Shown here: in pieces, positions 1 through 64,000 of the stretch | Position numbering within the stretch: position 1 is the first letter of the stretch | Layout: every line of letters begins with the position of its first letter | Virus record (IMG/VR): IMGVR_UViG_3300045837_000213 | Span: 1 to 64,000 of that record | From: a virus | Taxonomy: Duplodnaviria; Caudoviricetes | Strand: one strand, 5' to 3' | Length of the DNA stretch: 64,000 nucleotides | Program-made: the position numbers and the translations under genes | The notes under the pieces: model-generated | Seen by the model: the letters and a program-made list of their open reading frames with translations, nothing else | What the model was told of the DNA's origin: nothing | Databases searched by the model: none

Positions 1-26
1 GCGGCCCCAATGGGGCCGCCTCTTTT
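1..26 (+). terminator. Probable intrinsic terminator at the window edge
   Basis: GCGGCCCC-AAT-GGGGCCGC hairpin followed by CTCTTTT. Confidence 0.55.
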
Positions 27-158
27 CGTGAGCGGAGCCTTGACGTGGACAAAATAGCCCACCCCAATCGTGCAAGTTTTTTATCCGCGCAATATACGAA
101 ACCGGGTTCATACCGGGGGCGGGAAGGAGAAGTAATTTTGCACAGCGAGCTAAACCAC

Positions 159-180
159 TCTGCATAACTTGTTATGCAGA
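159..180. promoter_or_regulatory. Palindromic operator-like site (TGCATAAC family)
   Basis: TCTGCATAAC-TT-GTTATGCAGA perfect inverted repeat; the same half-site recurs in the cI/cro intergenic region. Confidence 0.55.
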
Positions 181-303
181 CGCATAGCCGATTGGCGAGC
201 GTTAGGTTTCCTGAATAAACCGGATATGAGAGAGAGGGAGGAAGGATAGGTTTACCGAAGACACAGGACGGACAAAATTCCGTCGGGCGCGGGCGAGGAG
301 ATT

Positions 304-1605
304 TCATTCGACCGGCTCCTCCTCGAGTAGATCGGAAGGGAAAGGCTCCGCGCCCTGGAGCACGCGGTAAAGACGCGCGCGGTCGATCTTCTTCCCCTCG
401 TACATGGTCATCAGTTGTTCCAACTGCTCGCCCGTCAGCTCCGACTTCTCGGCCTGCTCGGCGAGCGACTCGTCGCCGGCGTAGGCCTCGAGCACGTCGG
501 AGGCGCGGGCGCTCGTCTCCGGCGTCGCGTGGCTGTAATAGAGAACCATCGACTTGTCCGAGTGGCCGGTGACGGACTGGATGGTCGCCAGGTCGAGGCC
601 GGCCTGGAGCATGCGCGTCGTCGCCGTGTGGCGCGCGTCGTGGAAGGTTAACCCGTCGGCCACCTCACGTCCGTAAGGGATGCTGCAGTCCTCGCACGCC
701 CTCCTGAGGATCTCGTAGAACTTGGGCGACTCGTGGCCGGAGCGCGTGAAGACGAAGTCCGTCTCGCCCGACGCGATGAACTCGCGCAGGATGGCGGCCA
801 TCGTCTTCGTGACCCTGACGTAGCGGGTCGGGTTCGCGACGTACTGCGTCTTGGTGCCGAGCACCTTCAGCCTCATGCCGTCCCAATCTATGTGCTCCTT
901 CTTCAGCTTGTTCATCTCGCCGTGCCGCATCCCGGAAAGCAGGGCGAACTGGAGCTTGAGGCCGACCCTGCGGCGCGCCTCCGCCACGTTACGGCTCCTC
1001 TCGTCGAAGCGGCGCGGTGCGAGGAGGTACGCGTGCAGCGTCTTCTTCTCCTCGCCGGTGATCAGCCGCTCGCGCCTCCCCTTCGGGGCCTTGGGGCGCG
1101 GAATCTCGGGGTGGACCCACTGGTCGAGCTGCGGGTAAAGCCTCTTCACGCTGTTGAGGCAGGCGGCGACGCTGTTGAGTTCGCGGTCGACGCTCTGCGG
1201 CTTGAGGCCGTCGGCGAGCCGCTTCTTGACGAAGAGCTCGACGTGCGCGGTCTTCAACTCGGTCACCTTCAAAGACGGGTCGAGCACCGAGAGCAGGTCG
1301 CCGAGGATTCTGGTCGAGCGCGACTTCTCGCGCGGGTCGGTGATCGACTCCTTACGCCGCTCGACCAGGTCGGTGACGAGGGGGACGTCTGAGACCGAGA
1401 CGTAGCCGTAGGCGCGATCCTTCTCGTCCTTGCGGATCTTGCCGACGGCGGCGACGGCGTCCGACTCCGTCATGAAGCCGTGCTCGCGCTTGCGCCTGCC
1501 GTCGGCGAGGTAGATGTCATATCCCCACGACCAGTATTGATGTTTCTTGGCGTCGTACTTCCAGTGCTTCTTCTCCCGCTTCGAGTAGAACCGTTTGATC
1601 GCCAT
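304..1605 (-). CDS. int: Phage integrase (tyrosine recombinase)
   Basis: Catalytic motifs GMRHGE, FHDARH, TGH...YYSH; N-terminal arm-binding-like region; prophage-edge position. Confidence 0.95.
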   Translation of the reverse strand: MAIKRFYSKREKKHWKYDAKKHQYWSWGYDIYLADGRRKREHGFMTESDAVAAVGKIRKDEKDRAYGYVSVSDVPLVTDLVERRKESITDPREKSRSTRILGDLLSVLDPSLKVTELKTAHVELFVKKRLADGLKPQSVDRELNSVAACLNSVKRLYPQLDQWVHPEIPRPKAPKGRRERLITGEEKKTLHAYLLAPRRFDERSRNVAEARRRVGLKLQFALLSGMRHGEMNKLKKEHIDWDGMRLKVLGTKTQYVANPTRYVRVTKTMAAILREFIASGETDFVFTRSGHESPKFYEILRRACEDCSIPYGREVADGLTFHDARHTATTRMLQAGLDLATIQSVTGHSDKSMVLYYSHATPETSARASDVLEAYAGDESLAEQAEKSELTGEQLEQLMTMYEGKKIDRARLYRVLQGAEPFPSDLLEEEPVE

Positions 1606-1646
1606 GAAAGAGACTCCGGTTCAGTCCCCTGTCGGCAGGGGTTCCT

Positions 1647-2261
1647 TTACAGTTTGTCGGCGTCCGTCTTGCCGGAAGGCTTGTATTCGAGGTGAAGGGA
1701 AGACATCCCTACGGAGCTGTATCCCGTCAGCTTCAGCTCGATGACAGTCGAAGGGAACGACCACTGCCGCGAACGAGTCTTGACGCCCCTATCAGTAGAG
1801 TCGTTCCTGAAATTCGGCTGCCCGTACTTTTGCGTGAGCGCCTGGTCGAGGCCCTCGAAGTAGGCGTTGGCGAGCAGCGTTCTTATGTGCGAATCGACGG
1901 GCGAGAAATAGACGCTCCTCAGGCCGTTGGTCTTCACGTCCATGAAGAACTCGACCTCGAACCTGCCGCCCACGAGCTCGAAGTCCGGGATGTAGTAATC
2001 TGCGTAGGCGTACCGCTCGTCGCTTCCCTGCTTGAGGAGGTGGTTTTGCTCCGGTAGTTTTTCGAGGCGAAGGCCCGGCACTTCGGCGAGATCCTTCTCC
2101 GTCATGCCCCAGCGCGTGTTCTGCCAGCCGGGGAGGTCACGGGGCCCGGCCTCCTGCGCCGCCGCCGGTTGTAGAAGGAGCGCGGCGACGACGACAGCCG
2201 CGCCAGCCATGACGCGAAGGTGATGCGGCGCCGCCGCGGCGCGCGCCCTGAAGTCCCTCAT
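1647..2261 (-). CDS. Secreted/periplasmic hypothetical protein (lysogen-expressed position)
   Basis: Hydrophobic signal-like segment ending AAA-Q; TRWGMT motif; lies between integrase and regulator. Confidence 0.65.
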   Translation of the reverse strand: MRDFRARAAAAPHHLRVMAGAAVVVAALLLQPAAAQEAGPRDLPGWQNTRWGMTEKDLAEVPGLRLEKLPEQNHLLKQGSDERYAYADYYIPDFELVGGRFEVEFFMDVKTNGLRSVYFSPVDSHIRTLLANAYFEGLDQALTQKYGQPNFRNDSTDRGVKTRSRQWSFPSTVIELKLTGYSSVGMSSLHLEYKPSGKTDADKL

Positions 2262-2274
2262 AAAATTTCTCCGC

Positions 2275-4473
2275 TCAATCCTTCTTCCCCGCGACGACCT
2301 TGAAGCGCTTGCGCCGGCGCGAACTCCGGCGCGGGTGGACCGGGAGCCGAGCGCTCATCAGGTCGGGGTGTCGCGCGCGGATCTTCGCCGCCAGCGTCTC
2401 GATGTGCCGGAGTCCGAGGAGCGGCGCGGCGTGCGAGACGCGCCCGCCGGCGGCACGGAGCGCGTTCTCGATGTGATACCTCTCGAGGCGGAGCATCTCG
2501 GCCTGGAGGTCGCACGGGTGCCAGGCGGGCGAGGGCGATTGCGGCTTCACACGAACTTGCGCCGCGGCGCGCGCCACGTCCGCCGCGCGGACCTCGCGCC
2601 CGGGCCGAGCGAGCGCGAGGCGCTCGGCGAGCGCGCGCAGCTCCGGCACGTTGCCGAAGAGCGGCAGCCGCCTGACGGCCTCGACGGCCTCGGGCGTCAG
2701 CTCGGCCTCCGCGCCGAACTCGCGCGCGGCCTCCGCGACGAACAGGCGCAGGAGCGTCTCGACGTCCTCCGGGCGCTCGCGCAAAGGCGGCACTTCGAGC
2801 GAGACGCCGCTCAGGCGGTAATAGAGCGAGGCGCAGAAGTCGCCGTTGGCGACCGACTCCGACAGGTCGCGGTCGCTGGAGAGGATGACGCGGAAGGGCG
2901 GCGAGGAGACGCGCGTGAGGTCGACGAGGCCGAGCAGCCGCTTCTGCTCCTCGAGTCCGAGGAGCCCGGCCCCGTCGAGGTAGAGAGTCCCCGACGCGGC
3001 GTCGCGGGACTGGTGCCAATCCGTGGGGAGGTTTGAGCAGTCGAGCGCGACGAACGCGCCGGGGCGCCCGCCCCACTCGTGTATCAGCTCGGCGAGCGAG
3101 CGCCGCCCCGTGCCCGGCTCGCCGGTGATGAGGACGGGCGAGACGGAAGGCGCGACGAGGCGGGCGAGGCTCAGGAGTTCGAGGACGGCGGGCGACGCGT
3201 TGACGAGGACGGGTGTCGTCAGCCGGCGTGATCCCCCGTCGAGGCCGAAGAGGAGGCGCGCGGCGGCCCGGAGCCTCGAGAGAGTCGTGGCCGAAGGGCA
3301 GTCGCCGGCGCGCGCGTCCGCCTCCGTGTAGGCGACGAGCAGCTCGCGGCGCGGGACGTGCCCGTGCAACTCTTCGCAGACGGTCAGCGAGGCCGATGCG
3401 GCCCCTTCGTTGTCGCCGGCGAGTGACGAGATCACGCCCGCCCGCTTCAGCGTCTTCAGCGCCTCGTCATAACGACCGAGGCGTGCGAGGGCACGCCCGC
3501 GCGTGGTGAGCGCCTCGGCGAGTAGCGCGCGCTCGTCTCCGTCCTCGAGGGAGGTGGCGGCTTCACGAGCGACCCTCTCGGCCTCGCCGTAGCGGCCTTC
3601 ATCGATAAGAGCCCGCGCGCGCGTCTCGTCCACTTGCGCGATGCTGCCCTTGTCTTTGAGAGAAGAGAAAAGGGCGCGCGCGCGGTCCAGGTGTTTGTGC
3701 GCCTCCGATATCCTGCCGGCCATCGCGTGAAGGAATCCGATATTGTTCTCGACGCGCGCGCGGTAGCGCTCGTGGCCCGATATCTCGAAGAAGTACGAGG
3801 CCGCGGCGAATTCGATCAGGGCGCGGTCTGTGTATTCTGGCTTGCGTTCCGAAGCGCCGAGGTCCTTGAGCGCCGTCGCAAGTTGATTATGGTAGCGCCC
3901 CGAGAGGGACGGGTCGCCGACGCGGTCGAAGAGTTCTTTAGCCGAGGCGAGAATGTGAAGTGCCGCGTGGAGTCTCCCGGCGGAAATTTCGATGAGTCCG
4001 GACCGGAGGACGGCGAGCGCGCGCAGGTCGTCGCGCTCGCCGCACCCCGCTATGACCTCGGCGACGAGGATGCGGCCTTCGTCGAAAGCGCCCTCACGCC
4101 AGTAGCACGTCGCCAGCTCGAGCATGGATTCAAGTTCTTTGTCGCGCTCGCCCACCTCTCTGAAGAGGCGCGCCGCCTCGGAGAGAAGGTCTTTGGCGCG
4201 CCCCTGCGAGCCGGACAACTGACGCGCGCTCCCGATCCAGCCGGTGAGTGAGCCGGCGCGCATGAGTAGCTCCGCCTCCTCAAGAATGCTTAGTCCTTCG
4301 CGGCGCGGCTCGTGGCCCGCGCCGCGCCACAAGGGCGAGAGGAGGTCTCGCGCCCCCTCGTAATCGCCCACCTCCTCGAGTGTCTTGGCGCGGCGGCAGA
4401 GTTCGATCACGTCCGTGGCGCGGTCAGAAAAAACCTCTACCAGATGGGGGAAGCGCGCTCTTTTTGAATCCAT
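2275..4473 (-). CDS. TPR-repeat regulator with degenerate sigma54-activator-type AAA+ domain and C-terminal Fis-like HTH
   Basis: Helical TPR-like repeats; VLITGEPGTGRR, LYYRLS, PPLRERPED, GNVPEL and ALRAAGGRVSHAAPLLG motifs; no GAFTGA loop; Walker B reads LDG. Confidence 0.85.
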   Translation of the reverse strand: MDSKRARFPHLVEVFSDRATDVIELCRRAKTLEEVGDYEGARDLLSPLWRGAGHEPRREGLSILEEAELLMRAGSLTGWIGSARQLSGSQGRAKDLLSEAARLFREVGERDKELESMLELATCYWREGAFDEGRILVAEVIAGCGERDDLRALAVLRSGLIEISAGRLHAALHILASAKELFDRVGDPSLSGRYHNQLATALKDLGASERKPEYTDRALIEFAAASYFFEISGHERYRARVENNIGFLHAMAGRISEAHKHLDRARALFSSLKDKGSIAQVDETRARALIDEGRYGEAERVAREAATSLEDGDERALLAEALTTRGRALARLGRYDEALKTLKRAGVISSLAGDNEGAASASLTVCEELHGHVPRRELLVAYTEADARAGDCPSATTLSRLRAAARLLFGLDGGSRRLTTPVLVNASPAVLELLSLARLVAPSVSPVLITGEPGTGRRSLAELIHEWGGRPGAFVALDCSNLPTDWHQSRDAASGTLYLDGAGLLGLEEQKRLLGLVDLTRVSSPPFRVILSSDRDLSESVANGDFCASLYYRLSGVSLEVPPLRERPEDVETLLRLFVAEAAREFGAEAELTPEAVEAVRRLPLFGNVPELRALAERLALARPGREVRAADVARAAAQVRVKPQSPSPAWHPCDLQAEMLRLERYHIENALRAAGGRVSHAAPLLGLRHIETLAAKIRARHPDLMSARLPVHPRRSSRRRKRFKVVAGKKD

Positions 4474-4612
4474 GTGAGAAACCTCTTCGGTGTAAGACTT
4501 CGGTTCGGACTTACAAGAAAACTTGAATCGGTGCTATTCTTCATGCGCTCAGGACGTTAGGGCGGGCGCCAGGGCGCCCCGCCAGCACAACTTCATCCCT
4601 CCGAGGTCACGC

Positions 4613-4855
4613 ATGAAGAAGAATATCCGTTGCTCTCTCTTCGCCACGCTTTTCGTGCTGCTTCTTTCGATCGCCGCCGTCGCCGACGATGGCAATATGG
4701 GCACGCCCGCGGCACCGCCTCCGCCCTCTTCCGCGACGACTCAGAGCGCGGCGACCGACACGTCCGCGGCTACGACCTCCCAAACCGCCGCGGCGGTAGT
4801 CGAAGAGGTCGTGGTCGAGGTAGTCGAAGTTGCCCTCACGCTGAGGGCCGCTTAA
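4613..4855 (+). CDS. Small secreted peptide precursor (80 aa), divergent from the TPR regulator
   Basis: MKKNIRCSLFATLFVLLLSIAAVA signal peptide, then DDGNMGTP, a P/S/T/A linker and an acidic/hydrophobic tail; GAGG upstream of the ATG. Confidence 0.75.
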   Translation: MKKNIRCSLFATLFVLLLSIAAVADDGNMGTPAAPPPPSSATTQSAATDTSAATTSQTAAAVVEEVVVEVVEVALTLRAA

Positions 4856-4979
4856 GACGACGAAAAGGTGTCGCCTTCCAAGAGGGGCCGCCGCGCGACA
4901 GCGGCGACCTCGGTCAAAGTGTGTCCTGAGAGGCTTTGGGGCATATGCAAAAAAGATAGCAGCGATAGGAAAAATTTTT

Positions 4980-5447
4980 TTAAGCCCGCCGTTTTCTGCG
5001 GCCCTCAGCTTTTTTTGAATCTCGCGCCGCCTTAGCCGGGCGGGGAGCCGCCGCGGCCTTCGCGCCCCTGGCCGGGTACTGGCGGGCCAGCGTCTCCACG
5101 AAGAGGAGCACGTCGTCGAGCTTGTCGTCGGGGAGAGCGCGCAGGAAGGTTTGGGCCCGCTTCTCCTTCTCCCGGCGTCCCTGATCCCCGTCGCCGTTCT
5201 GCCCGTCCCCGCGCAGGTAAATTTGGAAGACGATCTCCGGCGGGTCGCCGAAGGCGGCGGCCAGACCGCGCAACGTCTCCTCCTGCACGTTCTTTATTTT
5301 GCGCTTGAGGATGTTTTGTACGGTGCCGTTCGAAAGGGTAAAGCCTTTCGCTTTCGCGCGCCGCGCGACCTCGTGCGTGCTCCAGCTCCTCTCGCCGCCC
5401 ATCGAGCGGCGGACGTAATCGGCGAGCGCTTCGCGTCCAGTACCCAC
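4980..5447 (-). CDS. CI-like XRE-family repressor
   Basis: HTH STHEVARRAK...LSNGTVQNILK...EETLRGLAAAF; divergent from Cro-like gene; GTG start at 5447 inferred. Confidence 0.8.
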   Translation of the reverse strand: MGTGREALADYVRRSMGGERSWSTHEVARRAKAKGFTLSNGTVQNILKRKIKNVQEETLRGLAAAFGDPPEIVFQIYLRGDGQNGDGDQGRREKEKRAQTFLRALPDDKLDDVLLFVETLARQYPARGAKAAAAPRPAKAARDSKKAEGRRKRRA

Positions 5448-5562
5448 GCCGTAATGAATAACATATTGTCTGCATAACGTGTTATTTAAGTTGCACAATA
5501 AATGTGTTGACATATGACGCCTGCATAATGTAATGTGCATCCCGCATAAGGAGGTGTGCTGA
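5448..5562. promoter_or_regulatory. Divergent promoter/operator region of the lysis-lysogeny switch
   Basis: AT-rich; TTGACA...CATAAT; repeated GCATAA/GCACAA half-sites; AAGGAGG RBS for the Cro-like gene. Confidence 0.75.
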
Positions 5563-5793
5563 ATGTCATTCGGCGAAGCGATCAAGCGGGCGAGGAAGCG
5601 GCAGCAGCTCTCGAAGGCCAAACTGGGCCGCAAGGCCGACCTCGCCACCGCGACGATCACCCGGCTCGAGAACAGCGAGCGCAGCGTGACGATAGACACC
5701 ATAGACAAGGCCGCCGGGGAACTCGGCCTCGTGGTCGTCGTCACACTCAAGCCCAAGCCCGAAGCCGCGGGGCAGGCGGCCACGGTCTCTTAA
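5563..5793 (+). CDS. Cro-like XRE HTH protein
   Basis: LSKAKLGRKADLATATITRLENSER HTH; strong RBS. Confidence 0.88.
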   Translation: MSFGEAIKRARKRQQLSKAKLGRKADLATATITRLENSERSVTIDTIDKAAGELGLVVVVTLKPKPEAAGQAATVS

Positions 5794-5802
5794 GGAAAAG
5801 TC

Positions 5803-6186
5803 ATGCGCAAACTCACAGGGACGAACACGGCCAGGGCCGTGGCGAGGAATCTTACGCGCAAATGTCACGTCCGCCTCGCGCGGGCCGAAGGCGCGAGGGC
5901 TTTCTTCGCCGTCGGCTGCGACCGCGGGCACGAGCACACGGTAGAGATCGAGCGGCGCGGGGACGGACTCTACGGCCAGTGCTTCTTCGAGGGGACGGGC
6001 GAGGCGTGCCCCTCGGAGCTGCGGGGCCGCGTCTGCTACCACACGACCGCCGCGCTCTCGCTCTACCTGGCCCGCGAGCGGCAGGCCGGCGCCTCCGGCT
6101 CCGTCAGGCAGCGGTGCAGATACCGGAGCGAGTTCCGGCTCGTCGCGGGGAAGCTCGCCGAGTACGTGGGGCCTTTTCGGATTTGA
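5803..6186 (+). CDS. SWIM-type zinc-finger protein
   Basis: C...CPS....RVCYH motif preceded by HEHTVEI strand. Confidence 0.6.
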   Translation: MRKLTGTNTARAVARNLTRKCHVRLARAEGARAFFAVGCDRGHEHTVEIERRGDGLYGQCFFEGTGEACPSELRGRVCYHTTAALSLYLARERQAGASGSVRQRCRYRSEFRLVAGKLAEYVGPFRI

Positions 6187-6311
6187 AGGTCGCGCCGTCG
6201 TCACGGCGCGAATGATGCGCGAGAAGGGCGCGCTAGTACAGTTCGGGGTCGCTTTTTCGGCGAACACCACTTCGAGGACTCTGGGCGGGAGAGAAAGGGC
6301 TGTGGACTTCG

Positions 6312-6785
6312 ATGGATACACCGGAGGCGAATCGCGCCGCCGTCGACGGAAACACTCTGGCCGTCGCGCGCGCCCTCAAGCGGCTGGGCATGAAACAGTG
6401 CTCGGAGCGCCTCGTCCAGTACCAGTTCAAGCCCGGCGCTGCGAGGCACGACTGGTACGGCCTCTTCTGGCGCTGGTGGAGGGCGCTGTGGATAGCGCAC
6501 CGGGCCGGCGCGGAATTCCTCTTCGAGGACTTCTGCGCGCGGGTCTCCGCCGTGCGCGACGCCGAGGGGCTGCGCGCCACTTCGCTGGGCGAGCAGCTCG
6601 ACCGCTGCGAGTACCAACACTACCGCTTCGCGGCGGCGGCGGCGCGCTCGGCCCCGCGCGACGAGATCATCCGCCTCGGCGTGGAGGAGATCGTCGAGAA
6701 GCGGAAGCTCGTCTGGATGCTGACAGCCGAGGCGGCGCGCGAGGCGTCTCCGGCCTCGCGCGCCGGCTCGCGGGCCGCGGCGTGA
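6312..6785 (+). CDS. Hypothetical early phage protein
   Basis: Plausible protein-like composition in operon context. Confidence 0.55.
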   Translation: MDTPEANRAAVDGNTLAVARALKRLGMKQCSERLVQYQFKPGAARHDWYGLFWRWWRALWIAHRAGAEFLFEDFCARVSAVRDAEGLRATSLGEQLDRCEYQHYRFAAAAARSAPRDEIIRLGVEEIVEKRKLVWMLTAEAAREASPASRAGSRAAA

Positions 6786-6819
6786 GTCCGGCGAACGTGG
6801 CCGAACAGGGAGGAGTGTC

Positions 6820-7080
6820 ATGAGTCTCATCAGGAGGGGCGAGCGCCAGAAGGTGACGCTCATCAGGCTCAAGCAGGCCGCCGAGATGCTCAACCTCGAC
6901 GAGAGCACCGTGCGGAAGGGGTGTGCCGGCACCGCGCACCTGACGAAAGTCCGTCAGGGGTCGGGCCGCCGCCAGAGGATCAGCCTCGTCCTCGAGGAGG
7001 TCGAGGCGCACATCGAGTCGCTCGTCCGGTACGCGCGCGAGCACAACCCGGAGAGCGCGGCACGCCGCGCCACCCAATGA
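6820..7080 (+). CDS. Excisionase/AlpA-like winged-HTH protein
   Basis: LIRLKQAAEMLNLDESTVRK motif; GGAG RBS. Confidence 0.7.
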   Translation: MSLIRRGERQKVTLIRLKQAAEMLNLDESTVRKGCAGTAHLTKVRQGSGRRQRISLVLEEVEAHIESLVRYAREHNPESAARRATQ

Positions 7081-7148
7081 AAGAGCGGGCGCGCCCCCCA
7101 GTCGCCAAACGGGAGGGGCGCGCCCGCCACTTAAGAAAGGACATCACC

Positions 7149-8093
7149 GTGTCAACCCATTCTACCTTAATCCGCTCAGATCAGTCACAACCGCCTTCGA
7201 CCGCGCCGCCCTCTGAGGGCTGGCTCGTCTTAGCCCGCCACACGAACCGGGAACAAGCGCCGGTGGATCTAATCATCGGCGCCGTGAGCGCGGCTGACGC
7301 CTTCATCCGCGCGAGCCTCGAGGTGCTCGGGCGGGACGTCATCGCCGACGTCTATTGCGGCGGCGCCCGCGACTCCCAGTTCGCCGAAGTCGAGGTCGTC
7401 GGTCGCGTGGAGTCGGTGCCCTCGATAGGGCGCAAGGTCACGCGCCTCTCCCTGCGCGAGCGCGCCGAGATGACGAGCGAGGTCGAGGCGCTTCGTACGT
7501 CCGCGCGCGAAGAGAGGGAGCGTCTCGCGCTCCTCGACCGTAACCGTTCACTCCTCGACCGGCTCATGCTCCAGGTCTTCGGCGACGACGCCGAATACGA
7601 AATCAGCGAGGCCGACGTTTGGGGCGAAAGAAGGTTCGTCGCCGAACTCCGCTGGGACTCAGAGACCACGCTCACCTTCACCTACGACGAGTCGCCACGC
7701 GCGCTCGCCTCACACCTGCACCAACTCGTCGGCATCGAGTATTGCCGTGAGTGCCGCTGGCACGAGCCGACGAGGCCGGTGGCGAGGCTTCAAGACGTCC
7801 TGCGCGAGATCGAAGTTCCGCCGCTCGCGCGCCACCGCTGCGACCGCGAGCGCCTCGAAGAGGTCGCCGAGCGGGACCGCGCCGCTCGCGCGCCGCGCCC
7901 CTATTGGGTGATCGAAGGGGTGAACGTCACCGGCGGCCTGTGCGTGCGCTTCACGGGCCGCGACGGCGAATCCTTCGACATCGATAACCGGTCGCGCCCT
8001 TACCTCGCCCGCGTCTCCGACGACAAGCTCCGCGCCATCTCCAAGCTGATACTCGCCGCGCTCAACAGCGCCGCGCCCGACAGGGAGGTATAG
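7149..8093 (+). CDS. Hypothetical protein
   Basis: Long ORF; GAAAGGA RBS before GTG at 7149 (start inferred). Confidence 0.55.
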   Translation: MSTHSTLIRSDQSQPPSTAPPSEGWLVLARHTNREQAPVDLIIGAVSAADAFIRASLEVLGRDVIADVYCGGARDSQFAEVEVVGRVESVPSIGRKVTRLSLRERAEMTSEVEALRTSAREERERLALLDRNRSLLDRLMLQVFGDDAEYEISEADVWGERRFVAELRWDSETTLTFTYDESPRALASHLHQLVGIEYCRECRWHEPTRPVARLQDVLREIEVPPLARHRCDRERLEEVAERDRAARAPRPYWVIEGVNVTGGLCVRFTGRDGESFDIDNRSRPYLARVSDDKLRAISKLILAALNSAAPDREV

Positions 8094-8095
8094 CC

Positions 8096-8956
8096 GTGAA
8101 GATCACCAACACGGATAACCTCCCCGAACCGCTCGTCGCGGCTGTGAGCCGCGTGCGCGAGCCGTCGCCCGACCGCGTCTCCGTGACCGAGTTGATCGGC
8201 CCGCCGCAGATAAGGCAGCTCTCGCTCCGCCACTGGGACGAGATCGTCGAGGACGCGTCCGAGCGCATCTGGGCCACGATGGGCACGCTCATGCACCAGC
8301 TCCTCGAGTCGCACGCCGGCGTAGAGCGTCACTTGGCGGAGCGGACTCTGACGACGACCGTTGCGGGATTCACCGTGACGGGGACGTTCGACCTCTACCA
8401 CGAGGGCGGCGTGCTCTCCGACTACAAGTTCGTGTCGGTGTGGACGACGCTCGACGGCCTACGCGCCGACTGGGTCAGCCAGCTCAACCTCTACGCCTAC
8501 CTGCTACGCCTTTCGGGCTCGCGCGTGTCGCGCCTCCAGATCGTCGCCATCTACCGCGACTGGTCTAAGGGGAGGGCCCACGACCAGGGCTACCCACAAT
8601 CGCAGGTGCAAATCTTCGAGGTGCCGCTCTGGACGGACGACCGCGCGCTCGCCTTCCTCGAAGAGCGCCTGCGACTCCACGCCGCGGCGCAGGGAGGCGC
8701 GGCTGTCGAGTGCACGCCGGATGAGCGCTGGGAGCGCCCGACGAAGTACGCGCTCCGGAAGCGCGGGCAGAAGCGCGCCGTCAAGCTCTTCGACGACTAC
8801 GCCGAGGCGCGCGGCGCGGCCAGCTCGCCCAACCTCTACGTCGAGCGTCGCCCCGGCGCGTCGGTGCGCTGCGAGTCCTACTGCCGCGTCGCCGCCTTCT
8901 GCCCGCAGTACGCGAGGCTCAGGGCCGGGTCGGCGGAAGAAGGGGGTGGCGAGTGA
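8096..8956 (+). CDS. PD-(D/E)XK exonuclease (Cas4/RecB-like phage recombination nuclease)
   Basis: GTLMH, GTFD...LSDYK, QLNLY motifs; C-terminal Cys cluster CESYCRVAAFC. Confidence 0.85.
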   Translation: MKITNTDNLPEPLVAAVSRVREPSPDRVSVTELIGPPQIRQLSLRHWDEIVEDASERIWATMGTLMHQLLESHAGVERHLAERTLTTTVAGFTVTGTFDLYHEGGVLSDYKFVSVWTTLDGLRADWVSQLNLYAYLLRLSGSRVSRLQIVAIYRDWSKGRAHDQGYPQSQVQIFEVPLWTDDRALAFLEERLRLHAAAQGGAAVECTPDERWERPTKYALRKRGQKRAVKLFDDYAEARGAASSPNLYVERRPGASVRCESYCRVAAFCPQYARLRAGSAEEGGGE

Positions 8957-9127
8957 GGTATCACGTCAACCCCGGCGCGCGGCCTTACGAGTGCGACCGC
9001 TGGGACGTCCTCGATTCGGCGTCGGGCGAGGTGATCGCGACGACGGGCCGCGGGCTCTTCGACGCGCTCAATTTCGCGGCAGTCCTCAACCGACATTTCG
9101 GCGCCGCCACACACCACTCGACGGAGG

Positions 9128-9430
9128 GTGAAGCAGCGGATGGATTCGATATTGAGCATCGCGCCGAAGCTCTCGTCGGCTGAGGAGGCGCTGGAGGCGT
9201 CGCCCGTCGCGGACGATCTCGTCCGCGCGCCGCGGCTCACGCAACCCGCGACGGCGCCTCTCCCGCCTCGTGCCGCCGAAGCCCTCGGGCGCGCGCAAAA
9301 ATCCGAGGTCGAAGCCGGCCTCGCCATGCGCATGGGCCGGCTCGACAGTTACAAGCGTCACCGGGCGCGGGCCCGTAAGGCCTGGGCGGCGTTCCGTGAA
9401 GCACTCACTAAGGAGAAGGAAAAGTCATGA
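9128..9430 (+). CDS. Hypothetical protein
   Basis: Overlaps the start of the next gene; start uncertain. Confidence 0.4.
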   Translation: MKQRMDSILSIAPKLSSAEEALEASPVADDLVRAPRLTQPATAPLPPRAAEALGRAQKSEVEAGLAMRMGRLDSYKRHRARARKAWAAFREALTKEKEKS

Positions 9431-10476
9431 GTTCAACAGAATCAAATCATTCGACGGCGCTCGAAAGGTACGAACCGGGCGAAGGCGCGCGGCTCCAAAC
9501 CTTCATGCCGGCACTTTCAGTCGAACAGGCGGTCGAGCGACGGCAGATGCTCGTCGAGTACGTGCAGAAGGTCTTGCAGAAGGACGTGGATTTCGGCGTG
9601 ATACCCGGCGCCGGAAACAAGCCGACTCTCCTCAAGCCTGGGGCCGAGAAACTCTGCACCATCTTCGGCCTCACCAAGCAGTTCGAGATCATCGAGCGCG
9701 TCGAGGACTGGTCTGGCGCCGAGCACGGCGGCGAGCCTTTCTTCTACTACCTCTACCGCTGCCGGCTCCTTCGCGGCGACCTGCTCATCGCCGAGGCCGA
9801 CGGCTCCTGCAACTCGCGCGAGTCGAAATACCGCTACCGGCAGGCCCAGCGCGTCTGCCCCTCGTGCGGTCAGGCGGCCATCATCAAGGGCAAGGCCGAG
9901 TACGGCGGCGGCTGGGTCTGCTTCAAGAAGCGCGGCGGCTGCGGCGCGCAATACCCGGACGGCGCGCCGGAGATCGAGAGGCAGGAGGTGGGGCGCGTCT
10001 TCAACCCCGACATCGCCGACCAGGTGAACACGATCCAGAAGATGGCCGCCAAGCGCGCCCTCGTCGCGGCCTGCCTTCTCGCCGTCAACGCGTCGGAGTT
10101 CTTCACACAGGACGTGGAGGACGGCCAGGTGATAGACGCGCAGCCAGTCAACGCCGCGCCCCAACAGCACGAGGGCCAGCCGCGCCGGCAGAACGGCGGC
10201 GCGCGACCCGAGCAGCATCAGGAGAGTTCGCGCCCGCAGCAGCATGGCGGCGGGGGCAGGCAAAGGCCGATTGTCGAGCGCGTCCGGGCGCTGCGAGACA
10301 AGCTCCGTGACGAACTCAACGTCGAGGAGCGGGTGCTCAACGCGATGCTCGGACAATACGGCTGCACCGCCCCGGAAGAACTCACCGACTCGGACGCGAA
10401 GAAATACGTCGCGGAACTGAGTGCGCTCATCAACACGACCATCGAGGCGCAGCGCGACGAACAATCCGACTACTGA
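9427..10476 (+). CDS. Putative single-strand annealing (recombination) protein with zinc-ribbon insert
   Basis: DFGVIPG..KPTLLKPGAEKL and NTIQKMAAKRALVAA motifs; CPSCG...WVCFKKRGGCG; follows the exonuclease. Confidence 0.65.
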   Translation: MSSTESNHSTALERYEPGEGARLQTFMPALSVEQAVERRQMLVEYVQKVLQKDVDFGVIPGAGNKPTLLKPGAEKLCTIFGLTKQFEIIERVEDWSGAEHGGEPFFYYLYRCRLLRGDLLIAEADGSCNSRESKYRYRQAQRVCPSCGQAAIIKGKAEYGGGWVCFKKRGGCGAQYPDGAPEIERQEVGRVFNPDIADQVNTIQKMAAKRALVAACLLAVNASEFFTQDVEDGQVIDAQPVNAAPQQHEGQPRRQNGGARPEQHQESSRPQQHGGGGRQRPIVERVRALRDKLRDELNVEERVLNAMLGQYGCTAPEELTDSDAKKYVAELSALINTTIEAQRDEQSDY

Positions 10477-10491
10477 ACGAAAGGAGCCGAC

Positions 10492-10674
10492 ATGGCCGGA
10501 GAAGACGACGAGATGATCAGGTGCAAAGACTGCGGCGAGGAGTTCGTGCTCTCCGCCAACGAGCGCCGCTGGTTCGAGGGTAGGGGTCTTCAACTGCCTA
10601 AGCGGTGCGTCCCCTGCCGGCAGGACAAGCGCGAGCGCAACGAGCGGATGGAGAGGGAGGGCGCGCGCCGTTGA
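10492..10674 (+). CDS. Small zinc-ribbon protein
   Basis: CKDCGEEF...ERRWF...PKRCVPCR. Confidence 0.8.
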   Translation: MAGEDDEMIRCKDCGEEFVLSANERRWFEGRGLQLPKRCVPCRQDKRERNERMEREGARR

Positions 10675-11834
10675 TCAGCACCTTCAAGGGGCAGCGTCGC
10701 ACGCTCGGCAGGGGCGAGGTGCAGGAGTTCCTCCTGACGATCTCGGTCGAACTCAGGAACTACCTGCACCTCTTCAAAGGCAGTTCGTTAAACGTGTTCC
10801 TCTTTATCGCTCTCCACATAGACGACAAGGGCTGGGCCTGGCCGACGGTGGAGACGATCAAGCGGCAGATAGGGAAGAAGGACGAAGAGACCGTGTACCG
10901 CGCCCTCAACAATCTTTGCGGGATGAAGATCGCCGGCGACAGGCTGATGCTGAGGACGCAGAATGTCCCGCCACACGTCCCCGCCGAAAAGATCACGAGC
11001 AAGCGCCCGCGGAACTTCTATCTGATTTTCCCTTCAGACGAAGAGATCGAGAGGTACGAGAAATCTCATGACGAGTCCGAACGAAGCACCCCGGAAAAAT
11101 CGGATGCCAAAAAAAGGTACCCGGAAAAATCGGATGCCAAAAATACGGGCACAAAGAATTATCTAAATCCTGAAGACCATCCATTAAACACACAACCAGA
11201 ACCACACACACACGAACAGGCGCGCGCGCGGCGGGGCCTTTTCCCCGCCGCGGCGGCAGGCGGCACGCCGCCGCCGGGTGTGTGTGTCAACGCCTCCGGC
11301 TCGCGCCACCCCAGGGCGGTCAACGAGCGCTACGCCTGGCACTCCTACCGCAACGACCTCGGCGTCAGGAATCCGACGGGCTGGGTGACGGCGAACATGC
11401 GCACCGGCGAGTGGGACGCGGACGTCGACCGCTTCCTCGAGACGGAGAGCGCCGAATACGAGCGCTCGCGCGCGGGCCGACAGGAGCCGCCGCCGGAATT
11501 CCCCGCCGACCTGCCCACGCCCGAGCCGGAGGCCGAAGGCGCATGGGATGTCATCGCCGAGCACGTCCGCAACTCGATCGCGCCGGCTTCCTGGGCGACG
11601 TGGTTCCAGTACGCGCGGCCCTTGAGGCTCGAAGGCGGGAGGCTCTTCGTCTTCGCCGGGGAGGAGATCGTCCGCGACTGGATCACGACGGAGTACGAGC
11701 GCGAGATCACTGTGGCGCTGGCCGCGCTCGACGCGATGCCTTCGCCCTGGGGGAAGGTGCGTGAGTTGGTCTGGGTGGTCGCAAAAGAGTTGAAGGAGGC
11801 GAGCGTTGGACACGAGACGCAAGCCGGAGATTGA
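10671..11834 (+). CDS. Phage replication initiator (N-terminal wHTH, internal iterons, C-terminal DnaA-N-like domain)
   Basis: GWAWPTVETIKRQ...TVYRALNNL; WATWF..RPL...WITTEY; TTG start overlaps the upstream stop. Confidence 0.75.
   Translation: MISTFKGQRRTLGRGEVQEFLLTISVELRNYLHLFKGSSLNVFLFIALHIDDKGWAWPTVETIKRQIGKKDEETVYRALNNLCGMKIAGDRLMLRTQNVPPHVPAEKITSKRPRNFYLIFPSDEEIERYEKSHDESERSTPEKSDAKKRYPEKSDAKNTGTKNYLNPEDHPLNTQPEPHTHEQARARRGLFPAAAAGGTPPPGVCVNASGSRHPRAVNERYAWHSYRNDLGVRNPTGWVTANMRTGEWDADVDRFLETESAEYERSRAGRQEPPPEFPADLPTPEPEAEGAWDVIAEHVRNSIAPASWATWFQYARPLRLEGGRLFVFAGEEIVRDWITTEYEREITVALAALDAMPSPWGKVRELVWVVAKELKEASVGHETQAGD
11090..11143 (+). repeat. Two 24-bp direct repeats (30-bp period), probable replication-origin iterons
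   Basis: CCCGGAAAAATCGGATGCCAAAAA at 11090 and 11120, inside the initiator gene and next to an AT-rich tract. Confidence 0.75.
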
Positions 11835-11941
11835 AACGGGGGGGCAAATCGCGGGCCACAATTTTCCGGCTCGCACCCTCCTTGAGACGCCGGGACGGGC
11901 AAACGCTTCCGTCCCGCGCGGCGCGAGCGGAGGCTGAGTAG

Positions 11942-12856
11942 ATGGCCGCAGTTTTAGAGACGAACGCTTTCGAAGAGAAGACGCGCATACGCGAGGGCGA
12001 GCCGATCATGCTCATCCCCATCGGTCGCGTCCTGCCGAACCCCAACAACCCGCGCGGCCCCGTTATCCCGGCGGACTGCGAAGAGATGGCCGCCTCGATC
12101 CGCTCGGTCGGCGGCATCCTGGAGCCGCTCATCGTCACGCCGCACCGCTCGGCTTATTACATCGTCGCCGGCCACCGCCGCCGCGAGGCGGCGCGGCTCG
12201 TCGGAATGCCCGAAGTCCCCTGCGTCATCCGCGAGATGACGCTCGACCAGCAAGTGGACGTGATGTTGATCGAGAACATCCAGCGCCGCGACCTGACGCC
12301 GATGCAGGAGGCGCGCGGGTTCGACATGCTGCAGCGGCTCGGCGCCAAGCGCGCCGACCTCCTGCGCCGGACGGGCCTGCCGCCTTCTTACATAGACGCG
12401 CGGCTCGCACTCCTCAGGCTCGACCCCAAAGTCCAGAGGCTATTCGAGGCCGGAGAGCTTTCGCCCTCGGCGGCGAAGGCGCTCGCCGCTCTGGAGAGGC
12501 CGGAAGAGCAGGAGCGGTTCGCGCTGATGGCCGTCTCGAAGCTCTTAAACGTCCAGCAGCTCGACCGGGCGGTGCGCCGCCACCTCAACCGCGAGCCGGG
12601 CCCGCGCCGCAAGCTGAAGAAGAAGATGGTCGGCGAGGAGGAGATGTTCACGCGCACGGAGGCGCTCGAGTCCCTGAAGCGTATCGGGGCAGTCAGCTTC
12701 GGCACGCTCGGGGCGGCATTCAACGACGTGTGTGAAGACACCTGCCAGGAGGGCGCGGGCCGCGAGCTGTGCCAGGCGTGCCCTGTACCCCGCTTCATCG
12801 TCTCGGTCTTGAGGAGGGTTGATGCGCAGAATGAAGACAAGGCGGCGCGTCGCTAA
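11942..12856 (+). CDS. parB: ParB/Spo0J-family protein
   Basis: PNPNNPR, IVAGHRRREAA, ENIQRRDLTPMQEA motifs. Confidence 0.92.
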   Translation: MAAVLETNAFEEKTRIREGEPIMLIPIGRVLPNPNNPRGPVIPADCEEMAASIRSVGGILEPLIVTPHRSAYYIVAGHRRREAARLVGMPEVPCVIREMTLDQQVDVMLIENIQRRDLTPMQEARGFDMLQRLGAKRADLLRRTGLPPSYIDARLALLRLDPKVQRLFEAGELSPSAAKALAALERPEEQERFALMAVSKLLNVQQLDRAVRRHLNREPGPRRKLKKKMVGEEEMFTRTEALESLKRIGAVSFGTLGAAFNDVCEDTCQEGAGRELCQACPVPRFIVSVLRRVDAQNEDKAARR

Positions 12857-15296
12857 TCAGGGCCCTCCTCGGCCCGGCTGGTGGACGCGGGAGCGCGTGC
12901 TTAACGGCCTGCGTCGCGCGTTCGCGGAACTCTACGGCGGGAAGACCGAGCGCCTCCCGCGCGACCTCCAGGCCTATGACGCGGACGTGCGCCCTCACGA
13001 CGCTTTCAAGGTGGGGCCCCGGCGGCGCTACCCACCGGGCAGTCAGGTGTCTCGATTCTTCCCGTCAGTAAGTCACGCCTGGTACGCGCTCGGTCTCATC
13101 CCGGCGGAGCGCGTGCACCGGAGGGGTCACCCTTTCTGGACGCGCGACCGCATGATCGAGGCGGGCGCGAAATTCTTCCGACAGTTTAAGGCGGCGCCGA
13201 CGAGCGCCAACTGGTGGCAGGAGGCGATCAAGGGATTCCGCAACGAATCTCTGCCGGGCGTAGTCGGGCTTTACCCGAGCTTCGAAAGACTCCGAGAGGT
13301 CGGCGGCTGGCGCGGGATGCGTGACTTCTGGCTCGACGTGAAGCAGGCGCATCCTGAACTCGGCATCCACACCGACATGAGTGATATGCCGTGGCGGCCC
13401 ATCGAGGACTGGTTCATCGTCGAGTCGGTCGGATTACTCCCTCGCGCCGAGGTGGTAAGCATCATGGAGGAGTCCGGCTGCGGGCGCACGGACGCGGCGA
13501 TCAAGCGGCGACTCTACGACCTCGGCGTCAACACCTACAACCGCTGGGGCTGGACTATCAGCCGCGTCGAGCGTGTCCTCGGCGTGTCGGGCGAGACCAT
13601 ACGCAAGCACCTCGCGCACGGCCTGCTCCCCTATTACCGCAGCCACAAGTGCATCTACATAGACCCCGCCGACCTGCTCGTCATCGAGGAGTACAACTGG
13701 AAGAAGAAGCGCCACCCGCCCGAACTGGACAAGGCCGTCCGCGCGAGCCTCATGCTGCGCCTCTGCTACGCACTCCTGGGTTATGACTGGCGGCGCTACG
13801 CCCTTCACCGCGCGCGCCCCGAACACGAGTTCTACGCCGCACGCGCCGCGGCCACGAAACACCGCGCTCTGCCGGCACTCCCTCGTCCCCGACCGAACAA
13901 GATTCAGGTCGGCCACTGGGTCACGATCAACGAATGGTGGAGGTTCAGGACGCCCGGGGCGCGGGAGCGCAAAGGTGAGGTGAAGGCGGTCTATTGGTCG
14001 GGCCGTACAGTTCCCGCCACTCAGAAGTCGCCAGAGCGCCGCCCGTGCTGGATGGCAAAGGTAGAGCTTCCGAAGCTGAGAGCGCACGGTCGCCCCGAGT
14101 ACAGAAGAGTCATCTACCAAGTCCCGCTCGAACACCTGACCAGGGTTCGCAAGCCGCGCGCGAAGAAGACTCCGGCGGTTGTTCACCTCGGGCGGCGCGG
14201 GCCGCTGCGAGACTTGACGGGCCTCACGTTCGGACGGCTCACGGTCGTCCGCCAGGTCGAAAGCTCACCGCGCGGCTACCGGCAATGGCTGTGCGACTGC
14301 TCGTGCGGCAAGCAGGCGGTCGTGCGGACGAGCTACCTGACGGGCGGGAAAACGGAATCGTGCGGCTGCGCGTGGGACGAGGCATGGCGCGGGCGTAACG
14401 CGCGCAAGTTCGTCAACCTCACGGGCCGCCGCTTCGGTCGTCTAAAGGTGCTCGGCCCCAGCCACGTTCGGGGCAAGGTCATGCAGTGGTTCGTCAAATG
14501 CGACTGCGGCAAAGAGAAAACCTGCGACGGCCACGCGCTCAAGCAGGGCTTGACGCGCTCGTGCGGCTGCCTCCAGCGCGAGCGCGCGAGCGCGGCGCGC
14601 AAGAAGGCGGCGAAGACGGCGCTGCGGAAGAAGGGCCGCTTCGCGGCGACGGTGCTGACTCGCGCCGCGACGCTCGAAGAGTTGCCGCAGGAGTACGGCT
14701 GCAACAAGTGCGGCGAGATCAAGCAGCTCTCTGAGATGGTCGTCGTCTTCTCGCGGAAAGAGAAGGAGTACCGCCTGCGCCCGCGCTGCAAGAAGTGCCA
14801 CAACGAGAGCGAGCGCGGCCACCGGCGCGAGTGGAAGCGCGACTACCTCCGGCGCTGGCGGGCGCGCAACGCCGAGAAGAACAGGGGCTACTGGAAGGAT
14901 CGCCCCGACTATCTTGACCGCTCACGGGCGTCGTCAGCGCGCTACAACGAAAGGCACAGGGACGCCCTGGCGATTCGCCGAAGGCTCAAGGGCAATGGCG
15001 TCGAGGTCAGCGTCGCGGAGGCCGAGGAGCTTTTGAAGAAATTCGGCCTTGCCTACCCGACGCGCTCCGGCCTCACGCCCGAAGGTCTGAGGCGCTGCGA
15101 GCATATCCGCTCTGAACAGCGGCGCGCGGGGCGCGAGGGTCGCCTGTCTCCCTTTGAGATTCGGATCAAGGTCTATGACGAGGGGTTGTTCATCGAGCCG
15201 GGAAGTCAGACCAGACCTTACCGGAGACGTGGCGAAAACCTGCGAAATTTCAGACGGGGCGCGAAGGCGAACGCGCCGGCTGAGGCGGCGGCATGA
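12831..15296 (+). CDS. Large basic multi-domain DNA-binding protein with two LTGxxFGRL...CDCG...SCGC modules
   Basis: Repeated module typical of N-termini of phage HNH/AP2 endonucleases; WTRE/WTRD repeats; CxxC fingers. Confidence 0.65.
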   Translation: MKTRRRVANQGPPRPGWWTRERVLNGLRRAFAELYGGKTERLPRDLQAYDADVRPHDAFKVGPRRRYPPGSQVSRFFPSVSHAWYALGLIPAERVHRRGHPFWTRDRMIEAGAKFFRQFKAAPTSANWWQEAIKGFRNESLPGVVGLYPSFERLREVGGWRGMRDFWLDVKQAHPELGIHTDMSDMPWRPIEDWFIVESVGLLPRAEVVSIMEESGCGRTDAAIKRRLYDLGVNTYNRWGWTISRVERVLGVSGETIRKHLAHGLLPYYRSHKCIYIDPADLLVIEEYNWKKKRHPPELDKAVRASLMLRLCYALLGYDWRRYALHRARPEHEFYAARAAATKHRALPALPRPRPNKIQVGHWVTINEWWRFRTPGARERKGEVKAVYWSGRTVPATQKSPERRPCWMAKVELPKLRAHGRPEYRRVIYQVPLEHLTRVRKPRAKKTPAVVHLGRRGPLRDLTGLTFGRLTVVRQVESSPRGYRQWLCDCSCGKQAVVRTSYLTGGKTESCGCAWDEAWRGRNARKFVNLTGRRFGRLKVLGPSHVRGKVMQWFVKCDCGKEKTCDGHALKQGLTRSCGCLQRERASAARKKAAKTALRKKGRFAATVLTRAATLEELPQEYGCNKCGEIKQLSEMVVVFSRKEKEYRLRPRCKKCHNESERGHRREWKRDYLRRWRARNAEKNRGYWKDRPDYLDRSRASSARYNERHRDALAIRRRLKGNGVEVSVAEAEELLKKFGLAYPTRSGLTPEGLRRCEHIRSEQRRAGREGRLSPFEIRIKVYDEGLFIEPGSQTRPYRRRGENLRNFRRGAKANAPAEAAA

Positions 15297-15532
15297 AAAC
15301 CAGGCGGTCAGCTAACAAACCTCCGGCGGGAGTGCGCGACTTGGAAATCGACGCGCGCCTCGCGCTCCTGCTCGAAGTCACCCCGCGCGGCGTCGAGCTT
15401 TCGTGCGGCGAGATCGCCCGCGCGGTCGGCTGCACACGGCAGCGCATCTGGTACATCGAGCAGCAGGCGCTCAGGAAGCTGCGAGAGAGGGCCGGCCACC
15501 CCGCGCTTCGGATGGCGAGGTCACTCCTATGA
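15293..15532 (+). CDS. Sigma-70 region 4-like HTH protein
   Basis: LSCGEIARAVGCTRQRIWYIEQQALRKLR. Confidence 0.85.
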   Translation: MKTRRSANKPPAGVRDLEIDARLALLLEVTPRGVELSCGEIARAVGCTRQRIWYIEQQALRKLRERAGHPALRMARSLL

Positions 15533-15750
15533 GCGCGACCGTCGGGGCGGCTTTAACGGATTCCGCGGCCCCCGTCCGGTGCGGCGCGTGCGGTCAGATG
15601 GCGGAGACGGTCATGGTCTATTGCCGCGGTTGCGGGAAGGCGATCTGCTCCGAGTGCGTGCTCGACGACGAGCTGCACACGCTCCGCTGCTTCTCGTGCC
15701 TCGACGGCACGGTCGCGGGCAGGCAGTTGAGGGGGAAGAGAAACCGGTGA
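15529..15750 (+). CDS. Small Cys-rich zinc-finger protein
   Basis: CGACG...YCRGCGKAICSEC...CFSC. Confidence 0.65.
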   Translation: MSATVGAALTDSAAPVRCGACGQMAETVMVYCRGCGKAICSECVLDDELHTLRCFSCLDGTVAGRQLRGKRNR

Positions 15751-15977
15751 GCGAAAAACTCCACGTCCACATCCACCACCAGCCGCGTGACGGCGGGTAT
15801 GACTGCCTCGGCCAGGGCGACGTGGGGCCGGGCCAGGCCATCGGCGGCGAGCTGGCCGGCGGCCAGTTCTTCGCGGGACTCGCCAAGGACGGCACGCTCA
15901 TCATCACCTTCGAGGACACGGTGCACCCGGAGGAGATCGTGATCGGCGAGATGGTCACCCCGGAGGACGAATCATGA
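15747..15977 (+). CDS. Hypothetical protein
   Basis: Translationally coupled small ORF (GTGA overlap). Confidence 0.5.
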   Translation: MSEKLHVHIHHQPRDGGYDCLGQGDVGPGQAIGGELAGGQFFAGLAKDGTLIITFEDTVHPEEIVIGEMVTPEDES

Positions 15978-15990
15978 AGAGGAGGCAAGG

Positions 15991-16338
15991 ATGGGAAGCC
16001 TGAGCTGTCTCAACGTATCGGGCGGCGACATTCGCATCCAGTTCGACACGGCGGACGCGTCGGAGGCGCTGAGAGCGCGCCGCATCATCAAGGACATGCT
16101 GCGCCGCGGCTACGCGCTCCTCGTCCGCATGAGCGACGGCACGTACCAGAGGGCGCTCGACTTCGACGAGACGGTCGGCGAGTACGTCATCGCCGACTTC
16201 GACCCGACGACGGGGCCGACGCCGGAAGAGGCGCGGCGCGAGGAGCGGGCGGAACGTTTCCGGCAGGCGGAGGTGAGCCTCAGTGAATCCTCCGCCACTT
16301 CAAAGAAGCGGCTTCCATTACTGAGATACGGAGGTTGA
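15991..16338 (+). CDS. Hypothetical protein; C-terminus runs into the lower-GC island
   Basis: GAGGAGG RBS; base composition shifts near 16283. Confidence 0.6.
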   Translation: MGSLSCLNVSGGDIRIQFDTADASEALRARRIIKDMLRRGYALLVRMSDGTYQRALDFDETVGEYVIADFDPTTGPTPEEARREERAERFRQAEVSLSESSATSKKRLPLLRYGG

Positions 16339-16472
16339 GCGTTGAAACCAAAGGCTAAAAAGAAAGAGCGAAAACGCTGTCTGGTTTGCCGCTGCGTGCT
16401 CACCAAGTCGAACGTGGCGGCGAATCTTAATCCCCATATTTGCAAGTCGTGTATGGGCTTCGAGGAGTAGTC

Positions 16473-16688
16473 ATGGCACACAAGAAAAAGAAGACTCTCG
16501 AAGATTATCAGAGCGAGGGTATAGAGCTTAGAGATTGTGAGGTTGACTCCTGCGTGTTGGAGCATCCCGACTCTCTCAAAGGTAATAGTGTGGACGCGCG
16601 AATCATTCTTAGTTTCAAGATGCCTGACGGGCGCTTGTTCACATTCAATCAGGTTCGTCGCATCAGGCTCGCGCCTGATGGCGAGTGA
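16473..16688 (+). CDS. Small hypothetical protein
   Basis: GAGGAG RBS, MAHKKKKT start. Confidence 0.55.
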   Translation: MAHKKKKTLEDYQSEGIELRDCEVDSCVLEHPDSLKGNSVDARIILSFKMPDGRLFTFNQVRRIRLAPDGE

Positions 16689-16810
16689 GTACCCGCGCTT
16701 GAAAGCGCGGGTGCTGATGCTGCGGTTTCCTCTGCGGTTTAAAAACCGCAGTCTCCACCGAGGTTTTGATGAATCCGCAGCCACCGCGATTGCGCTTTCA
16801 AGCAATCGCC
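16685..16810 (-). ncRNA. Candidate structured RNA resembling a TnpB omega/reRNA scaffold
   Basis: Three hairpins; on the - strand it contains GGTGGCTGCGG near the 5' end and ends ACCCGCGC-TTTCAA-GCGCGGGT-AC-TCAC. Confidence 0.4.
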
Positions 16811-16838
16811 TCAACGTGAAGTAGAGACAAGGTGAGAG

Positions 16839-17492
16839 ATGCAATTCAACTGCACAAGCGCGATATACGAAGCAGCACGGCAGCCGACTATTGAAGGCGA
16901 GGTTAAGGGCATCTGCCGAACGTGCGGCGCGGATAGCGTGGGCATCTTGTTTTCAAGTTGGGTTAAAGACTCATTCACAAATCACGACCTTTTACGCGAA
17001 GGCTCAATCGTCTGCCGCGCGTGCCTGTTTTGTTTTGAGGAAAAGAGCGAAATACTCAAAGCGAAAACAGGGCGTGATAAGCCTCAGAAGATGCGGACGT
17101 ATTCACACTTCGTTGTGGATGGCGAGTGGTTTCCACTAACGAAAGCAGATAAGCGCAAGATGCGTGAATTGCTTAAGGCCTCCCCAACCGTAGCCGTGAT
17201 AGCAGAGTCAGGACAAAAGCATCTTCTCTTTCGAGCGCGGGTGGGATGGTGGCAGTTTGAAGAAATCTCAATGCTGCCGGATTGGGCGCGCGTCGAAAGC
17301 ATGTTGCCTGCAATCGAAGAACTCTTGACAGGATTCAGCAAAGCCGAGATAGAGAGCGGCAATTACAACCTCTACAAAGTTGACAAGTTCGGCGTGAGGC
17401 GTTGGCATGAATTGGCGCAGCCGCTTTTGAAAGTCAACCTTTCGGCATATTTTCAACTAGCCATTTTCTTGGCTCAGAAGGAGAGCGAATGA
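16839..17492 (+). CDS. csf1: Type IV CRISPR-Cas large subunit Csf1 (Cas8-like)
   Basis: CRTCG...SFTNHD...CRAC zinc finger, SGQKHLLF motif; first gene of the csf operon. Confidence 0.8.
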   Translation: MQFNCTSAIYEAARQPTIEGEVKGICRTCGADSVGILFSSWVKDSFTNHDLLREGSIVCRACLFCFEEKSEILKAKTGRDKPQKMRTYSHFVVDGEWFPLTKADKRKMRELLKASPTVAVIAESGQKHLLFRARVGWWQFEEISMLPDWARVESMLPAIEELLTGFSKAEIESGNYNLYKVDKFGVRRWHELAQPLLKVNLSAYFQLAIFLAQKESE

Positions 17493-17839
17493 CAGACGAA
17501 GAAGTGGCGAGCAACCTGCTCACCCCGCTCTGGCGCGGCATCTCGGTAGACTACAAGGGAAAGTACGCGCGCAACATCTGGCAGCAATTCGAGGACAATA
17601 TAAGGTCTGCCGCTTACACGGCGCGAGCGTCAGAGTTTCTATCAAAGGTAGTTGCGCGACTCGGCATCACGATTGCGGCGGACGATGTCAAGCAGGTTTC
17701 AGAGTTAGTCGGAAGCGGGCAAGACCGCGCCCTGCTCAAAATGCTGCGCGACGATACGACTCTGCTCGTCTTGTTAGTGCGCGCGGACAACGAAGAACGG
17801 AAAGAGAAATTCAAGAAAGCTAAGGAGGCTTTCAAATAA
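17489..17839 (+). CDS. cas11: Type IV-B small subunit Cas11 (Csf4)
   Basis: Small helical protein (IWQQFEDNIRSAA) between csf1 and csf2. Confidence 0.72.
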   Translation: MTDEEVASNLLTPLWRGISVDYKGKYARNIWQQFEDNIRSAAYTARASEFLSKVVARLGITIAADDVKQVSELVGSGQDRALLKMLRDDTTLLVLLVRADNEERKEKFKKAKEAFK

Positions 17840-18816
17840 TGGAAACACTCGTCTATGAAGGAACGCTAACGGCTCTCACTTCGATTGCTCACAACGGCGG
17901 GCAGTCGTTCGGGATTGAATCAAAACTCAGGCGCGAGCGATTCGTGCAACCGGACGGCACAGTTGAAGAAGTGCCGATACTATCCGGCAACGGCTTACGC
18001 GGGATGCTGCGCGACAGAGGTATGTGGCACATGTGCCGCGCGCTCGGCTACGGCGTGGACGAAGAAGCTGGCAAGGTGCGCGGGCTATCGCTCTCGGCGT
18101 TCTACTTTCTCTTTTCAGGCGGCAGCTTGTACGCGGGCGCGTCTGATGGCATAGACGTTGATTACGCGCGGCGGCTGCGCGCAGAGATACCGCTCATCTC
18201 GATTTTCGGCGGCGCGGTAGGCAATCAAATCTTACCGGGCAAGCTGAAAGTTGGGAAAGCAATCCCGATTTGCTCGGAGACGATGCACCTGCTTCCTAAC
18301 TCGTATCAACGCGCGAATCCGACTTCGATTTGGGATTTCCTTCAAGCCGAGATGTACACGCGCAGGGATGACGAGCGCAACGAAAAACTCCGCACGGTGA
18401 TTGAAGGCCGCGCATTGAAGCAACTTGAAGATAAAGGCAATCTCTCGCTCCTGCCGGAAGAAGCACTTGAACAGGGGCAGGAGAAGGCAGAGCGCAAGCC
18501 GCAACAGATGATGTACTACACGGAGACCTTCGCGGCTGGCACGCAGTTCTATTGGAAGCTCACGCTCGAAGATGTCTCGGACGTGGAATACGACGCCTTC
18601 ATGACCTGCCTCGCGGAGTTCTCGAAGATGCCATACGTGGGCGGCAAGTCGGCTGTGGGTTTGGGAGAGGTCGCCGTGCGCTTCGACAAGTGGTTACAGA
18701 TTGACTCGCGCGTGCAAGTCGGAACATCCGAAATCAGCCGTCCGATAGGCACGGCGTACAGTGAGCATCTGAAATTGAAAGCAGATGACATCAGAAAGAT
18801 TTTGGAGACGGTGTGA
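17839..18816 (+). CDS. csf2: Type IV Cas7 backbone Csf2
   Basis: LTALTSIAH, PILSGNGLRGMLRD, LFSGG, PLISIFGG, C-terminal G-rich loop VGGKSAVGLG. Confidence 0.92.
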   Translation: METLVYEGTLTALTSIAHNGGQSFGIESKLRRERFVQPDGTVEEVPILSGNGLRGMLRDRGMWHMCRALGYGVDEEAGKVRGLSLSAFYFLFSGGSLYAGASDGIDVDYARRLRAEIPLISIFGGAVGNQILPGKLKVGKAIPICSETMHLLPNSYQRANPTSIWDFLQAEMYTRRDDERNEKLRTVIEGRALKQLEDKGNLSLLPEEALEQGQEKAERKPQQMMYYTETFAAGTQFYWKLTLEDVSDVEYDAFMTCLAEFSKMPYVGGKSAVGLGEVAVRFDKWLQIDSRVQVGTSEISRPIGTAYSEHLKLKADDIRKILETV

Positions 18817-19568
18817 AGGAAACGACGCTTAAAACTCTACGTCTGCATTATCAGGTGCGCGGGCGAAGGCGCGAGGAAGAGGCGCGGCAATTTCTCGCGG
18901 CGCACATCAAGCATCCGTGTGCTGTTGGCGTCTCCTGGGGCAAGGATTCCGTCGTGTGCGCGTTTCTCTGCGCTCCCCTGCTCACATCGCAAGATTGGTT
19001 GTTTCACGTCTCCGCGGGCGAATATGAGTTTCCTTCGACTAATGATGTGCGCGACCAATTCCTTGTGCGATTCCCCAACGACTGCCGGGAGTTCAAATCG
19101 GGTGATTACTTCGACACGATGCGCGCGTGTGGATTAACAGACATCACGACAACGCGGAGCGCGAAGGAAGATAAGGGGAAAAAGCACACAGCGTTCAGGC
19201 AAGCTGCTGTCGGAGCGGAGTCTCGCGTGTGGGGATTACGCGCAGAGGAAAGCTTGGGGCGTCGTAAGTATGCCAGGTCGCGCGGGCAAGCGGCATTTCA
19301 CAAGGGAGAGAATCTGCTTGTATTAAGCCCGATTATTTGGTGGTCATGGCTTGATGTGTGGTCTGTCATTATCGCCAACGAACTACCATACGTTGAAGTT
19401 TACGACAAGCACGATGAGCAGGGCGAAGGCTTGGCGCACGCGCGGTCTGGTACGTGGGCGGGTACGCTCGGCTCTGGCTTAGGGCGCATAGCTTTTCTCA
19501 AACGGTTCTACCCAGACTTGTACCAACGCTTAATAACTGAGTTCCCGATAGCGAGTAGCCAAACATGA
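18813..19568 (+). CDS. cysH: CysH-like PAPS-reductase-family protein (type IV-B accessory)
   Basis: SWGKDS PP-loop, GLRAEES, PIIWWSWLDVW motifs. Confidence 0.88.
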   Translation: MKETTLKTLRLHYQVRGRRREEEARQFLAAHIKHPCAVGVSWGKDSVVCAFLCAPLLTSQDWLFHVSAGEYEFPSTNDVRDQFLVRFPNDCREFKSGDYFDTMRACGLTDITTTRSAKEDKGKKHTAFRQAAVGAESRVWGLRAEESLGRRKYARSRGQAAFHKGENLLVLSPIIWWSWLDVWSVIIANELPYVEVYDKHDEQGEGLAHARSGTWAGTLGSGLGRIAFLKRFYPDLYQRLITEFPIASSQT

Positions 19569-20245
19569 GACACGAACCTTTGCGAATCACGGCGCGACTC
19601 CAAACGCCAGTCATCTGTGACGACAGGCTACCGCTTGACGGGGCGCTGTTTTACTTCGCCATGCGCGAGCGTTACGGCTTTGAAGTCTCAACCATCCCAT
19701 GTAACGCAATCATCGGAGACGATTCAGACAAGAGGCGACTCGTGCCCTTCAAGGTCTATTACCGGAACGTCGCGGGGCAAAACTATTGGTTCTATCAATG
19801 CAGTTTCGCTTGTTGGGTCGGCACGGTCGCAGAAGGGCGCGACTATTGGGCAAAACGTTTTGACGTGAAGCAATCGGACATCGTTGATTTTCAGGGGCGG
19901 CGCGGAAAAGTGGTTACGAAGTCAGGAAAATATAAAGGCTATCGGATGCCCGTATTCACACGGCACGCGCTCGCCGTGAGGTGGTACGCGGTCGGAGATA
20001 AGAGCGAAACCGAACGGCTCTTAAACTTTTGCACGCATCTTGGAAAGAAAGAATCGCAAGGCTACGGAGCGGTCTTAGATTGGCAAGTTGAAAGATGGCA
20101 CTCAGATTGGAGTGTAGAAAGCCCGCGCGGTTTAATGCGCGCCGTGCCAAGCGAACAGGGGTTGCTGGCAGGCTTTCGCCCTTCGTACTGGTCGCCAGAG
20201 AATCAAGCCGTGTGCGCTCTGCCAGTGTCTTTTGCAGATGTCTAA
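19565..20245 (+). CDS. csf3: Type IV Cas5 Csf3
   Basis: PLRITARL, LDGAL, LGKKESQGYGAV G-loop, RPSYW. Confidence 0.88.
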   Translation: MRHEPLRITARLQTPVICDDRLPLDGALFYFAMRERYGFEVSTIPCNAIIGDDSDKRRLVPFKVYYRNVAGQNYWFYQCSFACWVGTVAEGRDYWAKRFDVKQSDIVDFQGRRGKVVTKSGKYKGYRMPVFTRHALAVRWYAVGDKSETERLLNFCTHLGKKESQGYGAVLDWQVERWHSDWSVESPRGLMRAVPSEQGLLAGFRPSYWSPENQAVCALPVSFADV

Positions 20246-20331
20246 GAGGAACAAGGCAAGTGGAGAAAACAGTAAAAGAATCCCCGCCGCTTTCAAGGCG
20301 GGGAGCGTTCAATCGAACGCGGGGGGCGCGG

Positions 20332-20694
20332 ATGCCGGTCGCTGAATACGAAGGTAAGGAAGCCTGGCACCAGGCCGTGATGTGGCACGGCGTCTCGATG
20401 CTGCCGCGCCTCAGGCGGCTGAGCGACGAAGAACGCCTCATCGTCATGCGAGCCGCCGGCGAGCACAACTGCTCAGAGCCGCTCTGGCTCTTCGCCGGGA
20501 AGCGCCGCTTTTCGATCCCGCTCTGGAGCGACAAGCCACTCTCCGGGGCGGAGGTCGCGGCGCTGATGGTCTTCGGCCTGTGGGTTCAGTGCGGCGAGGA
20601 CGAGGGGATGGCCGGCCAGCTCGTGGGGGATTGGCCGGAGATCAGGACGGCGGTTTTCCTGGTCGGGCTGGAGGAGAAAGAGGCCCTTCGATGA
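20332..20694 (+). CDS. Hypothetical protein
   Basis: GC-rich ORF resuming after the island. Confidence 0.5.
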   Translation: MPVAEYEGKEAWHQAVMWHGVSMLPRLRRLSDEERLIVMRAAGEHNCSEPLWLFAGKRRFSIPLWSDKPLSGAEVAALMVFGLWVQCGEDEGMAGQLVGDWPEIRTAVFLVGLEEKEALR

Positions 20695-20856
20695 GGGCGT
20701 GCATTTTTCGCACGCCGCACGGCCCGGCGCGCGGGGGGCGCGGGGCCGATTCCGCGCCGCGTTTACGCGGGCTTCTTTGATTTTCCGGCGGCGGCAGGAT
20801 CGGTCACGAGAATACGTTTTTCCGGGAATGATTTACGTGTTTAACGGAGGCGTCTG

Positions 20857-21051
20857 ATGGCAACCGAGATTCGCTGCTTCGAATGCGGGGAGACGGGGCA
20901 CGGGGCCGCCGACTGCCCCCGGCTGAAAGAGGAGCGTGAAGCCGAGTGGCGGGCGCTCCTCAAGCCGGTCGTCATGAAAATGCACACCCGCGGCTATCAG
21001 AGGCTGACCGTCGAGAAGGACGGCGGCACCGTCGAGCTGTTCGTCGAGTGA
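20857..21051 (+). CDS. Small CCHC zinc-knuckle protein
   Basis: CFECGETGHGAADC; GGAGG RBS. Confidence 0.7.
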   Translation: MATEIRCFECGETGHGAADCPRLKEEREAEWRALLKPVVMKMHTRGYQRLTVEKDGGTVELFVE

Positions 21052-21064
21052 GTGGGGGTTCGGG

Positions 21065-21853
21065 GTGGAAAAGGTCGTCGAAAAAATCAGGAACCTCCAG
21101 GCGCACGCCAGAAGCGCCCGCGGCTTCGGCTCGGATCTCGAGGCCGACGCCTTCGAAGAGCGTGCCCGCCGCCTCATGTCCCGCCACGGCGTCACCCAAA
21201 CGGAGGTGGACGCCGCGGCGCCTGCGGACATCTCGGCGGTCGCCGTCGGGGCGGACGCTTACGGCTGTCGCGACCTCCGCCGACGGACGGCGTGGGCGGA
21301 GATCCTGGCCGAGGCGGTCGCGCGCGCCCACTCGTGCCGCTCGCTGGTGCGCCCGCGCTCGAACCGGCTCGTCTTCGTCGGCGCGAAAGGCGACCTCCGG
21401 CTCGCGGCCTACCGCTTCATCACCCTGGCGCGCGCGTGCTCGCGTGCCTCGGTCGAGGACGCGCGGCTGATGCGCGAGCTGTTCGAGGAGTACTGGCCGG
21501 GCGAGTGGCCGGGCGAGCGCGCCTACGCCGACTCGTACCGCACGGGTTTTAGCCGCGCCGTCCGGGAGCGTTACGAGCGGAGGGCGCGCGGGGAGTCGGA
21601 AGGGCCGAATCCTTCGGCAGTCTCCTCTCCCGGCGCGCTCGTGCGGAGCGGACGAGGGCGCGGCCTCCGGGTCGAGGCGGAACTCGGCAGGGTGGTCGCG
21701 CGCAGCGCGCGTCCGCTCAGCCTCTCGCGCCTCGACGCGCGCCCCTTCCGGCGCGGCTACTGCGCCGGGCGCGAGGCGGAATTAGAAGGTGCCGCGCTTC
21801 CGGGCGCGGCGAGTCCGCGCCTCGACGCGGGTCAACCGGTTCTTACTTTCTGA
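21065..21853 (+). CDS. DUF2786-like protein
   Basis: VEKIRNL...EADAFEERARRLMSRHG N-terminus; SYRTGF motif. Confidence 0.7.
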   Translation: MEKVVEKIRNLQAHARSARGFGSDLEADAFEERARRLMSRHGVTQTEVDAAAPADISAVAVGADAYGCRDLRRRTAWAEILAEAVARAHSCRSLVRPRSNRLVFVGAKGDLRLAAYRFITLARACSRASVEDARLMRELFEEYWPGEWPGERAYADSYRTGFSRAVRERYERRARGESEGPNPSAVSSPGALVRSGRGRGLRVEAELGRVVARSARPLSLSRLDARPFRRGYCAGREAELEGAALPGAASPRLDAGQPVLTF

Positions 21854-21865
21854 AGGAGGACGTCG

Positions 21866-22276
21866 ATGAACCAAGAGTTGAAGAAGGCGAAGCAGACCGT
21901 CAGGGCCTTCCTCGCCTTGCACTACACGGACGAGCGCCTCGCCTGGCTCCTCGCGCACGCGCGCTCAGGACTTCTGGCCTTCCACTCCTGCTGCTGTCTG
22001 ATCGGCGTGCCGACAGCCGACCACGCGCTGCGCGCCGCGGCCTCGGAGATACACCCATGCAACTCCGGCCAGCGCCACCTCTTCGGCGCGCGGAAATTGG
22101 AGCTGGCCCGCGAGGCCGAAGACGCCTTCGAGCTGCTCGGCCTGGTCGGACTTAGGTCTTCGAGAGTGGGCGACGCGGCGCGCCGCCGCCGGGTCATCCC
22201 CGTCATCCTCGCCGAGATGAGGAGGCGTGCGAGGGCGCGGGCCGCCGCGCGCGGGGAGGAGGTCTCATGTCGTTAG
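21866..22276 (+). CDS. Hypothetical protein
   Basis: AGGAGG RBS; coupled to the next ORF. Confidence 0.55.
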   Translation: MNQELKKAKQTVRAFLALHYTDERLAWLLAHARSGLLAFHSCCCLIGVPTADHALRAAASEIHPCNSGQRHLFGARKLELAREAEDAFELLGLVGLRSSRVGDAARRRRVIPVILAEMRRRARARAAARGEEVSCR

Positions 22277-22473
22277 CGATCTCCGGGGCCATCGTCTGCG
22301 GCGAGTGCGGCGAATTCATCCTGCCCGGCGAGGCCGTGCTCAAAGACGGCTGCGCCTTCTGCCCGCACTGCGGCGAGCGCGTCTGCCGGCTGTGCGGCTG
22401 CACCCAGCACAACGCGTGCGGCGTGGGCTGCGCGTGGGACCCCGACGACCCGGAAGTCTGCGACGCGCACTGA
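22267..22473 (+). CDS. Cys-rich zinc-finger protein
   Basis: CRLCGCTQHNAC..GCAW...CDAH. Confidence 0.65.
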   Translation: MSLAISGAIVCGECGEFILPGEAVLKDGCAFCPHCGERVCRLCGCTQHNACGVGCAWDPDDPEVCDAH

Positions 22474-22886
22474 GGTGACGTGTGATGAAGAAGCTTTACA
22501 TCCTCTGGCGGCTCGTGGCGCAGGCCGTCGATGAGGCCACCGACTACGCTTTCGCCCTCGGCCTCGTACTCATCCTTTACCTCCTCGGCCTCGGCATGGA
22601 ATGCGCCCGCGTCGAGATGAGGAGCGGCGTCTCCGTCAGGATTCACGGGCTGGGGTGCAGTTGCGGGGGAGGCGATGACAATTTCCAGGAGTGAGCCGCT
22701 GACGTTCGAGAAGACGCTCGTCGGTGACACCGTACTCATGCTCGGGTGCGAGATGATCGTCGTCCGAAAATTCGACGCCGAAAAGCGGCCGGTGATGAAG
22801 ACGGCGGGCATCATCGAATACCTCGACCAGACGAAGTTCGAGTACGACAGCGCCCGTCCAATGCTCGTGCGAGGGAAGGGAAAGCC

Positions 22887-23144
22887 GTGAGCGAAGCCAA
22901 ACACATCGTCTTCATCGAGGACATGCCGAAAGCCCGCACCCGCACCTGGGAGGTCAGGGCCAAAGACGGAAACGTCCTTCTCGGCATGATCGGCTGGTTC
23001 GGTCGCCGGCGCGGCTACGCCTTCTTCCCTCTGCCAGAAAGGGTGTTCGAGCGGACGTGCCTGAGAGACATCGCCGACTTCATCGAGCGGCAGAACGTCG
23101 CGCACCGCGAGGCACTGAAAAGGGGCAGGGCGCTGACGACATGA
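22887..23144 (+). CDS. Hypothetical phage protein
   Basis: KTRTW-like and LGMIGWFG..R.YAFFP motifs; coupled on both sides. Confidence 0.55.
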   Translation: MSEAKHIVFIEDMPKARTRTWEVRAKDGNVLLGMIGWFGRRRGYAFFPLPERVFERTCLRDIADFIERQNVAHREALKRGRALTT

Positions 23145-24178
23145 CCGAGCGCGTCCAGGCACACCATCTCCAGCTCATCAAGCCGGCCCCCGGCCCGCTC
23201 GACCGGGGCCTCGTCGAGATCTCGCCCGCCGCGCTCTACGTCGTCTCGCTCGCGCCTTCGGCCCGGCGCGGCGCGCACACCTGCCTTCGCCGCGCCGCCC
23301 GCCTCATGGGCGCGCGCTCGACCGATGAGGTCCGCTGGGAGCAGATGCGCTTCGCCCACGTCGAGATGCTCAAGGAGCGGATGCGCGCGAAAGGTCTCTC
23401 GCCCCTCACCGTCAACGTCACGCTCTCGACCCTGCGCGGCGTGGCGCGCGAGGCCTGGCGCTTAAAGCTCATGCCGACGGAAGACTACCTGCGCCTGAAG
23501 GACGTGCGCGGCGTGCGCGGCGAGAGGTCGAGAGCGGGCCGCCGGCTCTCGGGCGACGAGCTGGAGGCGCTCATCTCGTCGTGCGAGCGCGACGCGAGGA
23601 AGATCGGCGCGCGGGACCTCTGCCTGGTGGCACTCCTCGCCGGCGCGGGACTGCGCCGCGCGGAGGCGGTCGCGCTCGACGTCGAGGACTACGACACACG
23701 CCGCCACGCCCTCCTCGTGAGGGGCAAGGGCAACAAAGAACGCACCGTCTACTTCGAGGACGGCGGTGCGCGCCGCGCGATCACGCGCTGGCTCCGGGTG
23801 CGCGGGGGCGGTGGGGGGCCGCTCCTGTGCCCCGTCGATAAGACCGGGGTAGTCCACTTCAGGCGGCTGGGCGAATCGGCCGTCTATAAGGTGCTCGTCC
23901 GGCGCGCGCGCGGGGCCGGCTTGCGCCGCTTCAGCCCGCACGACCTCCGGCGCACGTTCGCCTCCGACCTCCTCGACCTCGACGCCGACATCTCGGACGT
24001 GCAGAAGCTCCTCGGCCACGCGCGAGTGGAGACCACAGTCATCTACGACCTGCGGGGCGAGGACTCGAAGCGCGCGGCGCTACGCTTGCGGGCGCTGCCG
24101 TTCCGCGTGCGGCGCAAGCGCTACCCGAAGAAAGGGAAACGTCGCCGGCGGAAGTTCCGCCGCGGCGAATACAGGTGA
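23141..24178 (+). CDS. Second tyrosine recombinase (XerC/D-like)
   Basis: GLRRAE, GKGNKER, SPHDLRRTF, LLGH...TTVIYD. Confidence 0.92.
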   Translation: MTERVQAHHLQLIKPAPGPLDRGLVEISPAALYVVSLAPSARRGAHTCLRRAARLMGARSTDEVRWEQMRFAHVEMLKERMRAKGLSPLTVNVTLSTLRGVAREAWRLKLMPTEDYLRLKDVRGVRGERSRAGRRLSGDELEALISSCERDARKIGARDLCLVALLAGAGLRRAEAVALDVEDYDTRRHALLVRGKGNKERTVYFEDGGARRAITRWLRVRGGGGGPLLCPVDKTGVVHFRRLGESAVYKVLVRRARGAGLRRFSPHDLRRTFASDLLDLDADISDVQKLLGHARVETTVIYDLRGEDSKRAALRLRALPFRVRRKRYPKKGKRRRRKFRRGEYR

Positions 24179-24389
24179 AGGAGGTGTCCGTGACCGAAGC
24201 TGAAGCGCAAATCCTGCGAGAGTCAACCTACATCGGCGACGGGGTCTACCTGCACGTCGATACGGTCGCCGTCACGCTGCTCACGACCGACGGGGTAGAC
24301 ATCACGAACCGCGTCCATCTCGAAACGGCGACGCTCGCGCTTTTCCAACATGAGTTGGAGCGCCGCGGTTTGATCGCCAGGCAAGGCCA

Positions 24390-25223
24390 ATGAACGAGCC
24401 GCAGCGACAGGTCGTGAATCCGAGCGCGACGCCGGACGAGGCGCTGCTGTCCGCCGTGCGCGAGGAACGCCTGAAGGTGGAAGGAGAAGCGCGCGCCGCC
24501 GCCCACGAGCTGCATGTCGTCGAGGACGATTCGGGCCTCATGCTCGGCGTCGCGTGCGCGTGCCGCGCCTGGGCGCTCGACCTTCCATTAGGTGATGGCC
24601 AGGTCGCGCGCGCCGCGGCGACCGCCGACATCGTCAAGGCCCACGAGTCGCACGTCACCGAGCGGCTTGAGCAGCAGGCGCGCTTCCGGTTCGGCGACCC
24701 CGGCCTGCGCTGCCGCCCGCTCTCCGAAGTCACGCCCGAGGGCATGCGCTCCTTCGTCGGCTTCGTCTGCGGCGCGCGCGCCCAGCGCCAGCGCTGCGAG
24801 TTCTGCCACGCGCTCGATTACGTGAGGCTCTGCGACTTCCCCGTCGAGGGCATCTGTAAGAAGTGCAAGGCCGTGGGCGGGAAACGCCAGCGCGATTGCC
24901 GCTCATGCGCCGGCACCGGCCGCGCGATGTGCAACCGCCGTGTCTGCACCGACTGCGTCGCCTCGCGCCCCTGCGGGTCGGACAGCGAGGACTACTGCCC
25001 CGAGCACCGCGTGAGGGCCGGCTTCCCCCCGCTCATCTGGCGCGAGGAGTGTAAGTGGCTCGCCCGCGCGCGCGTCGGGGGCGCGTGCCTGCACCGGGGT
25101 TGCGCGGACGTGATCGAGCCCGGCCAGATGCGGGTGCTCTATTTCCCCCGACGCGGGCGCGTGATGTGCGCCTCGTGCGGCCAGGAGTACTTGAGGGTGT
25201 CGAAAGAGAGGCCGCGGAGGTAA
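24390..25223 (+). CDS. Cys-rich zinc-binding hypothetical protein
   Basis: LCDFP, CKKCK.VG, CRSCAGTG, DYCPEH. Confidence 0.6.
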   Translation: MNEPQRQVVNPSATPDEALLSAVREERLKVEGEARAAAHELHVVEDDSGLMLGVACACRAWALDLPLGDGQVARAAATADIVKAHESHVTERLEQQARFRFGDPGLRCRPLSEVTPEGMRSFVGFVCGARAQRQRCEFCHALDYVRLCDFPVEGICKKCKAVGGKRQRDCRSCAGTGRAMCNRRVCTDCVASRPCGSDSEDYCPEHRVRAGFPPLIWREECKWLARARVGGACLHRGCADVIEPGQMRVLYFPRRGRVMCASCGQEYLRVSKERPRR

Positions 25224-25253
25224 TCGCGGCGCCGGGTACCTGGAAAGGAGCGA

Positions 25254-25892
25254 ATGACTGTGGAGCTGATGAAAGCCAGAAGCATCGCCGAGACACTGGT
25301 CGCGCAGATGCGCCCCTACTGCCGGCGCATCAGCGTCGCCGGCTCAATCCGCCGCGGGTGCCCCGAGGTCGGCGACATCGAGATCGTCGCCATCCCGCGC
25401 TGGGCCGAATCGGAGGCCGCCGAAGACCCCGGCTCCCTCTTCGGGGATAAGAAGACGTTGCGCGAAAACCTCCTCCACCGCTGGGCCACCTCGCAGATGG
25501 CCGTGCGCTGGATTAAGACCGGCACGTCCGAGATCATCCCCTGGACGCCGAAGCCCGAAGGCCGTTTCTGGAAGGGCCTCGTCCGCGACTCCATCAAGCT
25601 CGACCTCTTCCTCGCCGCCCCTGACAACTGGGGCCCCGTCTTCACCATCCGCACAGGCTGCAAGGAGTTCTCCCAGGCGCTCGTCACTTACGCGAAATAC
25701 TCGACGCGCTACCGCTTCCTCGAAGGTTACCTCGTCGTCGAAGACAAGACGGTCATCCCGGCGCGCGAGGAGGGCTTCGTCTTCGACACGCTCGGCGTGG
25801 ACTGGGTCGAGCCGCCCCTGCGCACGGGGCAGCACATGGTGATGCGCGACGGCCGCCCGCAGTTCCCGCGCAAGATGGCGGCGGAGGCATGA
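25254..25892 (+). CDS. polX: Minimal family X DNA polymerase (palm and thumb only)
   Basis: VAGSIRRG...VGDIEIV, KLDLF, RTG, EEGFVFDTLG..WVEPPLR. Confidence 0.85.
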   Translation: MTVELMKARSIAETLVAQMRPYCRRISVAGSIRRGCPEVGDIEIVAIPRWAESEAAEDPGSLFGDKKTLRENLLHRWATSQMAVRWIKTGTSEIIPWTPKPEGRFWKGLVRDSIKLDLFLAAPDNWGPVFTIRTGCKEFSQALVTYAKYSTRYRFLEGYLVVEDKTVIPAREEGFVFDTLGVDWVEPPLRTGQHMVMRDGRPQFPRKMAAEA

Positions 25893-25911
25893 GGAGGGAA
25901 GAGGGCCGAAA

Positions 25912-26223
25912 ATGAAAACATCCTCCGGCACCGAAACCAAAGTCTGCGGCAGCTGCGGGCTGGAGAAGCCCGCCGGCGACTTCGAGCCCCGCCGGCGGGT
26001 CTGCAAGCCGTGCCGGCGCGGCGAGAACAACAGGAGGCACCGCGACTACATCATCCGCTACAACCTGGAGCGCTACCACAGGGGCGGCGGCATCATCCTT
26101 TGCGCCGCCAGGAAGCAATACTTATGCGCCGTCTGCCACCGGGCGATCCGGAAGGGCGAGAGGTATGAGCTCAACGCACGCGTGAGGGTCAACCGGCGCG
26201 CGCACATCGGTTGCCGGCAATGA
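25912..26223 (+). CDS. Zinc-finger hypothetical protein
   Basis: KVCGSCGLEKP..F...CKPC. Confidence 0.55.
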   Translation: MKTSSGTETKVCGSCGLEKPAGDFEPRRRVCKPCRRGENNRRHRDYIIRYNLERYHRGGGIILCAARKQYLCAVCHRAIRKGERYELNARVRVNRRAHIGCRQ

Positions 26224-26699
26224 AGAAAGCCACGTTCATCACGGTCAGCCATGCCGACTACCTCGGCACGCTCCTCGAAGACGCCTCCGCCGGCGGAGAG
26301 TCGAACTGGACGCTCTCGCGCCACGCCCGGCCCGGTGACCGCGTGCTCCTCTACCTGAAGGCGCCCGTCTCCGCGATCGTCGCCTGGGGCCGCGTCTCCT
26401 CAATCCCCATTCGGCTCGACGACCCTTCGGAGCCGTGGCACGGCCACTTCTGCGCCGACTTAGAGGCGCTGGCGATGACGCCCGCGAGGGTCACGCGCGA
26501 GAGCCTGCGCGCCGCGTTCCCCGAGTGGCGCTACTGGAAGCAGCCGCGGCAGAGCGTCCGGGTGCCCGCAGGATACGAGCCGCTCCTGCTGAAGATGGTC
26601 GAGTCGGGGAGGATGCCGTGGGAGATGCCTTGCCCGGATTGCGCGGGCGGCGACCCCGTTTGTCAGACTTGCGGCGGCGAGCCGCTGGAGGAGGATTGA
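26220..26699 (+). CDS. EVE/PUA-like domain protein
   Basis: W.....ARPGDRVLLY...IVAWGRV.S. Confidence 0.65.
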   Translation: MKKATFITVSHADYLGTLLEDASAGGESNWTLSRHARPGDRVLLYLKAPVSAIVAWGRVSSIPIRLDDPSEPWHGHFCADLEALAMTPARVTRESLRAAFPEWRYWKQPRQSVRVPAGYEPLLLKMVESGRMPWEMPCPDCAGGDPVCQTCGGEPLEED

Positions 26700-26702
26700 G
26701 GT

Positions 26703-27041
26703 ATGAGCACGGAACGAACAGTCGTGTGGTTTGACGACAGCCCCGACGCGGGCCACCCGCTTTGCGTCTGCTCCTGGTGCGGCGAACGGATCCTCGCACC
26801 TGATGGTGCCGAGGACCCGGAAGACGTCTTATACGAACTCGACGACGCGAACCCGCCAGTCCGCATCTGGAAGGGCAATCAGGAGGCGCGCTTCCACCAG
26901 GCGTGCTACGCGCCGGCGATAAAGAGCCTGGGGCTGCGGCAGGAGGTTGACCATAGCCGCGCCATGAAGGTGATGACATCGCTCGGCGAAATCGATATCG
27001 CGCCCCTGGTGCTGCTTGAGCCGGGCGAGGAACTGCCGTGA
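26703..27041 (+). CDS. Hypothetical protein
   Basis: CVCSWCG...RFHQAC; GAGG RBS. Confidence 0.55.
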   Translation: MSTERTVVWFDDSPDAGHPLCVCSWCGERILAPDGAEDPEDVLYELDDANPPVRIWKGNQEARFHQACYAPAIKSLGLRQEVDHSRAMKVMTSLGEIDIAPLVLLEPGEELP

Positions 27042-27294
27042 GTCGGGGCTTCGACCACTACTGGAGAGTGCGCGTCCGGCTTCCGGAGCGATTCGGAGCG
27101 TCGTGCAGGGTTCTCTGTTACGGGCGCATGAACAGTTGCCTCGTGGAATTCGAGGACGGTACCAGAGTGGTGACTTGCAGGTACTACGTGCGGAAGCTCG
27201 GCGGAGTGCCCATGTCGCCGGCGAAAGGTGGTGTGTCCATGTCTCCTATATGTGGCGCGAAGGATACCAAAAAGCGCGGCGGGGTGTCGAGCGC

Positions 27295-27951
27295 ATGAAG
27301 CGAAGGCGCAGGGCAGAGCGTTGGATCGAGCACGCGCTTTATGACTCGCGCTGCCTCGAATGCGAAGGAGAGGTGAAGGCCGGCCAGCCTATTCTCTATT
27401 TCGCCGGCGAAGGCGTCATGTGTGAGGGCTGTGGCGAGGGCTTTAAGAAGAGGCAGGCCGAGGCGAAGCGCCGGCACCGCGCGTCAGTCACCGCCGGCGG
27501 CGTCAGCGCGAGAGTCGTTTACGACGGTTCCGACGCCGCGCTAACGCGGGCCTTCGTCTCGGATTTGAAAAAGCGCGGCCCCGCGGGACTCATCGCGGCG
27601 CTGCTGTTCAAATGTCAGAAGTCATCCCGCCGCGCGAAGATGTACGGACATACCTCTTACCGCGGCCTCGCATATGGGCGCAAGGGTGAGTCGCTTAAGG
27701 AGCTGTGCGGCGCATTAGCAGAGCACGGCGCGGCGCTAGGCATTTCCTTCGGCTGGGGGCGCGACGAGTCGAGTTATAACTCTCATGTTCTATACATCGA
27801 GCTTCCGAACGACGGGGGCGGTGAAGCCTTACAAGTGTCGTTTCATTCGCCGGAGAGATTTTCAGGACCCGACTACGAAGGCGAATGGGACGGCAAACGA
27901 CTCAGCGAAGAGAGAATCATCAACTTCTGCCAAGGAGTGATCGCCGGATGA
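27295..27951 (+). CDS. Hypothetical phage protein
   Basis: VLYIELP...QVSFH motif; start inferred. Confidence 0.55.
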   Translation: MKRRRRAERWIEHALYDSRCLECEGEVKAGQPILYFAGEGVMCEGCGEGFKKRQAEAKRRHRASVTAGGVSARVVYDGSDAALTRAFVSDLKKRGPAGLIAALLFKCQKSSRRAKMYGHTSYRGLAYGRKGESLKELCGALAEHGAALGISFGWGRDESSYNSHVLYIELPNDGGGEALQVSFHSPERFSGPDYEGEWDGKRLSEERIINFCQGVIAG

Positions 27952-28024
27952 ACAGGGGCGTCATGTGCGAGGCTTGCGGAATTGAATATGAAGAGGCCGG
28001 CAACCCCGTGAAAGGAAAACGTGG

Positions 28025-29857
28025 ATGAAGAAACTGAACATCTCCCCCGACCTGTCACTTCCGCTCGACGCGGTCACGCAGAAGCTGGCCTTCCTCGCAC
28101 GCACCGGGGCGGGGAAGACTTACGCGGCTCAGAAACTCTGCGAGGAGATGCTCGCCGCCGGCGCTCAGGTCGTCGCGCTCGACCCCGTCGGCGTCTGGTA
28201 CGGACTCCGCCTCGCCGCCGACGGGCGCGGCACGGGCTTCCCCATCCCGGTCTTCGGAGGCGAGCACGGCGACGTGCCGCTCGAACCGGAGTCCGGGGCG
28301 CTCGTCGCCGACCTCATCGTCGACCGCCAGATCAGCGCCGTGCTCGACGTCTCGATGTTCGAGTCGAAGGCGCAGCACAAGCGGTTCGCCACCGACTTCG
28401 CCGAACGCCTGTTCTTCAGAAAGAAGACCTCGCGCTCGCCCGTCCACCTCTTCTTCGAGGAGGCGCAGGAGTTCGTCCCGCAGTTCAAGTCGCGCGGCGA
28501 GGAGAGGATGCTCGGCGCGTTCGAGCGGCTCATCAAACTCGGTCGCAATTACGGCATCGGCGCGTCGCTCATCTCGCAGCGCCCGCAGGCGGTCAACAAG
28601 GACGTGCTCAACCAGACCGAATGCCTCTTCGCCTTGCAGACGACGGGGCCGCAGGAGCGCAAGGCCGTCGCCGGATGGATTCACGAGAAAGGACTCAGCG
28701 AAGACATAGACGCGCTCCTGCCGAAGCTCAAGATCGGCGAGGCGCACGTCTGGAGTCCCCAGTGGCTGGGCGTATCGGAGACCGTGAAGGTCGGACGAAA
28801 AACCACGTTCGACGCGTCGGCCACTCCCACCTTCGGCTCGAAGGCCGTAAAGCCTCAGGAATTGTCGCCCGTCGACGTGGACGAAATTCGTCGCTCGATG
28901 GCCGAAGTAGTCCGGCGGGCCGAGGAGAACGACCCGGCGAAGCTCAGGAAGAGGATCGCGGAACTCGAGCGCGAGAAGGACAAGCTCGCGAAAGAGTTGC
29001 CGCGAGCCGTCTCCGAGGCGGCCACGCGCGTCGAGACGAAGACGGTCGAAGTGCCGGTGATCGCCGACAGTCAGATCGCGCGCATCGAGCGCTGCGTCGC
29101 GGACTTGGAGGAGCTGAAAGTCTATTCCGAGATGATGCGCGACGCGCTCAAAGAGGCGGACCGGATGCGCGAGTTCCTGCTCGAAGGCGTGCGGCGTCTG
29201 AAGGCGGCGAAGACTGAAGCCCCACTCGGGCAGACGCGCGCGCCGAAACCGGGACAGGTCGTTAGTACCAATTCTCCGCAAGCGCGCAGAACGGCAACAA
29301 TTAAATTGGACAAAAGTAGTGTCAAAAAGCCGGCCACCGCCGACGACGACTTCCCCGTCACGAACAGCCAGCAGCGCGTCCTGGATGCGATTGCCTTCTA
29401 CGAATCAATCGGCAACCCGGAGCCATCGAACCTCCAGGTCGGCGCGGTCGCTTTGATGGACGCGAGCGGCGGTCATTTTTCCAACGTCGTCGGCCCACTC
29501 TCCTCCGGCGGCCTTATCATCCGCGAAGGCGGAAGGATGCGGCTCACCGAAGCCGGTCGCGCGCGCGCGCACGTGCCCGACCGCGTCGCCACCCTCGGCG
29601 AGTATCATGACGTGCTGCGCGCGCGCGTCCTGAAGGCACGCTCTGCTTCGAGGCGCACGGTTGACATCCTCAACGTCGTCATCTCGCGCGGGGGCGAACC
29701 CGTCTCGAACGAGGAGATCGGCGAGGAGGTCGGAATTGACCACATGGGCGGCCACTTCTCGAACACGATAGGGCCGCTCTCGACGCTCGGCTTGATAAGG
29801 CGCTCGGGCGGCCTCGTCTATCCGACAGAGATTCTTTTCCCGGAGGGGCTGCGATGA
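28025..29857 (+). CDS. HerA/FtsK-family P-loop ATPase with coiled coil and C-terminal wHTH-like repeats
   Basis: ARTGAGKT Walker A, LDPVG, FEEAQ Walker B, GRNYGIG...SQRP. Confidence 0.88.
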   Translation: MKKLNISPDLSLPLDAVTQKLAFLARTGAGKTYAAQKLCEEMLAAGAQVVALDPVGVWYGLRLAADGRGTGFPIPVFGGEHGDVPLEPESGALVADLIVDRQISAVLDVSMFESKAQHKRFATDFAERLFFRKKTSRSPVHLFFEEAQEFVPQFKSRGEERMLGAFERLIKLGRNYGIGASLISQRPQAVNKDVLNQTECLFALQTTGPQERKAVAGWIHEKGLSEDIDALLPKLKIGEAHVWSPQWLGVSETVKVGRKTTFDASATPTFGSKAVKPQELSPVDVDEIRRSMAEVVRRAEENDPAKLRKRIAELEREKDKLAKELPRAVSEAATRVETKTVEVPVIADSQIARIERCVADLEELKVYSEMMRDALKEADRMREFLLEGVRRLKAAKTEAPLGQTRAPKPGQVVSTNSPQARRTATIKLDKSSVKKPATADDDFPVTNSQQRVLDAIAFYESIGNPEPSNLQVGAVALMDASGGHFSNVVGPLSSGGLIIREGGRMRLTEAGRARAHVPDRVATLGEYHDVLRARVLKARSASRRTVDILNVVISRGGEPVSNEEIGEEVGIDHMGGHFSNTIGPLSTLGLIRRSGGLVYPTEILFPEGLR

Positions 29858-30097
29858 AAATTCTGACGCCCTGCAACGCCGAAGAGCTGACCGCCGACCT
29901 CTCGAAGAGGATTCGTGAGCGGGGTCGTGACGGCCTGAGCCTTTCTTCGCTCGACGGGGTGGACGCCTACCTCGCCGGCGGACTCACGCTGCGCGGTGAC
30001 GTGAAGCTCGTCACGCGCACGAGCGGACAATTCCTCGTGTGGCTCGACACGCGTCCCGCCACGCCGCCGGTCTTCGTCGAGGAATGAAAAGAAAAAA

Positions 30098-30580
30098 ATG
30101 AAGGTCATCTTCCTCGACTTCGACGGAGTAATCATCCTCCCTCACTCGCAGGGCAAGTCCGGCAGCCGCTCGCGCGCCGACGACCGGGCCGTCAAGCACC
30201 TCAATTCCATCATCAGTCGCACGCGCGCCAAGGTCGTCGTCTCTTCCGCCTGGCGCGGGCGCTTCAAGGCACCGCTGAAACGGTTACTACAGGGGTGGGG
30301 CGTCCGCTGCACCGTCGCGGGCGTCACCCCGCGCAACCGTCGGCGCGCCTGGGTCTATGGCCCTGAAGACGATCTGCGACAATTCAACATATCGGGGCCG
30401 CGCGGCGCGGAGATCATCGCCTGGCTGCGCGGGCACCCCGAGGTCGAGTCCTTCGTCATCCTCGACGACGACTCGGACATGGCTTGCGTCGCGCATAAGC
30501 TTGTCAAGACCGATTTTATGACCGGCCTCACAGCCGAGCACGAAGAGCGCGCCGTGAGGATGCTACGAGGTGAGTCGTGA
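30098..30580 (+). CDS. HAD-superfamily phosphatase (Swiss-Army-knife RNA-repair-like)
   Basis: IFLDFDGV, VVSSAWR, RGAEI..WL, FVILDD. Confidence 0.85.
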   Translation: MKVIFLDFDGVIILPHSQGKSGSRSRADDRAVKHLNSIISRTRAKVVVSSAWRGRFKAPLKRLLQGWGVRCTVAGVTPRNRRRAWVYGPEDDLRQFNISGPRGAEIIAWLRGHPEVESFVILDDDSDMACVAHKLVKTDFMTGLTAEHEERAVRMLRGES

Positions 30581-30967
30581 AACAGGACTGGACGGTCGAA
30601 GGGACGGTCTGGCTCGCCGGCGGCGGGACGAAGGAGGTCTATCAAACATGGGAGGGCGTCGGCCTTGCCCGAGCCGACGACATGCTCGAACAACTCGCAC
30701 ATGATTACATCCTCAAGCCGAACGTCAAGGCCGTTGACTTCAAGGCCACGGCGCTGGGCGAAGAAGGGACATCTATTCTGGTGAGGCAGCAGTGGAAGTG
30801 AAAAGCGAAGGCGGCGGGAATTTTGGGATCCCCGCCGCCTTCCGATGTCGCGCTCACCGTCCTCACCCCGGCAAGCGCTGCTGCGGATACGTTCAGCACC
30901 CGCGCTTGTTGGGAGGGATGATAGCCACATCCCTCGGCCATGTCAAAGCAACGCGGAGGGATGATAG

Positions 30968-31348
30968 ATGCACTACCAATGCGCCCCCGACCCGGATCAA
31001 GTACTCGCGCAGCGCCGGCTTTCAGACGGGCGCGTGCTCGCCGTCTTCCACGACCCCCGCACCGAGCAGCGCGTCGTCACCGAGCGGGCCGTCCACGAGG
31101 TCGAAGCCTCGGGCGGGCGCGTGCTCCTCGAATACGAGCGCCCCCGCGTCGCCACGTTCAAGCTGCCGGGCGACGACTATTTTCTCGTCATCACCGACGA
31201 CGCCGGGGAGCCGGAGAAGTGGCGGACTCTTTGCTCCCGCGCCACGGAAGACGCGATCCGCCGCGCGTTCTTACATTTCAGGGAGGGGGACGATGAAAGA
31301 CGCATTAACCAGGCCGAAGTTCACCCGCGCCGCCGCGCTACTGACTAG
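30968..31348 (+). CDS. Hypothetical protein
   Basis: Most protein-like of the overlapping frames. Confidence 0.45.
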   Translation: MHYQCAPDPDQVLAQRRLSDGRVLAVFHDPRTEQRVVTERAVHEVEASGGRVLLEYERPRVATFKLPGDDYFLVITDDAGEPEKWRTLCSRATEDAIRRAFLHFREGDDERRINQAEVHPRRRATD

Positions 31349-31751
31349 CCTCGCGCCGCTGGCCGACTACCGGCTCGTACCGCACGCGTTTCTATTCTGC
31401 GCGCTCATGTTCGCGCCGATGGGGCAGCCGTTCGTCGCCTGGTGCTGCGTCGTCTTCGCATTCCTCTTCCGATACGACGCGGGACGATGCCGGCACCGGC
31501 GAGCGACGTTCGTGAGGAACATCTACGGCGATGAGATCAACGCGACGGGCGCACGCAGTTGGTGGGAGTGCGACGGCTGCGGCGAGTTCTTCACGCGGGA
31601 TGTGCTGGTCGCGACGGAGTGCGAGATGAAAGCGGTCGGCGCAACCGCCGAAGAGAGCGAGGCGAAAACAGCCTCGCTCGCCGAGTATGTGCGGATGGAC
31701 GCTTCTGGAAAGATGTCCTTCCTGCGAGGGGGTGGGAGGATCATAGACTGA
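31293..31751 (+). CDS. Putative membrane protein with C-terminal Cys motif
   Basis: Two hydrophobic segments; RNIYGDEIN...RSWWECDGCG. Confidence 0.55.
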   Translation: MKDALTRPKFTRAAALLTSLAPLADYRLVPHAFLFCALMFAPMGQPFVAWCCVVFAFLFRYDAGRCRHRRATFVRNIYGDEINATGARSWWECDGCGEFFTRDVLVATECEMKAVGATAEESEAKTASLAEYVRMDASGKMSFLRGGGRIID

Positions 31752-31800
31752 CCCTCCCGCCTCTGCGATTCACGGCGGGCGCGGCGAGCGCCTTCCCGGC

Positions 31801-32325
31801 TCACGACGCCGGCTGCTGCGAAACCTTCACCTGCTTCGCCTCGTCCGTATAGACCTTGATCTCAGTCCCCGGCTTGATCTCGGCCTGCTTGCCGTGCTTC
31901 AGAAGCCCGACGGGGCCGAAGAGCACCACGAGCGCGATGGTCGCCCCGGTCTTGTCGTCGCCCGACTTGCCCTTCGACGACCGGAGCTTCACCGACTGGC
32001 CGTCGGCGGTCGTGGTCGATTCGACGCGGAGTTGGAGCTGGCCGCCCCGGCCCATCATGCCGGCCTTCTTCGCCTTCACGATGACGCCCTTGACGAGCGC
32101 CCCCTTGGCGATCACGACCTGGCCGTTGACCCGCACGTCCTCGACCACCTTGAGCGTGACGGAGTCGCCCTCCGTCGAGGTCTTGCTCGAAAGCGCCTCG
32201 GTCGTCGCCGCCGTCAGCTCCGTCCCTTCAGGCACGGCGACTTCGCCCGCGTCCTGTGCGCGTGCGGCGGCGAGGGGCGCGGAGAGAAAAGCGAGCAGCA
32301 GAAAGAGTGTGACTAAGTTTTTCAC
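31801..32325 (-). CDS. Secreted/envelope protein (VPEGT...LSS...GD beta-rich family)
   Basis: Signal peptide; KKAGMMGRGGQL; GKQAEIKPGT. Confidence 0.7.
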   Translation of the reverse strand: MKNLVTLFLLLAFLSAPLAAARAQDAGEVAVPEGTELTAATTEALSSKTSTEGDSVTLKVVEDVRVNGQVVIAKGALVKGVIVKAKKAGMMGRGGQLQLRVESTTTADGQSVKLRSSKGKSGDDKTGATIALVVLFGPVGLLKHGKQAEIKPGTEIKVYTDEAKQVKVSQQPAS

Positions 32326-32598
32326 GGGGGATGTTCCTTTCGCGGTTACGCTGAGGTCAAAGGTGGGCGCCGCCCCTACCGAGGCGGCGCCGGATTCAGT
32401 ACGGTCGCGGCGCAGGAATGTAGCAGAGGGAGGTCGGAAAGGGAAGGCCGCGCGGGGGCGCATGACGAGCCAAACATTTTGCATAACGAATTGCGCCCGG
32501 CGTGGTATCATCGCCGCCGTTCGCAAGTACGCGCGCCGGCTACCGATACGCAGGCGCTTCCCCATTCCACTTTGCTTAAACGAAAGGAGCTTTCACGG

Positions 32599-32883
32599 AT
32601 GAAGTACCAAGCAGCTTTCCTCGCGCTCGTTGCGCTGATCACTGTCAGCCTGCACGCCAACCCCGTCATCATCGAGACGGGCGGCGACCGCCTCGAGGTC
32701 AACGGCGTCGACGAGGAGAACGCCCTCTTCACCTGCCGCGCCGTCGACCGGGTCGGCCAGACGGTGCAGGGCGGCCCGACGACGCTCCCCTTCGAGCGCC
32801 AGTACTGCGACCTGATCCTTCCGCGCATCAAGTGGGCGGAGACGGAGCGCGCGGCTGCCGCCGGGGCGGGCAACAACACCTAG
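32599..32883 (+). CDS. Small secreted protein
   Basis: AAAGGAG RBS; signal peptide MKYQAAFLALVALITVSLHA. Confidence 0.6.
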   Translation: MKYQAAFLALVALITVSLHANPVIIETGGDRLEVNGVDEENALFTCRAVDRVGQTVQGGPTTLPFERQYCDLILPRIKWAETERAAAAGAGNNT

Positions 32884-32978
32884 CGCCCTCGCACACCCAC
32901 GGACGAGGCACGCGCGGGCGCGGCGCCACGTCAACCGTTCGATCAACACTTCAGCGAAAGGAGCATCAGGCGAAGGAC

Positions 32979-33101
32979 ATGGCCGACAAAAAGAAGACCG
33001 GCGGTCAGGGCGCGAAGAAGCCCCAGGCCCAGGGCACGCAGCCGAAGACGGGCAAAGGCACCGGCGGCAAGATGAAAGGCACCGGCGGCAACAAGAAGTA
33101 G
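32979..33101 (+). CDS. Very small Lys/Gly-rich peptide
   Basis: AAGGA RBS; MADKKKTGGQGAKK...; followed by a terminator. Confidence 0.5.
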   Translation: MADKKKTGGQGAKKPQAQGTQPKTGKGTGGKMKGTGGNKK

Positions 33102-33130
33102 CCGCGCGGGGCTAAAGGCTTCCACACGCG

Positions 33131-33175
33131 AAAGAGGGGCGACGCCGTCGGACACGGCGTCGCCCCTCTTTCTTT
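33131..33175. terminator. Bidirectional intrinsic terminator between the converging arms
   Basis: AAAGAGGGGCGACGCCGT-loop-ACGGCGTCGCCCCTCTTT. Confidence 0.85.
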
Positions 33176-33191
33176 CATCAGCCGCGCCGCC

Positions 33192-33749
33192 TCAATCCGG
33201 CCGCGCGGAAGATTTACGCACGCGTTTCACTTTGGGCTTCTCGCCAGCGGAGGCGCGGGGGAGTTTACGCCTGGCGGGAGGAGCGTCTGAAGGCGTCTGT
33301 GGCGGCTCGCTCTCGACGGCAGGTGCCGGGGCCTGCCCGTCTGAAGCTTCGAGCGCGAGCATACAATCCGGGTCGTAAGAAATCGTCACCCAGCGCTCCG
33401 CGCCGATAGACCAGGCGGCGATCTTCTCGCCGGCAAGAGGGTCGCGGCTCCAGTCGTACCAGAACCAACGCCGCTCGCCCCCCACAGCGACGCATACCGT
33501 GTTGCCGTAGAAAATGTTGCCCGGGTTGTTCGTCGCGTCGTCGAGGAGCCACCTGCCGCAGTAGAAGCCGGTAAGTGTCACGGGCGCGGAGTGCTCGTGT
33601 GACTTGGCGGCGGCGAACGTGAATCCGCCAGCCGGAGTGCAGGCGATGCCGGCGGGGTCGGAGGGCGAGGCACACTGAGCGGAAGCTGACGTGACCGCCA
33701 GCAGGAAGAGCGCGGCCAGTAAGGCCGGGCGCTTGAAAAGGTTCGTCAA
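33192..33749 (-). CDS. Secreted hypothetical protein
   Basis: Signal peptide; Cys/Trp-containing domain. Confidence 0.55.
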   Translation of the reverse strand: MTNLFKRPALLAALFLLAVTSASAQCASPSDPAGIACTPAGGFTFAAAKSHEHSAPVTLTGFYCGRWLLDDATNNPGNIFYGNTVCVAVGGERRWFWYDWSRDPLAGEKIAAWSIGAERWVTISYDPDCMLALEASDGQAPAPAVESEPPQTPSDAPPARRKLPRASAGEKPKVKRVRKSSARPD

Positions 33750-33834
33750 GGGGATATTTCTCCTTTCGGCTAGGCGCGGACGGACGGCGCACGCCTTCAG
33801 GCGCGCGGGCGGAATTGTCGGAGCCGGGAAGGGT

Positions 33835-34290
33835 TCAGGACTGCGGGGCCGCTTCGGCGGTTGCTTCGGCGTCGCCCTCTCCGGAGAGTTCGGGGAAGAG
33901 CCAATAGAGTGCCGCCATGCAGGCCGGCAGCGGCGCGGGGTCGAAATCTTCGGCCTTGAGTCTGACCGCCGGCAGCGTCACCTCCTCGTCGCCGAGCGCT
34001 TCGATCTGCGCCTCCCACTCCTCGCGCTTCGCGCGGTCGGGGAAGCGGAAGTTCTGGCCGTCGTCGGTCTCGCCCAGGGAGCGCGCGAGCTTGATCTTCT
34101 GCTCGTCGTAAGACTCGAGTTCGACCGTCGCGCCGCGCGCGAGGCGCGCGAGGCGGATCGAAGTGGCGGCCTGCTTGGGTTGGGTGTTGGCGAGGGTGTT
34201 CAGCCAGTTCCTCGCGCCCACCAGCTCCTTCATCTTCAGCGTGTCTGTGCCCGCCTTCCGGTTGATCGCCTCCTGCAGTTTGTCGCCCAC
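33835..34290 (-). CDS. Hypothetical protein downstream of the tail fibre (possible assembly factor)
   Basis: GAGGAGG RBS; position after the fibre gene. Confidence 0.6.
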   Translation of the reverse strand: MGDKLQEAINRKAGTDTLKMKELVGARNWLNTLANTQPKQAATSIRLARLARGATVELESYDEQKIKLARSLGETDDGQNFRFPDRAKREEWEAQIEALGDEEVTLPAVRLKAEDFDPAPLPACMAALYWLFPELSGEGDAEATAEAAPQS

Positions 34291-34357
34291 GTCCGCCTCC
34301 TCAGAAATAAGATGGCCGCGCCGGCGCGCAGCACGTTATTCAAAATAGCACACGGAG

Positions 34358-37300
34358 CTATGCGGGCGGCAAGTCCGCCGCCGTTAATGTCCCGGAGGTG
34401 CAGCGTCTGAGTTCCCGGACCTGACGCTCCAACTTCGCTACCCTACTTTCGTGGTCGAAGAGATATAGGTATGCCTCTTCGACCGAGGCCAGTAGCGCGT
34501 CGCCGCCACTGAAGAGTCCGTGTCCGGCGGTCTGCCCGAAACGCGGCAGGTGCCACCAAGTGCGCGCGAACTCTTCGACCGCTTCGAGCGGCCTCAATCC
34601 GGCGTACTCTCTCGCCCCGTCATGATCAATAAACCTCTCCACCTTCCCCGTGGCCCAGTGCTCCAACACGTAGTCGGGGTTCGTATAACTCGCGCCGTTT
34701 TTGTACATGTCCCCCGACACGTTGACGGTCCCCGCGCCCTTGCTGCTCCCCGTCGCCGTACCCAGGAACACCCCGCCGTCCTGCGCGATGGTCAGGTCGG
34801 CGTGACCCCTGGAGTTGTTGTCGCAGAAGAACGCGATGGCGTTATTGCCGCCGCTGACTTGCGACTGGTTGAAAATCTCCAGGTTGCCCCGCCGCGTGGA
34901 GAGAGCGCTGGTGCTGTTGATGACCTCAAACAGCCCACTGCCACGTGAGGTCGTGCCGTCGCCCAGCTGGAAATACTGAAAGCTCGCCGTGTCGGTCGTA
35001 TAGATTTGGACGTATGCCGTGCCGGAAGAGGCGCTGAAAGCGCCGTCGCCGCGCACGTCGAGCATGGCGATGGGCGCGGCGTTACTCCCTACCGTTAATC
35101 CCGATAGGGAACCCGCGTCAGCGTACACCCGTGCGTCAGACGAAGTGCCGCCGCTCAACTTGAGCAGAGCGGATTGCGTGCCCGCGTAATTCCACGCCTT
35201 CAGGACGAGCGCGCCCGTCGTGTTGGTGCTGCTGCCGGCGGCGGTGATACTGGCCTGAGAAATTACGTTGGTCGAGTCGTCTTTTGCCTGAATGGCGAGT
35301 ATGTTCGCTCCGCCTGAGTTTTGCCAATAAGCGGAGCCAAAGCCGCTATTCGTCGGGACGTTAACGATCAGCGCGCCACTCGCCGAGTCCGTACGACCCA
35401 CGACGAGATTTCCGCTCGTCGCGTCAATCTTGAGAAGCTGGTTGCCCGATGAGAGACCATAGAGACCCGTGCGATCCATCCAGACGCCCGTCCCGGCGCT
35501 TGCGGAAGTCGGCGGCGTCGTGCCGAGGGCGAACGAGCCGCTTGACGAACTGATCGTGACCGCGCCGGTGAAGCTGCCGGACGTGGCTGTGATCGCGCCG
35601 GAGATGGTCGCGCTTGTCGCCGTCAGATTGCCCGACGAATCCAGCGTGAAGTTCGCCGCCTTGATGAGTACCTTAGACGAGTCCCATTGCAGATAATTGT
35701 TAGCGTCTTTATAAAGAGACAGACGGCCCGAATTCGCGCCCTCAAGATAAACGCCCGCGTTCGCGCCGTAAGAGGTGGGTGGAGTCGCGCCCATCGAAAT
35801 GTACTCGCCAGTGTTGTCCACATAGACGTGCGTTGACGAGATGCGGCTACTGCTCAACGTCCACCCGGCTATCGAACCGCCGCTGGCTATGACGTTTCCG
35901 CTGGTCGCGTCAATCCTGAAGATTCGGAGGCCGCCGTTCAGCGCGTACAGACCCGTCCTGTCGAGCCACAGGCCGGTGCCGTGGAGGGAGTCGGTGGGCG
36001 GGAGCGACCCGATAGAGATTGAGCCGCTTGACGAACTGATCGTGAGCGGCCCGGTGATCGAGCCTGACGTGGCGGTGATCGCGCCGGAGACGGTCGCGCC
36101 CGTGGCCGTGATCTGCCCGCTCGTCGCGTCAAGGATGAAATTCTGAGTTCCCGCGTTGAGTCCGAAGATGCCCGTGCGGTCAACCCAGATGCCCGTGCCG
36201 TGTGTCGCATCAGTGGGCGGCGTCGTGCCTAATGTGAAGGCCGCGCCCGAACCGGACACCTGCATCTTGCCGACGAGGAACATCCCCTGCGAGGCATCCA
36301 ACTGAATCATGTTGTTGCCCGCAGAGTCGTTGATGTTCAGCACGCCGGCGGACGTGAGCTGGATGCGGTTGGTCGTGTTGAGGCGAATGTCAACCTCGCC
36401 CGACGAGATGCGGACGTTGCTCTGCCCCGCCGCGACCTGCCCGACCGTGATGTTGCCGGCGGCGTCTATCTGCTGGACGACAGTAGAGAGTCCGTTGATA
36501 GTGCGGTAGCCGTTCGTGCTGTCAATCGTGACGTGAGTCTTGCCCGCGGCGTATTCGCCCAGCGCGATGCCGACGGTTGAAGCCGTGTAACCGTAGAAGC
36601 CCACCAATTCGCCGAACGCGGCGTGCTCCGTGATGTCATTCCACGTAGAAGAATTTCTCTTCCAGAGAACTTGAGTTGGCCCGACCTGCCCCTTGTTGTA
36701 ATAGACGCGCCGCGCGGATTGTTGAGGCGTCGTAGCCCATGAGGTGAAGGCGGAGATTCTGACCCTGACCCAAAACGCGGATTGAGAGTTGACCGTGCTG
36801 CTCGCCCAGCTTGTGAGACTCGAAGCCGTCCACTCGAACCCTTGCCAGCCGGTCGCCTTCCAATCTCCGTTCGTGTTGCCGACGAAGGTAGGGGTAAAGC
36901 TCGTCCAGGCCGAACCGTTCCAGTACTCCCACACGAGAGTCGCGCTGTAACTCGCGGCGGTCGTGACGTTGAAATACAAGTTGTTCCAACTCGTATTCTG
37001 GACGCCGAAATAGATAGCGCCGTTGAGGACGTTCGCCGAATCGCCGAAGGGCGACCAGTTGGCGGAGGCTGCGTAGTTTGACGAGAACGCGGGCGCTGCC
37101 GTGGCGTTGTAGATGAAGTCGGGCGCGACGCTGACGGTCGAATGAAGGGAGAAAATGTCCCAGTAGCCGTTACCGGCCTGGCCCGTGTCCAAAGCGGCGT
37201 CGCCCGCGTTCCACGCGTTCGCGCCTGTGCCGTCCAGGTTGCGCGCGACTGAATACTGATACCCCCCGGTGACAGTCGAGGGGCCGGAGGTGACCCGCAT

Positions 37301-39511
37301 GAACTCAAGGCTGCCGGACTCCTCGAAGCGAAGGATGTCGCCGCTCTGCAAATTGTTGCGCTTGACGTTGACGGTCGTGTCGGAGGTGGCGACCGCCGCG
37401 ATGAGTTGTGCGGAAGGGGCGATTAAGAATGCTCCGTCCGTCGTCACTTGGCTGTCCAGGGTGACGAGATTCTGCACGACGAGTTCGGCGGCGTAGATTG
37501 ATTTGAACTTCTTTGAGAGTTGGCCGAGGTCGGTGTTGTAGGCCGTGACAACGCCTAACCGTGTGCCCGCGAGAGAAACGGTCGCGTTGTTGAGCGTCGC
37601 CGTTCCGGTCGCGGCTCCTATGTTCAACGTCGTCGCCGCGCCCGCGAAGTTCAGCGTCGTCGTCACGGTGTTATAGAGGTTGAGCGACGCCGAGTTGCTC
37701 TGAATGGTCGAGGCGTTGAGGTTGATGGTCGGGTTGTTGACAGTGAACGTGCCCGAAGACGCGCCGACGTTGATGGCGGTCGCAGCCCCGCCGAAGTTCA
37801 GGGTCGTCGTCGCCGTGTTGTAGAGCGCGAGCGTCGCCTGGTTGGTCTGGATTGTAGATGCGTTGATGGAGACGGTCGTCGAAGCGCCCGCGCCCATCGA
37901 GAGCGACGTGGCCGCGCCCGCGAAGTTCACCGTGGTCGCGGTCGTATTGATGAGGTTGAATGTTGCGTTCAGGGCGAGAAGGTCGGCCAGCGTCGTCTGG
38001 CTGCTCGCGTTGGTCGCCAGAATTGTCGAGGCCGCGCCCGCGCTCGTCGTCGTGACCGCGTGGACGTGGTCGCGGTGCGCGAAGACTAAAGACGTGCCCG
38101 GCGACGCCGCGCCCGTGGAGAGAGTCGCGGGGTCGGACGCGTCCAGAACGGTCTTCCACGCAGGCTCGGTGTCTCCGTTCGCCACGCCCAGCACGTTGAG
38201 GACGTTCGCCGCCGGGACGCTGATAGCCAGGCGCGACCACTTCGGCGTCGCGCCCTGACCCGTGATGATGTCGCCGCGCACCACGGACGCGGCGGTCGTG
38301 TCTCCGTGGTAGGCCGACAGAAGATTGACTGTGCCCCACGCAGGGTCTGTGCCGTTGCTCGTGAGCAGAGTATTCGCCGCACCGACACCGAGCCGCGCGT
38401 TGTCCGTGGCGTTGCGCGTGAGTAGATCGCCGCGCGCCGTCAATGGAGAGAGCGCGTTGAAGGCGGCGAGCGCCGTGGCCTGACCCGTGCCGCCGTAGGC
38501 GACGGAGACGGGCGTCGCCTGCCACGTGCCGGTCGTGATGGTGCCGACCGTGGCGATGTCAGTGCCGACGAGCTTGCTCGCCGAGATTGAGCCGGCGAGC
38601 ATCGCGTTCGTCACGCCGCCCGTCGAGATCGAAAAAGAGTTGCCCGTCAGCGACAGCCCCGCGCCGGCGACGTAGGTGCCCGCGCCGCCCGTCTGCGTGA
38701 ACTGAAGCGCGGTCGTGCCGACCGTGATCGTGTCGTTCGTGCAAGTCCACCACGTGTCTTGATTGACTGTGCCCGCGCGCACGGGGAACGTCGCCGAGAC
38801 CAACTCCGCGCCCGTCTGGCCGTCCGCCGCGCGCGTCAAAGCCGAGCCCGCGCCGCCAAAGACATAGACGCCGTTCTCGCTCGCCGTCGCCTGGTTCTTC
38901 AACAGCACGCGGTCGCCGCTGTTGAGCGTCACGCCGTCGAGAGACGACGGCGCGGAGGAGAGGGTGACGTTCGCCGTCGAGGCGGCAACCACGTCCTGCT
39001 TCCACTTCAACCCGACGATTGAATTGTCGACGTAGGTCTTCGTCGCGTGCTGCGACGCGGCGCGCGTCGAGGAGTTGGCCGAGAGCGTCACGTCGTCATC
39101 CAACTGTGAAGATTGCAGGCAGGCGTTCAACTGCGCCTGCGCGTCCGAAGTGAGGTTGGCGACGTAGCCCAGAGCGGTCGTCGTCACCGGCGAGGACGTG
39201 ACGTTCTTCGAGCCGTCCGTGACGACCACGCGCGAGGCCGTGCCGGAGGCGAGCACCGGCGAGACGCCGAAAGTGGCCGCCGAGTTGAAAGTGTGCGGCG
39301 CCGTCCACGTCGGCGAGATGCCCTGGTCGAGCGCGAGGCGCGCGTCCGACCTCAGCGCCGTGCCCGCCGTGCCCGGGTCGGCGGTCAGCCCGACGGCGAC
39401 GGAAGGCGTGCCGAAGGAGACGTCGGTCAGCACGCCGGAAGGGGCCTTCCAGACGCCGCAGTTGTTCGAGGCGTCCCACGTGTAAACGTAGCCGTCGGAT
39501 GAGAGAGGCAT
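34358..39511 (-). CDS. Long tail fibre with C-terminal intramolecular chaperone (peptidase S74-like)
   Basis: G/S/T/A-rich repeats; ATKTYVD, GDRVLLKNQ...ENGVY; PDYVLE...HLP...coiled coil. Confidence 0.9.
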   Translation of the reverse strand: MPLSSDGYVYTWDASNNCGVWKAPSGVLTDVSFGTPSVAVGLTADPGTAGTALRSDARLALDQGISPTWTAPHTFNSAATFGVSPVLASGTASRVVVTDGSKNVTSSPVTTTALGYVANLTSDAQAQLNACLQSSQLDDDVTLSANSSTRAASQHATKTYVDNSIVGLKWKQDVVAASTANVTLSSAPSSLDGVTLNSGDRVLLKNQATASENGVYVFGGAGSALTRAADGQTGAELVSATFPVRAGTVNQDTWWTCTNDTITVGTTALQFTQTGGAGTYVAGAGLSLTGNSFSISTGGVTNAMLAGSISASKLVGTDIATVGTITTGTWQATPVSVAYGGTGQATALAAFNALSPLTARGDLLTRNATDNARLGVGAANTLLTSNGTDPAWGTVNLLSAYHGDTTAASVVRGDIITGQGATPKWSRLAISVPAANVLNVLGVANGDTEPAWKTVLDASDPATLSTGAASPGTSLVFAHRDHVHAVTTTSAGAASTILATNASSQTTLADLLALNATFNLINTTATTVNFAGAATSLSMGAGASTTVSINASTIQTNQATLALYNTATTTLNFGGAATAINVGASSGTFTVNNPTINLNASTIQSNSASLNLYNTVTTTLNFAGAATTLNIGAATGTATLNNATVSLAGTRLGVVTAYNTDLGQLSKKFKSIYAAELVVQNLVTLDSQVTTDGAFLIAPSAQLIAAVATSDTTVNVKRNNLQSGDILRFEESGSLEFMRVTSGPSTVTGGYQYSVARNLDGTGANAWNAGDAALDTGQAGNGYWDIFSLHSTVSVAPDFIYNATAAPAFSSNYAASANWSPFGDSANVLNGAIYFGVQNTSWNNLYFNVTTAASYSATLVWEYWNGSAWTSFTPTFVGNTNGDWKATGWQGFEWTASSLTSWASSTVNSQSAFWVRVRISAFTSWATTPQQSARRVYYNKGQVGPTQVLWKRNSSTWNDITEHAAFGELVGFYGYTASTVGIALGEYAAGKTHVTIDSTNGYRTINGLSTVVQQIDAAGNITVGQVAAGQSNVRISSGEVDIRLNTTNRIQLTSAGVLNINDSAGNNMIQLDASQGMFLVGKMQVSGSGAAFTLGTTPPTDATHGTGIWVDRTGIFGLNAGTQNFILDATSGQITATGATVSGAITATSGSITGPLTISSSSGSISIGSLPPTDSLHGTGLWLDRTGLYALNGGLRIFRIDATSGNVIASGGSIAGWTLSSSRISSTHVYVDNTGEYISMGATPPTSYGANAGVYLEGANSGRLSLYKDANNYLQWDSSKVLIKAANFTLDSSGNLTATSATISGAITATSGSFTGAVTISSSSGSFALGTTPPTSASAGTGVWMDRTGLYGLSSGNQLLKIDATSGNLVVGRTDSASGALIVNVPTNSGFGSAYWQNSGGANILAIQAKDDSTNVISQASITAAGSSTNTTGALVLKAWNYAGTQSALLKLSGGTSSDARVYADAGSLSGLTVGSNAAPIAMLDVRGDGAFSASSGTAYVQIYTTDTASFQYFQLGDGTTSRGSGLFEVINSTSALSTRRGNLEIFNQSQVSGGNNAIAFFCDNNSRGHADLTIAQDGGVFLGTATGSSKGAGTVNVSGDMYKNGASYTNPDYVLEHWATGKVERFIDHDGAREYAGLRPLEAVEEFARTWWHLPRFGQTAGHGLFSGGDALLASVEEAYLYLFDHESRVAKLERQVRELRRCTSGTLTAADLPPA

Positions 39512-39518
39512 GTGCTTG

Positions 39519-42500
39519 TTACCCGGTGGCGGTCGAGGCGAGACCCGGCGAGCCGTCGAACATCTCGCAGACCTCGACGGTCAATGCGGAGGGGATCGTG
39601 CCGCCGCCCCCCGTGTTGAAGTCCTGCTGCTGCATGGCGCGCGTGTAGGTGAAGGAGCGCGCCTGCGTATGATCCACGCGCGCCTGGAGAGCGTCCTGCG
39701 CCTCGCCCGAAAGCTGACCGACGGTGGCCTGCGCCTGGTAGGGCCAGCGCACGGGCGAGACGTTGGCGACGAAGATCGGCTTCGAGAGGTCTCCGACGTA
39801 GAAGCGGATGACGCCGCTGGCGACCTCAATCGCGCACGGGGTACCTGCCACGGCGATGCGCTTCGATGAGTCGAAGGCGACTGAGCAGGGGCGCAGGTAG
39901 AGCACGCCCGACGCGACCACGGCGTCGAGAGAGCAGAAGGCCGGCGAGGGGACGAGAGCGGGGTAGCTCATCGTGAAGCTCGCGGGTGTGCCCGAGAGAG
40001 AGACAGGCGTGCCGTTCGGGATGAGCGCGATCTGAAAGCGCCCCTCCGTGGCGTTCACGACGTAGTAAGCGCCGCTCAGGGGTGAGGCGGAGTTGAAGAC
40101 CACCTGGTCGCCGTTCTGCCAGTAATGATCGGGCGCGACGATCTCATTCGTCGCCGTGTCGCGCCCGCACGCCACGGTCGCGCCCACAAGGCGGAACTGG
40201 AGCGGCGGGTAGTGCGTGCCGAGCGTGAAGTGGACTAACGAGTCGCCGTAGATGATCTGGCCGGCCTGGAAGTCGCACGTGTGCGTCGCGTCGCCCGCGG
40301 TCGAGAGCGTGCCGTCTTCCGCGACCGAGGCGATTGAGGACGTGCCGAAGAGGTACTGCCACGCGAGCGGTTCGGAGTAGCCCGTCTCGACGTAGTGCGT
40401 GCGAATCAGGGTCGCGCCGTTGAAGACGCGGACGCGATAGACCTCGGCGACGCCGCCCGGGCCGAGCGAGCCGCGCCGGCCCTTATCCCAGGAGGCCGTC
40501 AGAGGCGAGCCGTTCGACGCGTCGAGTCGCGTGAGCTTGAGGTTCGACGGCTGCGGCAGGAAGGCGTCGGCCTGGAACGTGTACGAGGTCGCGGGCACGG
40601 TCGCGATGTCCGCGCCGGCGGCGACGAACTTATGGTCGCGCGCGACGAGCGCCTCCGACGCGTCCACCGGCAGGAACTTGAGCGCGTCGTCCAGGACGAG
40701 CAGCCGCTCGCTCGACGAGTGCCCGCTCATCGCCGTCTGGTCTTGCGCGCGGTTGACGAGGTTCGAGAAGCGCCAGCGGTTCGCGTAGCCGCCCAGTTGC
40801 GTCGCCGTCTTGTATTGCAGGCGCTCCGACCCGACCATCAGGCGGCCCAAACCGGCCGCGATGTCCGCGTCAGTGAAGCTGGCCGTCGGCTGCACCGTCC
40901 CGTAGATGTCGGCGTCTATTGTCTCGCTCCCGGTGTTCGTCGCCGCCAACGTCGTGGCGCAGACGCCGACGCACGCGTAGCGCGTCAGGTCGCACTCCTT
41001 CCTGTAACCCGCGCCGCGGTCGACATTGACCGCGCAGCCGCGGAACGGGGCCTGCTCGTAAGAGGCGACGCCTACGTAGTAGCCCTCCTTGCCCGTCGCC
41101 GCGTCTTCCGCCGTGAGGTAGTCGGTCTCGGCGAACTGCCCGACGAGAGTCGGCGGGAAGAAGACGGCGGGCGGCGTCCACGTCGGGGGCAACAGGTTCA
41201 CGGGTTCGTGGTACTGCGCGCCGGCGACGAAGACGCCCTTGAAGGCGAGCGAGCCGGGCACGGGCCCCGTCCGCTCGGAGACTCTCACCGTGTAGGTCGT
41301 GTCGCCGTCGTCTAATTCGAGAACGGTCGCGGCGGTCGCGACGAGGTACTGGTGCGGCAGGTCGAATTCGACGGCGTAGCGCCCCTCCGTCCACGCGGTC
41401 TCGCCGAGGCGCCGGGCGACCGCCGCGACCTCGTCGGGCGAGAGCGCCATCAGCGTCGTCGCCTGCTGCGGCGTCTGCGAGGTCGTCTCGTCGCGCATCC
41501 ACGAGCGCGTGACGTTCATAAATTCCGCGTTCGGGTCGTAGGCCGTGAGGTCTATGCGGCGCGGCAGCTCCACGTCGTTGAGCTTGACGCTCGTTCGAAC
41601 CAGCTTCGGCGCGTCGTTCGACTGCGAGTCGCCGCCCGCCTTCTGCGCGCCGAAGCCGAGGTGGTCGGGCGGCACGTGGTAGCTGGCCGCGCCCCCGCGA
41701 AGCACGGCAGTCACCGCGCCGCCTATGTGCGCGAAGTCGAAGCCCCACCGAATCTGGAGCGTCTGCGCGGCGATCTGTTTCAGCGAGGCGGGCTGCGTGA
41801 CGGCCATGCCGCGCACGTAGAGAGAGGAGAGAGCCGAAAAGTCGTAGTCGGCGGTGAGCGCGCCCGAGCGCACGGCGAGGTCGTCGAGGACGGCCTGCGC
41901 CGTGATGATTGATTTCGAGCGCAGGACGGCGGTGAAGTTCGGCACCCTCTGATAGTTCGTGAGGTTGAAGCGCTCCAACACGAGGTAGCAGCGCCCCTTG
42001 TACGCGGGCGCGACCGGAAGCCCGGAGCCGTATTCGACGGGGAACTGTGTCTGCCAGTAGGCGTCAATTATGGGGTCGGGGAGTTGCGCCTCGTTGCCGG
42101 GGTAGAAGCGGAGTGCGGAGAACGCGCCGCCGACGACCGTGGCCGAGACCATGCCCGTCGTGTCGGGCGCGGGGACGATCGAGAAGTTGGCCGCCGGGTT
42201 GTCACGGTAAACCGGGTCGAGCGGCGAGGGCGGCGCGAGGTGGTTGATCGTGGGCGGCGTGACGGGCGTCGGGTTGACCGCGCCCGTCACGCCGGGCACG
42301 CTCACCGTCAGCTTGTCGAGGAGCAGCGTCGTCGAGGAGAGATTTGTGACCTTAATCGTGTTGAGCGCGCCGGAGGCGAGCGCGAACGGCGCGGAGAAGT
42401 AGCCGAGCGCATAGACGCCGCCCGTCGAGTTCAACGTCGTCGTGAAGGTCGAAGTGCCGGCCGCGCCCGACCAGTCGAACCTGACCGAGACCGCCGCCGC

Positions 42501-43124
42501 CGCCGAGTAGAAAAAGTTGAGGCGGTAAGCAGCGCCGTTGCCGACGACGCCGTTGAATTGCAGCGACGCGTTCAGCCCCATCGAGACGGCCTTGCCGCCC
42601 GACGCCGCGGCGTCCGTGATCGTGGTCGCGCCGCCCGCCGGGGTGTTCCCCACGTATTCGGCCTCGTATGAGCCGAAGGCTTCGGGGATGCCCAGTTGCG
42701 GGCGGATGTCGTAGATGAGGTCGGCGTCGGCGTAGAGCGCGAGCAGTTCGCACTCGGTGTCGGCGAACATGATGCCGATGTCGGCCTCGTAATTGTCGTT
42801 GATGATTTGGGTCGAGCGCGCGCCCTTGCCCGACCCTTGCGTCTCGGTCGTCGTCGTCTGGAATTTCCTGATGTCGCTTAAATAGACGACGTTTCCGGCG
42901 ATGCGAAACCCGTGCGCGCTCCCGTCGGGCTGCACGCCCCCATAAACCAGCGGGATCATCGAGCCGTATTCGCTATCCTGTATCTGAACAGAGCCGGAGA
43001 GTTGGCCGCGCTCCTGGGCTTTCGGCTTCGGCGTTAATAAATAATTTAATGTGAACTCCGCCGCTGAGGTTGCGGCTGCGACCGCAGCAACGAGGAGTAT
43101 ACTTCCTGAGATCGGATCGGCCAT
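39519..43124 (-). CDS. Tail tip/central fibre (host-specificity J-like) protein with carbohydrate-binding insert
   Basis: YGSMIPLVYG..RIAGNV, PAYKGRCYLV, PNFT motifs; YEAE CBM-like insert. Confidence 0.85.
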   Translation of the reverse strand: MADPISGSILLVAAVAAATSAAEFTLNYLLTPKPKAQERGQLSGSVQIQDSEYGSMIPLVYGGVQPDGSAHGFRIAGNVVYLSDIRKFQTTTTETQGSGKGARSTQIINDNYEADIGIMFADTECELLALYADADLIYDIRPQLGIPEAFGSYEAEYVGNTPAGGATTITDAAASGGKAVSMGLNASLQFNGVVGNGAAYRLNFFYSAAAAVSVRFDWSGAAGTSTFTTTLNSTGGVYALGYFSAPFALASGALNTIKVTNLSSTTLLLDKLTVSVPGVTGAVNPTPVTPPTINHLAPPSPLDPVYRDNPAANFSIVPAPDTTGMVSATVVGGAFSALRFYPGNEAQLPDPIIDAYWQTQFPVEYGSGLPVAPAYKGRCYLVLERFNLTNYQRVPNFTAVLRSKSIITAQAVLDDLAVRSGALTADYDFSALSSLYVRGMAVTQPASLKQIAAQTLQIRWGFDFAHIGGAVTAVLRGGAASYHVPPDHLGFGAQKAGGDSQSNDAPKLVRTSVKLNDVELPRRIDLTAYDPNAEFMNVTRSWMRDETTSQTPQQATTLMALSPDEVAAVARRLGETAWTEGRYAVEFDLPHQYLVATAATVLELDDGDTTYTVRVSERTGPVPGSLAFKGVFVAGAQYHEPVNLLPPTWTPPAVFFPPTLVGQFAETDYLTAEDAATGKEGYYVGVASYEQAPFRGCAVNVDRGAGYRKECDLTRYACVGVCATTLAATNTGSETIDADIYGTVQPTASFTDADIAAGLGRLMVGSERLQYKTATQLGGYANRWRFSNLVNRAQDQTAMSGHSSSERLLVLDDALKFLPVDASEALVARDHKFVAAGADIATVPATSYTFQADAFLPQPSNLKLTRLDASNGSPLTASWDKGRRGSLGPGGVAEVYRVRVFNGATLIRTHYVETGYSEPLAWQYLFGTSSIASVAEDGTLSTAGDATHTCDFQAGQIIYGDSLVHFTLGTHYPPLQFRLVGATVACGRDTATNEIVAPDHYWQNGDQVVFNSASPLSGAYYVVNATEGRFQIALIPNGTPVSLSGTPASFTMSYPALVPSPAFCSLDAVVASGVLYLRPCSVAFDSSKRIAVAGTPCAIEVASGVIRFYVGDLSKPIFVANVSPVRWPYQAQATVGQLSGEAQDALQARVDHTQARSFTYTRAMQQQDFNTGGGGTIPSALTVEVCEMFDGSPGLASTATG

Positions 43125-43334
43125 TTTGTGAGAAAAAGAAAAATGCCAGTGGGCAGACGTAGAGGTCTGCCCCCGCTGGCATTTTCGAGGTTCCGTTTTT
43201 TCCTTGATTATAGGTCGCGGTTCGCCGTCGCGGCCCGATCAGGAGTGACGCGCGTTGCGCGCGCTGTTAATACCATGCATTATAGCCGCGCCACTTGTCA
43301 ATTTGTTTCTCACGAATGGTAAAGGAGGCGAAAA

Positions 43335-43787
43335 ATGACGCGAATTTTTGCGATGGCCCTACTTTTCTCAGCCTTCGCCCTGGCGCATGGCGCTCCGCAA
43401 GTCGCCGACAGGCCAGCAGGTAAGGCCACGGTCTATTTTTACAGGCTCAAGGAGTCGGGGCCCTACATCAAGACCAAGACGAGTGTTTACTGCGACGATG
43501 AAAAGCTGGCGGAGATAGGGAACGAGAGATATTTCGCCGCCATGCTCGAACCCGGCATTCACACGTTCAGGTCAACAGATAAGCAGAGCGGCATCGAGAA
43601 AGAATTGAAGGCTGGCGAGGTCTATTATGTGAGAATCGAAATGAATTTGACCCGGATTAAATTATTCCGCAAGCCACCTTTCAGGGTGGCGACCGTCGAG
43701 CCTGAGCAGGGTAAGTATGAGGTAAAGCGATTGAAGCCCATAAGTGAAGGTGATGTTAAGAACCATGAGAAGGTGACATTGCGGTAA
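43335..43787 (+). CDS. Secreted DUF2846-like protein (moron)
   Basis: Signal peptide; KATVYFYR, LEPGIH, LKAGEVYYVR. Confidence 0.75.
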   Translation: MTRIFAMALLFSAFALAHGAPQVADRPAGKATVYFYRLKESGPYIKTKTSVYCDDEKLAEIGNERYFAAMLEPGIHTFRSTDKQSGIEKELKAGEVYYVRIEMNLTRIKLFRKPPFRVATVEPEQGKYEVKRLKPISEGDVKNHEKVTLR

Positions 43788-44027
43788 TTACAATTTAGGC
43801 TCGCGCTCGTGGACGTATCTCTCAAGGCAAGTGTAGCCGTCCGCTTTGGCTTGTGCGGCGTAGCCCCTGAGCCTGGCGATGATCTGCTCCGGCGTGCCCC
43901 GCGTCGTGTCATTCAAGATCGCCGCCGCCGAGAGCACGTCACCCCGCGTAAACTCGAACTCGTCTATGACGAGGAGTAAAGCGTCCTCCAACTCCGGCCT
44001 GCCCGTGTAGTAAAACCCCCCGCTCAC
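43788..44027 (-). CDS. Hypothetical protein
   Basis: Coupled to the upstream HTH gene. Confidence 0.5.
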   Translation of the reverse strand: MSGGFYYTGRPELEDALLLVIDEFEFTRGDVLSAAAILNDTTRGTPEQIIARLRGYAAQAKADGYTCLERYVHEREPKL

Positions 44028-44251
44028 TTCTTCCCGCCTTTCTTTGTTGATGGCCGCCCGCCCTTATCAGGCGTGAACTCTTGAAGGTCGCGGCGTGAGA
44101 TGAATTTCTTTCCCGCGATTTCAATGAATGGGAGTTTACCTTGTCTTACTAGATGGCTAATCGCCTGTTTGGTAGTGCCGCGCTCTTCCGCGGCCTGCGT
44201 GATTGTAAGGAGTTCTTCGGGGTCTATTTTCACCATATACCTATTATACAT
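44024..44251 (-). CDS. Excisionase-like HTH regulator
   Basis: LLTITQAAEERGTTKQAISHLVRQGKL; GGRP tail. Confidence 0.8.
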   Translation of the reverse strand: MYNRYMVKIDPEELLTITQAAEERGTTKQAISHLVRQGKLPFIEIAGKKFISRRDLQEFTPDKGGRPSTKKGGKK

Positions 44252-44345
44252 ACCTTTTGCCGGATGACAATATGTTATGCAAATTAAATATGCGGCTTGG
44301 CAATAAATCTCTTGCCTTCCGACAAAAGGTTATTTATAATCCTTT
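44252..44345. promoter_or_regulatory. Divergent AT-rich promoter region of the moron
   Basis: TTGCCT upstream of TATAAT on the + strand; GACAATATGTTATGCA site shared with the cI/cro region. Confidence 0.6.
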
Positions 44346-44498
44346 TGTCGCTAGACAAAAGGAAAGGCGGGCGAACATGGAAGACAAGAAAGAGCAGAAG
44401 CAGGAGACGCCGGAGGAGCGGGCCGAGCGGCAGGAGCTTAACCGGCGGATGTTCGAGTGGTTCTACGGCTACTGCGGCCAGATGGAGACGACGGTTCT

Positions 44499-44858
44499 AT
44501 GTTAAGGAAATTTCGTCCCATTACGCTCATCACCCCTTTACAGGCGGCCACGCTTCTCGGCGTTGACCGCGCGGAACTCTTCAGGCGTTCGGGAGTCGCG
44601 GCGCACCTGGCGAAGGTGCGCCAAGGGAAACGCTTCTCTTTCGTCCTCGAAGAAGTCGAGGCTCTCAGAAAGGAGTTACTTATGGATTACGTGATTCTAT
44701 TGGCCCGCGACCCAAGCTCGCTCGCCTCTCAGGTAAACGACCTTATCAAGCGCGGGTGGCAGCCTCAGGGCGGCGTCGCCGCGAGCGAAGTTCACGAGGA
44801 AGGGACGGCGGCAGCGACGCAGTGGGCGCAGGCGATGGTTAAGCCCCAGTCGGAGTAA
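44499..44858 (+). CDS. HTH protein paralogous to 6820-7080, fused to a DUF1737-like domain
   Basis: AHLAKVRQG...FVLEEVEA; VNDLIKRGWQPQGGV...AQAMVK. Confidence 0.65.
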   Translation: MLRKFRPITLITPLQAATLLGVDRAELFRRSGVAAHLAKVRQGKRFSFVLEEVEALRKELLMDYVILLARDPSSLASQVNDLIKRGWQPQGGVAASEVHEEGTAAATQWAQAMVKPQSE

Positions 44859-44889
44859 ACGAACATTCCTCAGGAAGGGAGAGGGATTC

Positions 44890-45303
44890 ATGGCACAACG
44901 GGAAAGCACGGACGATATGTATTCATTACTCAAGAGGCGTTTCGACTGCTCGGAGCGGGCCGCGCTCGTCAGGCGGAAATTCGAGGTGCTGACGGTCGGG
45001 CGCGTCTCTTACCTGATTCAGTCAATCGTCTCCGAGGAGCAGGACACCTTCAAAGAGAGGTTCAACCGCCCGATCACCTTCGAGCAGGCGAAGGAGTTGG
45101 CGTCGCGGCTCCTGACGGGCGACTTCGGCGGCGGCGACGGGCAGATTCACGCCCTCATCGAGCTAATCGTCGGGATCGCCTACGAGGAGGATCACGTCGA
45201 GCGCGAACGGCTTGCGATGAGCGCTATCCGCGAGGCGTTCTTTTTCTCGGAGGCCCACGACGAAGCTTTGAACCAATTTTTCCATTGCGGGCCGAAGCAA
45301 TGA
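44890..45303 (+). CDS. Hypothetical helical protein
   Basis: GAGGG RBS; coupled to the HNH gene. Confidence 0.6.
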   Translation: MAQRESTDDMYSLLKRRFDCSERAALVRRKFEVLTVGRVSYLIQSIVSEEQDTFKERFNRPITFEQAKELASRLLTGDFGGGDGQIHALIELIVGIAYEEDHVERERLAMSAIREAFFFSEAHDEALNQFFHCGPKQ

Positions 45304-45605
45304 GGCGAAGATTGACTCAGGCGGAAAAGTTGCGACGGCTCTTCCAAAGGCGTCGTATGGCTACGGCCCGGCGGATGCTACGCCGGGCCGCGTCATACGG
45401 CGTAAGGGCCGAACATGTGACCCTCGACGAGATCATCGAGCGCGACGGAACGCGCTGCCACCTTTGCGGCTTAGAAACAGACGTGGACGATAGGACTCAC
45501 GACCACGTTGTGCCTCTCGTCAGGGGCGGGGAGCATACGACTATCAACTTACGCATCGCCCACAGGCGGTGTAATTCAATGAAGGGCGGTAAGAGTCACG
45601 CCTGA
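45300..45605 (+). CDS. HNH endonuclease
   Basis: RDGTRCHLCG...DHVVPLVRGG...NLRIAHRRCNSMKG. Confidence 0.92.
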   Translation: MRRRLTQAEKLRRLFQRRRMATARRMLRRAASYGVRAEHVTLDEIIERDGTRCHLCGLETDVDDRTHDHVVPLVRGGEHTTINLRIAHRRCNSMKGGKSHA

Positions 45606-45624
45606 TTCTAAAACGAGTTTTCTT

Positions 45625-45704
45625 GGGCGGGCATGGCTCGGTGAGGTAGGGCAACGCATGGAACGGTTTGGCCCGGCGCAGTATGGCCTGGCAAGGCATG
45701 GTTC
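45625..45704 (+). ncRNA. GGY-NN pentamer array 1 (candidate guide RNA)
   Basis: gggcg ggcat ggctc ggtga ggtag ggcaa cgcat ggaac ggttt ggccc ggcgc agtat ggcct ggcaa ggcat ggttc; intergenic. Confidence 0.85.
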
Positions 45705-45725
45705 AAACGCAAAAGGAGCATGAGA

Positions 45726-46349
45726 ATGTCAAACATCGTCAAGGCGAAAATCACGATCAGGGGTATGCGTCCGCTCTTACAACATCATTTCGGGCCGGAC
45801 GCGTTGCCTTTGGAAAAGCAGGAGAAAGACGGCGTGGCGGGGAACTCGCCCAACGAGTGGCGGAAGACGGCGATGGTCACTAAAGACGGCCAGCTTTACC
45901 TTGAGCCGACCTACGCCTTTGCCACAATCCGCGACGCGGCGAAGTACACGAAAAAGGGGAGAGGCTCACTCCAAACCGCCGTCGCCGCCACCCTTCAAGT
46001 GCTGGACGACAGGATTTTGATTGATAGGTTTTTTCCGGGCTTCCCGAACGGACATGCCTTCGACATCCAGAAGGTCGAGCCGCCTTCGCTCGACAGGGAG
46101 CTTCCGGTTTACCTCGACGTGCAGTCTGTGAGGAATCCGACCACCAAAGCCCGCAACGTCAGGTACAGGGTGGCCGCATCCTCCGGCTGGTCGTGTTCGT
46201 TTACGATCATGTTCGACAAGACAGTCGTTGACCGTAACCAGATGCAAGCTGTCCTTAATGACGCCGGCACTCTCGTCGGTATTGCCGACGGCAGAAGCGT
46301 TGGGTTTGGCAGGTTTTCCGTTGAAGCTTTCGACTTCTTAGAGTCTTAA
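45726..46349 (+). CDS. Stand-alone Cas7/RAMP-like protein (Vipr-like effector)
   Basis: First strand ITIRGMRPLLQH, YLEP...TIRDAA helix, RNVRYR, W.CSFTI, C-terminal G-loop GIADGRSVGFGRF; AAGGAG RBS; no other cas gene adjacent. Confidence 0.82.
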   Translation: MSNIVKAKITIRGMRPLLQHHFGPDALPLEKQEKDGVAGNSPNEWRKTAMVTKDGQLYLEPTYAFATIRDAAKYTKKGRGSLQTAVAATLQVLDDRILIDRFFPGFPNGHAFDIQKVEPPSLDRELPVYLDVQSVRNPTTKARNVRYRVAASSGWSCSFTIMFDKTVVDRNQMQAVLNDAGTLVGIADGRSVGFGRFSVEAFDFLES

Positions 46350-46352
46350 CGC

Positions 46353-53898: not shown

Positions 53899-54016
53899 TA
53901 TCCGTTTCTCCTTGGTTGTGGTGAGTGGTCGGGTGAAGCGACGGGGCCGCGCCGGCGGCGAGGACGAGGAAGTCATGCGCCGCCGGCGCGCCGGGCCGCG
54001 CTATGGGGTGCGGGCT

Positions 54017-54436
54017 TTAGTAAGTCGCGCGCGTGACCGCGCCCGAAATCTGAAAGTCCGCCGTGAAGGAGACGAGCGCGTTCTGCGCGCCCGACTTCTT
54101 GAACGACGTGCAGTAGCAGTTGCCCGTGTATTTGACGTTGCCCGTGGCGCTCCCCTGCGGCCCCAGCTCGAACGCGACCGGTGTGGCGAAGCCGAGGAGC
54201 GCGCCGAGGTGGCCGTCGAGCGCGGCTGTCCAGTTGCCGCCGCCCGAGAACTTGTTGTCCTTGAAGCCGACCTCGAAGGTCTTGTCGGTGTCCTGGAAGG
54301 CGGTCGATTCCGCCATGTCCACCGCCTCGTCGAAGTCGAGCGTCTTGAAGTTGTTGCTGCGGTCGGTAACCACAGACGGCGCGCCTTGCGTGCCGATCTT
54401 GACGACGTATTTGCGTGAGTGAACAGCGCTGCCCAT
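54017..54436 (-). CDS. Major tail tube protein
   Basis: ESTAF.D..KTF..G.KD, FELGPQG, YTGNC, FTADFQISG. Confidence 0.82.
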   Translation of the reverse strand: MGSAVHSRKYVVKIGTQGAPSVVTDRSNNFKTLDFDEAVDMAESTAFQDTDKTFEVGFKDNKFSGGGNWTAALDGHLGALLGFATPVAFELGPQGSATGNVKYTGNCYCTSFKKSGAQNALVSFTADFQISGAVTRATY

Positions 54437-54532
54437 GTTGAGGTTCTCCTGTTGAGGGTTGAGGGTTGAACGGGGCGGCGCTCGTCGGCGTGGGCGAGCG
54501 CCGGATGCTGGCGGCTGGGGTTCGTGCGCCCC

Positions 54533-55291
54533 TTAGAACGGGTTGAGCGCGAAGGAGACGGCGAAGGTCGCGCCGTTCGTGCCGGTGAAGGTCCAGGTCG
54601 CGCGGACGTAGCGGCGCACGTTTCCGGCGACCGAGATCGGCTGGCCGCCAAGGGCGGTCACGGCGTTGAAAGTGCCGACGGTCGCCCAGCCCGTCAGCCC
54701 GTCCGCCGAGTCCTCGATCTGGACGGCGAGCGTGGTGGCCGAGCCGACGACGGTCGCGTGCAGGTTGGCGCGAAAGCCGACCTGGGAGGCCGCCCCAAGG
54801 TCGAGGACGGCGGACGAGGCGTTCGTCGTGCGGGCGAGCAGTCGCGCGAGCGTGTAGCCGTAGCGAAGGCCGCCGTCCGCCTGCATGTCGGCCATGCAGG
54901 AGATGAGGTTGTCCGCCGGCGCCTGCACGCTGTAACGCGTGAGCTTCGTCGAGAAGAGCGTCGCCGAGACGCCGTCCGCCGCCATCCCCTCGTGGGCGAC
55001 GGTCACGGCGTAGGCTTGCGTGGCGACGCCGATGATCTGCGAGAGGACGTCGTCGACCAGGTCCCGGTTGAGCGGGTTGGCGTCGCCGGCGTTCGCGGAG
55101 AAGAGGCCGGAGAGCGACGCCTTGCCGTCGGGCACGGCGGGCGCGAACGACTTGTCGTTTGTCGGCTCGTCGAAGCAGGTCGAGTCGAGCGCCGCCGCGC
55201 TGCCCTCCGTGTCGACTTTGTTGAAGAAGTTCGAGAGGTCGTAGCCGTCGACGAGGACTTTCGTCTTCCGTGAGTGAATTGCGCTGCCCAT
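54533..55291 (-). CDS. Second tail-tube-like protein with extra C-terminal beta domain
   Basis: Shares MGSA(I/V)HSRK start and DSTCF..KSF...DG motif with 54017-54436. Confidence 0.72.
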   Translation of the reverse strand: MGSAIHSRKTKVLVDGYDLSNFFNKVDTEGSAAALDSTCFDEPTNDKSFAPAVPDGKASLSGLFSANAGDANPLNRDLVDDVLSQIIGVATQAYAVTVAHEGMAADGVSATLFSTKLTRYSVQAPADNLISCMADMQADGGLRYGYTLARLLARTTNASSAVLDLGAASQVGFRANLHATVVGSATTLAVQIEDSADGLTGWATVGTFNAVTALGGQPISVAGNVRRYVRATWTFTGTNGATFAVSFALNPF

Positions 55292-55332
55292 CTTTGAGGT
55301 TCTCCTGTTGAGGGTTGGCGGTTTCGAGCTGC

Positions 55333-55803
55333 TTACGGCCTGTCCACCAGGATCTCGAAGCGAACGCCCTGGCTCACCTGGTCGCGCGCGTTCGGCCCCT
55401 GGCTCGCCGCGGGCGGGACTCCCGTGTAGGGGCGGCAGTTGAGGAGTTCGTACCCGGCGATGGAAAGCTGCGCGTCGGTGAGGACGCGCCGGACGTGGCC
55501 GACCAGAGTCGAGCAGATCTGCTCGCCCGTCATCACGCCGTCGCGGTCTTCGGCCCAGGCCGTGAACTCGTAGGGGTATCGCTCCTCGGCCGGGCCGCCG
55601 AACGTGTAGCCGTATCCGGGCGTGAGCGCGCGGAAGGTGACGAACGGGAGCGGAGTCCCGTCGTCGGCCTGCACGTTCCAGACTCCGCCCTGCGGCGCGC
55701 CCTGCTGCCCGAACAGCGAGACGTAGAACGCGCCGAGTTGCAGGTCGCCGGCGAGCGCCGCGTAGAGCGCTTCGTTGATCGGGTCTGTCGCGTCGTCGGC
55801 CAT
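55333..55803 (-). CDS. Tail terminator/completion protein (DUF3168-like)
   Basis: ALYAALAGD..L, PLPFVTF; position. Confidence 0.7.
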   Translation of the reverse strand: MADDATDPINEALYAALAGDLQLGAFYVSLFGQQGAPQGGVWNVQADDGTPLPFVTFRALTPGYGYTFGGPAEERYPYEFTAWAEDRDGVMTGEQICSTLVGHVRRVLTDAQLSIAGYELLNCRPYTGVPPAASQGPNARDQVSQGVRFEILVDRP

Positions 55804-56205
55804 TTAGTTGAGGGCGAAGATTTGGGCGAGGTCGCGGTTGAGAGAGTCGCGGCACGCCTCGAAGGCGGCCAGGAGGAAGGGGTTGCCGGCGTAGTGGCCG
55901 TTGCCGTTATGTACCCACAGCGCGTAAGGCGCGGTATAGGCGACCGACTTGGCGACGCCGGACTGCCGCCCGTCGCCGACGGTGCTGGCGTAGTCAATGA
56001 TCTGCCCGGACTTCTTGAGGAAGTCGGGGTGAGGGTTCCCCTGCGCGTCAACGTATTGGCGGTCGCCGACGTTGACTAACTGCTGCGAGATGGCGAGGAC
56101 GTTTCTGGCCCACGCGTTGATGCATCGGCCCGCGCGCGGCCTCAGCTGCTGACGCAACTCCGCGACGCGGTTGCGCTGCGTGACCTTGTACTGGATGAAG
56201 GGCAT
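55804..56205 (-). CDS. HK97 gp10-like neck protein
   Basis: APYALWVHNG...GNPFL. Confidence 0.72.
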   Translation of the reverse strand: MPFIQYKVTQRNRVAELRQQLRPRAGRCINAWARNVLAISQQLVNVGDRQYVDAQGNPHPDFLKKSGQIIDYASTVGDGRQSGVAKSVAYTAPYALWVHNGNGHYAGNPFLLAAFEACRDSLNRDLAQIFALN

Positions 56206-56245
56206 CCCTCGTCACCACGGCTTTTTCAAACATCGCCCCGCGCCC

Positions 56246-56671
56246 TCAGCGCGCCGCGCTGTTCTGCTCCTCGACCGTGACGATCTCGCGCACCACGCCG
56301 TTGAGGATGACGGAGCGCACGACCTCGACCTCCGTGACGGCGGGCTGCTCGCCGCGGGCGAGGATGGTCAGCTTGTCGAGGGTCGTGCAGTCGACGGAGG
56401 CCGCGCACAGCACGCGGCGGAAGATGACGGGAACTCTTCGCTTGGCGGCGATCTGCTCGAGTTCCAGCCCGCGCCGCTCCATCGTCGAGACGGCGAGGGC
56501 GGAGAAGGGGGTCTGAGTCGTCGCCGTGTAGCGTTTGATCGTGCCGCCGCGACCGTCGGAGACCGGGGCCGCCGAGCGAAGCACGTAGAAGGAGTCGGTG
56601 CCTTCGGCGGCGGCCAGCGCCGCGACGGTCGGGGCGAGGCGGTCGAGGAGTTTTCCGAGTGCGAGCGACAT
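56246..56671 (-). CDS. Head closure/head-tail adaptor
   Basis: SDGRGG motif; position. Confidence 0.6.
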   Translation of the reverse strand: MSLALGKLLDRLAPTVAALAAAEGTDSFYVLRSAAPVSDGRGGTIKRYTATTQTPFSALAVSTMERRGLELEQIAAKRRVPVIFRRVLCAASVDCTTLDKLTILARGEQPAVTEVEVVRSVILNGVVREIVTVEEQNSAAR

Positions 56672-56677
56672 TTCCCT

Positions 56678-57205
56678 TTACGCCCTCACGATGCGCACGC
56701 CGCCCGGCCCGGCGGTCAGCCACGGCGCGATGAAGTTCAGCACCCGCGGCGGCAGGTCGTCCTCGTTGGGGAGTTGCTCCCTCATCTCGAATTCCAGGAC
56801 GTTCGCGACGTGGAGCGACTTGAACTGCCTGAGGGCCTGGTCGACGACGAGCGTCGGGTCCTGCCTGAGGTAGAAGAGCGCCAGCTCGCAGCAGGCGAAC
56901 TTCACCGGCGGGATGACGTTCTCCTGCGGGTAGAAGTAGCCGTGGTCGTCTTCGAGCCAGAAGCGCGGGTGCTTCAGGGCCTGCGTGACGTGAGTCGGGA
57001 GCGAAACCCACTGGAGGCGTTCGAGCCTGCGCGTCGCCTTGCACAAAGCCTGCTCCTTCTTCAGGAGGTCGGGCGGGTTCGTGTTGACGAGCGCGTTCCA
57101 CTCCGCCGCGTAGAGTTCGCCGCCGAAGTAGTCGTCGGCGAACTCCACGGTGCAGTAGCTGTTGGAAGTCGTCCCGCCTTCGGTCGCGTCAAAGAGGAAT
57201 GCCAT
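56678..57205 (-). CDS. Head-tail connector (DnaT-like annotated family)
   Basis: NSYCTVEFADDYF, QALKHPR, IPPVKFACCELA. Confidence 0.78.
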   Translation of the reverse strand: MAFLFDATEGGTTSNSYCTVEFADDYFGGELYAAEWNALVNTNPPDLLKKEQALCKATRRLERLQWVSLPTHVTQALKHPRFWLEDDHGYFYPQENVIPPVKFACCELALFYLRQDPTLVVDQALRQFKSLHVANVLEFEMREQLPNEDDLPPRVLNFIAPWLTAGPGGVRIVRA

Positions 57206-57329
57206 CTGCCGGTACCCGGATGAGAGGAAGCGGGGCGCGTCAAGGAGAGGAACCCGCGCCCCGGCGGCGCCGACCTGGTGGGGGAGCGCGCGCGGTGTGT
57301 GGCGCGCGCGCAGCCAGCGCCGGAGAGGT

Positions 57330-57650
57330 TTACTTAGCCGCGGGCGTTTCGGCCTCGGCCTTCGCCTCGGATTCCTTCCTGGCCTTCGCCTCGGCGTCTG
57401 CCTTAGCTTTGGCTTCCGCCTTCGCCTTGGCCTGCGCCTCGCGCTTCGCTTTGGCCTCCGCCTCAGCCGCGGCCTTGGCAGCCTCTTCAGCCTCCGCCTT
57501 AGCTTTCGCTTCAGCCTCGGCGCGCTCGCGCTCGGCGTCCTCGAAGAGCTTGTGCGTCGAGGCGTCGAAGTCGCTCTCGTTGATCGTGGCGAAGCCGCTC
57601 GGCGCGCCTTCGTGCGCGATCCTTACTGTCGGAACCTTCATGGTCGTCAC
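57330..57650 (-). CDS. Small Ala/Lys/Glu-rich capsid-adjacent protein
   Basis: PTVRI...INESDFD..TH N-terminus plus AKAEA repeats. Confidence 0.65.
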   Translation of the reverse strand: MTTMKVPTVRIAHEGAPSGFATINESDFDASTHKLFEDAERERAEAEAKAKAEAEEAAKAAAEAEAKAKREAQAKAKAEAKAKADAEAKARKESEAKAEAETPAAK

Positions 57651-57809
57651 GTCTCTCCCTTGTTGAGTCGAGTGGGTGAAATTCCTGCGCGGAAGTTAAG
57701 GCCCAGCGTCTTCCGGGAATCGCTTACGTTTTCTCATATCACCGTGGGGTTAATGAGAATACAAAGAACCCCCGGAAGACGATTGCCTTAACCTATTCGC
57801 CGGAGGCTG

Positions 57810-58943
57810 TTAACCCAGAAGGATGGCGGCGTGGTCGGGCTTGATGAGGGCGACCCCCCAAGCAAGGCTCAGCTCGTAACGCACCCTTCTATATTGCGGA
57901 TAAACCGCCACCTCAAATGAGAGGCCGGAACGCGGATCGGTAATGATCTCGCGGTCGGTCGCCATGTCGCCCTCCTCGGGGAGTGCGGGCGGCCTGGCGA
58001 CGAGGATCACGGCGCTGCGGTGGAAGGCCATGTTCGCCGTGTAGGAGTTGCCCACGGTCAGGGCGTCCGACGCCGAGTGCGCCAGGCGCAGGCCCGGCGA
58101 GTTCAGCACGATTGAGCCGGGCGCGTTGATGCCCGTGCCGACCACGTACTTGTTCGCGTCGCCCGCGATGGTCACGATGTCGCCGGCGTTGACGTTGCCG
58201 GTGCCGGTGATGAGCGCGATGGACGTGTCCTTCACGGCCTGGTTGGCGGAGAGGACGTAAGAAGCGCCGTTGCCCTTCGTGACCTGCTTGATCTGCGCGG
58301 ACTCGCGGATCTGCATGCCGAAGAGGTTCAGGAGGACGCCCTGGCGGAGCAGCTCGTCGCCGCCCGCCTCGTTCGCCTTCGTCAACTGCGTGTTCGAGCG
58401 CATGTTGGCGCCGGCGTTCGTGTCGATGATGAGGTGCACGTCGCCCTCGGGCGCGCCGTTGTCCTTGAGGATCTTGAGGACCTGCGCGGCGTCGCCGACG
58501 CCCGTGGCGAACGGGGTCGTGCCGGCGGTGCCGTAGGCGCGGGAGGCGCGGTTGAAGAGGCCGGCCAGGTCAGACTCGACCTCGTTGCAGGCGGCGCGCA
58601 TTGCCTGCGCGATCTGCTGCACCTTGATCGAGCGGTAGCCGACGCCGGTGTTCATTCCCTTCTGCTCCTCACCCTGCCAGCGGAAGGGGAAGGTGCGCGA
58701 CTTGGTGATCGAGAGCGTCGTGTTGCCCACGGTCTGGTCGCCGGTGTCGGGCGGTAAGCTTCCGGGCGTGGTGTTCTCGCCCGTCGAGGCCGGCGTGACG
58801 GGCACGCGGATCGTCTGGTTGAGCGCGGCGCGCTCGGCGGATGCGTCGAGCGTGACAGCCGGTATGAAGCCGACTAATTCACGACTCACAATGTCCAGGG
58901 CCTCGTAAAGGTCCGGAAACATATTCGACAAACTGTTGGCCAT
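57810..58943 (-). CDS. Major capsid protein (P22-coat-like family)
   Basis: ALDIVSRELVGFIPAV, NMAFHRSA, DPRSGLSFEV, AWGV...P. Confidence 0.9.
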   Translation of the reverse strand: MANSLSNMFPDLYEALDIVSRELVGFIPAVTLDASAERAALNQTIRVPVTPASTGENTTPGSLPPDTGDQTVGNTTLSITKSRTFPFRWQGEEQKGMNTGVGYRSIKVQQIAQAMRAACNEVESDLAGLFNRASRAYGTAGTTPFATGVGDAAQVLKILKDNGAPEGDVHLIIDTNAGANMRSNTQLTKANEAGGDELLRQGVLLNLFGMQIRESAQIKQVTKGNGASYVLSANQAVKDTSIALITGTGNVNAGDIVTIAGDANKYVVGTGINAPGSIVLNSPGLRLAHSASDALTVGNSYTANMAFHRSAVILVARPPALPEEGDMATDREIITDPRSGLSFEVAVYPQYRRVRYELSLAWGVALIKPDHAAILLG

Positions 58944-59070
58944 GTTGAGGTTTCCTTTTTGGTGGGTTGAGGTCGGTTGGTGTCGTGGGGGGCGCGCGCG
59001 CTATGCGGACGCGCCCCGCTTTCACGAACTCGTGGGCCGCGGTCTATGGAAGGCCGCGGGCGTTCTTGTT

Positions 59071-59850
59071 TTAGTCTTCGACCTTGCCGCCTTCCTTGAA
59101 GAAGGTCATGCGCTCCTGCGCGCCCATCTGCTCGAACTCCTGCCGCTTGACAGACTTCTTCGAGGAGCCGCCCGCCGCGCCGCCCGCCGGCGAGCCGGAG
59201 CCGGAGCCGCCGGTCGGCGCGTAGAACTTGGGCTTCTGCTCCTTGAACTGCTTGCCGAAGAAGTCTTCGAGCGAAGAGCCGGAGTCTTTGCCGTCCGCGC
59301 CGAGGACGACGACCTGGCCCTCCTGCGAGAGGTCGAAGCGCGAGGCGGTGAGGGTCATCACGTCCTCGATGTCGTCGGCGAGCACGCCCGCGTGGAGCGC
59401 GGCGGCCCGCACCTTGTCGTCGAGTTGAAACTTGCGGAGCGCGCGGTCGCGCTCGGCGATCGTCGCGTCGCGCGCCTCGATCTCCTTGATCTTGGCGTCG
59501 AGGGCCTTCTGCGCCTTATCGCGCTCGGCGGCGAGCAGCTCTTCGAACTTGCCCTTGTCCTTGAGCTTCTTCTCCTCGGCGTCGGCGAGCGCCTGCAAGG
59601 CCTCGCGCGCTTTGTCGGGGTCGATGTCCTTGTAGCGCTCGTAATCGCCCTTGAGCCGCTCGATCTCTTTATTCGCCGTCCGGCGGGCCTCGCGCTCGCG
59701 CTCCAGCGCCGTGCGCAGCTCCGCGCCGTCGTCGATCTCGATCTCGTCGAGGTGGAACTTCTTGTCTTCTCCTTCGGTGTACCTGCCGCGATATGCCTCC
59801 GGCACGTCGTTCAGGCTGTCGACTACTGACTTGAGTGTGATTTTCGGCAT
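59071..59850 (-). CDS. Capsid scaffolding protein
   Basis: Coiled coil, GGSGSG linker, GGKVED end; upstream of the capsid gene. Confidence 0.82.
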   Translation of the reverse strand: MPKITLKSVVDSLNDVPEAYRGRYTEGEDKKFHLDEIEIDDGAELRTALEREREARRTANKEIERLKGDYERYKDIDPDKAREALQALADAEEKKLKDKGKFEELLAAERDKAQKALDAKIKEIEARDATIAERDRALRKFQLDDKVRAAALHAGVLADDIEDVMTLTASRFDLSQEGQVVVLGADGKDSGSSLEDFFGKQFKEQKPKFYAPTGGSGSGSPAGGAAGGSSKKSVKRQEFEQMGAQERMTFFKEGGKVED

Positions 59851-60264
59851 TGTGAGCACCGCTCCTTTGCGCGGGGTCGCGACGGGCGCCGCCCGGTCGC
59901 TTTGTGGTGGGTAATTGGTGGGTCGTCTTGCGGGCTAAAGAAAAACCGCCCGCCATTAACGAAACTGCCCCGTGAGTCATCCCGACTCTTGGGCGGCTTG
60001 GTTAATCGCGGGCGGAGCGGTTTTCCGGTCGGCCCGTCTGTGCTGGAGCGCTCTCGTCAGCTCTGCCGCCGCGCCGGCCTGCGCGAGGCTCGTGCGGCGG
60101 AGGCGTTCGAGCGCCTTAATGACCTTAGCATAGTCGGCGTCCGATCCGTCAAGCAAATTATTCAAATCGCATTGCTCGTTGTGCATGGCGGGCGCGGGAA
60201 GTCTCTTTCCGTGAGGCCCTTAACTTGGGAAAGAATTTTTGGAAGGAGGGGAGTCGGGCCGCCT

Positions 60265-60561
60265 TCAGGCGGCGGCCTGCGGTTCGAGGTCTGCGGCCTT
60301 GGAGAAGGAGAGGAGCGTCACGGGGAGGCCTTTCTTATCCCAGTCCGTCAGCGTGGTGAATTCCGCCGTGTCGCCGACCTTGAGGGCGCGGTACAGGCGG
60401 TCGAAGTCTTCCGCGGGGATGATGGCGGAGAGCGTGGCGTGCCTGGTCTGGCCTTCAACGTCACGGCCCGTGACGATGTAAACGACGCGCGCGGGGCGGT
60501 CGCCCTCCGCGGCCTTGATGGCCGTGATCCTTCCTCGGCTTGTGGCCCGCGTTTCGCTCAT
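60265..60561 (-). CDS. Hypothetical protein
   Basis: Coupled to the upstream gene. Confidence 0.5.
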   Translation of the reverse strand: MSETRATSRGRITAIKAAEGDRPARVVYIVTGRDVEGQTRHATLSAIIPAEDFDRLYRALKVGDTAEFTTLTDWDKKGLPVTLLSFSKAADLEPQAAA

Positions 60562-61619
60562 CGCTTCCCCCTCGGCGGCAGCCGTCGATTAAGAGGCGGC
60601 AAATCTGGAGGGGCTACTCCGGTGCCTCCGGTTTGGACATTCACCCCCCGCAATAGATCGTAAATGGCTATCTGATTATAACGGCGCGCGAGGTCCTCGG
60701 CGACTGTTTTTTCGACCGTGGCGACCAGGTCGAGGTAGGTCAACTCTTCAGTCGGGTTGAACCAGCTCCCGACCGAATAGCGTGAGTCCTTCAAAAGCTC
60801 CAGGTTGTCGACGATGAAGGATTTGACTTTCCCTGTCGGGAGGGCGCGACCGGGATATTGCCGGGTGATCTCGCCGTTCGGGAAAGGGGAGACGGCGAAA
60901 AGCGGTAGCCCTCGCATGTCGCCTCTGAACGGGTTGACGGTCGCGCCGCCTTTCGACTCGTGAAGCGTGACCACCTTCTCGGCAATCGCGCCTATGTTGA
61001 CGGAGCGGAATTCGACCTCGCACCGGCAAAACTGCATACACTCCTGCGAGCCGATCTCTTCCAGCTCGTCGAGCGGCACCCACGAAAGCGCCTCCTGCTC
61101 CACACACCCGTCGCAGTGCTCGGTCGCGACCGCGCCCGTCTGCCGCCGCGCCTCTACCAACTGCTCCGTGTCAGCCATGCGCCCGGCCATCGTCCGCCAG
61201 AAGGCGACGCGGGCGTTCGCCGCGTAGGAGGCGGCGCGCGACCGCACCAGCCCCGAAGTGATCCTCAGGCGACCGGAGCTGAGGTCGCGGGCGAATGATT
61301 CGAGGTGCGTGTACTCCTTCTTCAGTCTTGCGCCGACCCGGCCCCAGTCCGCCTTCGTCATCTGACTGAAGCCGCCGGCGGCAGCCGCCGCGCTCACGGC
61401 GTGGAGCGAGCGGAGTTCGGCGCGCATCCCCTGCTGAAACTCTTTCGTGGTGATCGCGCCACGCTGGAGGTCGGCGGCGAGCGCGCGCATCCGCGAGGCC
61501 GCGCGGCGGTTCACGGAGTCGAGCGCGCGCATCACGTCCGGGCGCGGCACGTACCGGCCCGTCGAAGTGTCGCGGTAGCGCAGCGAGAGTCTGTCCCAGG
61601 CGTAGCGCGGATTAAGCAT
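60558..61619 (-). CDS. Minor head (Mu gpF-like) protein with additional C-terminal domain
   Basis: RYRDTSTGRYV, EHCDGC...EC...CRC; C-terminal VGSW...YLD...NQIAIYDL. Confidence 0.7.
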   Translation of the reverse strand: MLNPRYAWDRLSLRYRDTSTGRYVPRPDVMRALDSVNRRAASRMRALAADLQRGAITTKEFQQGMRAELRSLHAVSAAAAAGGFSQMTKADWGRVGARLKKEYTHLESFARDLSSGRLRITSGLVRSRAASYAANARVAFWRTMAGRMADTEQLVEARRQTGAVATEHCDGCVEQEALSWVPLDELEEIGSQECMQFCRCEVEFRSVNIGAIAEKVVTLHESKGGATVNPFRGDMRGLPLFAVSPFPNGEITRQYPGRALPTGKVKSFIVDNLELLKDSRYSVGSWFNPTEELTYLDLVATVEKTVAEDLARRYNQIAIYDLLRGVNVQTGGTGVAPPDLPPLNRRLPPRGKR

Positions 61620-61630
61620 CGGAGACTGTG

Positions 61631-62197
61631 TCAGGTGTGGAGGACGGTGAAGGGCGAGCGCACCGACGCGTTGCAAGCCTCGGAGCATTCGAGCGCGATC
61701 TCGAGCTTGCGCCGGGCCGGGATCTCCTTGAATGGGAGGAGCGCGAGAAGTGCGCCCCGCGCTTCCGGGCCGCCCGACCCAGCGGTCGCTATCTCGCCGG
61801 CGTTAAGGCCGACGTTGTAATCGCTCTCGAGGGTGAAGAGGCGCGCGCCGCAGGCGACGACCATCTCCGACTGCTGGTTGCTCCGTTCGGAGCCGACCTG
61901 CACGATCTCGGCGACGCCCTCCTCCTTCAGCACGAACCGCAGGGCCGGGATGAACTTGCCGACGAGAAAAGCCTCGAACTCCGAATCGGTCTTCAGGCCG
62001 CGCGGTAGGGGCGGCGGCTGGAAGAGGTGGCGCAGCACCTGCATCTGGCGGTAGCTGCCGGCGCAGCCGAAGACGTAGCCGCGGTTGAAGAAGACCTTCG
62101 GCTGGCGGCGCACGATGAGGTCGTTGTTGTAAGTGGCCGCGGCGTCGCCCCCCACGTAAGCTTTGCCGCCTTCGACGAATGCTGCGATACAAGTCAT
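61631..62197 (-). CDS. HslV/proteasome-like Ntn protease
   Basis: N-terminal MTCI (Thr nucleophile), GGD, KVF, GCAGS, GSGG..A.GAL. Confidence 0.82.
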   Translation of the reverse strand: MTCIAAFVEGGKAYVGGDAAATYNNDLIVRRQPKVFFNRGYVFGCAGSYRQMQVLRHLFQPPPLPRGLKTDSEFEAFLVGKFIPALRFVLKEEGVAEIVQVGSERSNQQSEMVVACGARLFTLESDYNVGLNAGEIATAGSGGPEARGALLALLPFKEIPARRKLEIALECSEACNASVRSPFTVLHT

Positions 62198-62431
62198 CAG
62201 TTTTCAGGTTCGGCTTCGAGAAGGGCCGCGAGGAAGGGGCTGGCGCGGCGCACGTAAGCGCGCGCCTCCGACGGGTCGCGCGACAGTTTTTCGGCGTCCT
62301 CGCGCGCGAGCCGTTCGATCTGTGCGGGAGTCCACTGCTCGCCCTTGCCCGGACGCGCCGGCGACTCAGGTTCTTTCTTCATGTCCGAGGGCTATTTGCG
62401 GAATGCGGAATCGAGACGTTGAAAAAAAAGT

Positions 62432-64000
62432 TCACGACGCTGGCACGCCGTCCTCTTCCTCCTGCTCGGTCGGCCCGGGCGGGTCGCCGTTCTCGGCCTG
62501 CGCCTTCCGCACGACGGCAGGCTTCGCCGACGCGCCCGCGCCGAATAGGCGCTCCATCTCCTCCACGGGGTCGAAGTCTGCCGGTAGCGCGTCCGCGTTC
62601 TGCATGATCGACCAGAGGGTTTCCAGCGAGAGCTGCGATTCCATGACCATCTGGCTGTAGGCCTGTACCTGCTGCGGCGTGAGCAGGAGGCTGCGGAGGT
62701 GTCCGCCCCAGGTGGCCGTCCCGCCCGACTTCTCGCCGAGGTAGGCGGCGTGGAACGAAAGACACGCCTCGAGCGCGTCCCGGCCCGAACGCACGATGGT
62801 CTCTAACTGCGAGGACTCCTGCGAGAAGTCGATGACCGTTTCGGTGGCCGTCGCCGCGGCCTCGGGGCGCGAACTTAAGACCGAGAGGCCGAGCGCGGCC
62901 ATCTCGGCGCGCACGTCCTGGAGGTCGGTGCGCGCCACCTCGAGCGACTTGCCCTGCGGCTCCATGTACTTCGCTTCGCCGCCCATCGGGATGTCGAGTC
63001 CGAAGCCCGAGCCGACCGCCTGCTGCGGCGACTGCGTGTTGCGCCCGATGAAGACCGGGATCGGGAACCCGGCCTTGTGGAGCGACGCGTCATAGTCCGA
63101 GCGCTTCTGGTAATACTTGATGTTGATGAGCGCGAGGTCGAGTAAGACCGGCTGGCTCGTGAGGAAGCCCGTCTGCTGCCCGTACACGACGGCGACGGGG
63201 ATGCGCTCGAACGGCACGCGAGGACCGCCCGTCTTGCTGCCGCGCATGCAGACGCCTTCACCGGCGTCGGCGAACGTGACTTGGCCCGACTTAGGGTCGA
63301 CGACCTTCCTCTTCAGCTCCCAGCGCGCGCGGTACTTCTGCCCGCCAGTCACCGAGTCTTTGTATTCTTCGAGAAAGAACGTCCGATACTGGTAGGCAGG
63401 CGCGGAGCCGTAGCGGCCCTGCCGCTCGCTCACCTGCTCCTCGAAGGTGATCTGACCGATCTCCAGCTCGCCGTTGATAATGACGGGAATGAAATTGACC
63501 GCCTGGTTTGCCTTGTATTTCGTCCAGTAGGGTCGGAGTCCCATCTTCTGCTCGGCCTCGGCGTTCGCCGCCTCGCCCTGCTGCATGTCGACGAGAATGA
63601 AGGCGTGCCCCTCGAAGGCGTCGGTCAGAACGCGCTTCATGAAGACGTCGAGGTGGGTGCCGGCGAGGTCGATGTTCTCGACTTGACCCTCGACGCCGGC
63701 CTCCTCGTCGCCCCTGATCGCCGCCGGCACGTCCTCCCCGAGGACTGGCCCCTTCTTACATGCCATGCCGACGAGGCCGCCGACGGTGCGGTTGTAGGCG
63801 TTGAAGAAAGTGGCCGTCTTCAGCCGGTCTTCGTAATCGTCCTTGTGCTCGGCGGGGAATTTGGGGAGGTATTTCTCCCGCTTCGAGCGCATGTGGAGCG
63901 TGCCTGCCGCGACGTCCGAGCAGATCTGCCATGCGGGCTGCATCTGCGCGTAGGCGGGCGACTGGTAATCGGGCTTGTCGTAAGGCTGTTTAATCTCTTC
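62432..64000 (-). CDS. Portal protein (DUF4055-like), 5'-truncated by the window
   Basis: YLPKFP.E...Y..RL, NIDLAG, LLDLALINIKYYQ..SD, TATE. Confidence 0.9.
   Translation of the reverse strand, partial: EEIKQPYDKPDYQSPAYAQMQPAWQICSDVAAGTLHMRSKREKYLPKFPAEHKDDYEDRLKTATFFNAYNRTVGGLVGMACKKGPVLGEDVPAAIRGDEEAGVEGQVENIDLAGTHLDVFMKRVLTDAFEGHAFILVDMQQGEAANAEAEQKMGLRPYWTKYKANQAVNFIPVIINGELEIGQITFEEQVSERQGRYGSAPAYQYRTFFLEEYKDSVTGGQKYRARWELKRKVVDPKSGQVTFADAGEGVCMRGSKTGGPRVPFERIPVAVVYGQQTGFLTSQPVLLDLALINIKYYQKRSDYDASLHKAGFPIPVFIGRNTQSPQQAVGSGFGLDIPMGGEAKYMEPQGKSLEVARTDLQDVRAEMAALGLSVLSSRPEAAATATETVIDFSQESSQLETIVRSGRDALEACLSFHAAYLGEKSGGTATWGGHLRSLLLTPQQVQAYSQMVMESQLSLETLWSIMQNADALPADFDPVEEMERLFGAGASAKPAVVRKAQAENGDPPGPTEQEEEDGVPAS

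Follow-up and report, generated by a model that had tools for sequence, protein, structure and literature searches.

In this study, we identified a gene pair in a phage of the class Caudoviricetes that encodes a TPR-containing regulator and a small, putative secreted-peptide precursor. The window analyzed here is a stretch of 64,000 nt (positions 1 to 64,000) of the IMG/VR virus contig IMGVR_UViG_3300045837_000213 (93,431 b; completeness estimate 82%). With about even confidence, we regard the pair as a phage-borne, captured peptide-signal/TPR-receptor cassette, of a kind widespread in Pyrinomonadaceae, that would feed the immunity region; peptide binding and an effect on lysis and lysogeny are steps that we infer. 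Comparison of loci showed that the pair is real and conserved. Literature searches found no description of this TPR-regulator/secreted-peptide cassette.

The regulator and the secreted-peptide gene

The regulator gene (2275–4473, minus strand, 732 aa) and a small ORF (4613–4855, plus strand, 80 aa) are located on opposite strands and diverge from a 139-nt spacer (4474–4612), a putative shared control region. Convergent with the small ORF is the gene for a cI-like regulator of 177 aa (4983–5513, minus strand), which is itself divergent from the gene for a Cro-like HTH_3 protein (5563–5793, plus strand; Pfam HTH_3 2e-8; PHROG transcriptional regulator families). On the other side are the gene for a 204-aa secreted protein (1647–2261, minus strand), starting 13 nt past the regulator stop codon, and a tyrosine integrase gene at the record end (304–1605, minus strand; Pfam Phage_integrase 6e-23; phrog_1 1.5e-47). 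The 204-aa protein has no family match in Pfam, NCBIfam, or PHROG, and Atlas gives hypothetical proteins only. It was considered as a third conserved component and rejected because the proteins that occupy its position at two related loci (L001 and L142) are not its homologs; it is best classed as variable cargo outside the conserved module.

The regulator matched the Pfam families TPR_12/TPR_2/TPR_1, Sigma54_activ_2 (PF14532, 2e-18), Sigma54_activat in two pieces (PF00158, 2.6e-16), AAA_lid_14 (PF25601, 6e-12), and HTH_8 (PF02954, 4e-6), and it thus has the domain content of bacterial enhancer-binding proteins (bEBPs), a Sigma54_activat AAA+ core with a C-terminal HTH_8. The TPR sensor domain (residues 1–410; 3244–4473, minus strand) matches the family profile with an E value of 2.7e-152 and is predicted to form an N-terminal superhelix of ~400 aa with about 17 helices (AF2 pLDDT 92.7). 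Foldseek matched the model to the peptide-binding TPR superhelices of LGN/Pins and Rap; TMq was about 0.58 for both Rap-CSF (4gyo) and phi3T Rap with pheromone (8rst), TPR fold matches being generic. Neither a signal peptide nor a TM segment is present at the N-terminus. The model has the features of a cytoplasmic receptor-type protein, with the TPR superhelix as the putative ligand-binding part.

The sigma-54-type AAA+ domain (residues ~424–642; 2548–3204, minus strand) is degenerate. In alignments with relatives, Walker A reads GEPGTGR (K>R), Walker B reads LYLDG (DE>DG), and ~21 aa corresponding to the ESxLFGHxKGSFTDA loop of the family, the equivalent of GAFTGA, are deleted. Furthermore, the first Arg of the R-finger is replaced by Cys (R>C) and the sensor-II Arg by Pro (R>P). 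With changes in each of Walker A, Walker B, the R-finger, and sensor II, the regulator is unlikely to hydrolyze ATP, and because the sigma-54 contact loop is missing, sigma-54-independent action is expected. The AAA+ core still folds in the AF2 model of the full-length protein (mean pLDDT 83.4), and it is followed by a Fis-type HTH_8 DNA-binding domain (residues ~656–708; 2350–2508, minus strand; E 4e-6), for which the model has helices at residues 656–708.

The small ORF starts at the ATG at 4613, with GAGG at 4603–4606; an alternative TTG start at 4523 (110 aa) was judged unlikely. Its product consists of a Sec-type signal peptide (residues 1–24), in which a basic stretch and a hydrophobic core lead to A-V-A, followed by DDGNMGTP (4685–4708, plus strand), a PPPP stretch, an S/T/A-rich linker, and a hydrophobic C-terminal helix. 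Cleavage before DDGNMGTP is predicted from the -3/-1 rule and a family-wide A-x-A|G site, and peptides spanning this putative mature N-terminus include GNMGTPA and DDGNMGTPAAPPPP. The family heptad is present in one copy only, G-N-M-G-T-P-A, behind an acidic DD prefix; a DD/ED prefix also precedes the core in L064, L087, L090, L096-L111 and L109. The small ORF belongs to no Pfam or NCBIfam family, and a PEP-CTERM-type C-terminal sorting signal was rejected, with no NCBIfam or Pfam match among 56 peptides.

These features had been described in a sequence-only reading of the window, in which a TPR protein with a degenerate AAA+ domain and a Fis-like HTH was head-to-head with an 80-aa ORF whose signal peptide would expose DDGNMGTP. 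Pfam and the alignments with relatives confirmed the former, and the ORF and its features are as described. The pair does lie between cI and integrase, as that reading had it, with the additional 204-aa secreted-protein gene separating the regulator from the integrase.

The cassette family and its control regions

The regulator has 448 relatives in species genomes, and the 80 best loci among these all belong to Pyrinomonadaceae or other Acidobacteriota. The host is therefore probably not a member of Bacillota, in agreement with the sequence-only reading. The window regulator shares 43–47% identity over 95% of its length with >100 family members, and complete genomes contain 7–14 paralogs each. 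At about 65/74 chromosomal loci, a divergent small ORF is located 125–170 nt upstream and has a shared plan: a signal peptide, 1–4 heptads G-[DEN]-[MIV]-x-x-[PG]-x, and a conserved C-terminal helix. The same plan is present at 7 short-form loci and at viral and metagenome loci. The window ORF fits the family in its 139-nt spacer, its core GNMGTP, and its PPPP stretch; its C-terminal helix is present and atypical.

Chromosomal members are sigma-54 activators with intact motifs, and comparison with them showed that the window receptor descends from TPR-bearing sigma-54 activators. TPR-HTH_8 forms lacking the AAA+ domain retain the peptide gene, both on chromosomes and in two other IMG/VR contigs (L006 and L142); the AAA+ domain is therefore dispensable for receptor-peptide pairing. 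In scans of viral collections, the TPR sensor was found on only two more phage contigs (L006/L143 and L142).

The window regulator is placed in a clade separate from the chromosomal members (SH-aLRT 99.9) in a tree with five cI-linked receptors, from which the truncated L145 and L148 were left out. Its closest relative, P0002 (47% identity), is inside an integrated element with the order Cro-like, cI-like, 65-aa secreted ORF, regulator, secreted protein, integrase, and host secG-tpi-pgk-gap. The order cI-like, peptide, receptor is found in 7/7 loci of the clade, at least two of which are phage or integrated-element loci, and cI-like homologs are in the same position in L001, L043, L080, L145, L146, and L148. 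In all cI-linked receptors with a readable AAA+ region (6/6), Walker B is broken and the GAFTGA loop is either altered or deleted. The deletion of the L1/GAFTGA loop is common to the window regulator and P0002, whereas chromosomal relatives keep the loop as GSFTDA. These comparisons showed that loss of the ATPase and sigma-54-contact motifs is a trait of the window regulator's clade, whose members are without exception linked to a cI-like gene.

At its C-terminus, the cI-like protein has the motif LPxDxxDD..F together with a basic tail. The window copy has no Pfam HTH match of its own, and a 44% identical relative matched HTH_26/HTH_3 at E 0.003–0.007, which is weak support for an HTH. Another viral contig, found in the viral-collection scan, encodes a relative of the cI-like protein without the regulator-peptide pair, suggesting that the module is accessory to the switch and not required by it.

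The divergent region of the window contains a palindrome, TGTAAG-N13-CTTACA (4491–4515), as a single exact copy in the window (one further match needs 2 mismatches), and an extended -10-like element, TG-n-TATTCT (4532–4540). The region, which includes a clade-conserved leader block, aligns with that of the six other cI-linked loci, where CTGCAA-N5/6-TTGCRA is found at the same place together with TGnTATTAT. Chromosomal loci have TTGCAA-N6/7-TTGCAA at the palindrome position, and the window operator candidate is diverged from this family palindrome. A search for a palindrome regulon in two complete genomes placed 3/13 exact sites at paralogs and the others near background, and no regulon was defined.

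A sigma-54 promoter upstream of the peptide gene was sought and rejected; the conserved element there is the extended -10-like TGnTATnAT. Intact chromosomal receptors have a sigma-54 promoter-like site 76–94 nt past the stop codon, followed at several loci by a CheY-like receiver or AraC-type gene. Such a downstream site is absent at the window, where the next gene begins after 13 nt. Transcription of the peptide gene as a cI antisense was also considered. No terminator was found between the peptide gene and the cI-like gene in the window; in L001, this stretch, which is not conserved between loci, has a clear hairpin and T-run, so antisense was dropped as a general mechanism.

Peptide-receptor co-variation and alternative explanations

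The heptad copies are alike within a protein and different between paralogs: heptad identity was 0.66 within a protein and 0.33 between proteins, a difference matched in 0/2000 permutations. We then compared the peptide core with the TPR domain over 55 pairs, with statistics that ignore shared descent. Among the top 20 TPR columns by APC-corrected mutual information to the core, 18/20 belong to the groove-lining A helices; A and B helices were assigned from the TPR register, not from measured groove exposure. The baseline for A helices is 45%, and shuffled pairings gave 8.4 +/- 2.2 A-helix columns (maximum 14 in 100). As controls, signal-peptide residues gave 11 A-helix columns in the top 20 and C-terminal-helix residues gave 5. 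The columns of the window regulator that co-vary with the core are residues 153–164, 196–204, 240–241, and 276–278, on A helices. These comparisons showed that the heptad core is the unit that has been repeated and diversified and that it co-varies with TPR A-helix columns. The sequence-only reading had looked to homologs for adjacent, co-varying peptides; a neighboring gene with G-x-M-x-x-P/G is almost always present, and the A-helix co-variation accompanies it.

A partial Mantel analysis was rejected as evidence of core-TPR co-evolution. The core correlated with TPR distance (r 0.31), and the signal peptide behaved alike (r 0.34 with the TPR domain), so that the result is non-discriminating and may reflect only fast-evolving parts tracking each other.

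The small secreted protein might instead be a mere regulated product (a matrix, adhesive, antimicrobial, or exclusion peptide), adjacent to its regulator as a target, with the TPR domain sensing something else. Divergent regulator/target pairs with one control region are common, the conserved palindrome and extended -10 are upstream of the peptide gene, and an amphipathic C-terminal helix with a Pro-rich stretch could suit a structural protein. We nevertheless consider this explanation fairly unlikely. Heptads are homogenized within proteins and diversified between paralogs, the co-variation of the core is concentrated on TPR A helices in a pattern not seen in the controls, and 7–14 distinct pairs per genome fit parallel signaling channels better. 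In addition, downstream of the intact receptors there is a sigma-54 target distinct from the peptide gene.

The losses in the AAA+ domain could also mean that the phage copy is a hijacking device, in which a dead receptor binds host peptides or operators, or joins host oligomers, and thereby eavesdrops on or blunts host peptide/sigma-54 circuits. The sensor, the oligomerizing AAA+ scaffold, and the HTH are kept while the catalytic and sigma-54-contact motifs are gone, a pattern typical of dominant-negative proteins. Operators of the host type resemble each other from paralog to paralog, and the window core GNMGTP is similar to chromosomal cores such as GDMGTPG and GNMGFPA. However, the phage retains a peptide gene and a diverged operator of its own, and the clade is old and long-branched, with 47% identity to the nearest relative, and is not a recent copy of a host paralog. 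We regard hijacking as unlikely.

We find it quite improbable that the TPR protein acts mainly by contact with the cI-like protein, as a peptide-controlled anti-repressor or co-repressor with DNA binding secondary, as in RapI-PhrI with ImmR/ImmA in ICEBs1. The clade is tied to the cI-like gene in seven loci, and short helices or tails are common ligands of TPR domains. The cI-like proteins share the C-terminal LPxDxxDD..F helix and have no match to the S24 self-cleavage domain, so that another route of induction would be needed. On the other hand, HTH_8 is intact and conserved, and the palindrome is located in the regulator's own control region. Moreover, L142 has no adjacent cI-like gene and L006 has one downstream of the regulator, neither following the order of the clade.

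Decay is a very improbable explanation, in which the regulator would be what remains of a captured host gene and the pair would have no function in the phage. Although the AAA+ domain has several inactivating changes, the reading frame of 732 codons is uninterrupted, the predicted fold is confident, including the trimmed AAA+ core, identical losses extend across a conserved clade with conserved synteny, and independent AAA+-less forms retain the peptide gene.

Proposed pathway and relation to known systems

We propose the following pathway for the phage pair as a peptide-signal/receptor cassette. The 80-aa precursor would be exported by Sec and cut after A-V-A, releasing a short N-terminal peptide containing GNMGTP; the conserved C-terminal helix would probably serve a shared processing or export step. 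The peptide would then re-enter cells and dock in the groove of the TPR superhelix. Since the regulator is presumably unable to hydrolyze ATP or contact sigma-54, it would bind DNA by means of its Fis-type HTH and act independently of sigma-54, on the palindromic site of the 139-nt divergent region and possibly on the neighboring cI-like/Cro-like switch. In this way, the phage immunity region would receive as an input the peptide concentration, which would reflect how dense lysogens or infections are. The link of the pair to the lysis-lysogeny switch is suggested by its position and the clade-wide linkage to cI-like genes.

In a diderm host, export and re-entry would each take the peptide across the outer membrane, and the cassette has no linked transporter. 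Both points, together with the single core copy, the atypical C-terminal helix, and the diverged window operator, count against this best reading.

More tentatively, temperate phages of Acidobacteriota may have an arbitrium-like peptide switch that arose independently of that of Bacillota, in which a host peptide-sensing sigma-54 activator was captured, deprived of its ATPase and sigma-54 output, and rewired to a cI-like/Cro-like immunity region; an undescribed family of linear-peptide quorum-sensing channels in a diderm phylum, with 7–14 channels per genome, may lie behind it. Signaling by genetically encoded linear peptides via TPR receptors in the cytoplasm is generally seen as characteristic of Bacillota and their phages. 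If the proposal is true, such signaling would have evolved a second time, independently, in Acidobacteriota, a dominant and seldom-cultured phylum of soil bacteria that have an outer membrane, and its expected range would be wider. It would also add an unreported TPR-AAA+-HTH receptor architecture and show how a phage captures and simplifies a host signaling module. The short peptide, the ~400-aa TPR domain, and the 139-bp control region are reagents for testing phage communication outside Bacillota.

In arbitrium (AimR-AimP-AimX; SPbeta/phi3T-type Bacillus phages), a phage TPR receptor and a secreted-peptide gene are likewise located in the lysogeny region, and the logic that we propose by analogy, in which the peptide level would inform the lysis-lysogeny decision, is the same. 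The mature hexapeptide of AimP is C-terminal, whereas the core of the window family is at the mature N-terminus. The regulator has no homology to AimR in Pfam or PHROG and differs in receptor architecture, and no aimX-like output element was identified.

RRNPP(A) systems (Rap-Phr, including phi3T Rap and RapI-PhrI of ICEBs1; NprR-NprX, PlcR-PapR, and Rgg-SHP) similarly have a TPR receptor beside the gene of a Sec-exported pro-peptide, many paralogous pairs per genome with diversified peptides, and copies on phages and integrated elements. Rgg and SHP genes are divergent, as are the genes of the window pair. A feature of RRNPP(A) receptors, an adjacent exported pro-peptide gene co-evolving with the receptor, appears to be present in the cassette. 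In RRNPP(A) systems, Opp brings the mature peptide back into the cell, where it binds the receptor; re-entry and binding would be the corresponding steps for the window pair. However, the effector of RRNPP(A) receptors is N-terminal (an XRE-type HTH or the Rap 3-helix bundle), whereas the window regulator has an N-terminal TPR domain and a C-terminal Fis-type HTH, a reversed order that the sequence-only reading had already pointed out. The window family further differs in having an AAA+ sigma-54 module between TPR and HTH, intact in chromosomal members, and in its peptide, with the core at the mature N-terminus, often repeated, and a conserved C-terminal helix. No RRNPP-type match of the regulator was found in Pfam, NCBIfam, or PHROG, except for a weak TPR match (3e-4) to phrog_5823. 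The cassette is analogous, not homologous, to arbitrium/RRNPP. Its hosts are diderm Acidobacteriota, in contrast to Firmicutes, the only hosts for which two papers describe RRNPP (PMC10075063, PMC9765709).

The Sigma54_activat/AAA_lid_14/HTH_8 core of the regulator is shared by descent with bEBPs of the NtrC/PspF class. Among these, TyrR, HupR, and Rhodobacter NtrC are sigma-54-independent derivatives without GAFTGA. The window regulator resembles TyrR-type proteins in lacking the sigma-54 contact loop and differs from the bEBP derivatives in its ~400-aa TPR sensor, its paired peptide gene, its phage-borne location, and the additional alteration of catalytic motifs. The chromosomal cassette of Pyrinomonadaceae has the same TPR sensor, peptide plan, divergent layout, and operator position beside the receptor RBS; the window cassette is distinguished from it by its cI-linked ATPase-dead clade, the lack of a downstream sigma-54 promoter, the single core with DD, and the diverged operator. 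For the decay of AAA+ activators to simple DNA-binding regulators, the chromosomal family offers a natural comparison through its intact sigma-54, ATPase-dead, and AAA+-less forms.

Recurrence of the TPR regulator and its divergent small ORF

The 732-aa regulator (2275-4473, minus strand) combines TPR repeats with a sigma-54 interaction AAA+ domain, which was matched in two pieces, and also has an AAA lid and a Fis-type HTH_8 domain. It is followed by genes for a 204-aa secreted protein that belongs to no known family (1647-2261, minus) and a tyrosine integrase (304-1605, minus). On its other side lie the divergent 80-aa ORF (4613-4855, plus), a cI-like gene (4983-5513, minus), and a gene for a Cro-like HTH_3 protein (5563-5793, plus). 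The window covers positions 1 to 64,000 of an IMG/VR virus record that is 93,431 b long with an estimated completeness of 82%. Among its phage-type genes are some for integrases, for ParB-like and HNH proteins, and for an exonuclease, together with genes for a tail protein and a portal-like DUF4055 protein. A second tyrosine integrase is encoded mid-record (23057-24178), a 610-aa protein (28025-29857) has a Pfam match to HerA-like helicase domains and a weaker terminase PHROG match, and the GC content is lower at 16-20 kb and at 42-48 kb.

The nearest relative of the regulator, P0002 (47% identity), is encoded by an integrated element of a Pyrinomonadaceae MAG, in which the genes are arranged as in the window: Cro-like, cI-like, 65-aa divergent ORF, regulator, secreted protein, and integrase, and then host secG-tpi-pgk-gap. 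The regulator has matches to more than 1,500 database proteins, and one-genome-per-species collections contain 448 loci with relatives, the best 80 of which are all in Pyrinomonadaceae or otherwise Acidobacteriota/Blastocatellia MAGs. With a cutoff of E <= 1e-30, a TPR-domain profile recovered 796 clusters at the 50% identity level. Each of four complete Pyrinomonadaceae chromosomes (G001-G004) carries 7-14 paralogous TPR sensors (e.g., L123-L129), in three length classes: TPR-AAA+-HTH proteins of about 750-810 aa, proteins of about 590-675 aa, and TPR-HTH proteins of about 450-520 aa without AAA+.

The sequence-only reading, which took the pair for a candidate arbitrium-like module, had suggested looking for neighboring, co-varying G-x-x-x-T/P peptide genes beside homologs, and small secreted-peptide genes of this kind are nearly always present there. 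A small ORF lies on the opposite strand, 125-170 nt upstream of the receptor, in about 65 of 74 loci (upstream sequence is too short in three of the nine loci without one) and also in seven short-form loci. The pairing is kept even where the AAA+ domain is wholly lost, both on chromosomes and in two further IMG/VR viral contigs. L006 encodes a 458-aa TPR-HTH_8 protein (3962-5338, plus) with a peptide ORF (3637-3831, minus; core GDMGMPG), and L142 encodes a TPR-HTH_8 protein (4887-6419, plus) with a peptide ORF at about 4644-4790 (minus; core GIMQTGV). Because the pairing survives complete AAA+ loss, what the peptide gene accompanies is the TPR sensor plus HTH rather than sigma-54 activation. 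The pair in the window is almost certainly a real, conserved member of this family. In L006, a ParA gene and a cI-like gene adjoin the pair. The peptide cores of the ~450-500-aa TPR-HTH forms in the complete Pyrinomonadaceae chromosomes often contain Cys (GQIECPG, GQMDCPG, GHIDCPI).

The peptide core as a candidate ligand

An RBS (GAGG) lies 7 nt before the 80-aa ORF, whose product has a basic N-terminus and a hydrophobic core, with A-V-A preceding DDGNMGTP. In the P0002 element, the signal peptide is followed by GEMGFPVQPPPP, on the same plan as DDGNMGTPAAPPPP in the window. All the small ORFs share this plan: a signal peptide ending in A-x-A, a mature N-terminus G-[DEN]-[MIV]-x-x-[PG]-x, usually a PPPP stretch, an S/T-rich linker that often bears one to three extra copies of the heptad, and a conserved amphipathic C-terminus (consensus DPVTEAALSLLQSVLSLF). 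An acidic dipeptide precedes the Gly in a subset (EDGQMPTP, EDGIMGTG, DDGWIGTG), as in the window. Pfam/NCBIfam searches with the small proteins matched no family, and their ESM Atlas matches were only "hypothetical protein" clusters from Acidobacteriota. Repeated heptads include GDIGVGR (four copies), GEIGTG and GEMGAG (three each), and GNMPTPG and GDILTPG (two each); identity over six positions was 0.66 within a protein versus 0.33 between proteins, and 0 of 2000 permutations reached as high a value. Since the copies are homogeneous within proteins, the unit that is kept and diversified is the short heptad and not the whole small protein.

The A helices of TPR superhelices line the concave groove. 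For 55 pairs, each TPR column was compared with the six variable positions of the core by APC-corrected mutual information, a measure that still contains the effect of shared descent. Of the top-20 columns for the heptad core, 18 fell on A helices (baseline share 45%), with the A/B register taken from the Pfam TPR_1/TPR_2 match at 319-345 and groove exposure from this register rather than from coordinates. The corresponding numbers were 11 for signal-peptide residues, 5 for C-terminal helix residues, and 8.4 +/- 2.2 for the core with shuffled pairings (maximum 14 of 100). These 18 columns are concentrated at residues 153-164, 196-204, 240-241, and 276-278, beside the nearly invariant N243/N244. 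A partial Mantel test gave a positive correlation for the core (r 0.31) and an equally positive one for the signal peptide (0.34), and thus does not tell the two apart. The TPR model (pLDDT 92.7) resembles peptide-enclosing TPR superhelices (best match LGN/Pins, E 3e-9), with a TMq of about 0.58 to Rap-CSF and to phage phi3T Rap with pheromone; these predicted-fold matches agree with peptide binding but are generic for TPR folds. We consider it fairly probable that the peptide core is the ligand of the receptor.

In the proposed mechanism, the precursor would be exported by Sec and cleaved after A-V-A, releasing an N-terminal peptide containing GNMGTP, which would be taken up again and bound in the TPR groove. 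The bound peptide would change how the regulator binds DNA at the shared control region, and perhaps also at the cI-like/Cro-like switch. We give this whole chain an even chance of being correct as stated, and a role of the pair in informing lysis-lysogeny is a tentative proposal with a somewhat lower chance.

The peptide/receptor intergenic regions of the cI-linked loci align with one another. They have in common an extended -10 (TGnTATTAT), and a palindrome, CTGCAA-N5/6-TTGCRA, adjoins the receptor RBS; chromosomal loci have TTGCAA-N6/7-TTGCAA at the equivalent position. The window palindrome is TGTAAG-N13-CTTACA (4491-4515), its only exact copy in the window, with one other site at two mismatches. 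All seven cI-linked loci have a conserved block in the peptide mRNA leader (window 4545-4600; the consensus is TCAACAACTTAG-GG and the window version GCTCAGGACGTTAGGG), which might act as a regulatory RNA element or as another site for protein binding. Such a control region is also what would be seen if the small gene were merely a target of the regulator, an explanation that we regard as unlikely beside the A-helix co-variation of the core.

Sigma-54 output and the cI-linked clade

The Walker motifs are intact in most full-length members on chromosomes, about half of these members have the exact GSFTDA loop, and their genomes encode sigma-54. At least 13 loci of intact chromosomal activators (L088, 5278-5293; L045, L053, L063, L065, L070, L072, L073, L076, L079, L089, L099, and L118) have a sigma-54-type site, TGGCCCG-N4-xTGCA, 76-94 nt past the receptor stop codon. 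The gene after it is in several loci a single-domain CheY-like receiver (L088, with its ORF about 229 nt past the receptor stop; L084 is similar) or an AraC-type gene (L072, L079). Judged from this arrangement, the site and gene are a plausible and likely output of the chromosomal cassettes. No sigma-54-type site above chance was found downstream of the window regulator, where the next gene begins 13 nt past the stop. The phage copy might hijack host channels, which we think quite improbable.

The regulators of the window, L042 (the P0002 locus), L043, L080, and L146 form one clade (SH-aLRT 99.9). In these five and L145, Walker B is broken (DG, EG, TA, DN, AA, IA) and the GAFTGA loop is deleted or altered (GAFRGA, VAFGGA, GAFGHA, or GAFKGT). 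A cI-like gene is convergent with the peptide gene at seven loci: the window, L001/L042 (L001:9007-9546), L043 (190-636), L080 (2016-2450), L145, L146, and L148; the sequence of an eighth, L147, ends at this position. Common to the cI-like proteins are a KKRA-type basic tail and, at the C-terminus, an LPxDxxDD..F helix (weak DUF2281-like match). These proteins gave no match to the S24 peptidase domain, so RecA-driven self-cleavage is an unlikely induction route. In the viral contig L144 (5001-5384), a 28%-identical cI-like gene lies beside excisionase and integrase genes without the TPR/peptide pair; the module is therefore accessory to the immunity switch and its repressor lineage, not required. 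The linkage to cI-like genes also raises the idea that the regulator is an anti-repressor of the Rap type with the cI-like protein as its target, to which we assign a low probability; the regulator keeps its HTH.

Alignment with relatives bore out the motif states first read from the sequence: Walker A reads GEPGTGR, Walker B reads LYLDG, and the GAFTGA loop is absent. A stretch of about 21 residues, which in the family carries the ESxLFGHxKGSFTDA loop corresponding to GAFTGA, is deleted, as in P0002; furthermore, Cys replaces the first R-finger Arg and Pro replaces the sensor-II Arg. Structure prediction still folds the AAA+ core (pLDDT about 80-87, five strands and lid), which argues for a trimmed scaffold rather than debris and makes it very improbable that the regulator is a decaying remnant, despite its lost motifs. 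These Walker B and GAFTGA losses, together with the lack of a downstream sigma-54 site and membership in the cI-linked clade, mean that the window protein is best read as a sigma-54-independent, presumably ATPase-dead DNA-binding receptor that kept its sensor and HTH.

The gene directly downstream of the TPR regulator is secreted/lipoprotein-like in three phage or integrated-element loci (window, 1647-2261; L001:12292-12852; L142:6477-7349). No mutual homology was found among these three proteins, pointing to a slot for cargo genes beside the integrase.

Relation to RRNPP and arbitrium systems

The window system would work like RRNPP/arbitrium systems, yet it lies outside those families. It has no sequence homology to them, the domain order of its receptor is reversed, the HTH is Fis-type, and the receptor has its ancestry in enhancer-binding proteins. 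The peptide core occupies the mature N-terminus and frequently recurs in further copies, and the host phylum is diderm. In PMC10075063 and PMC9765709, RRNPP(A) systems are described only in Firmicutes, and our full-text literature searches found no such system described in Acidobacteria. The window adds a cI-linked, putatively ATPase-dead clade of the cassette. A series is thus visible from an intact activator through a dead AAA+ scaffold to an AAA+-less TPR-HTH form, the last two steps of which are found on phages.

Follow-up and report, generated by a model that had tools for sequence, protein, structure and literature searches.

An intact, array-less type IV-B CRISPR-Cas cassette with a CysH-like enzyme in a prophage whose host is probably a soil acidobacterium

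Among the closest described systems, the type IV-B module on a megaplasmid of the actinobacterium Mycobacterium sp. JS623 encodes Csf1, Cas11, Csf2 and Csf3 together with a cysH-like gene, and is devoid of an array, Cas6 and a helicase (PDB 7JHY; PMC7937560). The solved complex carried heterogeneous RNA of 55–60 nt, and Csf1 and Csf3 were unresolved in it (PMC7937560). A viral type IV-B system with a CysH-like gene, array-less or nearly so, is known from the Fuxiviridae of Bathyarchaeia (PMC10848311), and cassettes on prophages and lytic phages are cited in PMC7038947. For the CysH-like protein (CasCysH), an ATP alpha-hydrolase model has been published (PMC8175902), and adenylation by CysH of the nucleic acid associated with the complex is the model of Taylor et al. 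(2021). Of the sister subtypes, type IV-A has DinG, Cas6/Csf5 and an array but no Cas11, whereas in type IV-C a Cas10-like HD subunit replaces Csf1.

The window analysed here (the whole stretch of 64,000 nucleotides, being the first part of a virus record of 93,431 bases) carries an intact type IV-B cassette with a CysH-like enzyme and no CRISPR array. It spans 16839-20245 on the plus strand and consists of five translationally coupled genes in the order csf1-cas11-csf2-cysH-csf3:

16839..17492, plus strand: csf1, 217 aa, small type IV large subunit (PADLOC Csf1_0_IV, 5.2e-19)
17489..17839, plus strand: cas11, 116 aa, type IV small subunit (PADLOC Cas11_1_IV, 2.4e-29)
17839..18816, plus strand: csf2, 325 aa, type IV Cas7 backbone subunit (PADLOC Csf2_0_IV, 1.6e-82)
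18813..19568, plus strand: cysH-like gene (CasCysH), 251 aa, PP-loop ATP pyrophosphatase fold (Pfam PAPS_reduct, 1.1e-13)
19565..20245, plus strand: csf3, 226 aa, type IV Cas5 subunit (PADLOC Csf3_0_IV, 7.9e-44; TIGR03116, 8e-16)

By ORF analysis, neighbouring reading frames overlap by 4, 1, 4 and 4 bases, the first of these overlaps joining the csf1 stop to the cas11 start. The first-pass annotation had described the locus as a prophage-borne type IV-B module that lacks an array and is built as a coupled csf operon with cysH inside it; the overlaps and the PADLOC and Pfam matches bear out the operon, the HMM check of gene identities returned type IV models at E values from 5e-19 to 2e-82 plus PAPS_reduct for the fourth gene, and every test run backs the classification. 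The NCBIfam equivalogs scored under their curated cut-offs (TIGR03114 at 15 bits against 140, TIGR03115 at 74 against 130 and TIGR03116 at 58 against 140), which we attribute to a bias of these models, presumably built on type IV-A (AFERR) sequences, and they were not treated as defining IV-B. On csf3 orthologues of relatives, Pfam PF27782 (Csf3) was found. The 217-aa Csf1 begins with a Cys cluster (CxxC ... CxxCxxC) and gave no HD match in Pfam or PADLOC; in its alignment with 27 relatives C26 is almost invariant, while Y88, H90, W97, S124, G125 and Q126 are invariant. Measured against three relatives, dN/dS lies between 0.03 and 0.21 across all five genes (for example, ~0.1 for csf1, 0.05–0.07 for csf2 and 0.06–0.075 for cysH), indicating purifying selection.

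In gene content the cassette matches the JS623 system, and the top match of Csf2 among solved structures is the type IV-B Csf2 of PDB 7JHY (4e-20), although the two Csf2 proteins are of low identity and match mainly over residues 4-155. The present cassette differs in having cysH between csf2 and csf3 and in being prophage-borne, with a probable acidobacterium as host, rather than carried by a plasmid of an actinobacterium. The Fuxivirus cassette comes from a different host lineage and has a mini-array, whereas the record has none; Skermania phage SPI1 (KR011061.1) carries a Csf2 relative of 36% identity. Homology of Csf2 and Csf3 also extends to type IV-A (PDB 8rc2, 7xfz and 9n3y, at 1e-4) and type IV-C (Cas7c of 11fs, 3e-17), yet the cassette is the opposite of type IV-A in DinG, Cas6/Csf5, array and Cas11 alike, a Cas11-like subunit in the operon being the feature that separates IV-B and IV-C from IV-A, and it is without the Cas10-like HD subunit of type IV-C.

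The missing components were searched for over the whole record. A repeat scan (direct repeats of at least 20 bases, 40–120 bases apart) found no CRISPR array in the 93,431 bases, its sole match being a coding repeat at 57400, and TRF over the record likewise returned no array. Six-frame searches of the 93.4-kb record gave no match at E ≤ 1 to Cas6 (PF01881), DinG-type helicase (PF13307) or Cas1 (PF01867), and apart from a HerA-type ATPase encoded 8 kb downstream of the cassette there is no helicase-like gene. At the locus itself there was no Cas10-HD, Cas6/Csf5, DinG or RecD helicase, or adaptation gene. The earlier observation that the operon comes with no repeat array, cas6 or dinG thus stands, and no cognate array emerged elsewhere on the prophage; as CheckV puts the completeness of the record at 82%, the absence of an array applies to the sequence available.

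The record is an integrated prophage, in agreement with the first reading: it has an integrase at 304-1605, a 124-bp direct repeat at 1-124 and 93202-93325, tail genes and a P22-type capsid, and its right flank is 90–94% identical to two Pyrinomonadaceae MAG contigs. The host is probably a soil acidobacterium of this family. At the right attachment flank ARAGORN found no tRNA, the only match being a weak one of 17 nt to a tmRNA 3′ end. Around the cassette lie genes for an exonuclease, a primosomal protein, a ParB-like protein and a second integrase, and the cassette would represent horizontally acquired cargo within the early/replication gene block of a temperate phage. It is contained in an island of distinct composition that harbours several smaller features:

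16270..20310 (edges approximate), no strand: low-GC island with the cassette, GC 54–55% against 65–69% around it
16342-16473, plus strand: small ORF inside the island, 43-aa CxxC..CxxC zinc ribbon (frame translation)
16473-16688, plus strand: small ORF inside the island, 71 aa (frame translation)
16786..16809, plus strand: upstream hairpin, 29 nt away from the csf1 ATG
20276..20311 (stem 20281-20304), plus strand: downstream hairpin, 36 nt past the csf3 stop

It is doubtful that the small ORFs at 16342..16688 are part of the IV-B system; they matched no Pfam or PHROG family and have no homologue beside related cassettes. Neither a tRNA nor an Rfam family at gathering score was found in the window, and 16000-21000 had no megablast match in the collections of phages and plasmids. 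A search for an empty-site sister phage via the 825-aa upstream gene found one relative in IMG/VR and none in genome contigs; in the IMG/VR relative the replacement covers 12 kb and leaves no clean junction. Exact-protein look-ups for such a phage returned the same lineage or nothing. In the likely host family, no Csf2 was found among 151 sampled genomes, while Cas1 is present in 61 of the 151 (three of the genomes being unpublished), so that host crRNAs would be available.

The AF2 model of CasCysH (pLDDT 88.9) has TtuA, APS/PAPS reductases, NcsA and CysD as its Foldseek neighbours. With the tRNA thiolases TtuA/NcsA and the APS/PAPS reductases (CysH) it has in common the fold (Foldseek probability 1.0, TM 0.5–0.58), the SxGKDS PP-loop (here S41-W-G43-K44-D45-S46) and the GLRxEES motif, at a sequence identity of 13–18%. 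However, the C-terminal catalytic Cys of PAPS reductase is absent from CasCysH, which has no Cys beyond residue 106, and of the Cys triad that holds the Fe-S cluster in TtuA/NcsA none is conserved. The same is seen in the alignment of 41 sequences, where the PP-loop and GLRxEES are kept and no Cys is conserved. With neither the catalytic Cys nor the Fe-S triad, sulfur chemistry is unlikely for this protein.

The clade to which the cassette belongs is large and for the most part carried by phages, with 774 Csf2 relatives at E ≤ 1e-10 that bear the JGI name ‘CRISPR type IV-associated protein Csf2'. In IMG/VR, 48 loci with related cassettes were found, and the cassette recurs on phage-size contigs that differ in backbone and in GC (50–63%). 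Nucleotide similarity to relatives is limited to 16863-20252 and ends at the gene borders, and the relatives compared share no conserved non-coding segment alongside it. The cassette has been horizontally acquired, and it moves as a unit between phages of very different GC. Of the 48 loci, 44 have a cysH gene along with the csf genes, always adjoining csf3 or csf2 (in the remaining 4 none was within reach); in ~40% of the loci it sits between csf2 and csf3, as here, so that this layout is common. Moreover, cysH is swapped between otherwise collinear cassettes, CysH being 27–30% identical where Csf2 is 74–85% identical; exchange at such low identity speaks against a tight interface shaped by co-evolution of the proteins. 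Some relatives also carry a 270–297-aa zinc-finger protein, a 73-aa HTH protein or a C-terminal tail on Csf1, which the window cassette is without.

A second RAMP system resides on the same prophage, 25 kb from the cassette, namely VIPR, which pairs the Vipr RAMP protein with GGY-NN vrRNAs (bioRxiv 10.64898/2026.04.26.720920). Its arrays at 45.6-46.9 kb are real, as the first-pass annotation had claimed in placing two distinct Cas7-family systems on one phage. VIPR resembles IV-B in being a phage-borne RAMP-RNA filament system that serves conflict between mobile elements, but here it is a separate system, of a different protein family and RNA periodicity, and the VIPR preprints make no mention of type IV, Csf or CysH. 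Three further, divergent phages with otherwise unrelated flanks have vipr and its arrays on the strand of csf1, at 0.7–5.3 kb upstream of that gene. The co-occurrence of IV-B with pentamer arrays is only suggestive: among 38 IV-B records with a length of 20 kb or more, four to five have GGY-NN arrays, against none of 39 capsid-matched controls. Of the IV-B phage records, 44 of the 49 scanned have no such array, so that IV-B is not dependent on VIPR. From the other side, csf genes were present in none of the 212 VIPR-array loci among the matches listed. One CysH-like match beside VIPR arrays was rejected as CasCysH, being a PAPS_reduct plus DUF3440 protein with a ParB-like neighbour. Based on the placement upstream of csf1, the presence of both systems on this prophage and the excess over the controls, IV-B and VIPR could form one functional unit of inter-phage warfare in some soil phages, with GGY-NN vrRNAs or the targets of these RNAs being, for instance, acted on, protected or neutralised by the Csf/CasCysH complex; we hold this to be improbable.

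The segment at 16685-16810 is strongly structured and was considered as the partner RNA of the complex. This candidacy was weakened, as the segment and the hairpins are absent from all relatives; it matched no Rfam family, and Rfam in E-value mode over 16000-20700 returned nothing. The upstream hairpin at its end is specific to this record, being absent from ~55 related loci. Its 8-nt loop GCTTTCAA is that of the downstream hairpin, while the stems differ. The downstream hairpin in turn aligns with 90032-90072 (33 of 35 positions identical, two indels, z of 15.6 against shuffles), which is the 3′-end hairpin of a distant IS200-type element of this prophage with its Y1 transposase (TnpA) encoded at 89600-89962. 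The loop motif GCTTTCAAG is found at three hairpins bracketing the cassette, against a chance expectation of 0.3 matches. On the left side of the cassette, no significant alignment to LE or RE of the element was found, and the loop motif is all that is shared.

We lean towards reading the locus as a genuine, selected effector cassette carried as phage cargo, in which an RNA-filament complex and modification by CysH are used in conflict. For it we infer the assembly of a ribonucleoprotein, a partnership with CasCysH, the chemistry of the latter and a biological role. By homology with the Mycobacterium sp. JS623 complex, Csf2 and Cas11 would form intertwined filaments on RNA of ~55–60 nt that does not originate from a CRISPR array, and Csf1 and Csf3 would cap them. 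The coupled CysH-like protein would be a PP-loop ATP alpha-hydrolase with neither redox nor Fe-S Cys, which most likely adenylates a nucleic acid that the complex holds or locates, leaving it modified or primed for modification. The cassette may thereby be deployed against host defences or rival mobile elements, and not in adaptive immunity.

Several other readings of the cassette were weighed against this one. The Csf complex might soak up host crRNAs or the vrRNAs of rivals and so disarm RNA-guided defence or interference, an idea that the first-pass annotation drew from the presence of two Cas7-family systems on one phage and that was already in print (PMC7038947; PMC8175902). It would be consistent with the loading of RNA without sequence preference (PMC7937560) and with the negative correlation of IV-B with other CRISPR types (PMC7038947), and further with the frequency of Cas1 in the likely host family and with the VIPR loci that adjoin csf1 in other phages and are found on this prophage. 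Class 1 Cas7 backbones, however, bind RNA in 6-nt steps and vrRNAs repeat every 5 nt, a mismatch that we take to count against the capture of vrRNAs, and most IV-B records have no GGY-NN array, nor VIPR loci csf genes, in the sets given above. Sequestration would also leave a conserved, selected CysH enzyme without a role; the solved complex showed no enrichment of co-expressed, processed crRNAs (PMC7937560), and the authors of PMC7038947 themselves judged a complex anti-CRISPR mechanism unlikely. We regard this reading as unlikely. A shade less likely still is that the complex borrows host crRNAs or another defined RNA for guided binding or silencing of competitors, in the manner of type IV-A, with CysH as the effector. 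A full Cascade-like subunit set is encoded, CRISPR adaptation genes are frequent in the likely host family, type IV-A silencing works without a nuclease (PMC12669027) and a mini-array is known for the IV-B system of one archaeal virus (PMC10848311), but Cas6 and repeats are missing from the record, no conserved non-coding segment accompanies the cassette and the solved system did not load crRNAs (PMC7937560).

Two further readings would deny the cassette a benefit to the phage. In one, the hairpins are the ends of an IS200/IS605-type transposon and the island is TnpA-mobilised cargo, present through transposition. The right-end hairpin, which nearly duplicates the 3′ one of the Y1-transposase element, and the recurrence of the loop motif point that way; yet the left hairpins align significantly with neither end of the element, neither TnpA nor such hairpins occur near the ~55 related cassettes, all five genes are under purifying selection, and transposition would account for mobility alone and not for function. 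We regard this reading as improbable. In the other, the locus is a decaying CRISPR-Cas remnant with no present function, as the lack of array, nuclease and adaptation genes might suggest. This is highly improbable and already contradicted by the selection data, every ORF being intact and coupled and the same gene set being retained across hundreds of divergent relatives.

Phage- and plasmid-borne type IV-B cassettes are known already, and the present find, an effector cassette in the reading favoured here, is real but ordinary. The window copy is a minimal one: it has the five genes alone, Csf1 is without the tail, and the same prophage carries VIPR and an IS200-type element. Three modest leads follow, namely that the CysH-like gene is an exchangeable module within otherwise collinear cassettes, that the cassette passes as a unit, bounded by its own genes, between phages of very different GC, and that in a minority of IV-B phages csf1 directly follows a VIPR locus. 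The first and the last are cheaply testable, and none of the three alters the picture of what IV-B is. To our knowledge, type IV-B is the only widespread CRISPR-Cas subtype without a known function, so that any intact cassette under selection whose setting is defined could serve for testing.

The cassette at 16839–20245 consists of five ORFs on the + strand, whose successive ends overlap by 4, 1, 4 and 4 bases. PADLOC type IV models assign Csf1 (5.2e-19), Cas11 (2.4e-29), Csf2/Cas7 (1.6e-82) and Csf3/Cas5 (7.9e-44), and Pfam places the fourth gene in PAPS_reduct (1.1e-13); thus the coupled csf1-cas11-csf2-cysH-csf3 order with cysH inside the operon, for which the first-pass annotation had sought HMM confirmation, was borne out. 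Against solved structures, the top match of Csf2 is the type IV-B Csf2 of 7JHY (the Csf complex of Mycobacterium sp. JS623; 4e-20), followed by type IV-C Cas7 (3e-17) and type IV-A Csf2 chains (~1e-4). Matches to the NCBIfam type IV equivalogs, which we take to be built on type IV-A sequences, are present, all below cut-offs. Each of the five genes is under purifying selection (dN/dS 0.03–0.21, values that are rough because dS is near saturation). The cassette is a real, intact type IV-B system on a prophage; virus-borne IV-B has already been published (PMC10848311, PMC7038947), and this kind of system was known beforehand. In an alignment of the window Csf1 with 27 relatives (A4), about ten relatives carry a C-terminal tail with a Q-L-x-L-F-like end motif that the window protein lacks; this tail (loci L009, L022, L030, L041, L048 and others) overlaps cas11, and the window Csf1 ends before it.

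The window is the initial 64 kb of one 93,431-bp IMG/VR virus record, whose left end encodes a tyrosine integrase and which also carries tail genes and a P22-type capsid whose closest relatives are found in Pyrinomonadaceae/Blastocatellia MAGs. A direct repeat of 124 bp (window 1–124 and record 93202–93325) adjoins the integrase and probably represents the attachment sites; the right flank is 90–94% identical to two Pyrinomonadaceae MAG contigs, and the DNA past the right repeat copy shows a weak match to a tmRNA 3′ end. Therefore, the record is an integrated prophage, its host being probably an acidobacterium. Among 151 sampled genomes of the likely host family, Cas1 was found in 61 (58 of 148 without three genomes flagged unpublished, G015, G034 and G130) and Csf2 in none. 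The cassette is surrounded by a + strand early block with an exonuclease, a primosomal protein, a ParB-like protein and a second integrase. Elsewhere in the window, about 14 tandem copies of the 7-base unit ATGAGTG (53154–53250) occupy the gap directly after a 1332-aa ORF (49132–53130, − strand).

Recombinase and transposase genes of the prophage
Window 23057–24178: second tyrosine recombinase gene, 3 kb beyond csf3 within the early region
Record 89600–89962 (element region 89400–90080), beyond the window: Y1 transposase gene

The absence of an array, cas6 and dinG, as read from the sequence at first pass, held throughout the record, which is rated 82% complete by CheckV: our own repeat scan of all 93,431 bp found no repeat-spacer structure (its sole find was a coding repeat), TRF found no CRISPR array, and six-frame searches gave no match for Cas6, a DinG-type helicase domain or Cas1. 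Therefore, the cognate array elsewhere on the prophage that would have spoken against the first-pass reading is absent from the available sequence. Outside the cassette, an exonuclease at 8096–8956 (phrog_2139) also resembles, more weakly, a PHROG labelled ‘CRISPR/Cas system associated’ and is possibly a nuclease of the Cas4-like kind.

At 54–55% GC, the cassette forms an island within a phage of 65–69%. At E <= 1e-10, 774 relatives of Csf2 turn up, a good part of them on 50–70 kb contigs, and IMG/VR includes 48 related loci; among cultured phages in INPHARED, a relative was found only in Skermania phage SPI1 (36%). The nearest relatives (Csf2 85–93% identical) reside on differing phage backbones of 50–63% GC, and their DNA similarity starts just within csf1 and stops 7 bases past csf3; therefore, as judged by sequence comparison, the gene set itself is the unit that moves. 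An operon-internal cysH is not unusual: approximately 19 related loci are ordered csf1-cas11-csf2-cysH-csf3 and approximately 25 csf1-cas11-csf2-csf3-(gap)-cysH, with four shown without cysH. Some relatives harbour an accessory zinc-finger protein of 270–297 aa in the csf1/cas11 or csf2/cysH gap, one copy of which has a weak HNH-like PHROG match; in L176, a close relative (Csf2 91% identical), a 73-aa HTH gene takes its place, and the window's phage has neither. Approximately 1.4 kb upstream of csf1, L176 also carries a Prok-E2_D plus ThiF-family gene, a ubiquitin-like conjugation pair (1176–3424).

Accessory and replaced genes in related cassettes
L005 7760–8653; L178 4804–5655; L001 8972–9784: zinc-finger protein of no known family
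L178/L179 6978–7676; L001 9762–10520: replaced cysH, substituted at gene borders

The 161 nt upstream of csf1 (16680–16840) are non-coding and fold into three hairpins, far better than shuffled sequences (z −5.65). An 8-nt loop, GCTTTCAA, is common to two hairpins with differing stems, 29 nt before csf1 and 36 nt after csf3, and the same 9-mer also lies in a third palindrome; two of the three upstream hairpins and the one after csf3 have the motif GCTTTCAAG. As these structured segments are absent near all related cassettes examined and have no Rfam match, they were rejected as a conserved type IV-B partner. The same prophage encodes an IS200/IS605-type Y1 transposase (PF01797, 3e-42) flanked by hairpins, and the hairpin after csf3 (20276–20311) is a near copy of this element's 3′ hairpin; the left side of the cassette aligns to neither IS end. 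The likeness, which partly supports IS200/IS605-like ends here, bears on local mobility rather than on function.

CysH has diverged further than any other component, with 25–40% identity where Csf2 reaches 50–58%. In the related loci L178/L179, csf2 and csf3 retain 75–78% nucleotide identity to the window with zero alignment over cysH, and their CysH is 30% identical to that of the window versus 46% to that of L001; the two CysH types are 27–30% identical to one another. Therefore, cysH has undergone exchange as a module. Both the PP-loop (S41-x-G43-K44-D45-S46) and a GLRxEES motif are conserved, yet no cysteine is conserved among 41 CysH sequences, and none occurs past residue 106. The confidently predicted structure (pLDDT 88.9) resembles TtuA/NcsA tRNA thiolases, APS/PAPS reductases, CysD and FAD synthase. 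Motifs, cysteine absence and modelled fold agree with the model in print (PMC8175902), in which CasCysH would be an ATP alpha-hydrolase and adenylate its substrate with no sulfur chemistry involved.

In the 7JHY-type complex, Csf2 and Cas11 form a filament on RNA of 55–60 nt that is not CRISPR-derived (PMC7937560), and by homology a filament on such RNA would be expected here. [quoted passage not shown] What we infer beyond the identity and integrity of the cassette is, most likely, RNA-scaffolded delivery: the complex would carry an adenylating enzyme to a nucleic acid, for use in phage–host or phage–phage conflict.

The arrays and Vipr gene of the prophage's second, GGY-NN array system (VIPR) are also real. 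When every one of the 49 IMG/VR records with a IV-B cassette was scanned for GGY-NN units in runs of eight, four showed clear arrays (the window's record plus the records of L009, L019 and L037) and one more gave a single weak match. In three other phages, a vipr homologue and arrays precede csf1 by 0.7–5.3 kb in the same orientation; their flanks share no DNA similarity, and resemblance is confined to the csf genes.

Complete VIPR loci, strand as csf1
L009 2893–4329
L019 1723–3316
L181 (record G175) 2151–3601

In the co-occurrence statistics suggested at first pass, arrays accompany four to five of 38 IV-B records of at least 20 kb versus none of 39 control records (related capsid, at least 20 kb); conversely, none of 212 listed VIPR-array loci has csf genes. 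Fisher p ranges from 0.025 to 0.11, varying with inclusion of the weak match and the index case, and type IV goes unmentioned in the VIPR preprints. The link between the two systems is suggestive, although IV-B clearly has no requirement for VIPR.

Follow-up and report, generated by a model that had tools for sequence, protein, structure and literature searches.

AT-rich codon patches beside the targets of a phage-borne VIPR cassette suggest that it spreads like an RNA-guided homing element

The RNA-guided nucleases of the OMEGA systems (TnpB-IscB) maintain transposons at their sites through guided cleavage followed by homologous repair. Among phages, free-standing homing endonucleases of the HNH and GIY-YIG kinds (e.g., T4 SegB, SegG and MobE) and marker exclusion are covered in earlier reports (PMC2790892, PMC2330249, PMC10448857). 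VIPR (Viral Interference Programmable Repeat), a CRISPR-like system, was first described in 2026 (bioRxiv 10.64898/2026.04.26.720920, 10.64898/2026.04.26.720927, 10.64898/2026.10.15.759431). The published features of VIPR are a RAMP of ~20 kDa that has a glycine-rich loop and an RRM core, 9–16 tandem YNNGG repeats (conserved GGY and variable NN in alternation) in intergenic DNA around the vipr gene, and a neighboring vap gene whose product interacts with DNA. The vrRNAs are expressed, processed and bound by Vipr in a complex that binds double-stranded DNA, and they carry a conserved, structured 3' tail behind the repeats. The words “homing”, “gene conversion” and “recoding” are absent from the text of this first preprint (bioRxiv 10.64898/2026.04.26.720920). 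The VIPR preprints argued that wobble-skipping prevents mutational escape. The resident locus that we describe here has a synonymous way round wobble-skipping, through switches between the codon blocks of Leu, Ser and Arg.

The window analyzed covers the initial 64 kb of a virus record of 93,431 bp, with 66% GC and a bulk GC3 of 0.86–0.89. A low-GC VIPR cassette (43125–47068, plus strand) was inserted between the NlpC/P60 and tail-tip genes. Its vipr gene (45720–46349, plus) encodes a Cas7-like RAMP of 207–209 aa, which had no Pfam match and was recognized by Foldseek on an AlphaFold model (207 aa, pLDDT 65, pTM 0.64). Among PDB entries the model was best matched by Csm3/Cas7 subunits from complexes of type III-A and type VII (TM 0.45–0.55, E 7.5e-6, prob 1.0). 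There were 1314 vipr homologues at E<1e-10, and the C-terminal GRSVGFGRF loop was invariant in 26 homologues. Directly downstream is a 98-aa HNH-like accessory gene (46578–46874, plus), a vap candidate that is conserved beside vipr: the pair was kept in all five other cassettes examined, with tblastn identities for the HNH-like gene of 55–82% in L041–43 and L032. Its Pfam HNH score was sub-threshold (16.6 bits), and residues H41, H44, N53, N57, H66, C26 and C62, which comprise the HNH catalytic His/Asn and Cys positions, were invariant in six homologues. A predicted HNH endonuclease (HNH endonuclease 1; 45285–45605, plus; Pfam HNH, 36.7 bits) had no homologue in L032 or L041–43 and was present only in the resident locus among the cassettes examined. 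The cassette also contained a DUF2846 lipoprotein gene, a DUF1737 gene, a divergent HTH_17 gene with promoter-like sites, and an apparent remnant of an earlier vipr 3' end (FGRSTVEGFEFIDS*; 46431–46478, plus), read directly from the sequence.

Four vrRNA arrays of GGY-NN units were located on the plus strand: A1 (45625–45704, 16 units), A2 (46353–46418, 13 units, slipping by 1 nt after unit 8), A3 (46489–46575, 17 units, two of them of 6 nt) and A4 (46884–46953, 14 units, with a terminator-like hairpin on its 3' side). Arrays of the same kind lie beside the vipr homologues in L032/G001 and L041–43. No RNA run containing the resident locus was found. The island at 43.1–47.07 kb is a VIPR system comprising a Vipr RAMP, a predicted HNH-type accessory nuclease and four GGY-NN vrRNAs. 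The presence of a guide system, which the original prediction had supposed, was borne out in that all four arrays decoded well above a shuffle null.

The arrays were decoded by the published 1-nt-skip rule with a codon-family local score, over 292,148 six-frame residues from the virus plus three cassette-less relatives (L034–36) and with 400 order-shuffles as the null. Scores were 10 for A1, 9 for A3, 9 for A4 and 8 for A2 (0/400 shuffles in each case), compared to null means of 5.0–5.7 and a null maximum of 7 (A1 null, 5.6 ± 0.6), and the skipped base fell at codon position 3 in all four decodings. A1 decoded to codons 71–86 of the tail-tip gene (HGFRIAGNVVYLSDIR; 42867–42914, minus) and A3 to codons 971–987 of the tape-measure gene (50170–50220, minus). 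A4 decoded to the P60 gene of cassette-less relatives, with a score of 9 on L035 and L036 (GFETFDYFYDLI); the resident allele was not matched, the best score anywhere in the resident genome being 4, and its orthologous site (P60 codons 54–67, 47351–47392) encodes ..GFELHDYEYHIV. A2 decoded in sense to the 3' end of vipr (46287–46316, DGRSVGFGRF), with an NN match of 7/13 in the resident gene and 8–9/13 in the vipr genes of L041–43. The nine arrays of those three cassettes had no match above the null, either within the 20 kb of their own or in the resident genome. In G001, an IMG/VR phage of 49% GC, the array after the HNH homologue decoded (score 9, null maximum 7) to the initial codons of the gene next to its cassette, where both Leu codons are TTA and the guide reads CT. 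Judged by its sequence, the G001 cassette appears to be an independent replicate of a guide beside a recoded flanking gene.

AT-rich codon patches had been proposed in otherwise GC3-rich genes, and within-gene shuffling of codons between synonymous positions (500 times, with 20-codon windows scored) confirmed that those of the tail-tip, NlpC/P60 and tape-measure genes and of both capsid ends are real and beyond chance. Such patches are not peculiar to virion genes: GC3 was ≤0.60 in 19 windows genome-wide, in virion and non-virion genes (regulatory and replication genes included), and about half of these windows were at gene ends. There is a general gene-end effect, GC3 being 0.70–0.74 over the first 10 codons and 0.77 over the last 10, compared to 0.89 mid-gene; the tail-tip and capsid dips were longer and deeper than this. 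The low-GC3 tracts make up a few percent of the coding sequence. Their limits in the P60, tail-tip and tape-measure genes were set by a maximum-likelihood segment search.

The tail-tip patch (42860–43124, minus) is at the N-terminus of a gene spanning 39519–43124. Its GC3 over codons 1–46 (42987–43124) was 0.57 versus 0.90 for the whole gene (p<0.002), and the strongest AT3 tract covered codons 3–52 (42969–43118; AT3 0.46 inside and 0.10 outside). TTA is scarce in the genome (55/23,171 codons), and three of these are tail-tip codons 26, 29 and 30. The NlpC/P60 gene (true bounds 47069–47551, minus) was low in GC3 at codons 39–158 (47078–47437), with values of ~0.6 (0.5–0.7) from codon 41 to the stop. 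The tape-measure patch (50170–50340, minus; gene 49132–53130) had an AT3 tract at codons 931–982 (50185–50340) and a GC3 of 0.62 over codons 931–969 (50224–50340; p=0.006). Three of the five patches are at or beside sites that the resident guides read in related phages, and all three tail-gene targets were in, or ≤20 codons from, a low-GC3 tract. The two patches said originally to contain decoded targets do so (A1 in the tail-tip gene, A3 in the tape-measure gene), both at the edge of the tract. The NlpC/P60 patch is a third one linked to a guide, a link that had been missed, the relatives' copy being the target of A4. One continuous low-GC3 block starts in P60, ~13 codons upstream of the A4 site, takes in the whole cassette and reaches the A1 site of the tail-tip gene, and a separate tract of ~52 codons ends in the A3 site. 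The codon usage of the tracts (GC3 0.61–0.67, minor-block use 0.32–0.45) is shared with the cassette genes (0.70 and 0.35), compared to 0.86 and 0.15 in the bulk genome.

The A1 target is recoded in the resident phage with Leu TTA, Ser AGC and Arg AGG, and the A3 target has four Leu codons of TTG/TTA. Wherever the guides read a common-block Leu, Ser or Arg at the tail-tip, tape-measure and vipr sites, the resident gene had the other block (TTR, AGY or AGR; 8/8 positions, with p about 3e-7 if bulk usage is assumed and still about 7e-4 for the usage of the tract itself); at NlpC/P60 there is instead a diverged allele. Conserved Leu/Arg/Ser positions were switched in 7/10 cases inside the two resident tail targets versus 45/421 in the rest of these genes (Fisher p=2e-5). 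The six-fold codon swaps predicted at targets are exactly those by which the resident genes differ from the guides.

In L034, L035 and L036 the tail-tip gene comes directly after P60, with a gap of 0–122 nt and without the cassette, compared to 3.9 kb between them in the resident phage. Patches shared by such relatives would have refuted the original prediction, but L034–L036 were without patches beside this junction: P60 GC3 was 0.80–0.87 throughout, and the tail-tip dip in L034 and L036 was limited to the first 20 codons (0.67–0.69). The AT-richness of those first 20 codons in the resident gene could also stem from lost translational coupling to P60. The guides matched the relatives better (59–71% of NN positions) than the resident copies (47–50%). 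For A1 the match was 8/16 in the resident and 10, 10 and 11/16 in L034–L036, for A3 it was 8/17 and 10/17 (L035), and for A4 it was 10/14 in L035 and L036 with no resident match. The values in the relatives are below the 80% at which targets were called in the VIPR preprint (bioRxiv 10.64898/2026.04.26.720920), so the real targets are unseen. In amino-acid sequence the closest relatives were 82–88% identical for tail genes and 72% for the capsid, and no donor lineage was found; as no relative is close enough, the conversion event proposed below is neither dated nor oriented. The protein at the tail-tip N-terminus was no more diverged than the rest (84% vs 80% identity to L036). NlpC/P60 evolves fast in all the relatives (pairwise identity 55–67%), and therefore divergence of the resident allele alone is not special.

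Based on these observations, we favor, with moderate confidence, the interpretation that the patches beside targets are homing-type gene-conversion tracts from a lower-GC donor, imported with the cassette and carrying immune alleles. The original prediction had offered targets of lost or rival guides, or co-converted homing tracts; the latter fit better, and point scars do not account for the patches as a whole. The patches are best read as conversion tracts because they are far wider than the targets, contain wobble changes that are invisible to the guides, and have the codon usage of the cassette. The guides read codon positions 1–2 of conserved peptide segments in the surrounding tail genes, A4 reading NlpC/P60 on one side, A1 the tail-tip gene on the other, A3 the tape-measure gene 3 kb off and A2 vipr itself. 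Cassette-less relatives carry guide-like alleles, and in silico the resident copies are poor targets. A cassette-less ancestor may have been attacked under guide direction and cleaved by the putative HNH partner, with repair copying the cassette and its flanks from the lower-GC donor by gene conversion; the imported immune alleles would then allow the cassette to persist next to the sites it targets. Together, these features suggest that the VIPR cassette spreads like an RNA-guided homing element. Against this reading, the A1 and A3 targets are at the edge of the AT3 tracts and not in the core, with a GC3 of 0.80 over 41 codons centered on the target (21st percentile of all windows). The sub-threshold Pfam score of the HNH partner also counts against it, as does the silencing mode of action of published VIPR types (bioRxiv 10.64898/2026.04.26.720920).

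The two capsid patches (minus strand) are not explained by the resident VIPR locus and are in part an ordinary effect of gene ends. The C-terminal patch (codons 331–366, 57846–57953; GC3 0.64, p<0.002) includes AGA AGG (Arg-Arg) and AGC (Ser) in a conserved YRRVRYE.SLAWG motif and was absent in 10 relatives at 50–71% identity. The N-terminal patch (codons 3–37, 58833–58937; GC3 0.66, p<0.002) is partly the genome-wide 5'-end dip, and ordinary gene-end or mosaic causes are the best available reading of it. The proposal that the capsid ends mark guide targets was not supported, as no guide for them was found among the arrays of the resident and five other cassettes, and mapping these arrays onto the patches likewise gave no decoding to the tail-tip TLNYLL.

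The same absence of guides weighs against the patches having arisen in situ as escape scars, i.e., as summed pairing-breaking point mutations under attack by the phage's own VIPR guides or those of a rival. Scars of this kind would account for block switches in excess of the tract's own codon usage and for the enrichment of minority-block Leu/Arg/Ser in the capsid patches (7/18 vs 5/43 elsewhere; Fisher p=0.02), and in a GC3-saturated gene synonymous changes go mostly towards A/T. However, a wobble-skipping guide is blind to the third positions that define the patches, ~18 extra AT3 codons in tail-tip codons 3–52 are outside the A1 footprint, and the tracts adjoin the cassette directly and have the same codon usage. 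Point-escape scars do not explain the patches as a whole, because they are 50–120 codons long, wobble-rich and cassette-like in codon usage, and we regard this origin as improbable.

Ordinary causes without VIPR, that is, 5'- and 3'-end codon bias plus everyday mosaic exchange, with the closeness to targets being coincidental, would be in keeping with the gene-end GC3 values, the 19 scattered windows and the variability of NlpC/P60. We consider this explanation unlikely, given that all three tail targets are in or near tracts of such small extent, that the A4 and A1 sites mark the limits of the foreign block, that the cassette-less relatives are without the tracts, that block switches cluster within the guide footprints, and that the tail-tip and capsid dips exceed the end effect in depth and length. 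Self-regulation, in which vrRNAs would tune the expression of the phage's own tail genes by weak pairing and an incomplete match would be the designed state, has in its favor that the best genome-wide matches of A1 and A3 are in these genes and that, in published VIPR systems, transcription is silenced at sites inside coding sequences. We think it very improbable: disturbed NN pairing abolished silencing in the preprint and the resident match is low, the mismatches are exactly where synonymous recoding is possible, A4 matches relatives and has no resident match, and relatives match the guides better than self.

The locus resembles published VIPR in its ~20 kDa RAMP without a Pfam family, its accessory gene adjoining vipr, its intergenic arrays around vipr (13–17 GGY-NN pentamers), and targets that obey the 1-nt-skip rule, in which the skipped base falls at the wobble position of the codon. 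It is likewise phage-borne and targets genes of related phages, with one guide at the vipr 3' end. Unlike the studied type II systems, which silence transcription with a DNA-binding Vap, the resident partner is predicted to be HNH-type; according to the preprint, types with a nuclease occur mainly in host defence islands, whereas the resident locus is in a phage tail operon. In addition, its guides aim at genes flanking the insertion site that are recoded there, and the flanks look co-imported. The locus shares with the homing endonuclease systems a nuclease gene between genes that are adjacent in relatives, a resident allele that differs at the putative recognition site, flanking DNA that appears co-converted, and a setting of related phages competing in mixed infection. 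In those systems the protein itself recognizes the site, whereas recognition here would be by guide RNAs read by a Cas7-like filament; the resident cassette also targets several sites, one of them 3 kb away, and its cleavage and homing are putative. With OMEGA systems it would share the plan of a mobile element carrying its own guide RNA against the empty site, with repair copying the element back, but the proteins are unrelated (RuvC/HNH with omega RNA), OMEGA pairing is contiguous, and the element is a transposon and not a phage cassette.

The low-GC cassette at 43125–47068 (plus strand) carries a guide system that is VIPR, already known from preprints of 2026 (bioRxiv 10.64898/2026.04.26.720920, 10.64898/2026.04.26.720927 and 10.64898/2026.10.15.759431). 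In these, Vipr is described as an ancestral RAMP and the vrRNAs as GGY/NN repeats, with two bases of the target DNA read and one skipped, the skipped base being the codon wobble position. The natural targets are in competing phages and include other vipr genes, the system has so far been described as a transcriptional silencer, and wobble-skipping is said to prevent mutational escape. The guides of the original prediction were real, its reading from sequence alone having in effect re-derived the published VIPR code.

The virus record is 93,431 bp long with 66% GC, the window being its first 64 kb, and its genes have a GC content at codon third positions (GC3) of ~0.86–0.89. The virion module is on the minus strand at 34–66 kb and includes a P22-type coat gene (57810–58943), the tape measure (49132–53130), DUF2460-like and BR0599-like tail genes, an NlpC/P60 gene (P60; true extent 47069–47551, a longer ORF being discounted), a tail-tip (Phage-tail_3) gene of 1201 aa (39519–43124) and a fibre of 1717 aa. 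The plus-strand island of 3.9 kb, with 50–60% GC, separates P60 from the tail-tip gene. Repeats were also present in the module. About 14 copies of the 7-nt tandem repeat ATGAGTG (or 21-nt units) at 53154–53250 immediately precede the tape-measure start, where the tail chaperone genes would be expected. At 48366–48437, an 11-nt repeat (TGGTATCAAAC, 3.8 copies) and a neighbouring 14-nt repeat lie within a 43%-GC gap that has the DUF2460-like and BR0599-like genes on either side. In the C-terminal third of the fibre gene (34421–36727), where GC3 is 0.78 overall and Ser AGY 0.37, there are several stretches of low GC3 as well as internal repeats of 122–164 nt; this is probably a mosaic receptor-binding region.

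The cassette encodes, on the plus strand, a solid HNH gene (45285–45605), Vipr (45720–46349; 207–209 aa, without a Pfam family) and a 98-aa HNH-like protein (46578–46874). None of 1314 Vipr homologues was annotated, and the Vipr structure model resembles Csm3/Cas7 subunits. The vipr and 98-aa HNH-like genes were paired in every other cassette fetched, and the latter retains the invariant HNH catalytic residues, whose conservation points to a putative nuclease action of this partner. Four intergenic tracts of 13–17 GGY-NN pentamers each, the vrRNA arrays A1 to A4, complete the cassette; A2 has a 1-nt slip after unit 8. An Rfam search of the cassette returned only sub-threshold chance matches, including PrrB/RsmZ at A4 (E 0.7).

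Several other features were observed in the cassette. Between the plus-strand cassette operon and an HTH_17/Cox-like gene on the minus strand (44024–44251), divergent promoter-like sites occur at 44243–44340 (11/12 and 10/12 consensus matches). Since HTH_17 genes also lie upstream of vipr in L041–43, other genomes with vipr cassettes, the cassette appears to carry its own switch. Each cassette edge has one copy of a near-identical 12–13-nt direct repeat, AGAAAA(A)TGCCAG (43137–43149 and 47036–47047), which may be a junction or duplication produced by the insertion; a long hairpin (~43140–43186) directly upstream of the tail-tip start has the left copy as one of its arms. Between A2 and A3, a short open frame at 46431–46478 (FGRSTVEGFEFIDS, ending in a stop) is similar to the C-terminus of the resident Vipr (FGRFSVEAFDFLES, likewise followed by a stop) and looks like what remains of an earlier vipr 3' end. 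This frame starts within the motif read by A2, which hints at cassette turnover.

When the arrays were matched to the genome as raw dinucleotides and a local score was compared with order-shuffles, A1 and A3 reached p=0.03–0.04 and A2 and A4 showed no signal. The NN pairs were then taken as codon positions 1–2 and scored for amino-acid compatibility against the virus and three relatives. All four arrays scored well outside 400 order-shuffles (null means 5.0–5.7, null maximum 7), a signal that was decisive only at this codon-family level with the relatives included. A1 (score 10) decoded to tail-tip HGFRIAGNVVYLSDIR (codons 71–86; 42867–42914), A3 (score 9) to tape-measure SNVRQLALLDDLIAKQN (codons 971–987; 50170–50220) and A2 (score 8) to the vipr 3' end, DGRSVGFGRF, in sense. 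The A4 target (score 9), GFETFDYFYDLI, was found only in the P60 genes of the relatives L035 and L036; the corresponding site in the resident P60 is GFELHDYEYHIV, and the best A4 score anywhere in the resident genome was 4. Two AT-rich patches had been proposed to hold guide targets, and three of the five could be tied to resident guides, one beyond that claim.

An independent phage, G001 (49% GC), has an array after its HNH homologue that scored 9 (null maximum 7), with its target in the first codons of the gene adjoining its cassette. This 70-kb IMG/VR phage with terminal repeats has two diverged vipr-HNH modules in tandem (57204–61330), each with its own arrays, whose Vipr proteins are 68% and 29% identical to that of the window; these modules are outside any GTA-like tail operon. 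Neither this genome nor the L041–43 loci themselves contained an above-null target for any of the nine arrays from those three cassettes. Exact-pattern scans of IMG/VR and JGI metagenomes found no credible perfect A1 or A4 target; the lone match, an unrelated 49%-GC contig without homologous genes, was taken as chance.

The mismatches between the resident genes and their guides were non-random. At three positions of its footprint the A1 guide calls for CT, TC and CG. Each of the three relatives carries CTC, TCG/TCC and CGC there; the resident codons are TTA (Leu), AGC (Ser) and AGG (Arg). A3 calls for CT at three Leu positions for which the resident uses TTG or TTA, and the A2 footprint has Ser AGC and Arg AGG against guide TC and CG. 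In total, the guides read the common codon block at eight positions and the resident uses the other block at all eight (p ~3e-7 under bulk codon usage, ~7e-4 under local AT-shifted usage). Conserved Leu, Arg and Ser codons were block-switched relative to the relatives at 7/10 positions inside the two tail footprints and at 45/421 elsewhere in those genes (p=2e-5). Both counts upheld the proposed escape through six-fold codons. Both Leu codons of the G001 footprint are also TTA against guide CT. Block switching at guide sites runs against the preprint statement on mutational escape.

The three relatives, phage contigs L034, L035 and L036, came from a search with the tail-tip N-terminus. In all of them the tail-tip gene directly follows P60, with no cassette in the available sequence, and L036 is the nearest (BR0599-like gene 88%, tail-tip 82% identity). 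A1 matched them at 10, 10 and 11 of 16 NN pairs versus 8/16 in the resident, and A3 matched L035 at 10/17 versus 8/17; for A4 the match was 10/14 in L035 and L036, with none in the resident. The guide match to the relatives was only 59–71% of NN, under the 80% NN match that is the preprint's threshold for calling targets.

The AT-rich codon patches themselves were confirmed by permuting each gene's codons among their synonymous positions and scoring 20-codon windows. Significant GC3 minima were found in tail-tip codons 1–46 (0.57, p<0.002), capsid codons 3–37 and 331–366 (0.66 and 0.64, both p<0.002) and tape-measure codons 931–969 (0.62, p=0.006), and P60 has a GC3 of ~0.6 from codon 41 through its stop. 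The TTA codon is rare (55/23,171), and three copies are inside five tail-tip codons. The patches proved not to be special to essential virion genes, as 19 windows genome-wide have GC3 <=0.60, some of them in regulatory or replication genes. One further low-GC island (16300–20300, 52–57% GC) lies amid plus-strand early genes; GGY-NN arrays were absent from it and from everywhere else outside the cassette.

Throughout this genome GC3 is lower at gene ends (0.70–0.74 over the first ten codons, 0.77 over the last ten) than mid-gene (0.89). In the relatives, the tail-tip dip is confined to the first 20 codons and P60 has GC3 of 0.80–0.87 over its full length, so the cassette-flanking patches are not common to relatives lacking the system. 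A promoter and terminator scan found no element inside the patches, only the divergent promoter-like pair of the cassette. P60 was variable across all relatives. In a protein-level test for mosaicism, tail-tip residues 1–90 were no more diverged than the remaining protein.

The original interpretation is partly supported. Its guide targets and codon-block swaps stood, but its main reading of the patches, as escape scars, is not supported. The patches are 50–120 codons long versus 14–17 for the footprints, the AT-rich core of the tail-tip patch (codons 3–52) is outside the A1 footprint, and third-position A/T, by which the patches are defined, is invisible to a wobble-skipping guide. In codon usage, the tracts (GC3 0.61–0.67, minor-block use 0.32–0.45) agree with the cassette genes (0.70, 0.35) and differ from the genome at large (0.86, 0.15). 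In addition, the low-GC3 DNA is a single block that begins in P60, ~13 codons upstream of the A4 site, crosses the cassette and reaches the A1 site in the tail-tip gene; the tape-measure tract is separate, ~52 codons long, and ends within the A3 footprint. The A1 and A3 footprints are at tract edges, where GC3 is back to 0.80. Based on this length, third-position bias, cassette-like usage and contiguity, the patches were not taken as accumulated scars, and the simplest explanation is that gene conversion brought them in from a donor of lower GC. The copied segment would then end at the two flanking guide sites and carry the immune alleles as part of its cargo. Phage homing endonucleases work on this principle; at this locus the vrRNAs would provide the recognition. 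Neither a donor of the low-GC tracts nor a near-identical recipient was found, and L041 was rejected as donor because its tail genes are too distant. There was no match to positions 42000–48400 in a nucleotide search of a cultured-phage database or to P60 in a protein scan of IMG/VR. Contigs from two soil-metagenome runs, which may represent the source sample, included the source contig itself and short GC-rich matches of no relation to it, with no cassette-less joint; no RNA run was listed with the locus.

The closest capsid relative overall is 72% identical (55% for the best match in the cultured-phage database), so the capsid patches were comparable only with distant relatives. A weak version of the N-terminal patch is present in some of these, and this patch is partly due to the ordinary 5' dip. 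The C-terminal patch was absent from ten relatives, which have CGC CGC TCG where the resident has AGA AGG AGC. Minority-block codons were enriched in the two patches (7/18 vs 5/43, p=0.02), which could reflect an earlier conversion tract or mosaicism by chance. No array of this genome, G001 or L041–43 decoded to the capsid patches, and pattern scans in either orientation found no vrRNA spelling the conserved capsid YRRVRYE motif.

What is new here is that guide targets, putative immunity by synonymous block switching and an apparently co-imported block of low GC occur linked to one another around a tail-operon cassette with an HNH partner. These data suggest a synonymous way round the VIPR code, not stated in the 2026 preprints, in which a Leu, Ser or Arg block switch alters the bases read by the guide and lets a phage coexist with guides against its own gene family. 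In metagenomes, such events could be searched for by their sequence signature, namely block-switched tracts of low GC3 next to decoded targets.

The nuclease-linked VIPR in the tail operon resembles a cassette that spreads by itself and takes recoded flanks along, which is likewise not stated in those preprints. As such it would drive mosaicism in virion genes and be an RNA-guided counterpart of phage homing endonucleases. We speculate, doubtfully, that HNH-linked VIPR cassettes are RNA-guided homing elements, a proposal that we consider a good deal likelier to be wrong than right. Their vrRNAs would guide cleavage of relatives that lack the cassette, at sites coding for conserved peptides to either side of the insertion point as well as farther away, and repair would copy in the cassette plus synonymously recoded, guide-proof flanks. 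Leu/Ser/Arg block switching would be the general route of escape and self-immunity from a wobble-skipping code, and orphan low-GC3, block-switched patches in conserved motifs (e.g., capsid YRRVRYE.SLAWG) would be traces that other cassettes left in earlier attacks.

What the first reader, a model, noticed from the sequence alone, without database searches (positions are those of the whole stretch)
45625..45704. Array 1 decodes as a gapped NN.x code to the tail-tip gene (42868-42908), skipping wobble bases
Seen: the NN string is cg at tc ga ag aa at ac tt cc gc at ct aa. The + strand at 42868-42908, read two bases and skip one, is ct at tc ct aa ta ac ac tt cc gc at cg aa. That is 8 of 14 exact. 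The skipped base is always the third codon position of the - strand gene. The guide is compatible with peptide FRIAGNVIFLSDIR and the resident gene encodes FRIAGNVVYLSDIR. Four of six mismatches can be synonymous six-codon swaps (Arg CGN/AGG, Ser TCN/AGC, Leu CTN/TTA, Arg AGR/CGC), and two are conservative (I/V, F/Y). A rough binomial with uniform bases gives a few percent chance of such a hit in 128 kb of both strands, before counting frame and synonymy. Inference: the guide targets this conserved motif in related phages, and skipping the wobble base makes it resistant to ordinary silent escape.
Basis: partly seen in the sequence, partly recalled or inferred. Interest (0 to 1): 0.95.

Follow-up and report, generated by a model that had tools for sequence, protein, structure and literature searches.

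The report
VIPR guide RNA aimed at sister phages
The five-base repeat tract is a guide RNA of a VIPR system (a phage-borne, CRISPR-like RNA-guided DNA binder first described in 2026 preprints), and its variable letters spell out, two bases per codon, a tail gene as carried by rival sister phages, while the phage's own copy has been silently recoded to avoid being hit.

Summary
Array 1 (45625-45704) is 16 units of GGYNN. It is one of four same-strand arrays around a 207-aa Cas7/Csm3-fold protein (45726-46349) and a 98-aa HNH protein (46578-46874).

Read as NN-skip-NN, array 1 matches 42868-42908 at 8/14 dinucleotides and 21/28 bases. That is the best site in the window, and the skipped base is always the wobble base of the minus-strand tail-tip gene. 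As plain base identity this is borderline (shuffle P 0.005 to 0.13). Scored as codons it is far above chance (64 against a shuffle maximum of 45).

Four relatives of the phage that lack the 3.9-kb cassette match the guide better than the resident does: 21-22 of 24 bases against 18 of 24. The resident carries TTA, AGC and AGG where all relatives carry CTC, TCS and CGC. Arrays 3 and 4 behave the same way on the tape-measure and NlpC/P60 genes. Array 2 matches the G-loop codons of a rival effector gene 20/20.

The system is not new as a kind. It is VIPR, described in three bioRxiv preprints in 2026, with the same one-nucleotide skip rule. What may go beyond those papers is the layout: an HNH partner, targets on both flanks of the insertion site, and self-immunity by codon-family swaps. 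This looks like homing.

The parts
45625..45704 (+). vrRNA array 1: 16 GGYNN units. It lies between HNH1 and the effector gene and ends 15 nt before the ribosome-binding site. This is the guide for the tail-tip gene allele of sister phages.
45726..46349 (+). vipr: a 207-aa single-domain RAMP with a Cas7/Csm3 fold and a C-terminal glycine-rich loop. An in-frame ATG at 45720 is possible, but homologues start at 45726.
   Evidence: the top 40 PDB matches are all Csm3 or type VII Cas7, E 3e-8; tblastn hits in Felixounaviruses, including phiSUSP1
46353..46418 (+). vrRNA array 2: 13 units with one extra base after unit 8. This is the guide for the G-loop codons of rival vipr genes.
   Evidence: 20/20 on L003, 19/20 on four loci, resident 16/20
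46431..46478 (+). Relic of a duplicated vipr 3' end, lying between arrays 2 and 3. It translates to CFGRSTVEGFEFIDS*, which resembles the intact C-terminus.
46489..46575 (+). vrRNA array 3: about 17 units with two one-base slips. It runs into the ribosome-binding site of the HNH gene. This is the guide for the tape-measure gene allele of sister phages.
46578..46874 (+). vap: a 98-aa HNH protein, the conserved partner of vipr. The Asp-His, Asn and His core is kept. Two of the four family-conserved Cys are replaced here (Gly31, His65).
   Evidence: (directly downstream of vipr in 101 of 118 loci)
46889..46953 (+). vrRNA array 4: 13 units. Units 1-10 are the guide for the NlpC/P60 tail gene allele of sister phages.
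46954..46984 (+). GC-rich hairpin followed by a T-run, the likely end of the operon transcript.
   Evidence: Read from the sequence. The simple terminator scan did not list it.
42867..42914 (-). Resident counterpart of the array 1 target. It covers codons 71-86 of the 1201-aa tail-tip (Phage-tail_3) gene and is recoded with TTA, AGC and AGG.
50170..50220 (-). Resident counterpart of the array 3 target. It covers codons 971-987 of the tape-measure gene, where the four Leu codons are TTG, TTG, TTG and TTA.
47354..47392 (-). Resident counterpart of the array 4 target. It covers codons 49-61 of the NlpC/P60-like tail gene and has diverged by amino-acid changes.
46287..46316 (+). Resident counterpart of the array 2 target, the G-loop codons of the resident vipr gene. 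Its Ser and second Arg codons are in the AGN family.
43125..47068 (.). A 3.9-kb lower-GC cassette inserted between the tail-tip gene start and the NlpC/P60 gene stop. Four relatives lack it. The 10-bp direct repeat AAAATGCCAG sits at 43140 and 47038.
45285..45605 (+). HNH1, a second ordinary phage-type HNH gene upstream of array 1. It is not part of the conserved module: no homologue was found next to vipr in the first 118 related loci (L001-L118).

Best explanation
Array 1 is a guide RNA (vrRNA) of a VIPR system carried by a 93-kb soil phage.

**How it works (from the published structures).** The Cas7-like Vipr protein polymerises along the transcript, one protomer per pentamer. It buries each GGY and presents the two variable bases. 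These pair with double-stranded DNA in which every third base is skipped. I did not test this mechanism on this locus.

**What the sequences show here.**
- The four arrays of this cassette read, two bases per codon, conserved stretches of the tail-tip, tape-measure and NlpC/P60 genes. They match the versions of these genes found in sister phages that lack the cassette.
- One array reads the G-loop of rival vipr genes.
- The resident copies of all four sites match worse, because Leu, Ser and Arg codons have been moved to the other codon family or residues have changed. The phage therefore spares itself.

**Inferred.** During co-infection, or against a resident prophage, the complex binds the rival's genes and blocks or, through the HNH partner, cuts them.
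For: **Anatomy.**
- There are four same-strand GGYNN arrays, with unit profile G .94, G .93, C/T .85, N, N over 1828 units.
- They surround a protein with a Cas7/Csm3 fold and an HNH gene that follows it in 101 of 118 related loci.
- Arrays are present on the same strand in most loci, across Acidobacteriota, Bacillota, Cyanobacteria, Chlamydiota and others.

**Code.**
- Period 3 is the only target period with excess own-locus matches, and the excess is specific to the array's own locus.
- At codon level, 22% of arrays have p<0.05 on their own locus, against 3% on foreign loci.
- Both orientations occur.

**This window.**
- Arrays 1, 2 and 3 score 64, 53 and 55 against a shuffle maximum of 45.
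- Against relative L120, arrays 1, 3 and 4 reach 22, 21 and 20 of 24 bases, with z of 8.1, 6.7 and 6.0. Against the phage's own 93-kb genome they reach only 17-18 of 24.
- Array 2 matches the L003 vipr gene 20/20.

**Recoding.** The resident has TTA/AGC/AGG where the relatives have CTC/TCS/CGC. In this genome TTR is 10.7% of Leu codons, AGR 14% of Arg and AGY 24% of Ser.

**Insertion.** In all four relatives the NlpC/P60 gene abuts the tail-tip gene.

**Literature.** bioRxiv 10.64898/2026.04.26.720920.720927 and 10.64898/2026.10.15.759431 describe this system, the code, targets on either strand and guides against rivals' vipr genes. The window's protein has tblastn matches in Felixounaviruses, including phiSUSP1, the founding example.
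Against: - **No expression or binding data.** There are none for this locus, and no RNA run holding the region was listed.
- **No perfect match yet.** The relatives found match array 1 at 78% over all 16 units and 86% over the 14-unit core. No perfectly matching allele has been seen. An exact 10-unit pattern scan of IMG/VR found nothing.
- **No near-perfect targets among related loci.** A pooled search of 1.1 Mb of related loci found none.
- **Few, related comparators.** Only four relatives were available, and they are related to one another.
- **No conserved 3' tail.** The published type II vrRNAs have one; none is evident after the window's arrays.
- **No ribozyme here.** Several related loci have a hammerhead ribozyme next to their arrays, but the window has none.
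- **Altered HNH protein.** The window's HNH protein lacks two of the four conserved Cys, so nuclease activity is uncertain.
Confidence: 0.87

Rival explanations
1. RNA-guided homing or marker exclusion. The HNH partner cuts the cassette-less allele at or near the guide sites on both sides of the insertion point. Repair from the cassette-bearing genome then copies in the cassette together with its recoded, immune flanks. This refines the best explanation rather than excluding it.
For: - The cassette is absent from four relatives at a precise intergenic junction.
- Guide sites lie about 0.2-0.3 kb from each edge, in the tail-tip gene and the NlpC/P60 gene, with a third about 3 kb away.
- The resident alleles are recoded.
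- An HNH gene is the conserved partner.
- In other loci the sub-threshold own-locus matches also tend to lie in genes next to the cassette, for example L091, L074, L075, L081 and L102.
Against: - No cleavage has been shown for any VIPR in the papers I read. The published activity is transcriptional silencing.
- The window's HNH has lost two conserved Cys.
- Tight linkage of guides and immune alleles would also be favoured without any cutting.
- The enrichment by distance from the array is modest.
Confidence: 0.35
2. Silencing only. The complex binds rival tail genes and blocks their transcription, as shown for type II VIPR. The HNH protein has some other role or none.
For: - Repression has been shown experimentally for the SUSP1 and P. 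fulva systems, on either strand and without a PAM.
- The window's HNH has an altered zinc site.
Against: - The HNH gene is kept next to vipr in 101 of 118 loci, with Asp-His, Asn and His conserved at 95% or more.
- The preprint itself proposes target destruction for the nuclease-bearing types.
Confidence: 0.4
3. Self-regulation. The arrays bind the phage's own tail genes through the partial matches and tune their expression.
For: - The best matches in the resident genome are in its own tail genes.
- In L091 and L075 the array aligns with the first codons of a neighbouring gene.
Against: - Resident matches are 54-75%, below the 80% level at which natural targets were called. Relatives match better.
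- The resident differences are rare codons placed exactly at guide-read positions, which points to selection away from pairing.
Confidence: 0.06
4. Chance resemblance. The arrays are protein-binding or structural repeats, and the NN letters carry no information.
For: - As plain dinucleotide identity in the window alone, the array 1 match is borderline (P 0.07 to 0.135).
- Arrays 2 and 4 show nothing in the window by that measure.
Against: - Codon-level scores are far above all shuffles.
- Relatives give z of 6 to 8.
- Array 2 matches a rival vipr gene 20/20.
- The signal is specific to period 3 and to the array's own locus across 95 arrays.
Confidence: 0.02

Closest known systems
VIPR (Viral Interference Programmable Repeat) systems: Vipr, Vap and vrRNA. 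Sources: bioRxiv 10.64898/2026.04.26.720920, 10.64898/2026.04.26.720927 and 10.64898/2026.10.15.759431.
   Same: - It has a small RAMP protein, an adjacent accessory gene, and arrays of GGY/NN pentamers flanking the genes.
- Targets follow the one-nucleotide skip rule and are aligned on wobble positions, on either strand.
- Targets lie in competing phages and in rivals' vipr genes.
- The phage's own genome stays below the 80% NN match level.
   Different: - The characterised examples (SUSP1, P. fulva; type II) have DNA-binding Vaps, a conserved 3' tail with a pseudoknot, and aim at satellites or lysogeny regulators.
- Here the partner is a 98-aa HNH protein and no common tail is seen.
- The cassette sits inside a tail operon, and three guides aim at the tail genes that flank it in cassette-less sister phages.
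- The sub-type (probably a nuclease-bearing type, III or V) could not be assigned from the text I could access.
Class 1 CRISPR effector backbones (Cas7 / Csm3 filaments on crRNA)
   Same: - The protein fold matches (Foldseek E 3e-8 to Csm3 and type VII Cas7).
- One protomer binds per fixed number of guide bases.
- Pairing is periodically interrupted.
   Different: - There is no CRISPR repeat-spacer array and there are no other cas genes.
- The period is 5 nt with only 2 informative bases, and the target period is 3. In class 1 CRISPR it is 5 paired plus 1 flipped on both strands.
Free-standing HNH/GIY-YIG homing endonucleases of phages (T4 Seg and Mob proteins; marker exclusion). This comparison is from general knowledge and was not checked in a paper here.
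   Same: - A nuclease gene is inserted between conserved genes and is absent from close relatives.
- The recognition sites lie in conserved coding sequence a few hundred bp from the insertion.
- The resident allele is protected by substitutions.
   Different: - Recognition would be by RNA guides, not by the protein.
- Several sites on both flanks are addressed.
- Cleavage and co-conversion have not been shown.
TRAP (trp RNA-binding attenuation protein) sites: G/UAG triplets with 2-3 nt spacers. This comparison is from general knowledge.
   Same: An RNA tract with a conserved triplet every five bases, bound by a protein oligomer.
   Different: - In TRAP sites the spacers carry no information and the protein is a ring that regulates in cis.
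- Here the spacers are the message.

Membership tests
VIPR | Vipr protein: a small (about 20 kDa) single-RRM RAMP with a G-loop | tested here: met
   - The protein is 207 aa, and the model has pLDDT 84.
- Every listed PDB match (about 30 rows shown of 140 with E <= 0.001) is from a type III (Csm/Cmr) or type VII effector complex.
- The Gly-rich C-terminal motif is invariant.
- tblastn finds hits at E 2e-5 to 4e-4 in Felixounaviruses, including phiSUSP1.
VIPR | vrRNA: tandem GGY/NN (YNNGG) pentamers, roughly 9-16 units, in the intergenic regions around vipr | tested here: met
   The four arrays have 16, 13, about 17 and 13 units. The unit profile across 141 arrays is.
VIPR | An adjacent vipr-accessory (vap) gene | tested here: met
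   An HNH gene lies directly downstream in 101 of 118 loci. The preprint lists HNH among Vap domains.
VIPR | One-nucleotide skip rule, with the skipped base on the codon wobble position and targets on either strand | tested here: met
   - Only period 3 gives a signal; periods 2 and 4 do not.
- The matches are in frame.
- Both sense and antisense cases occur.
VIPR | Natural targets at 80% NN match or more lie in other mobile elements, and none in the element's own genome | tested here: met
   - Relatives score 86-92% over the 12-14 unit core for array 1, 88% for array 3 and 95% over 10 units for array 4.
- A rival vipr gene scores 100% over 10 units.
- The phage's own genome scores 75% or less.
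- Over all 16 units of array 1 the relatives reach 78%.
VIPR | vrRNAs are expressed, processed to about 100 nt and co-purify with Vipr; the RNP binds dsDNA | not testable with these tools
   This is a soil metagenome phage, and no RNA run was listed.
VIPR | A conserved 3' tail or other processing signal after the repeat tract | tested here: inconclusive
   - No shared tail follows the four window arrays.
- Type II hammerhead cores bracket the arrays in 22 related loci, but not in the window.
CRISPR-Cas type III / class 1 | A CRISPR array of 25-40 nt repeats with spacers, plus Cas10/Cas5/Cas6 or other cas genes | tested here: not met
   - The tandem-repeat and Rfam scans show no CRISPR array.
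- The neighbouring genes are HNH, DUF1737, DUF2846 and tail genes.
- PADLOC gives only a weak Csm4 match, E 0.028.
Free-standing homing endonuclease cassette | A nuclease gene inserted between conserved genes and absent from close relatives | tested here: met
Free-standing homing endonuclease cassette | Cleavage of the cassette-less allele near the insertion site, followed by co-conversion | not testable with these tools
   Only predicted binding sites 0.2-0.3 kb from each edge are available.
Hammerhead ribozyme (type II), in related loci only | The CUGANGA and GAAA cores, a cleavage-site UH, stems I and III closed and stem II open | tested here: inconclusive
   - My pattern-and-pairing scan finds 22 sources with cores, including U3/A8 covariants.
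- Rfam models did not report them at gathering or E-value thresholds.

The most novel reading that the evidence does not exclude
This HNH-bearing VIPR cassette is an RNA-guided homing element.
- Its guides address conserved codons on both sides of its own insertion site in cassette-less sister phages.
- The HNH partner breaks that DNA.
- Repair copies in the cassette along with flanks that are immune, because their Leu, Ser and Arg codons were switched to the other codon family. That switch is the only silent escape a wobble-skipping reader allows.

If this holds generally, the sub-threshold 'ghost' matches to neighbouring resident genes seen in about a fifth of arrays would be the footprint of such drives.
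Probability: 0.35. Interest if true: 0.8.

Novelty: new member of a known kind. Interest (0 to 1): 0.55.

Why it matters
The finding shows that the VIPR code can be read from raw sequence and checked by comparison alone. The guide, the rival allele it fits, and the recoded resident allele are all visible in public data.

For VIPR biology it adds a natural case in an uncultured soil phage. Here the guides aim at essential tail genes of sister phages rather than at satellites or regulators. The partner is an HNH protein. Self-immunity is written as rare TTA, AGC and AGG codons.

If the homing reading is right, it would be a programmable selfish nuclease. It would also be a natural example of linked guide and immunity alleles spreading together.

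Tried and rejected
- **My first reading was chance (about 85%).** I dropped it after the codon-level and relative-allele tests.
- **Rfam found nothing relevant.**
  - At gathering thresholds it found no RNA family in the window and only a tRNA in 14 related loci.
  - At E-value threshold on L074 it found no hammerhead.
- **Protein family libraries did not name the effector.** Pfam, NCBIfam and PADLOC have no family for it. PHROGs has only phrog_4652, of unknown function.
- **The first two literature searches missed the VIPR papers.** These used pentanucleotide repeats, and Cas7-like plus HNH.
- **Pattern and protein scans of IMG/VR.**
  - An exact scan for a 10-unit perfect target of array 1 found 0 hits.
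  - A protein-based scan for tail-tip relatives found none. The relatives came from the protein database instead.
- **The pooled NN.x search of 1.1 Mb of related loci** found no match above decoy level, apart from array 2 on vipr genes.
- **I considered that the arrays might be translated,** because the similarity is at peptide level. I rejected this because both orientations occur.
  - Under purifying selection, first-position Leu/Arg swaps are the only single-base silent changes available at codon positions 1-2.
- **I considered G:U tolerance as the cause of the mismatches.** The mismatch types do not fit.
- **Sequencing runs:** no RNA holder was listed.
- **The simple terminator scan** did not list the hairpin after array 4.
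- **The VIPR sub-type** could not be assigned, because the preprint's type tables are not held.

Full report
**What is at the coordinates**

The stretch 45625-45704 is 16 five-base units on the + strand. Fourteen begin GG, the third base is C or T in most, and the last two bases vary. Three more arrays lie on the same strand: 46353-46418, 46489-46575 and 46889-46953. The operon contains these parts:
- an ordinary HNH gene (45285-45605);
- a 207-aa gene (45726-46349);
- a 98-aa HNH gene (46578-46874);
- a hairpin with a T-run at its end.

The whole + strand block from 43125 to 47068 has lower GC. It sits between two minus-strand tail genes: an NlpC/P60-like gene (47069-47536) and a 1201-aa Phage-tail_3 tail-tip gene (39519-43124). 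The window is the first 64 kb of a 93,431-base virus record from soil.

**Checking the observation**

The match is 8 of 14 dinucleotides and 21 of 28 bases. It is the only site in the window with 7 or more exact dinucleotides.

The site is in frame with the minus-strand gene, at codons 71-86. The skipped base is the wobble base.

As raw identity the match is borderline. Unit-order shuffles give P = 0.005 for bases and 0.07 for dinucleotides, and a local score gives 0.135. At that point I rated it as probably chance.

**What changed my reading**

The 207-aa protein has over 1300 relatives at 60-84% identity and belongs to no Pfam family. I fetched 118 related loci.
- The small HNH gene follows the 207-aa gene directly in 101 of them.
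- Same-strand GGYNN arrays are present in most.
- The unit profile over 1828 units is G .94, G .93, C/T .85, N, N.
- The protein model (pLDDT 84) matches only Csm3 and type VII Cas7 chains in the PDB.

I then tested the gapped code on 95 arrays against their own 10-kb loci.
- With a target period of 3, 20% had p<0.05. With periods 2 and 4 the figure was 2%, and against GC-matched foreign loci it was 4%.
- Real strings beat reversed and swapped decoys 47 to 20.
- Scored as codons the signal sharpened. 22% had p<0.05, and 10 arrays exceeded all 200 shuffles, against 3% on foreign loci.

Examples: in L091 the whole array aligns with codons 3-20 of the tape-measure gene that follows it, scoring 68 against a maximum of 45. 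In L075 the array aligns from the start codon of a convergent gene, scoring 66 against 47.

In the window the codon-level scores are as follows:

| Array | Orientation | Resident site | Score | Shuffle maximum |
|---|---|---|---|---|
| 1 | antisense | tail-tip gene | 64 | 45 |
| 2 | sense | own G-loop, 46287-46325 | 53 | 45 |
| 3 | antisense | tape-measure gene, 50170-50220 | 55 | 45 |
| 4 | - | none found | - | - |

Both orientations occur. This argues for recognition of double-stranded DNA, not of mRNA, and against any translation of the arrays.

**The decisive comparison**

The tail-tip protein has seven relatives in the protein database. I fetched DNA for four of them, at 55-77% identity. 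In all four the NlpC/P60-like gene abuts the tail-tip gene, so the 3.9-kb block is an insertion.

- **Array 1.** At the homologous codons the relatives match 25/32, against 22/32 for the resident.
  - Over the eight units at the 3' end of the target, the relatives score 15, 13, 14 and 14 of 16, against 10 of 16.
  - Over 12-unit windows they score 22/24 and 21/24 (three times), against 18/24. For L120, z = 8.1 against 1000 shuffles.
- **Array 3.** It reaches 21/24 on the L120 tape-measure gene (z = 6.7).
- **Array 4.** It has no site in the resident genome. It reaches 20/24 on the NlpC/P60 gene of L120 and L121, and 19/20 over ten units (z = 6.0).
- **Array 2.** Its first ten units match the G-loop codons of the L003 effector gene 20/20 and four other loci 19/20, against 16/20 for the resident.

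**How the resident escapes**

In the array 1 site the resident has TTA, AGC and AGG where all four relatives have CTC, TCC/TCG and CGC. In this genome TTA is 2.6% of Leu codons, TTA plus TTG 10.7%, AGA plus AGG 14% of Arg, and AGC plus AGT 24% of Ser.

In the array 3 site the four Leu codons are TTG, TTG, TTG and TTA, where L120 has CTC, CTG, CTC and CTC. In the array 4 site the resident differs by amino-acid changes.

A reader that ignores wobble bases can be evaded silently only through the six-fold codon families. That is where the resident differs.

**What it is**

A literature search then found that the system is already described. It is VIPR, Viral Interference Programmable Repeat.
- **bioRxiv 10.64898/2026.04.26.720920** reports:
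  - a small ancestral RAMP (Vipr), an accessory gene (vap), and vrRNAs of 9-16 GGY/NN pentamers;
  - a one-nucleotide skip rule, shown by pangenome search, in vitro binding and reporter repression;
  - wobble alignment, targets on both strands, and no PAM;
  - natural targets in competing phages, satellites and other VIPRs;
  - seven types, some with nucleases including HNH domains;
  - hammerhead-interspersed arrays;
  - no self-target at 80% NN match or more.
- **bioRxiv 10.64898/2026.04.26.720927** gives cryo-EM structures. A helical Vipr filament buries each GGY and presents NN. Every third DNA base is skipped, and an R-loop triplex forms.
- **bioRxiv 10.64898/2026.10.15.759431** shows the anti-satellite role. 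It also describes guides aimed at rivals' vipr genes that score lower against self.

The window's protein has tblastn matches in Felixounaviruses, including phiSUSP1, the founding example. Every defining feature I could test is met. Expression and binding cannot be tested here. The sub-type could not be assigned.

**What may go beyond the papers**

None of the three texts mentions homing, a test of HNH cleavage, or six-fold codon swaps. In this window three of the four guides aim at genes flanking the cassette's own insertion site in cassette-less relatives. Two of these sites lie within about 0.3 kb of each edge. The partner is an HNH protein, and the resident flanks are recoded. This is the layout of a free-standing homing endonuclease, with RNA doing the recognition.

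This reading is inference. Linkage of guides and immune alleles would also be favoured under silencing alone. In addition, the window's HNH has Gly and His in place of two of the four conserved Cys, although Asp-His, Asn and His are kept.

**Verdict**

The kind of system is already published, as 2026 preprints. This locus is a new, HNH-type member with an instructive natural target set and a homing-like arrangement that can be tested.

Noticed in passing
L091 5982-6032; L074 5902-5950 and 6055-6102; L023 5921-5979; L028 6011-6062 and 6182-6234; 22 sources in all: Type II hammerhead-like cores sit just after the HNH gene and between arrays, on the array strand. The layout is GAAA, closed stem III, UH cleavage site, closed stem I, CUGANGA or the U3/A8 covariant, with stem II open. 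They occur mostly in Bacillota loci and are absent from the window. Rfam models did not report them. This fits the 'ribozyme-vrRNA arrays' of the preprint.
   Followed up: partly
window 43140-43149 and 47038-47047 (inverted copy at 43176-43185): The 10-bp direct repeat AAAATGCCAG lies 15 bp and 21 bp inside the two edges of the 3.9-kb cassette. The left copy is one arm of a hairpin. It may be a trace of how the cassette was inserted.
   Followed up: partly
window 46431-46478: The spacer between arrays 2 and 3 translates to a 15-residue peptide plus stop that resembles the C-terminus of the effector. The 3' end of the gene and its array were therefore probably duplicated.
   Followed up: partly
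window 46578-46874: The window's HNH partner has Gly31 and His65 where 95% or more of 80 distinct homologues have Cys. These are two of the four presumed zinc ligands. The Asp43-His44, Asn53 and His66 positions are kept.
   Followed up: partly
window 43035-43049 (codons 26, 29, 30 of the tail-tip gene): A second cluster of three rare TTA codons lies near the start of the tail-tip gene. It could be an escape footprint from a guide carried by some other phage. No array of this window matches it.
   Followed up: no
L091 6051-6140 with 6218-6271; L074 about 6120-6205 with 6299-6349; L075 5871-5955 with 6275-6325: In these loci the array aligns at about 70% with the first codons of the gene next to the cassette (tape measure, or a convergent small gene from its Met). 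Between L091 and L074 the arrays and genes have each diverged to 35-40% identity, but each array still fits its own neighbour. About a fifth of arrays show such sub-threshold matches to their own locus.
   Followed up: partly
L023 3544-4569; L041 6267-9857: The vipr-HNH module also occurs next to a tyrosine integrase in a Bacillus genome and next to a NACHT-HEAT gene in Anabaena. The family is therefore not confined to tail operons.
   Followed up: no
window 44243-44340: A back-to-back pair of strong sigma-70-like promoters (11/12 and 10/12 matches) lies between a minus-strand HTH gene and the + strand genes that lead into the VIPR operon.
   Followed up: no
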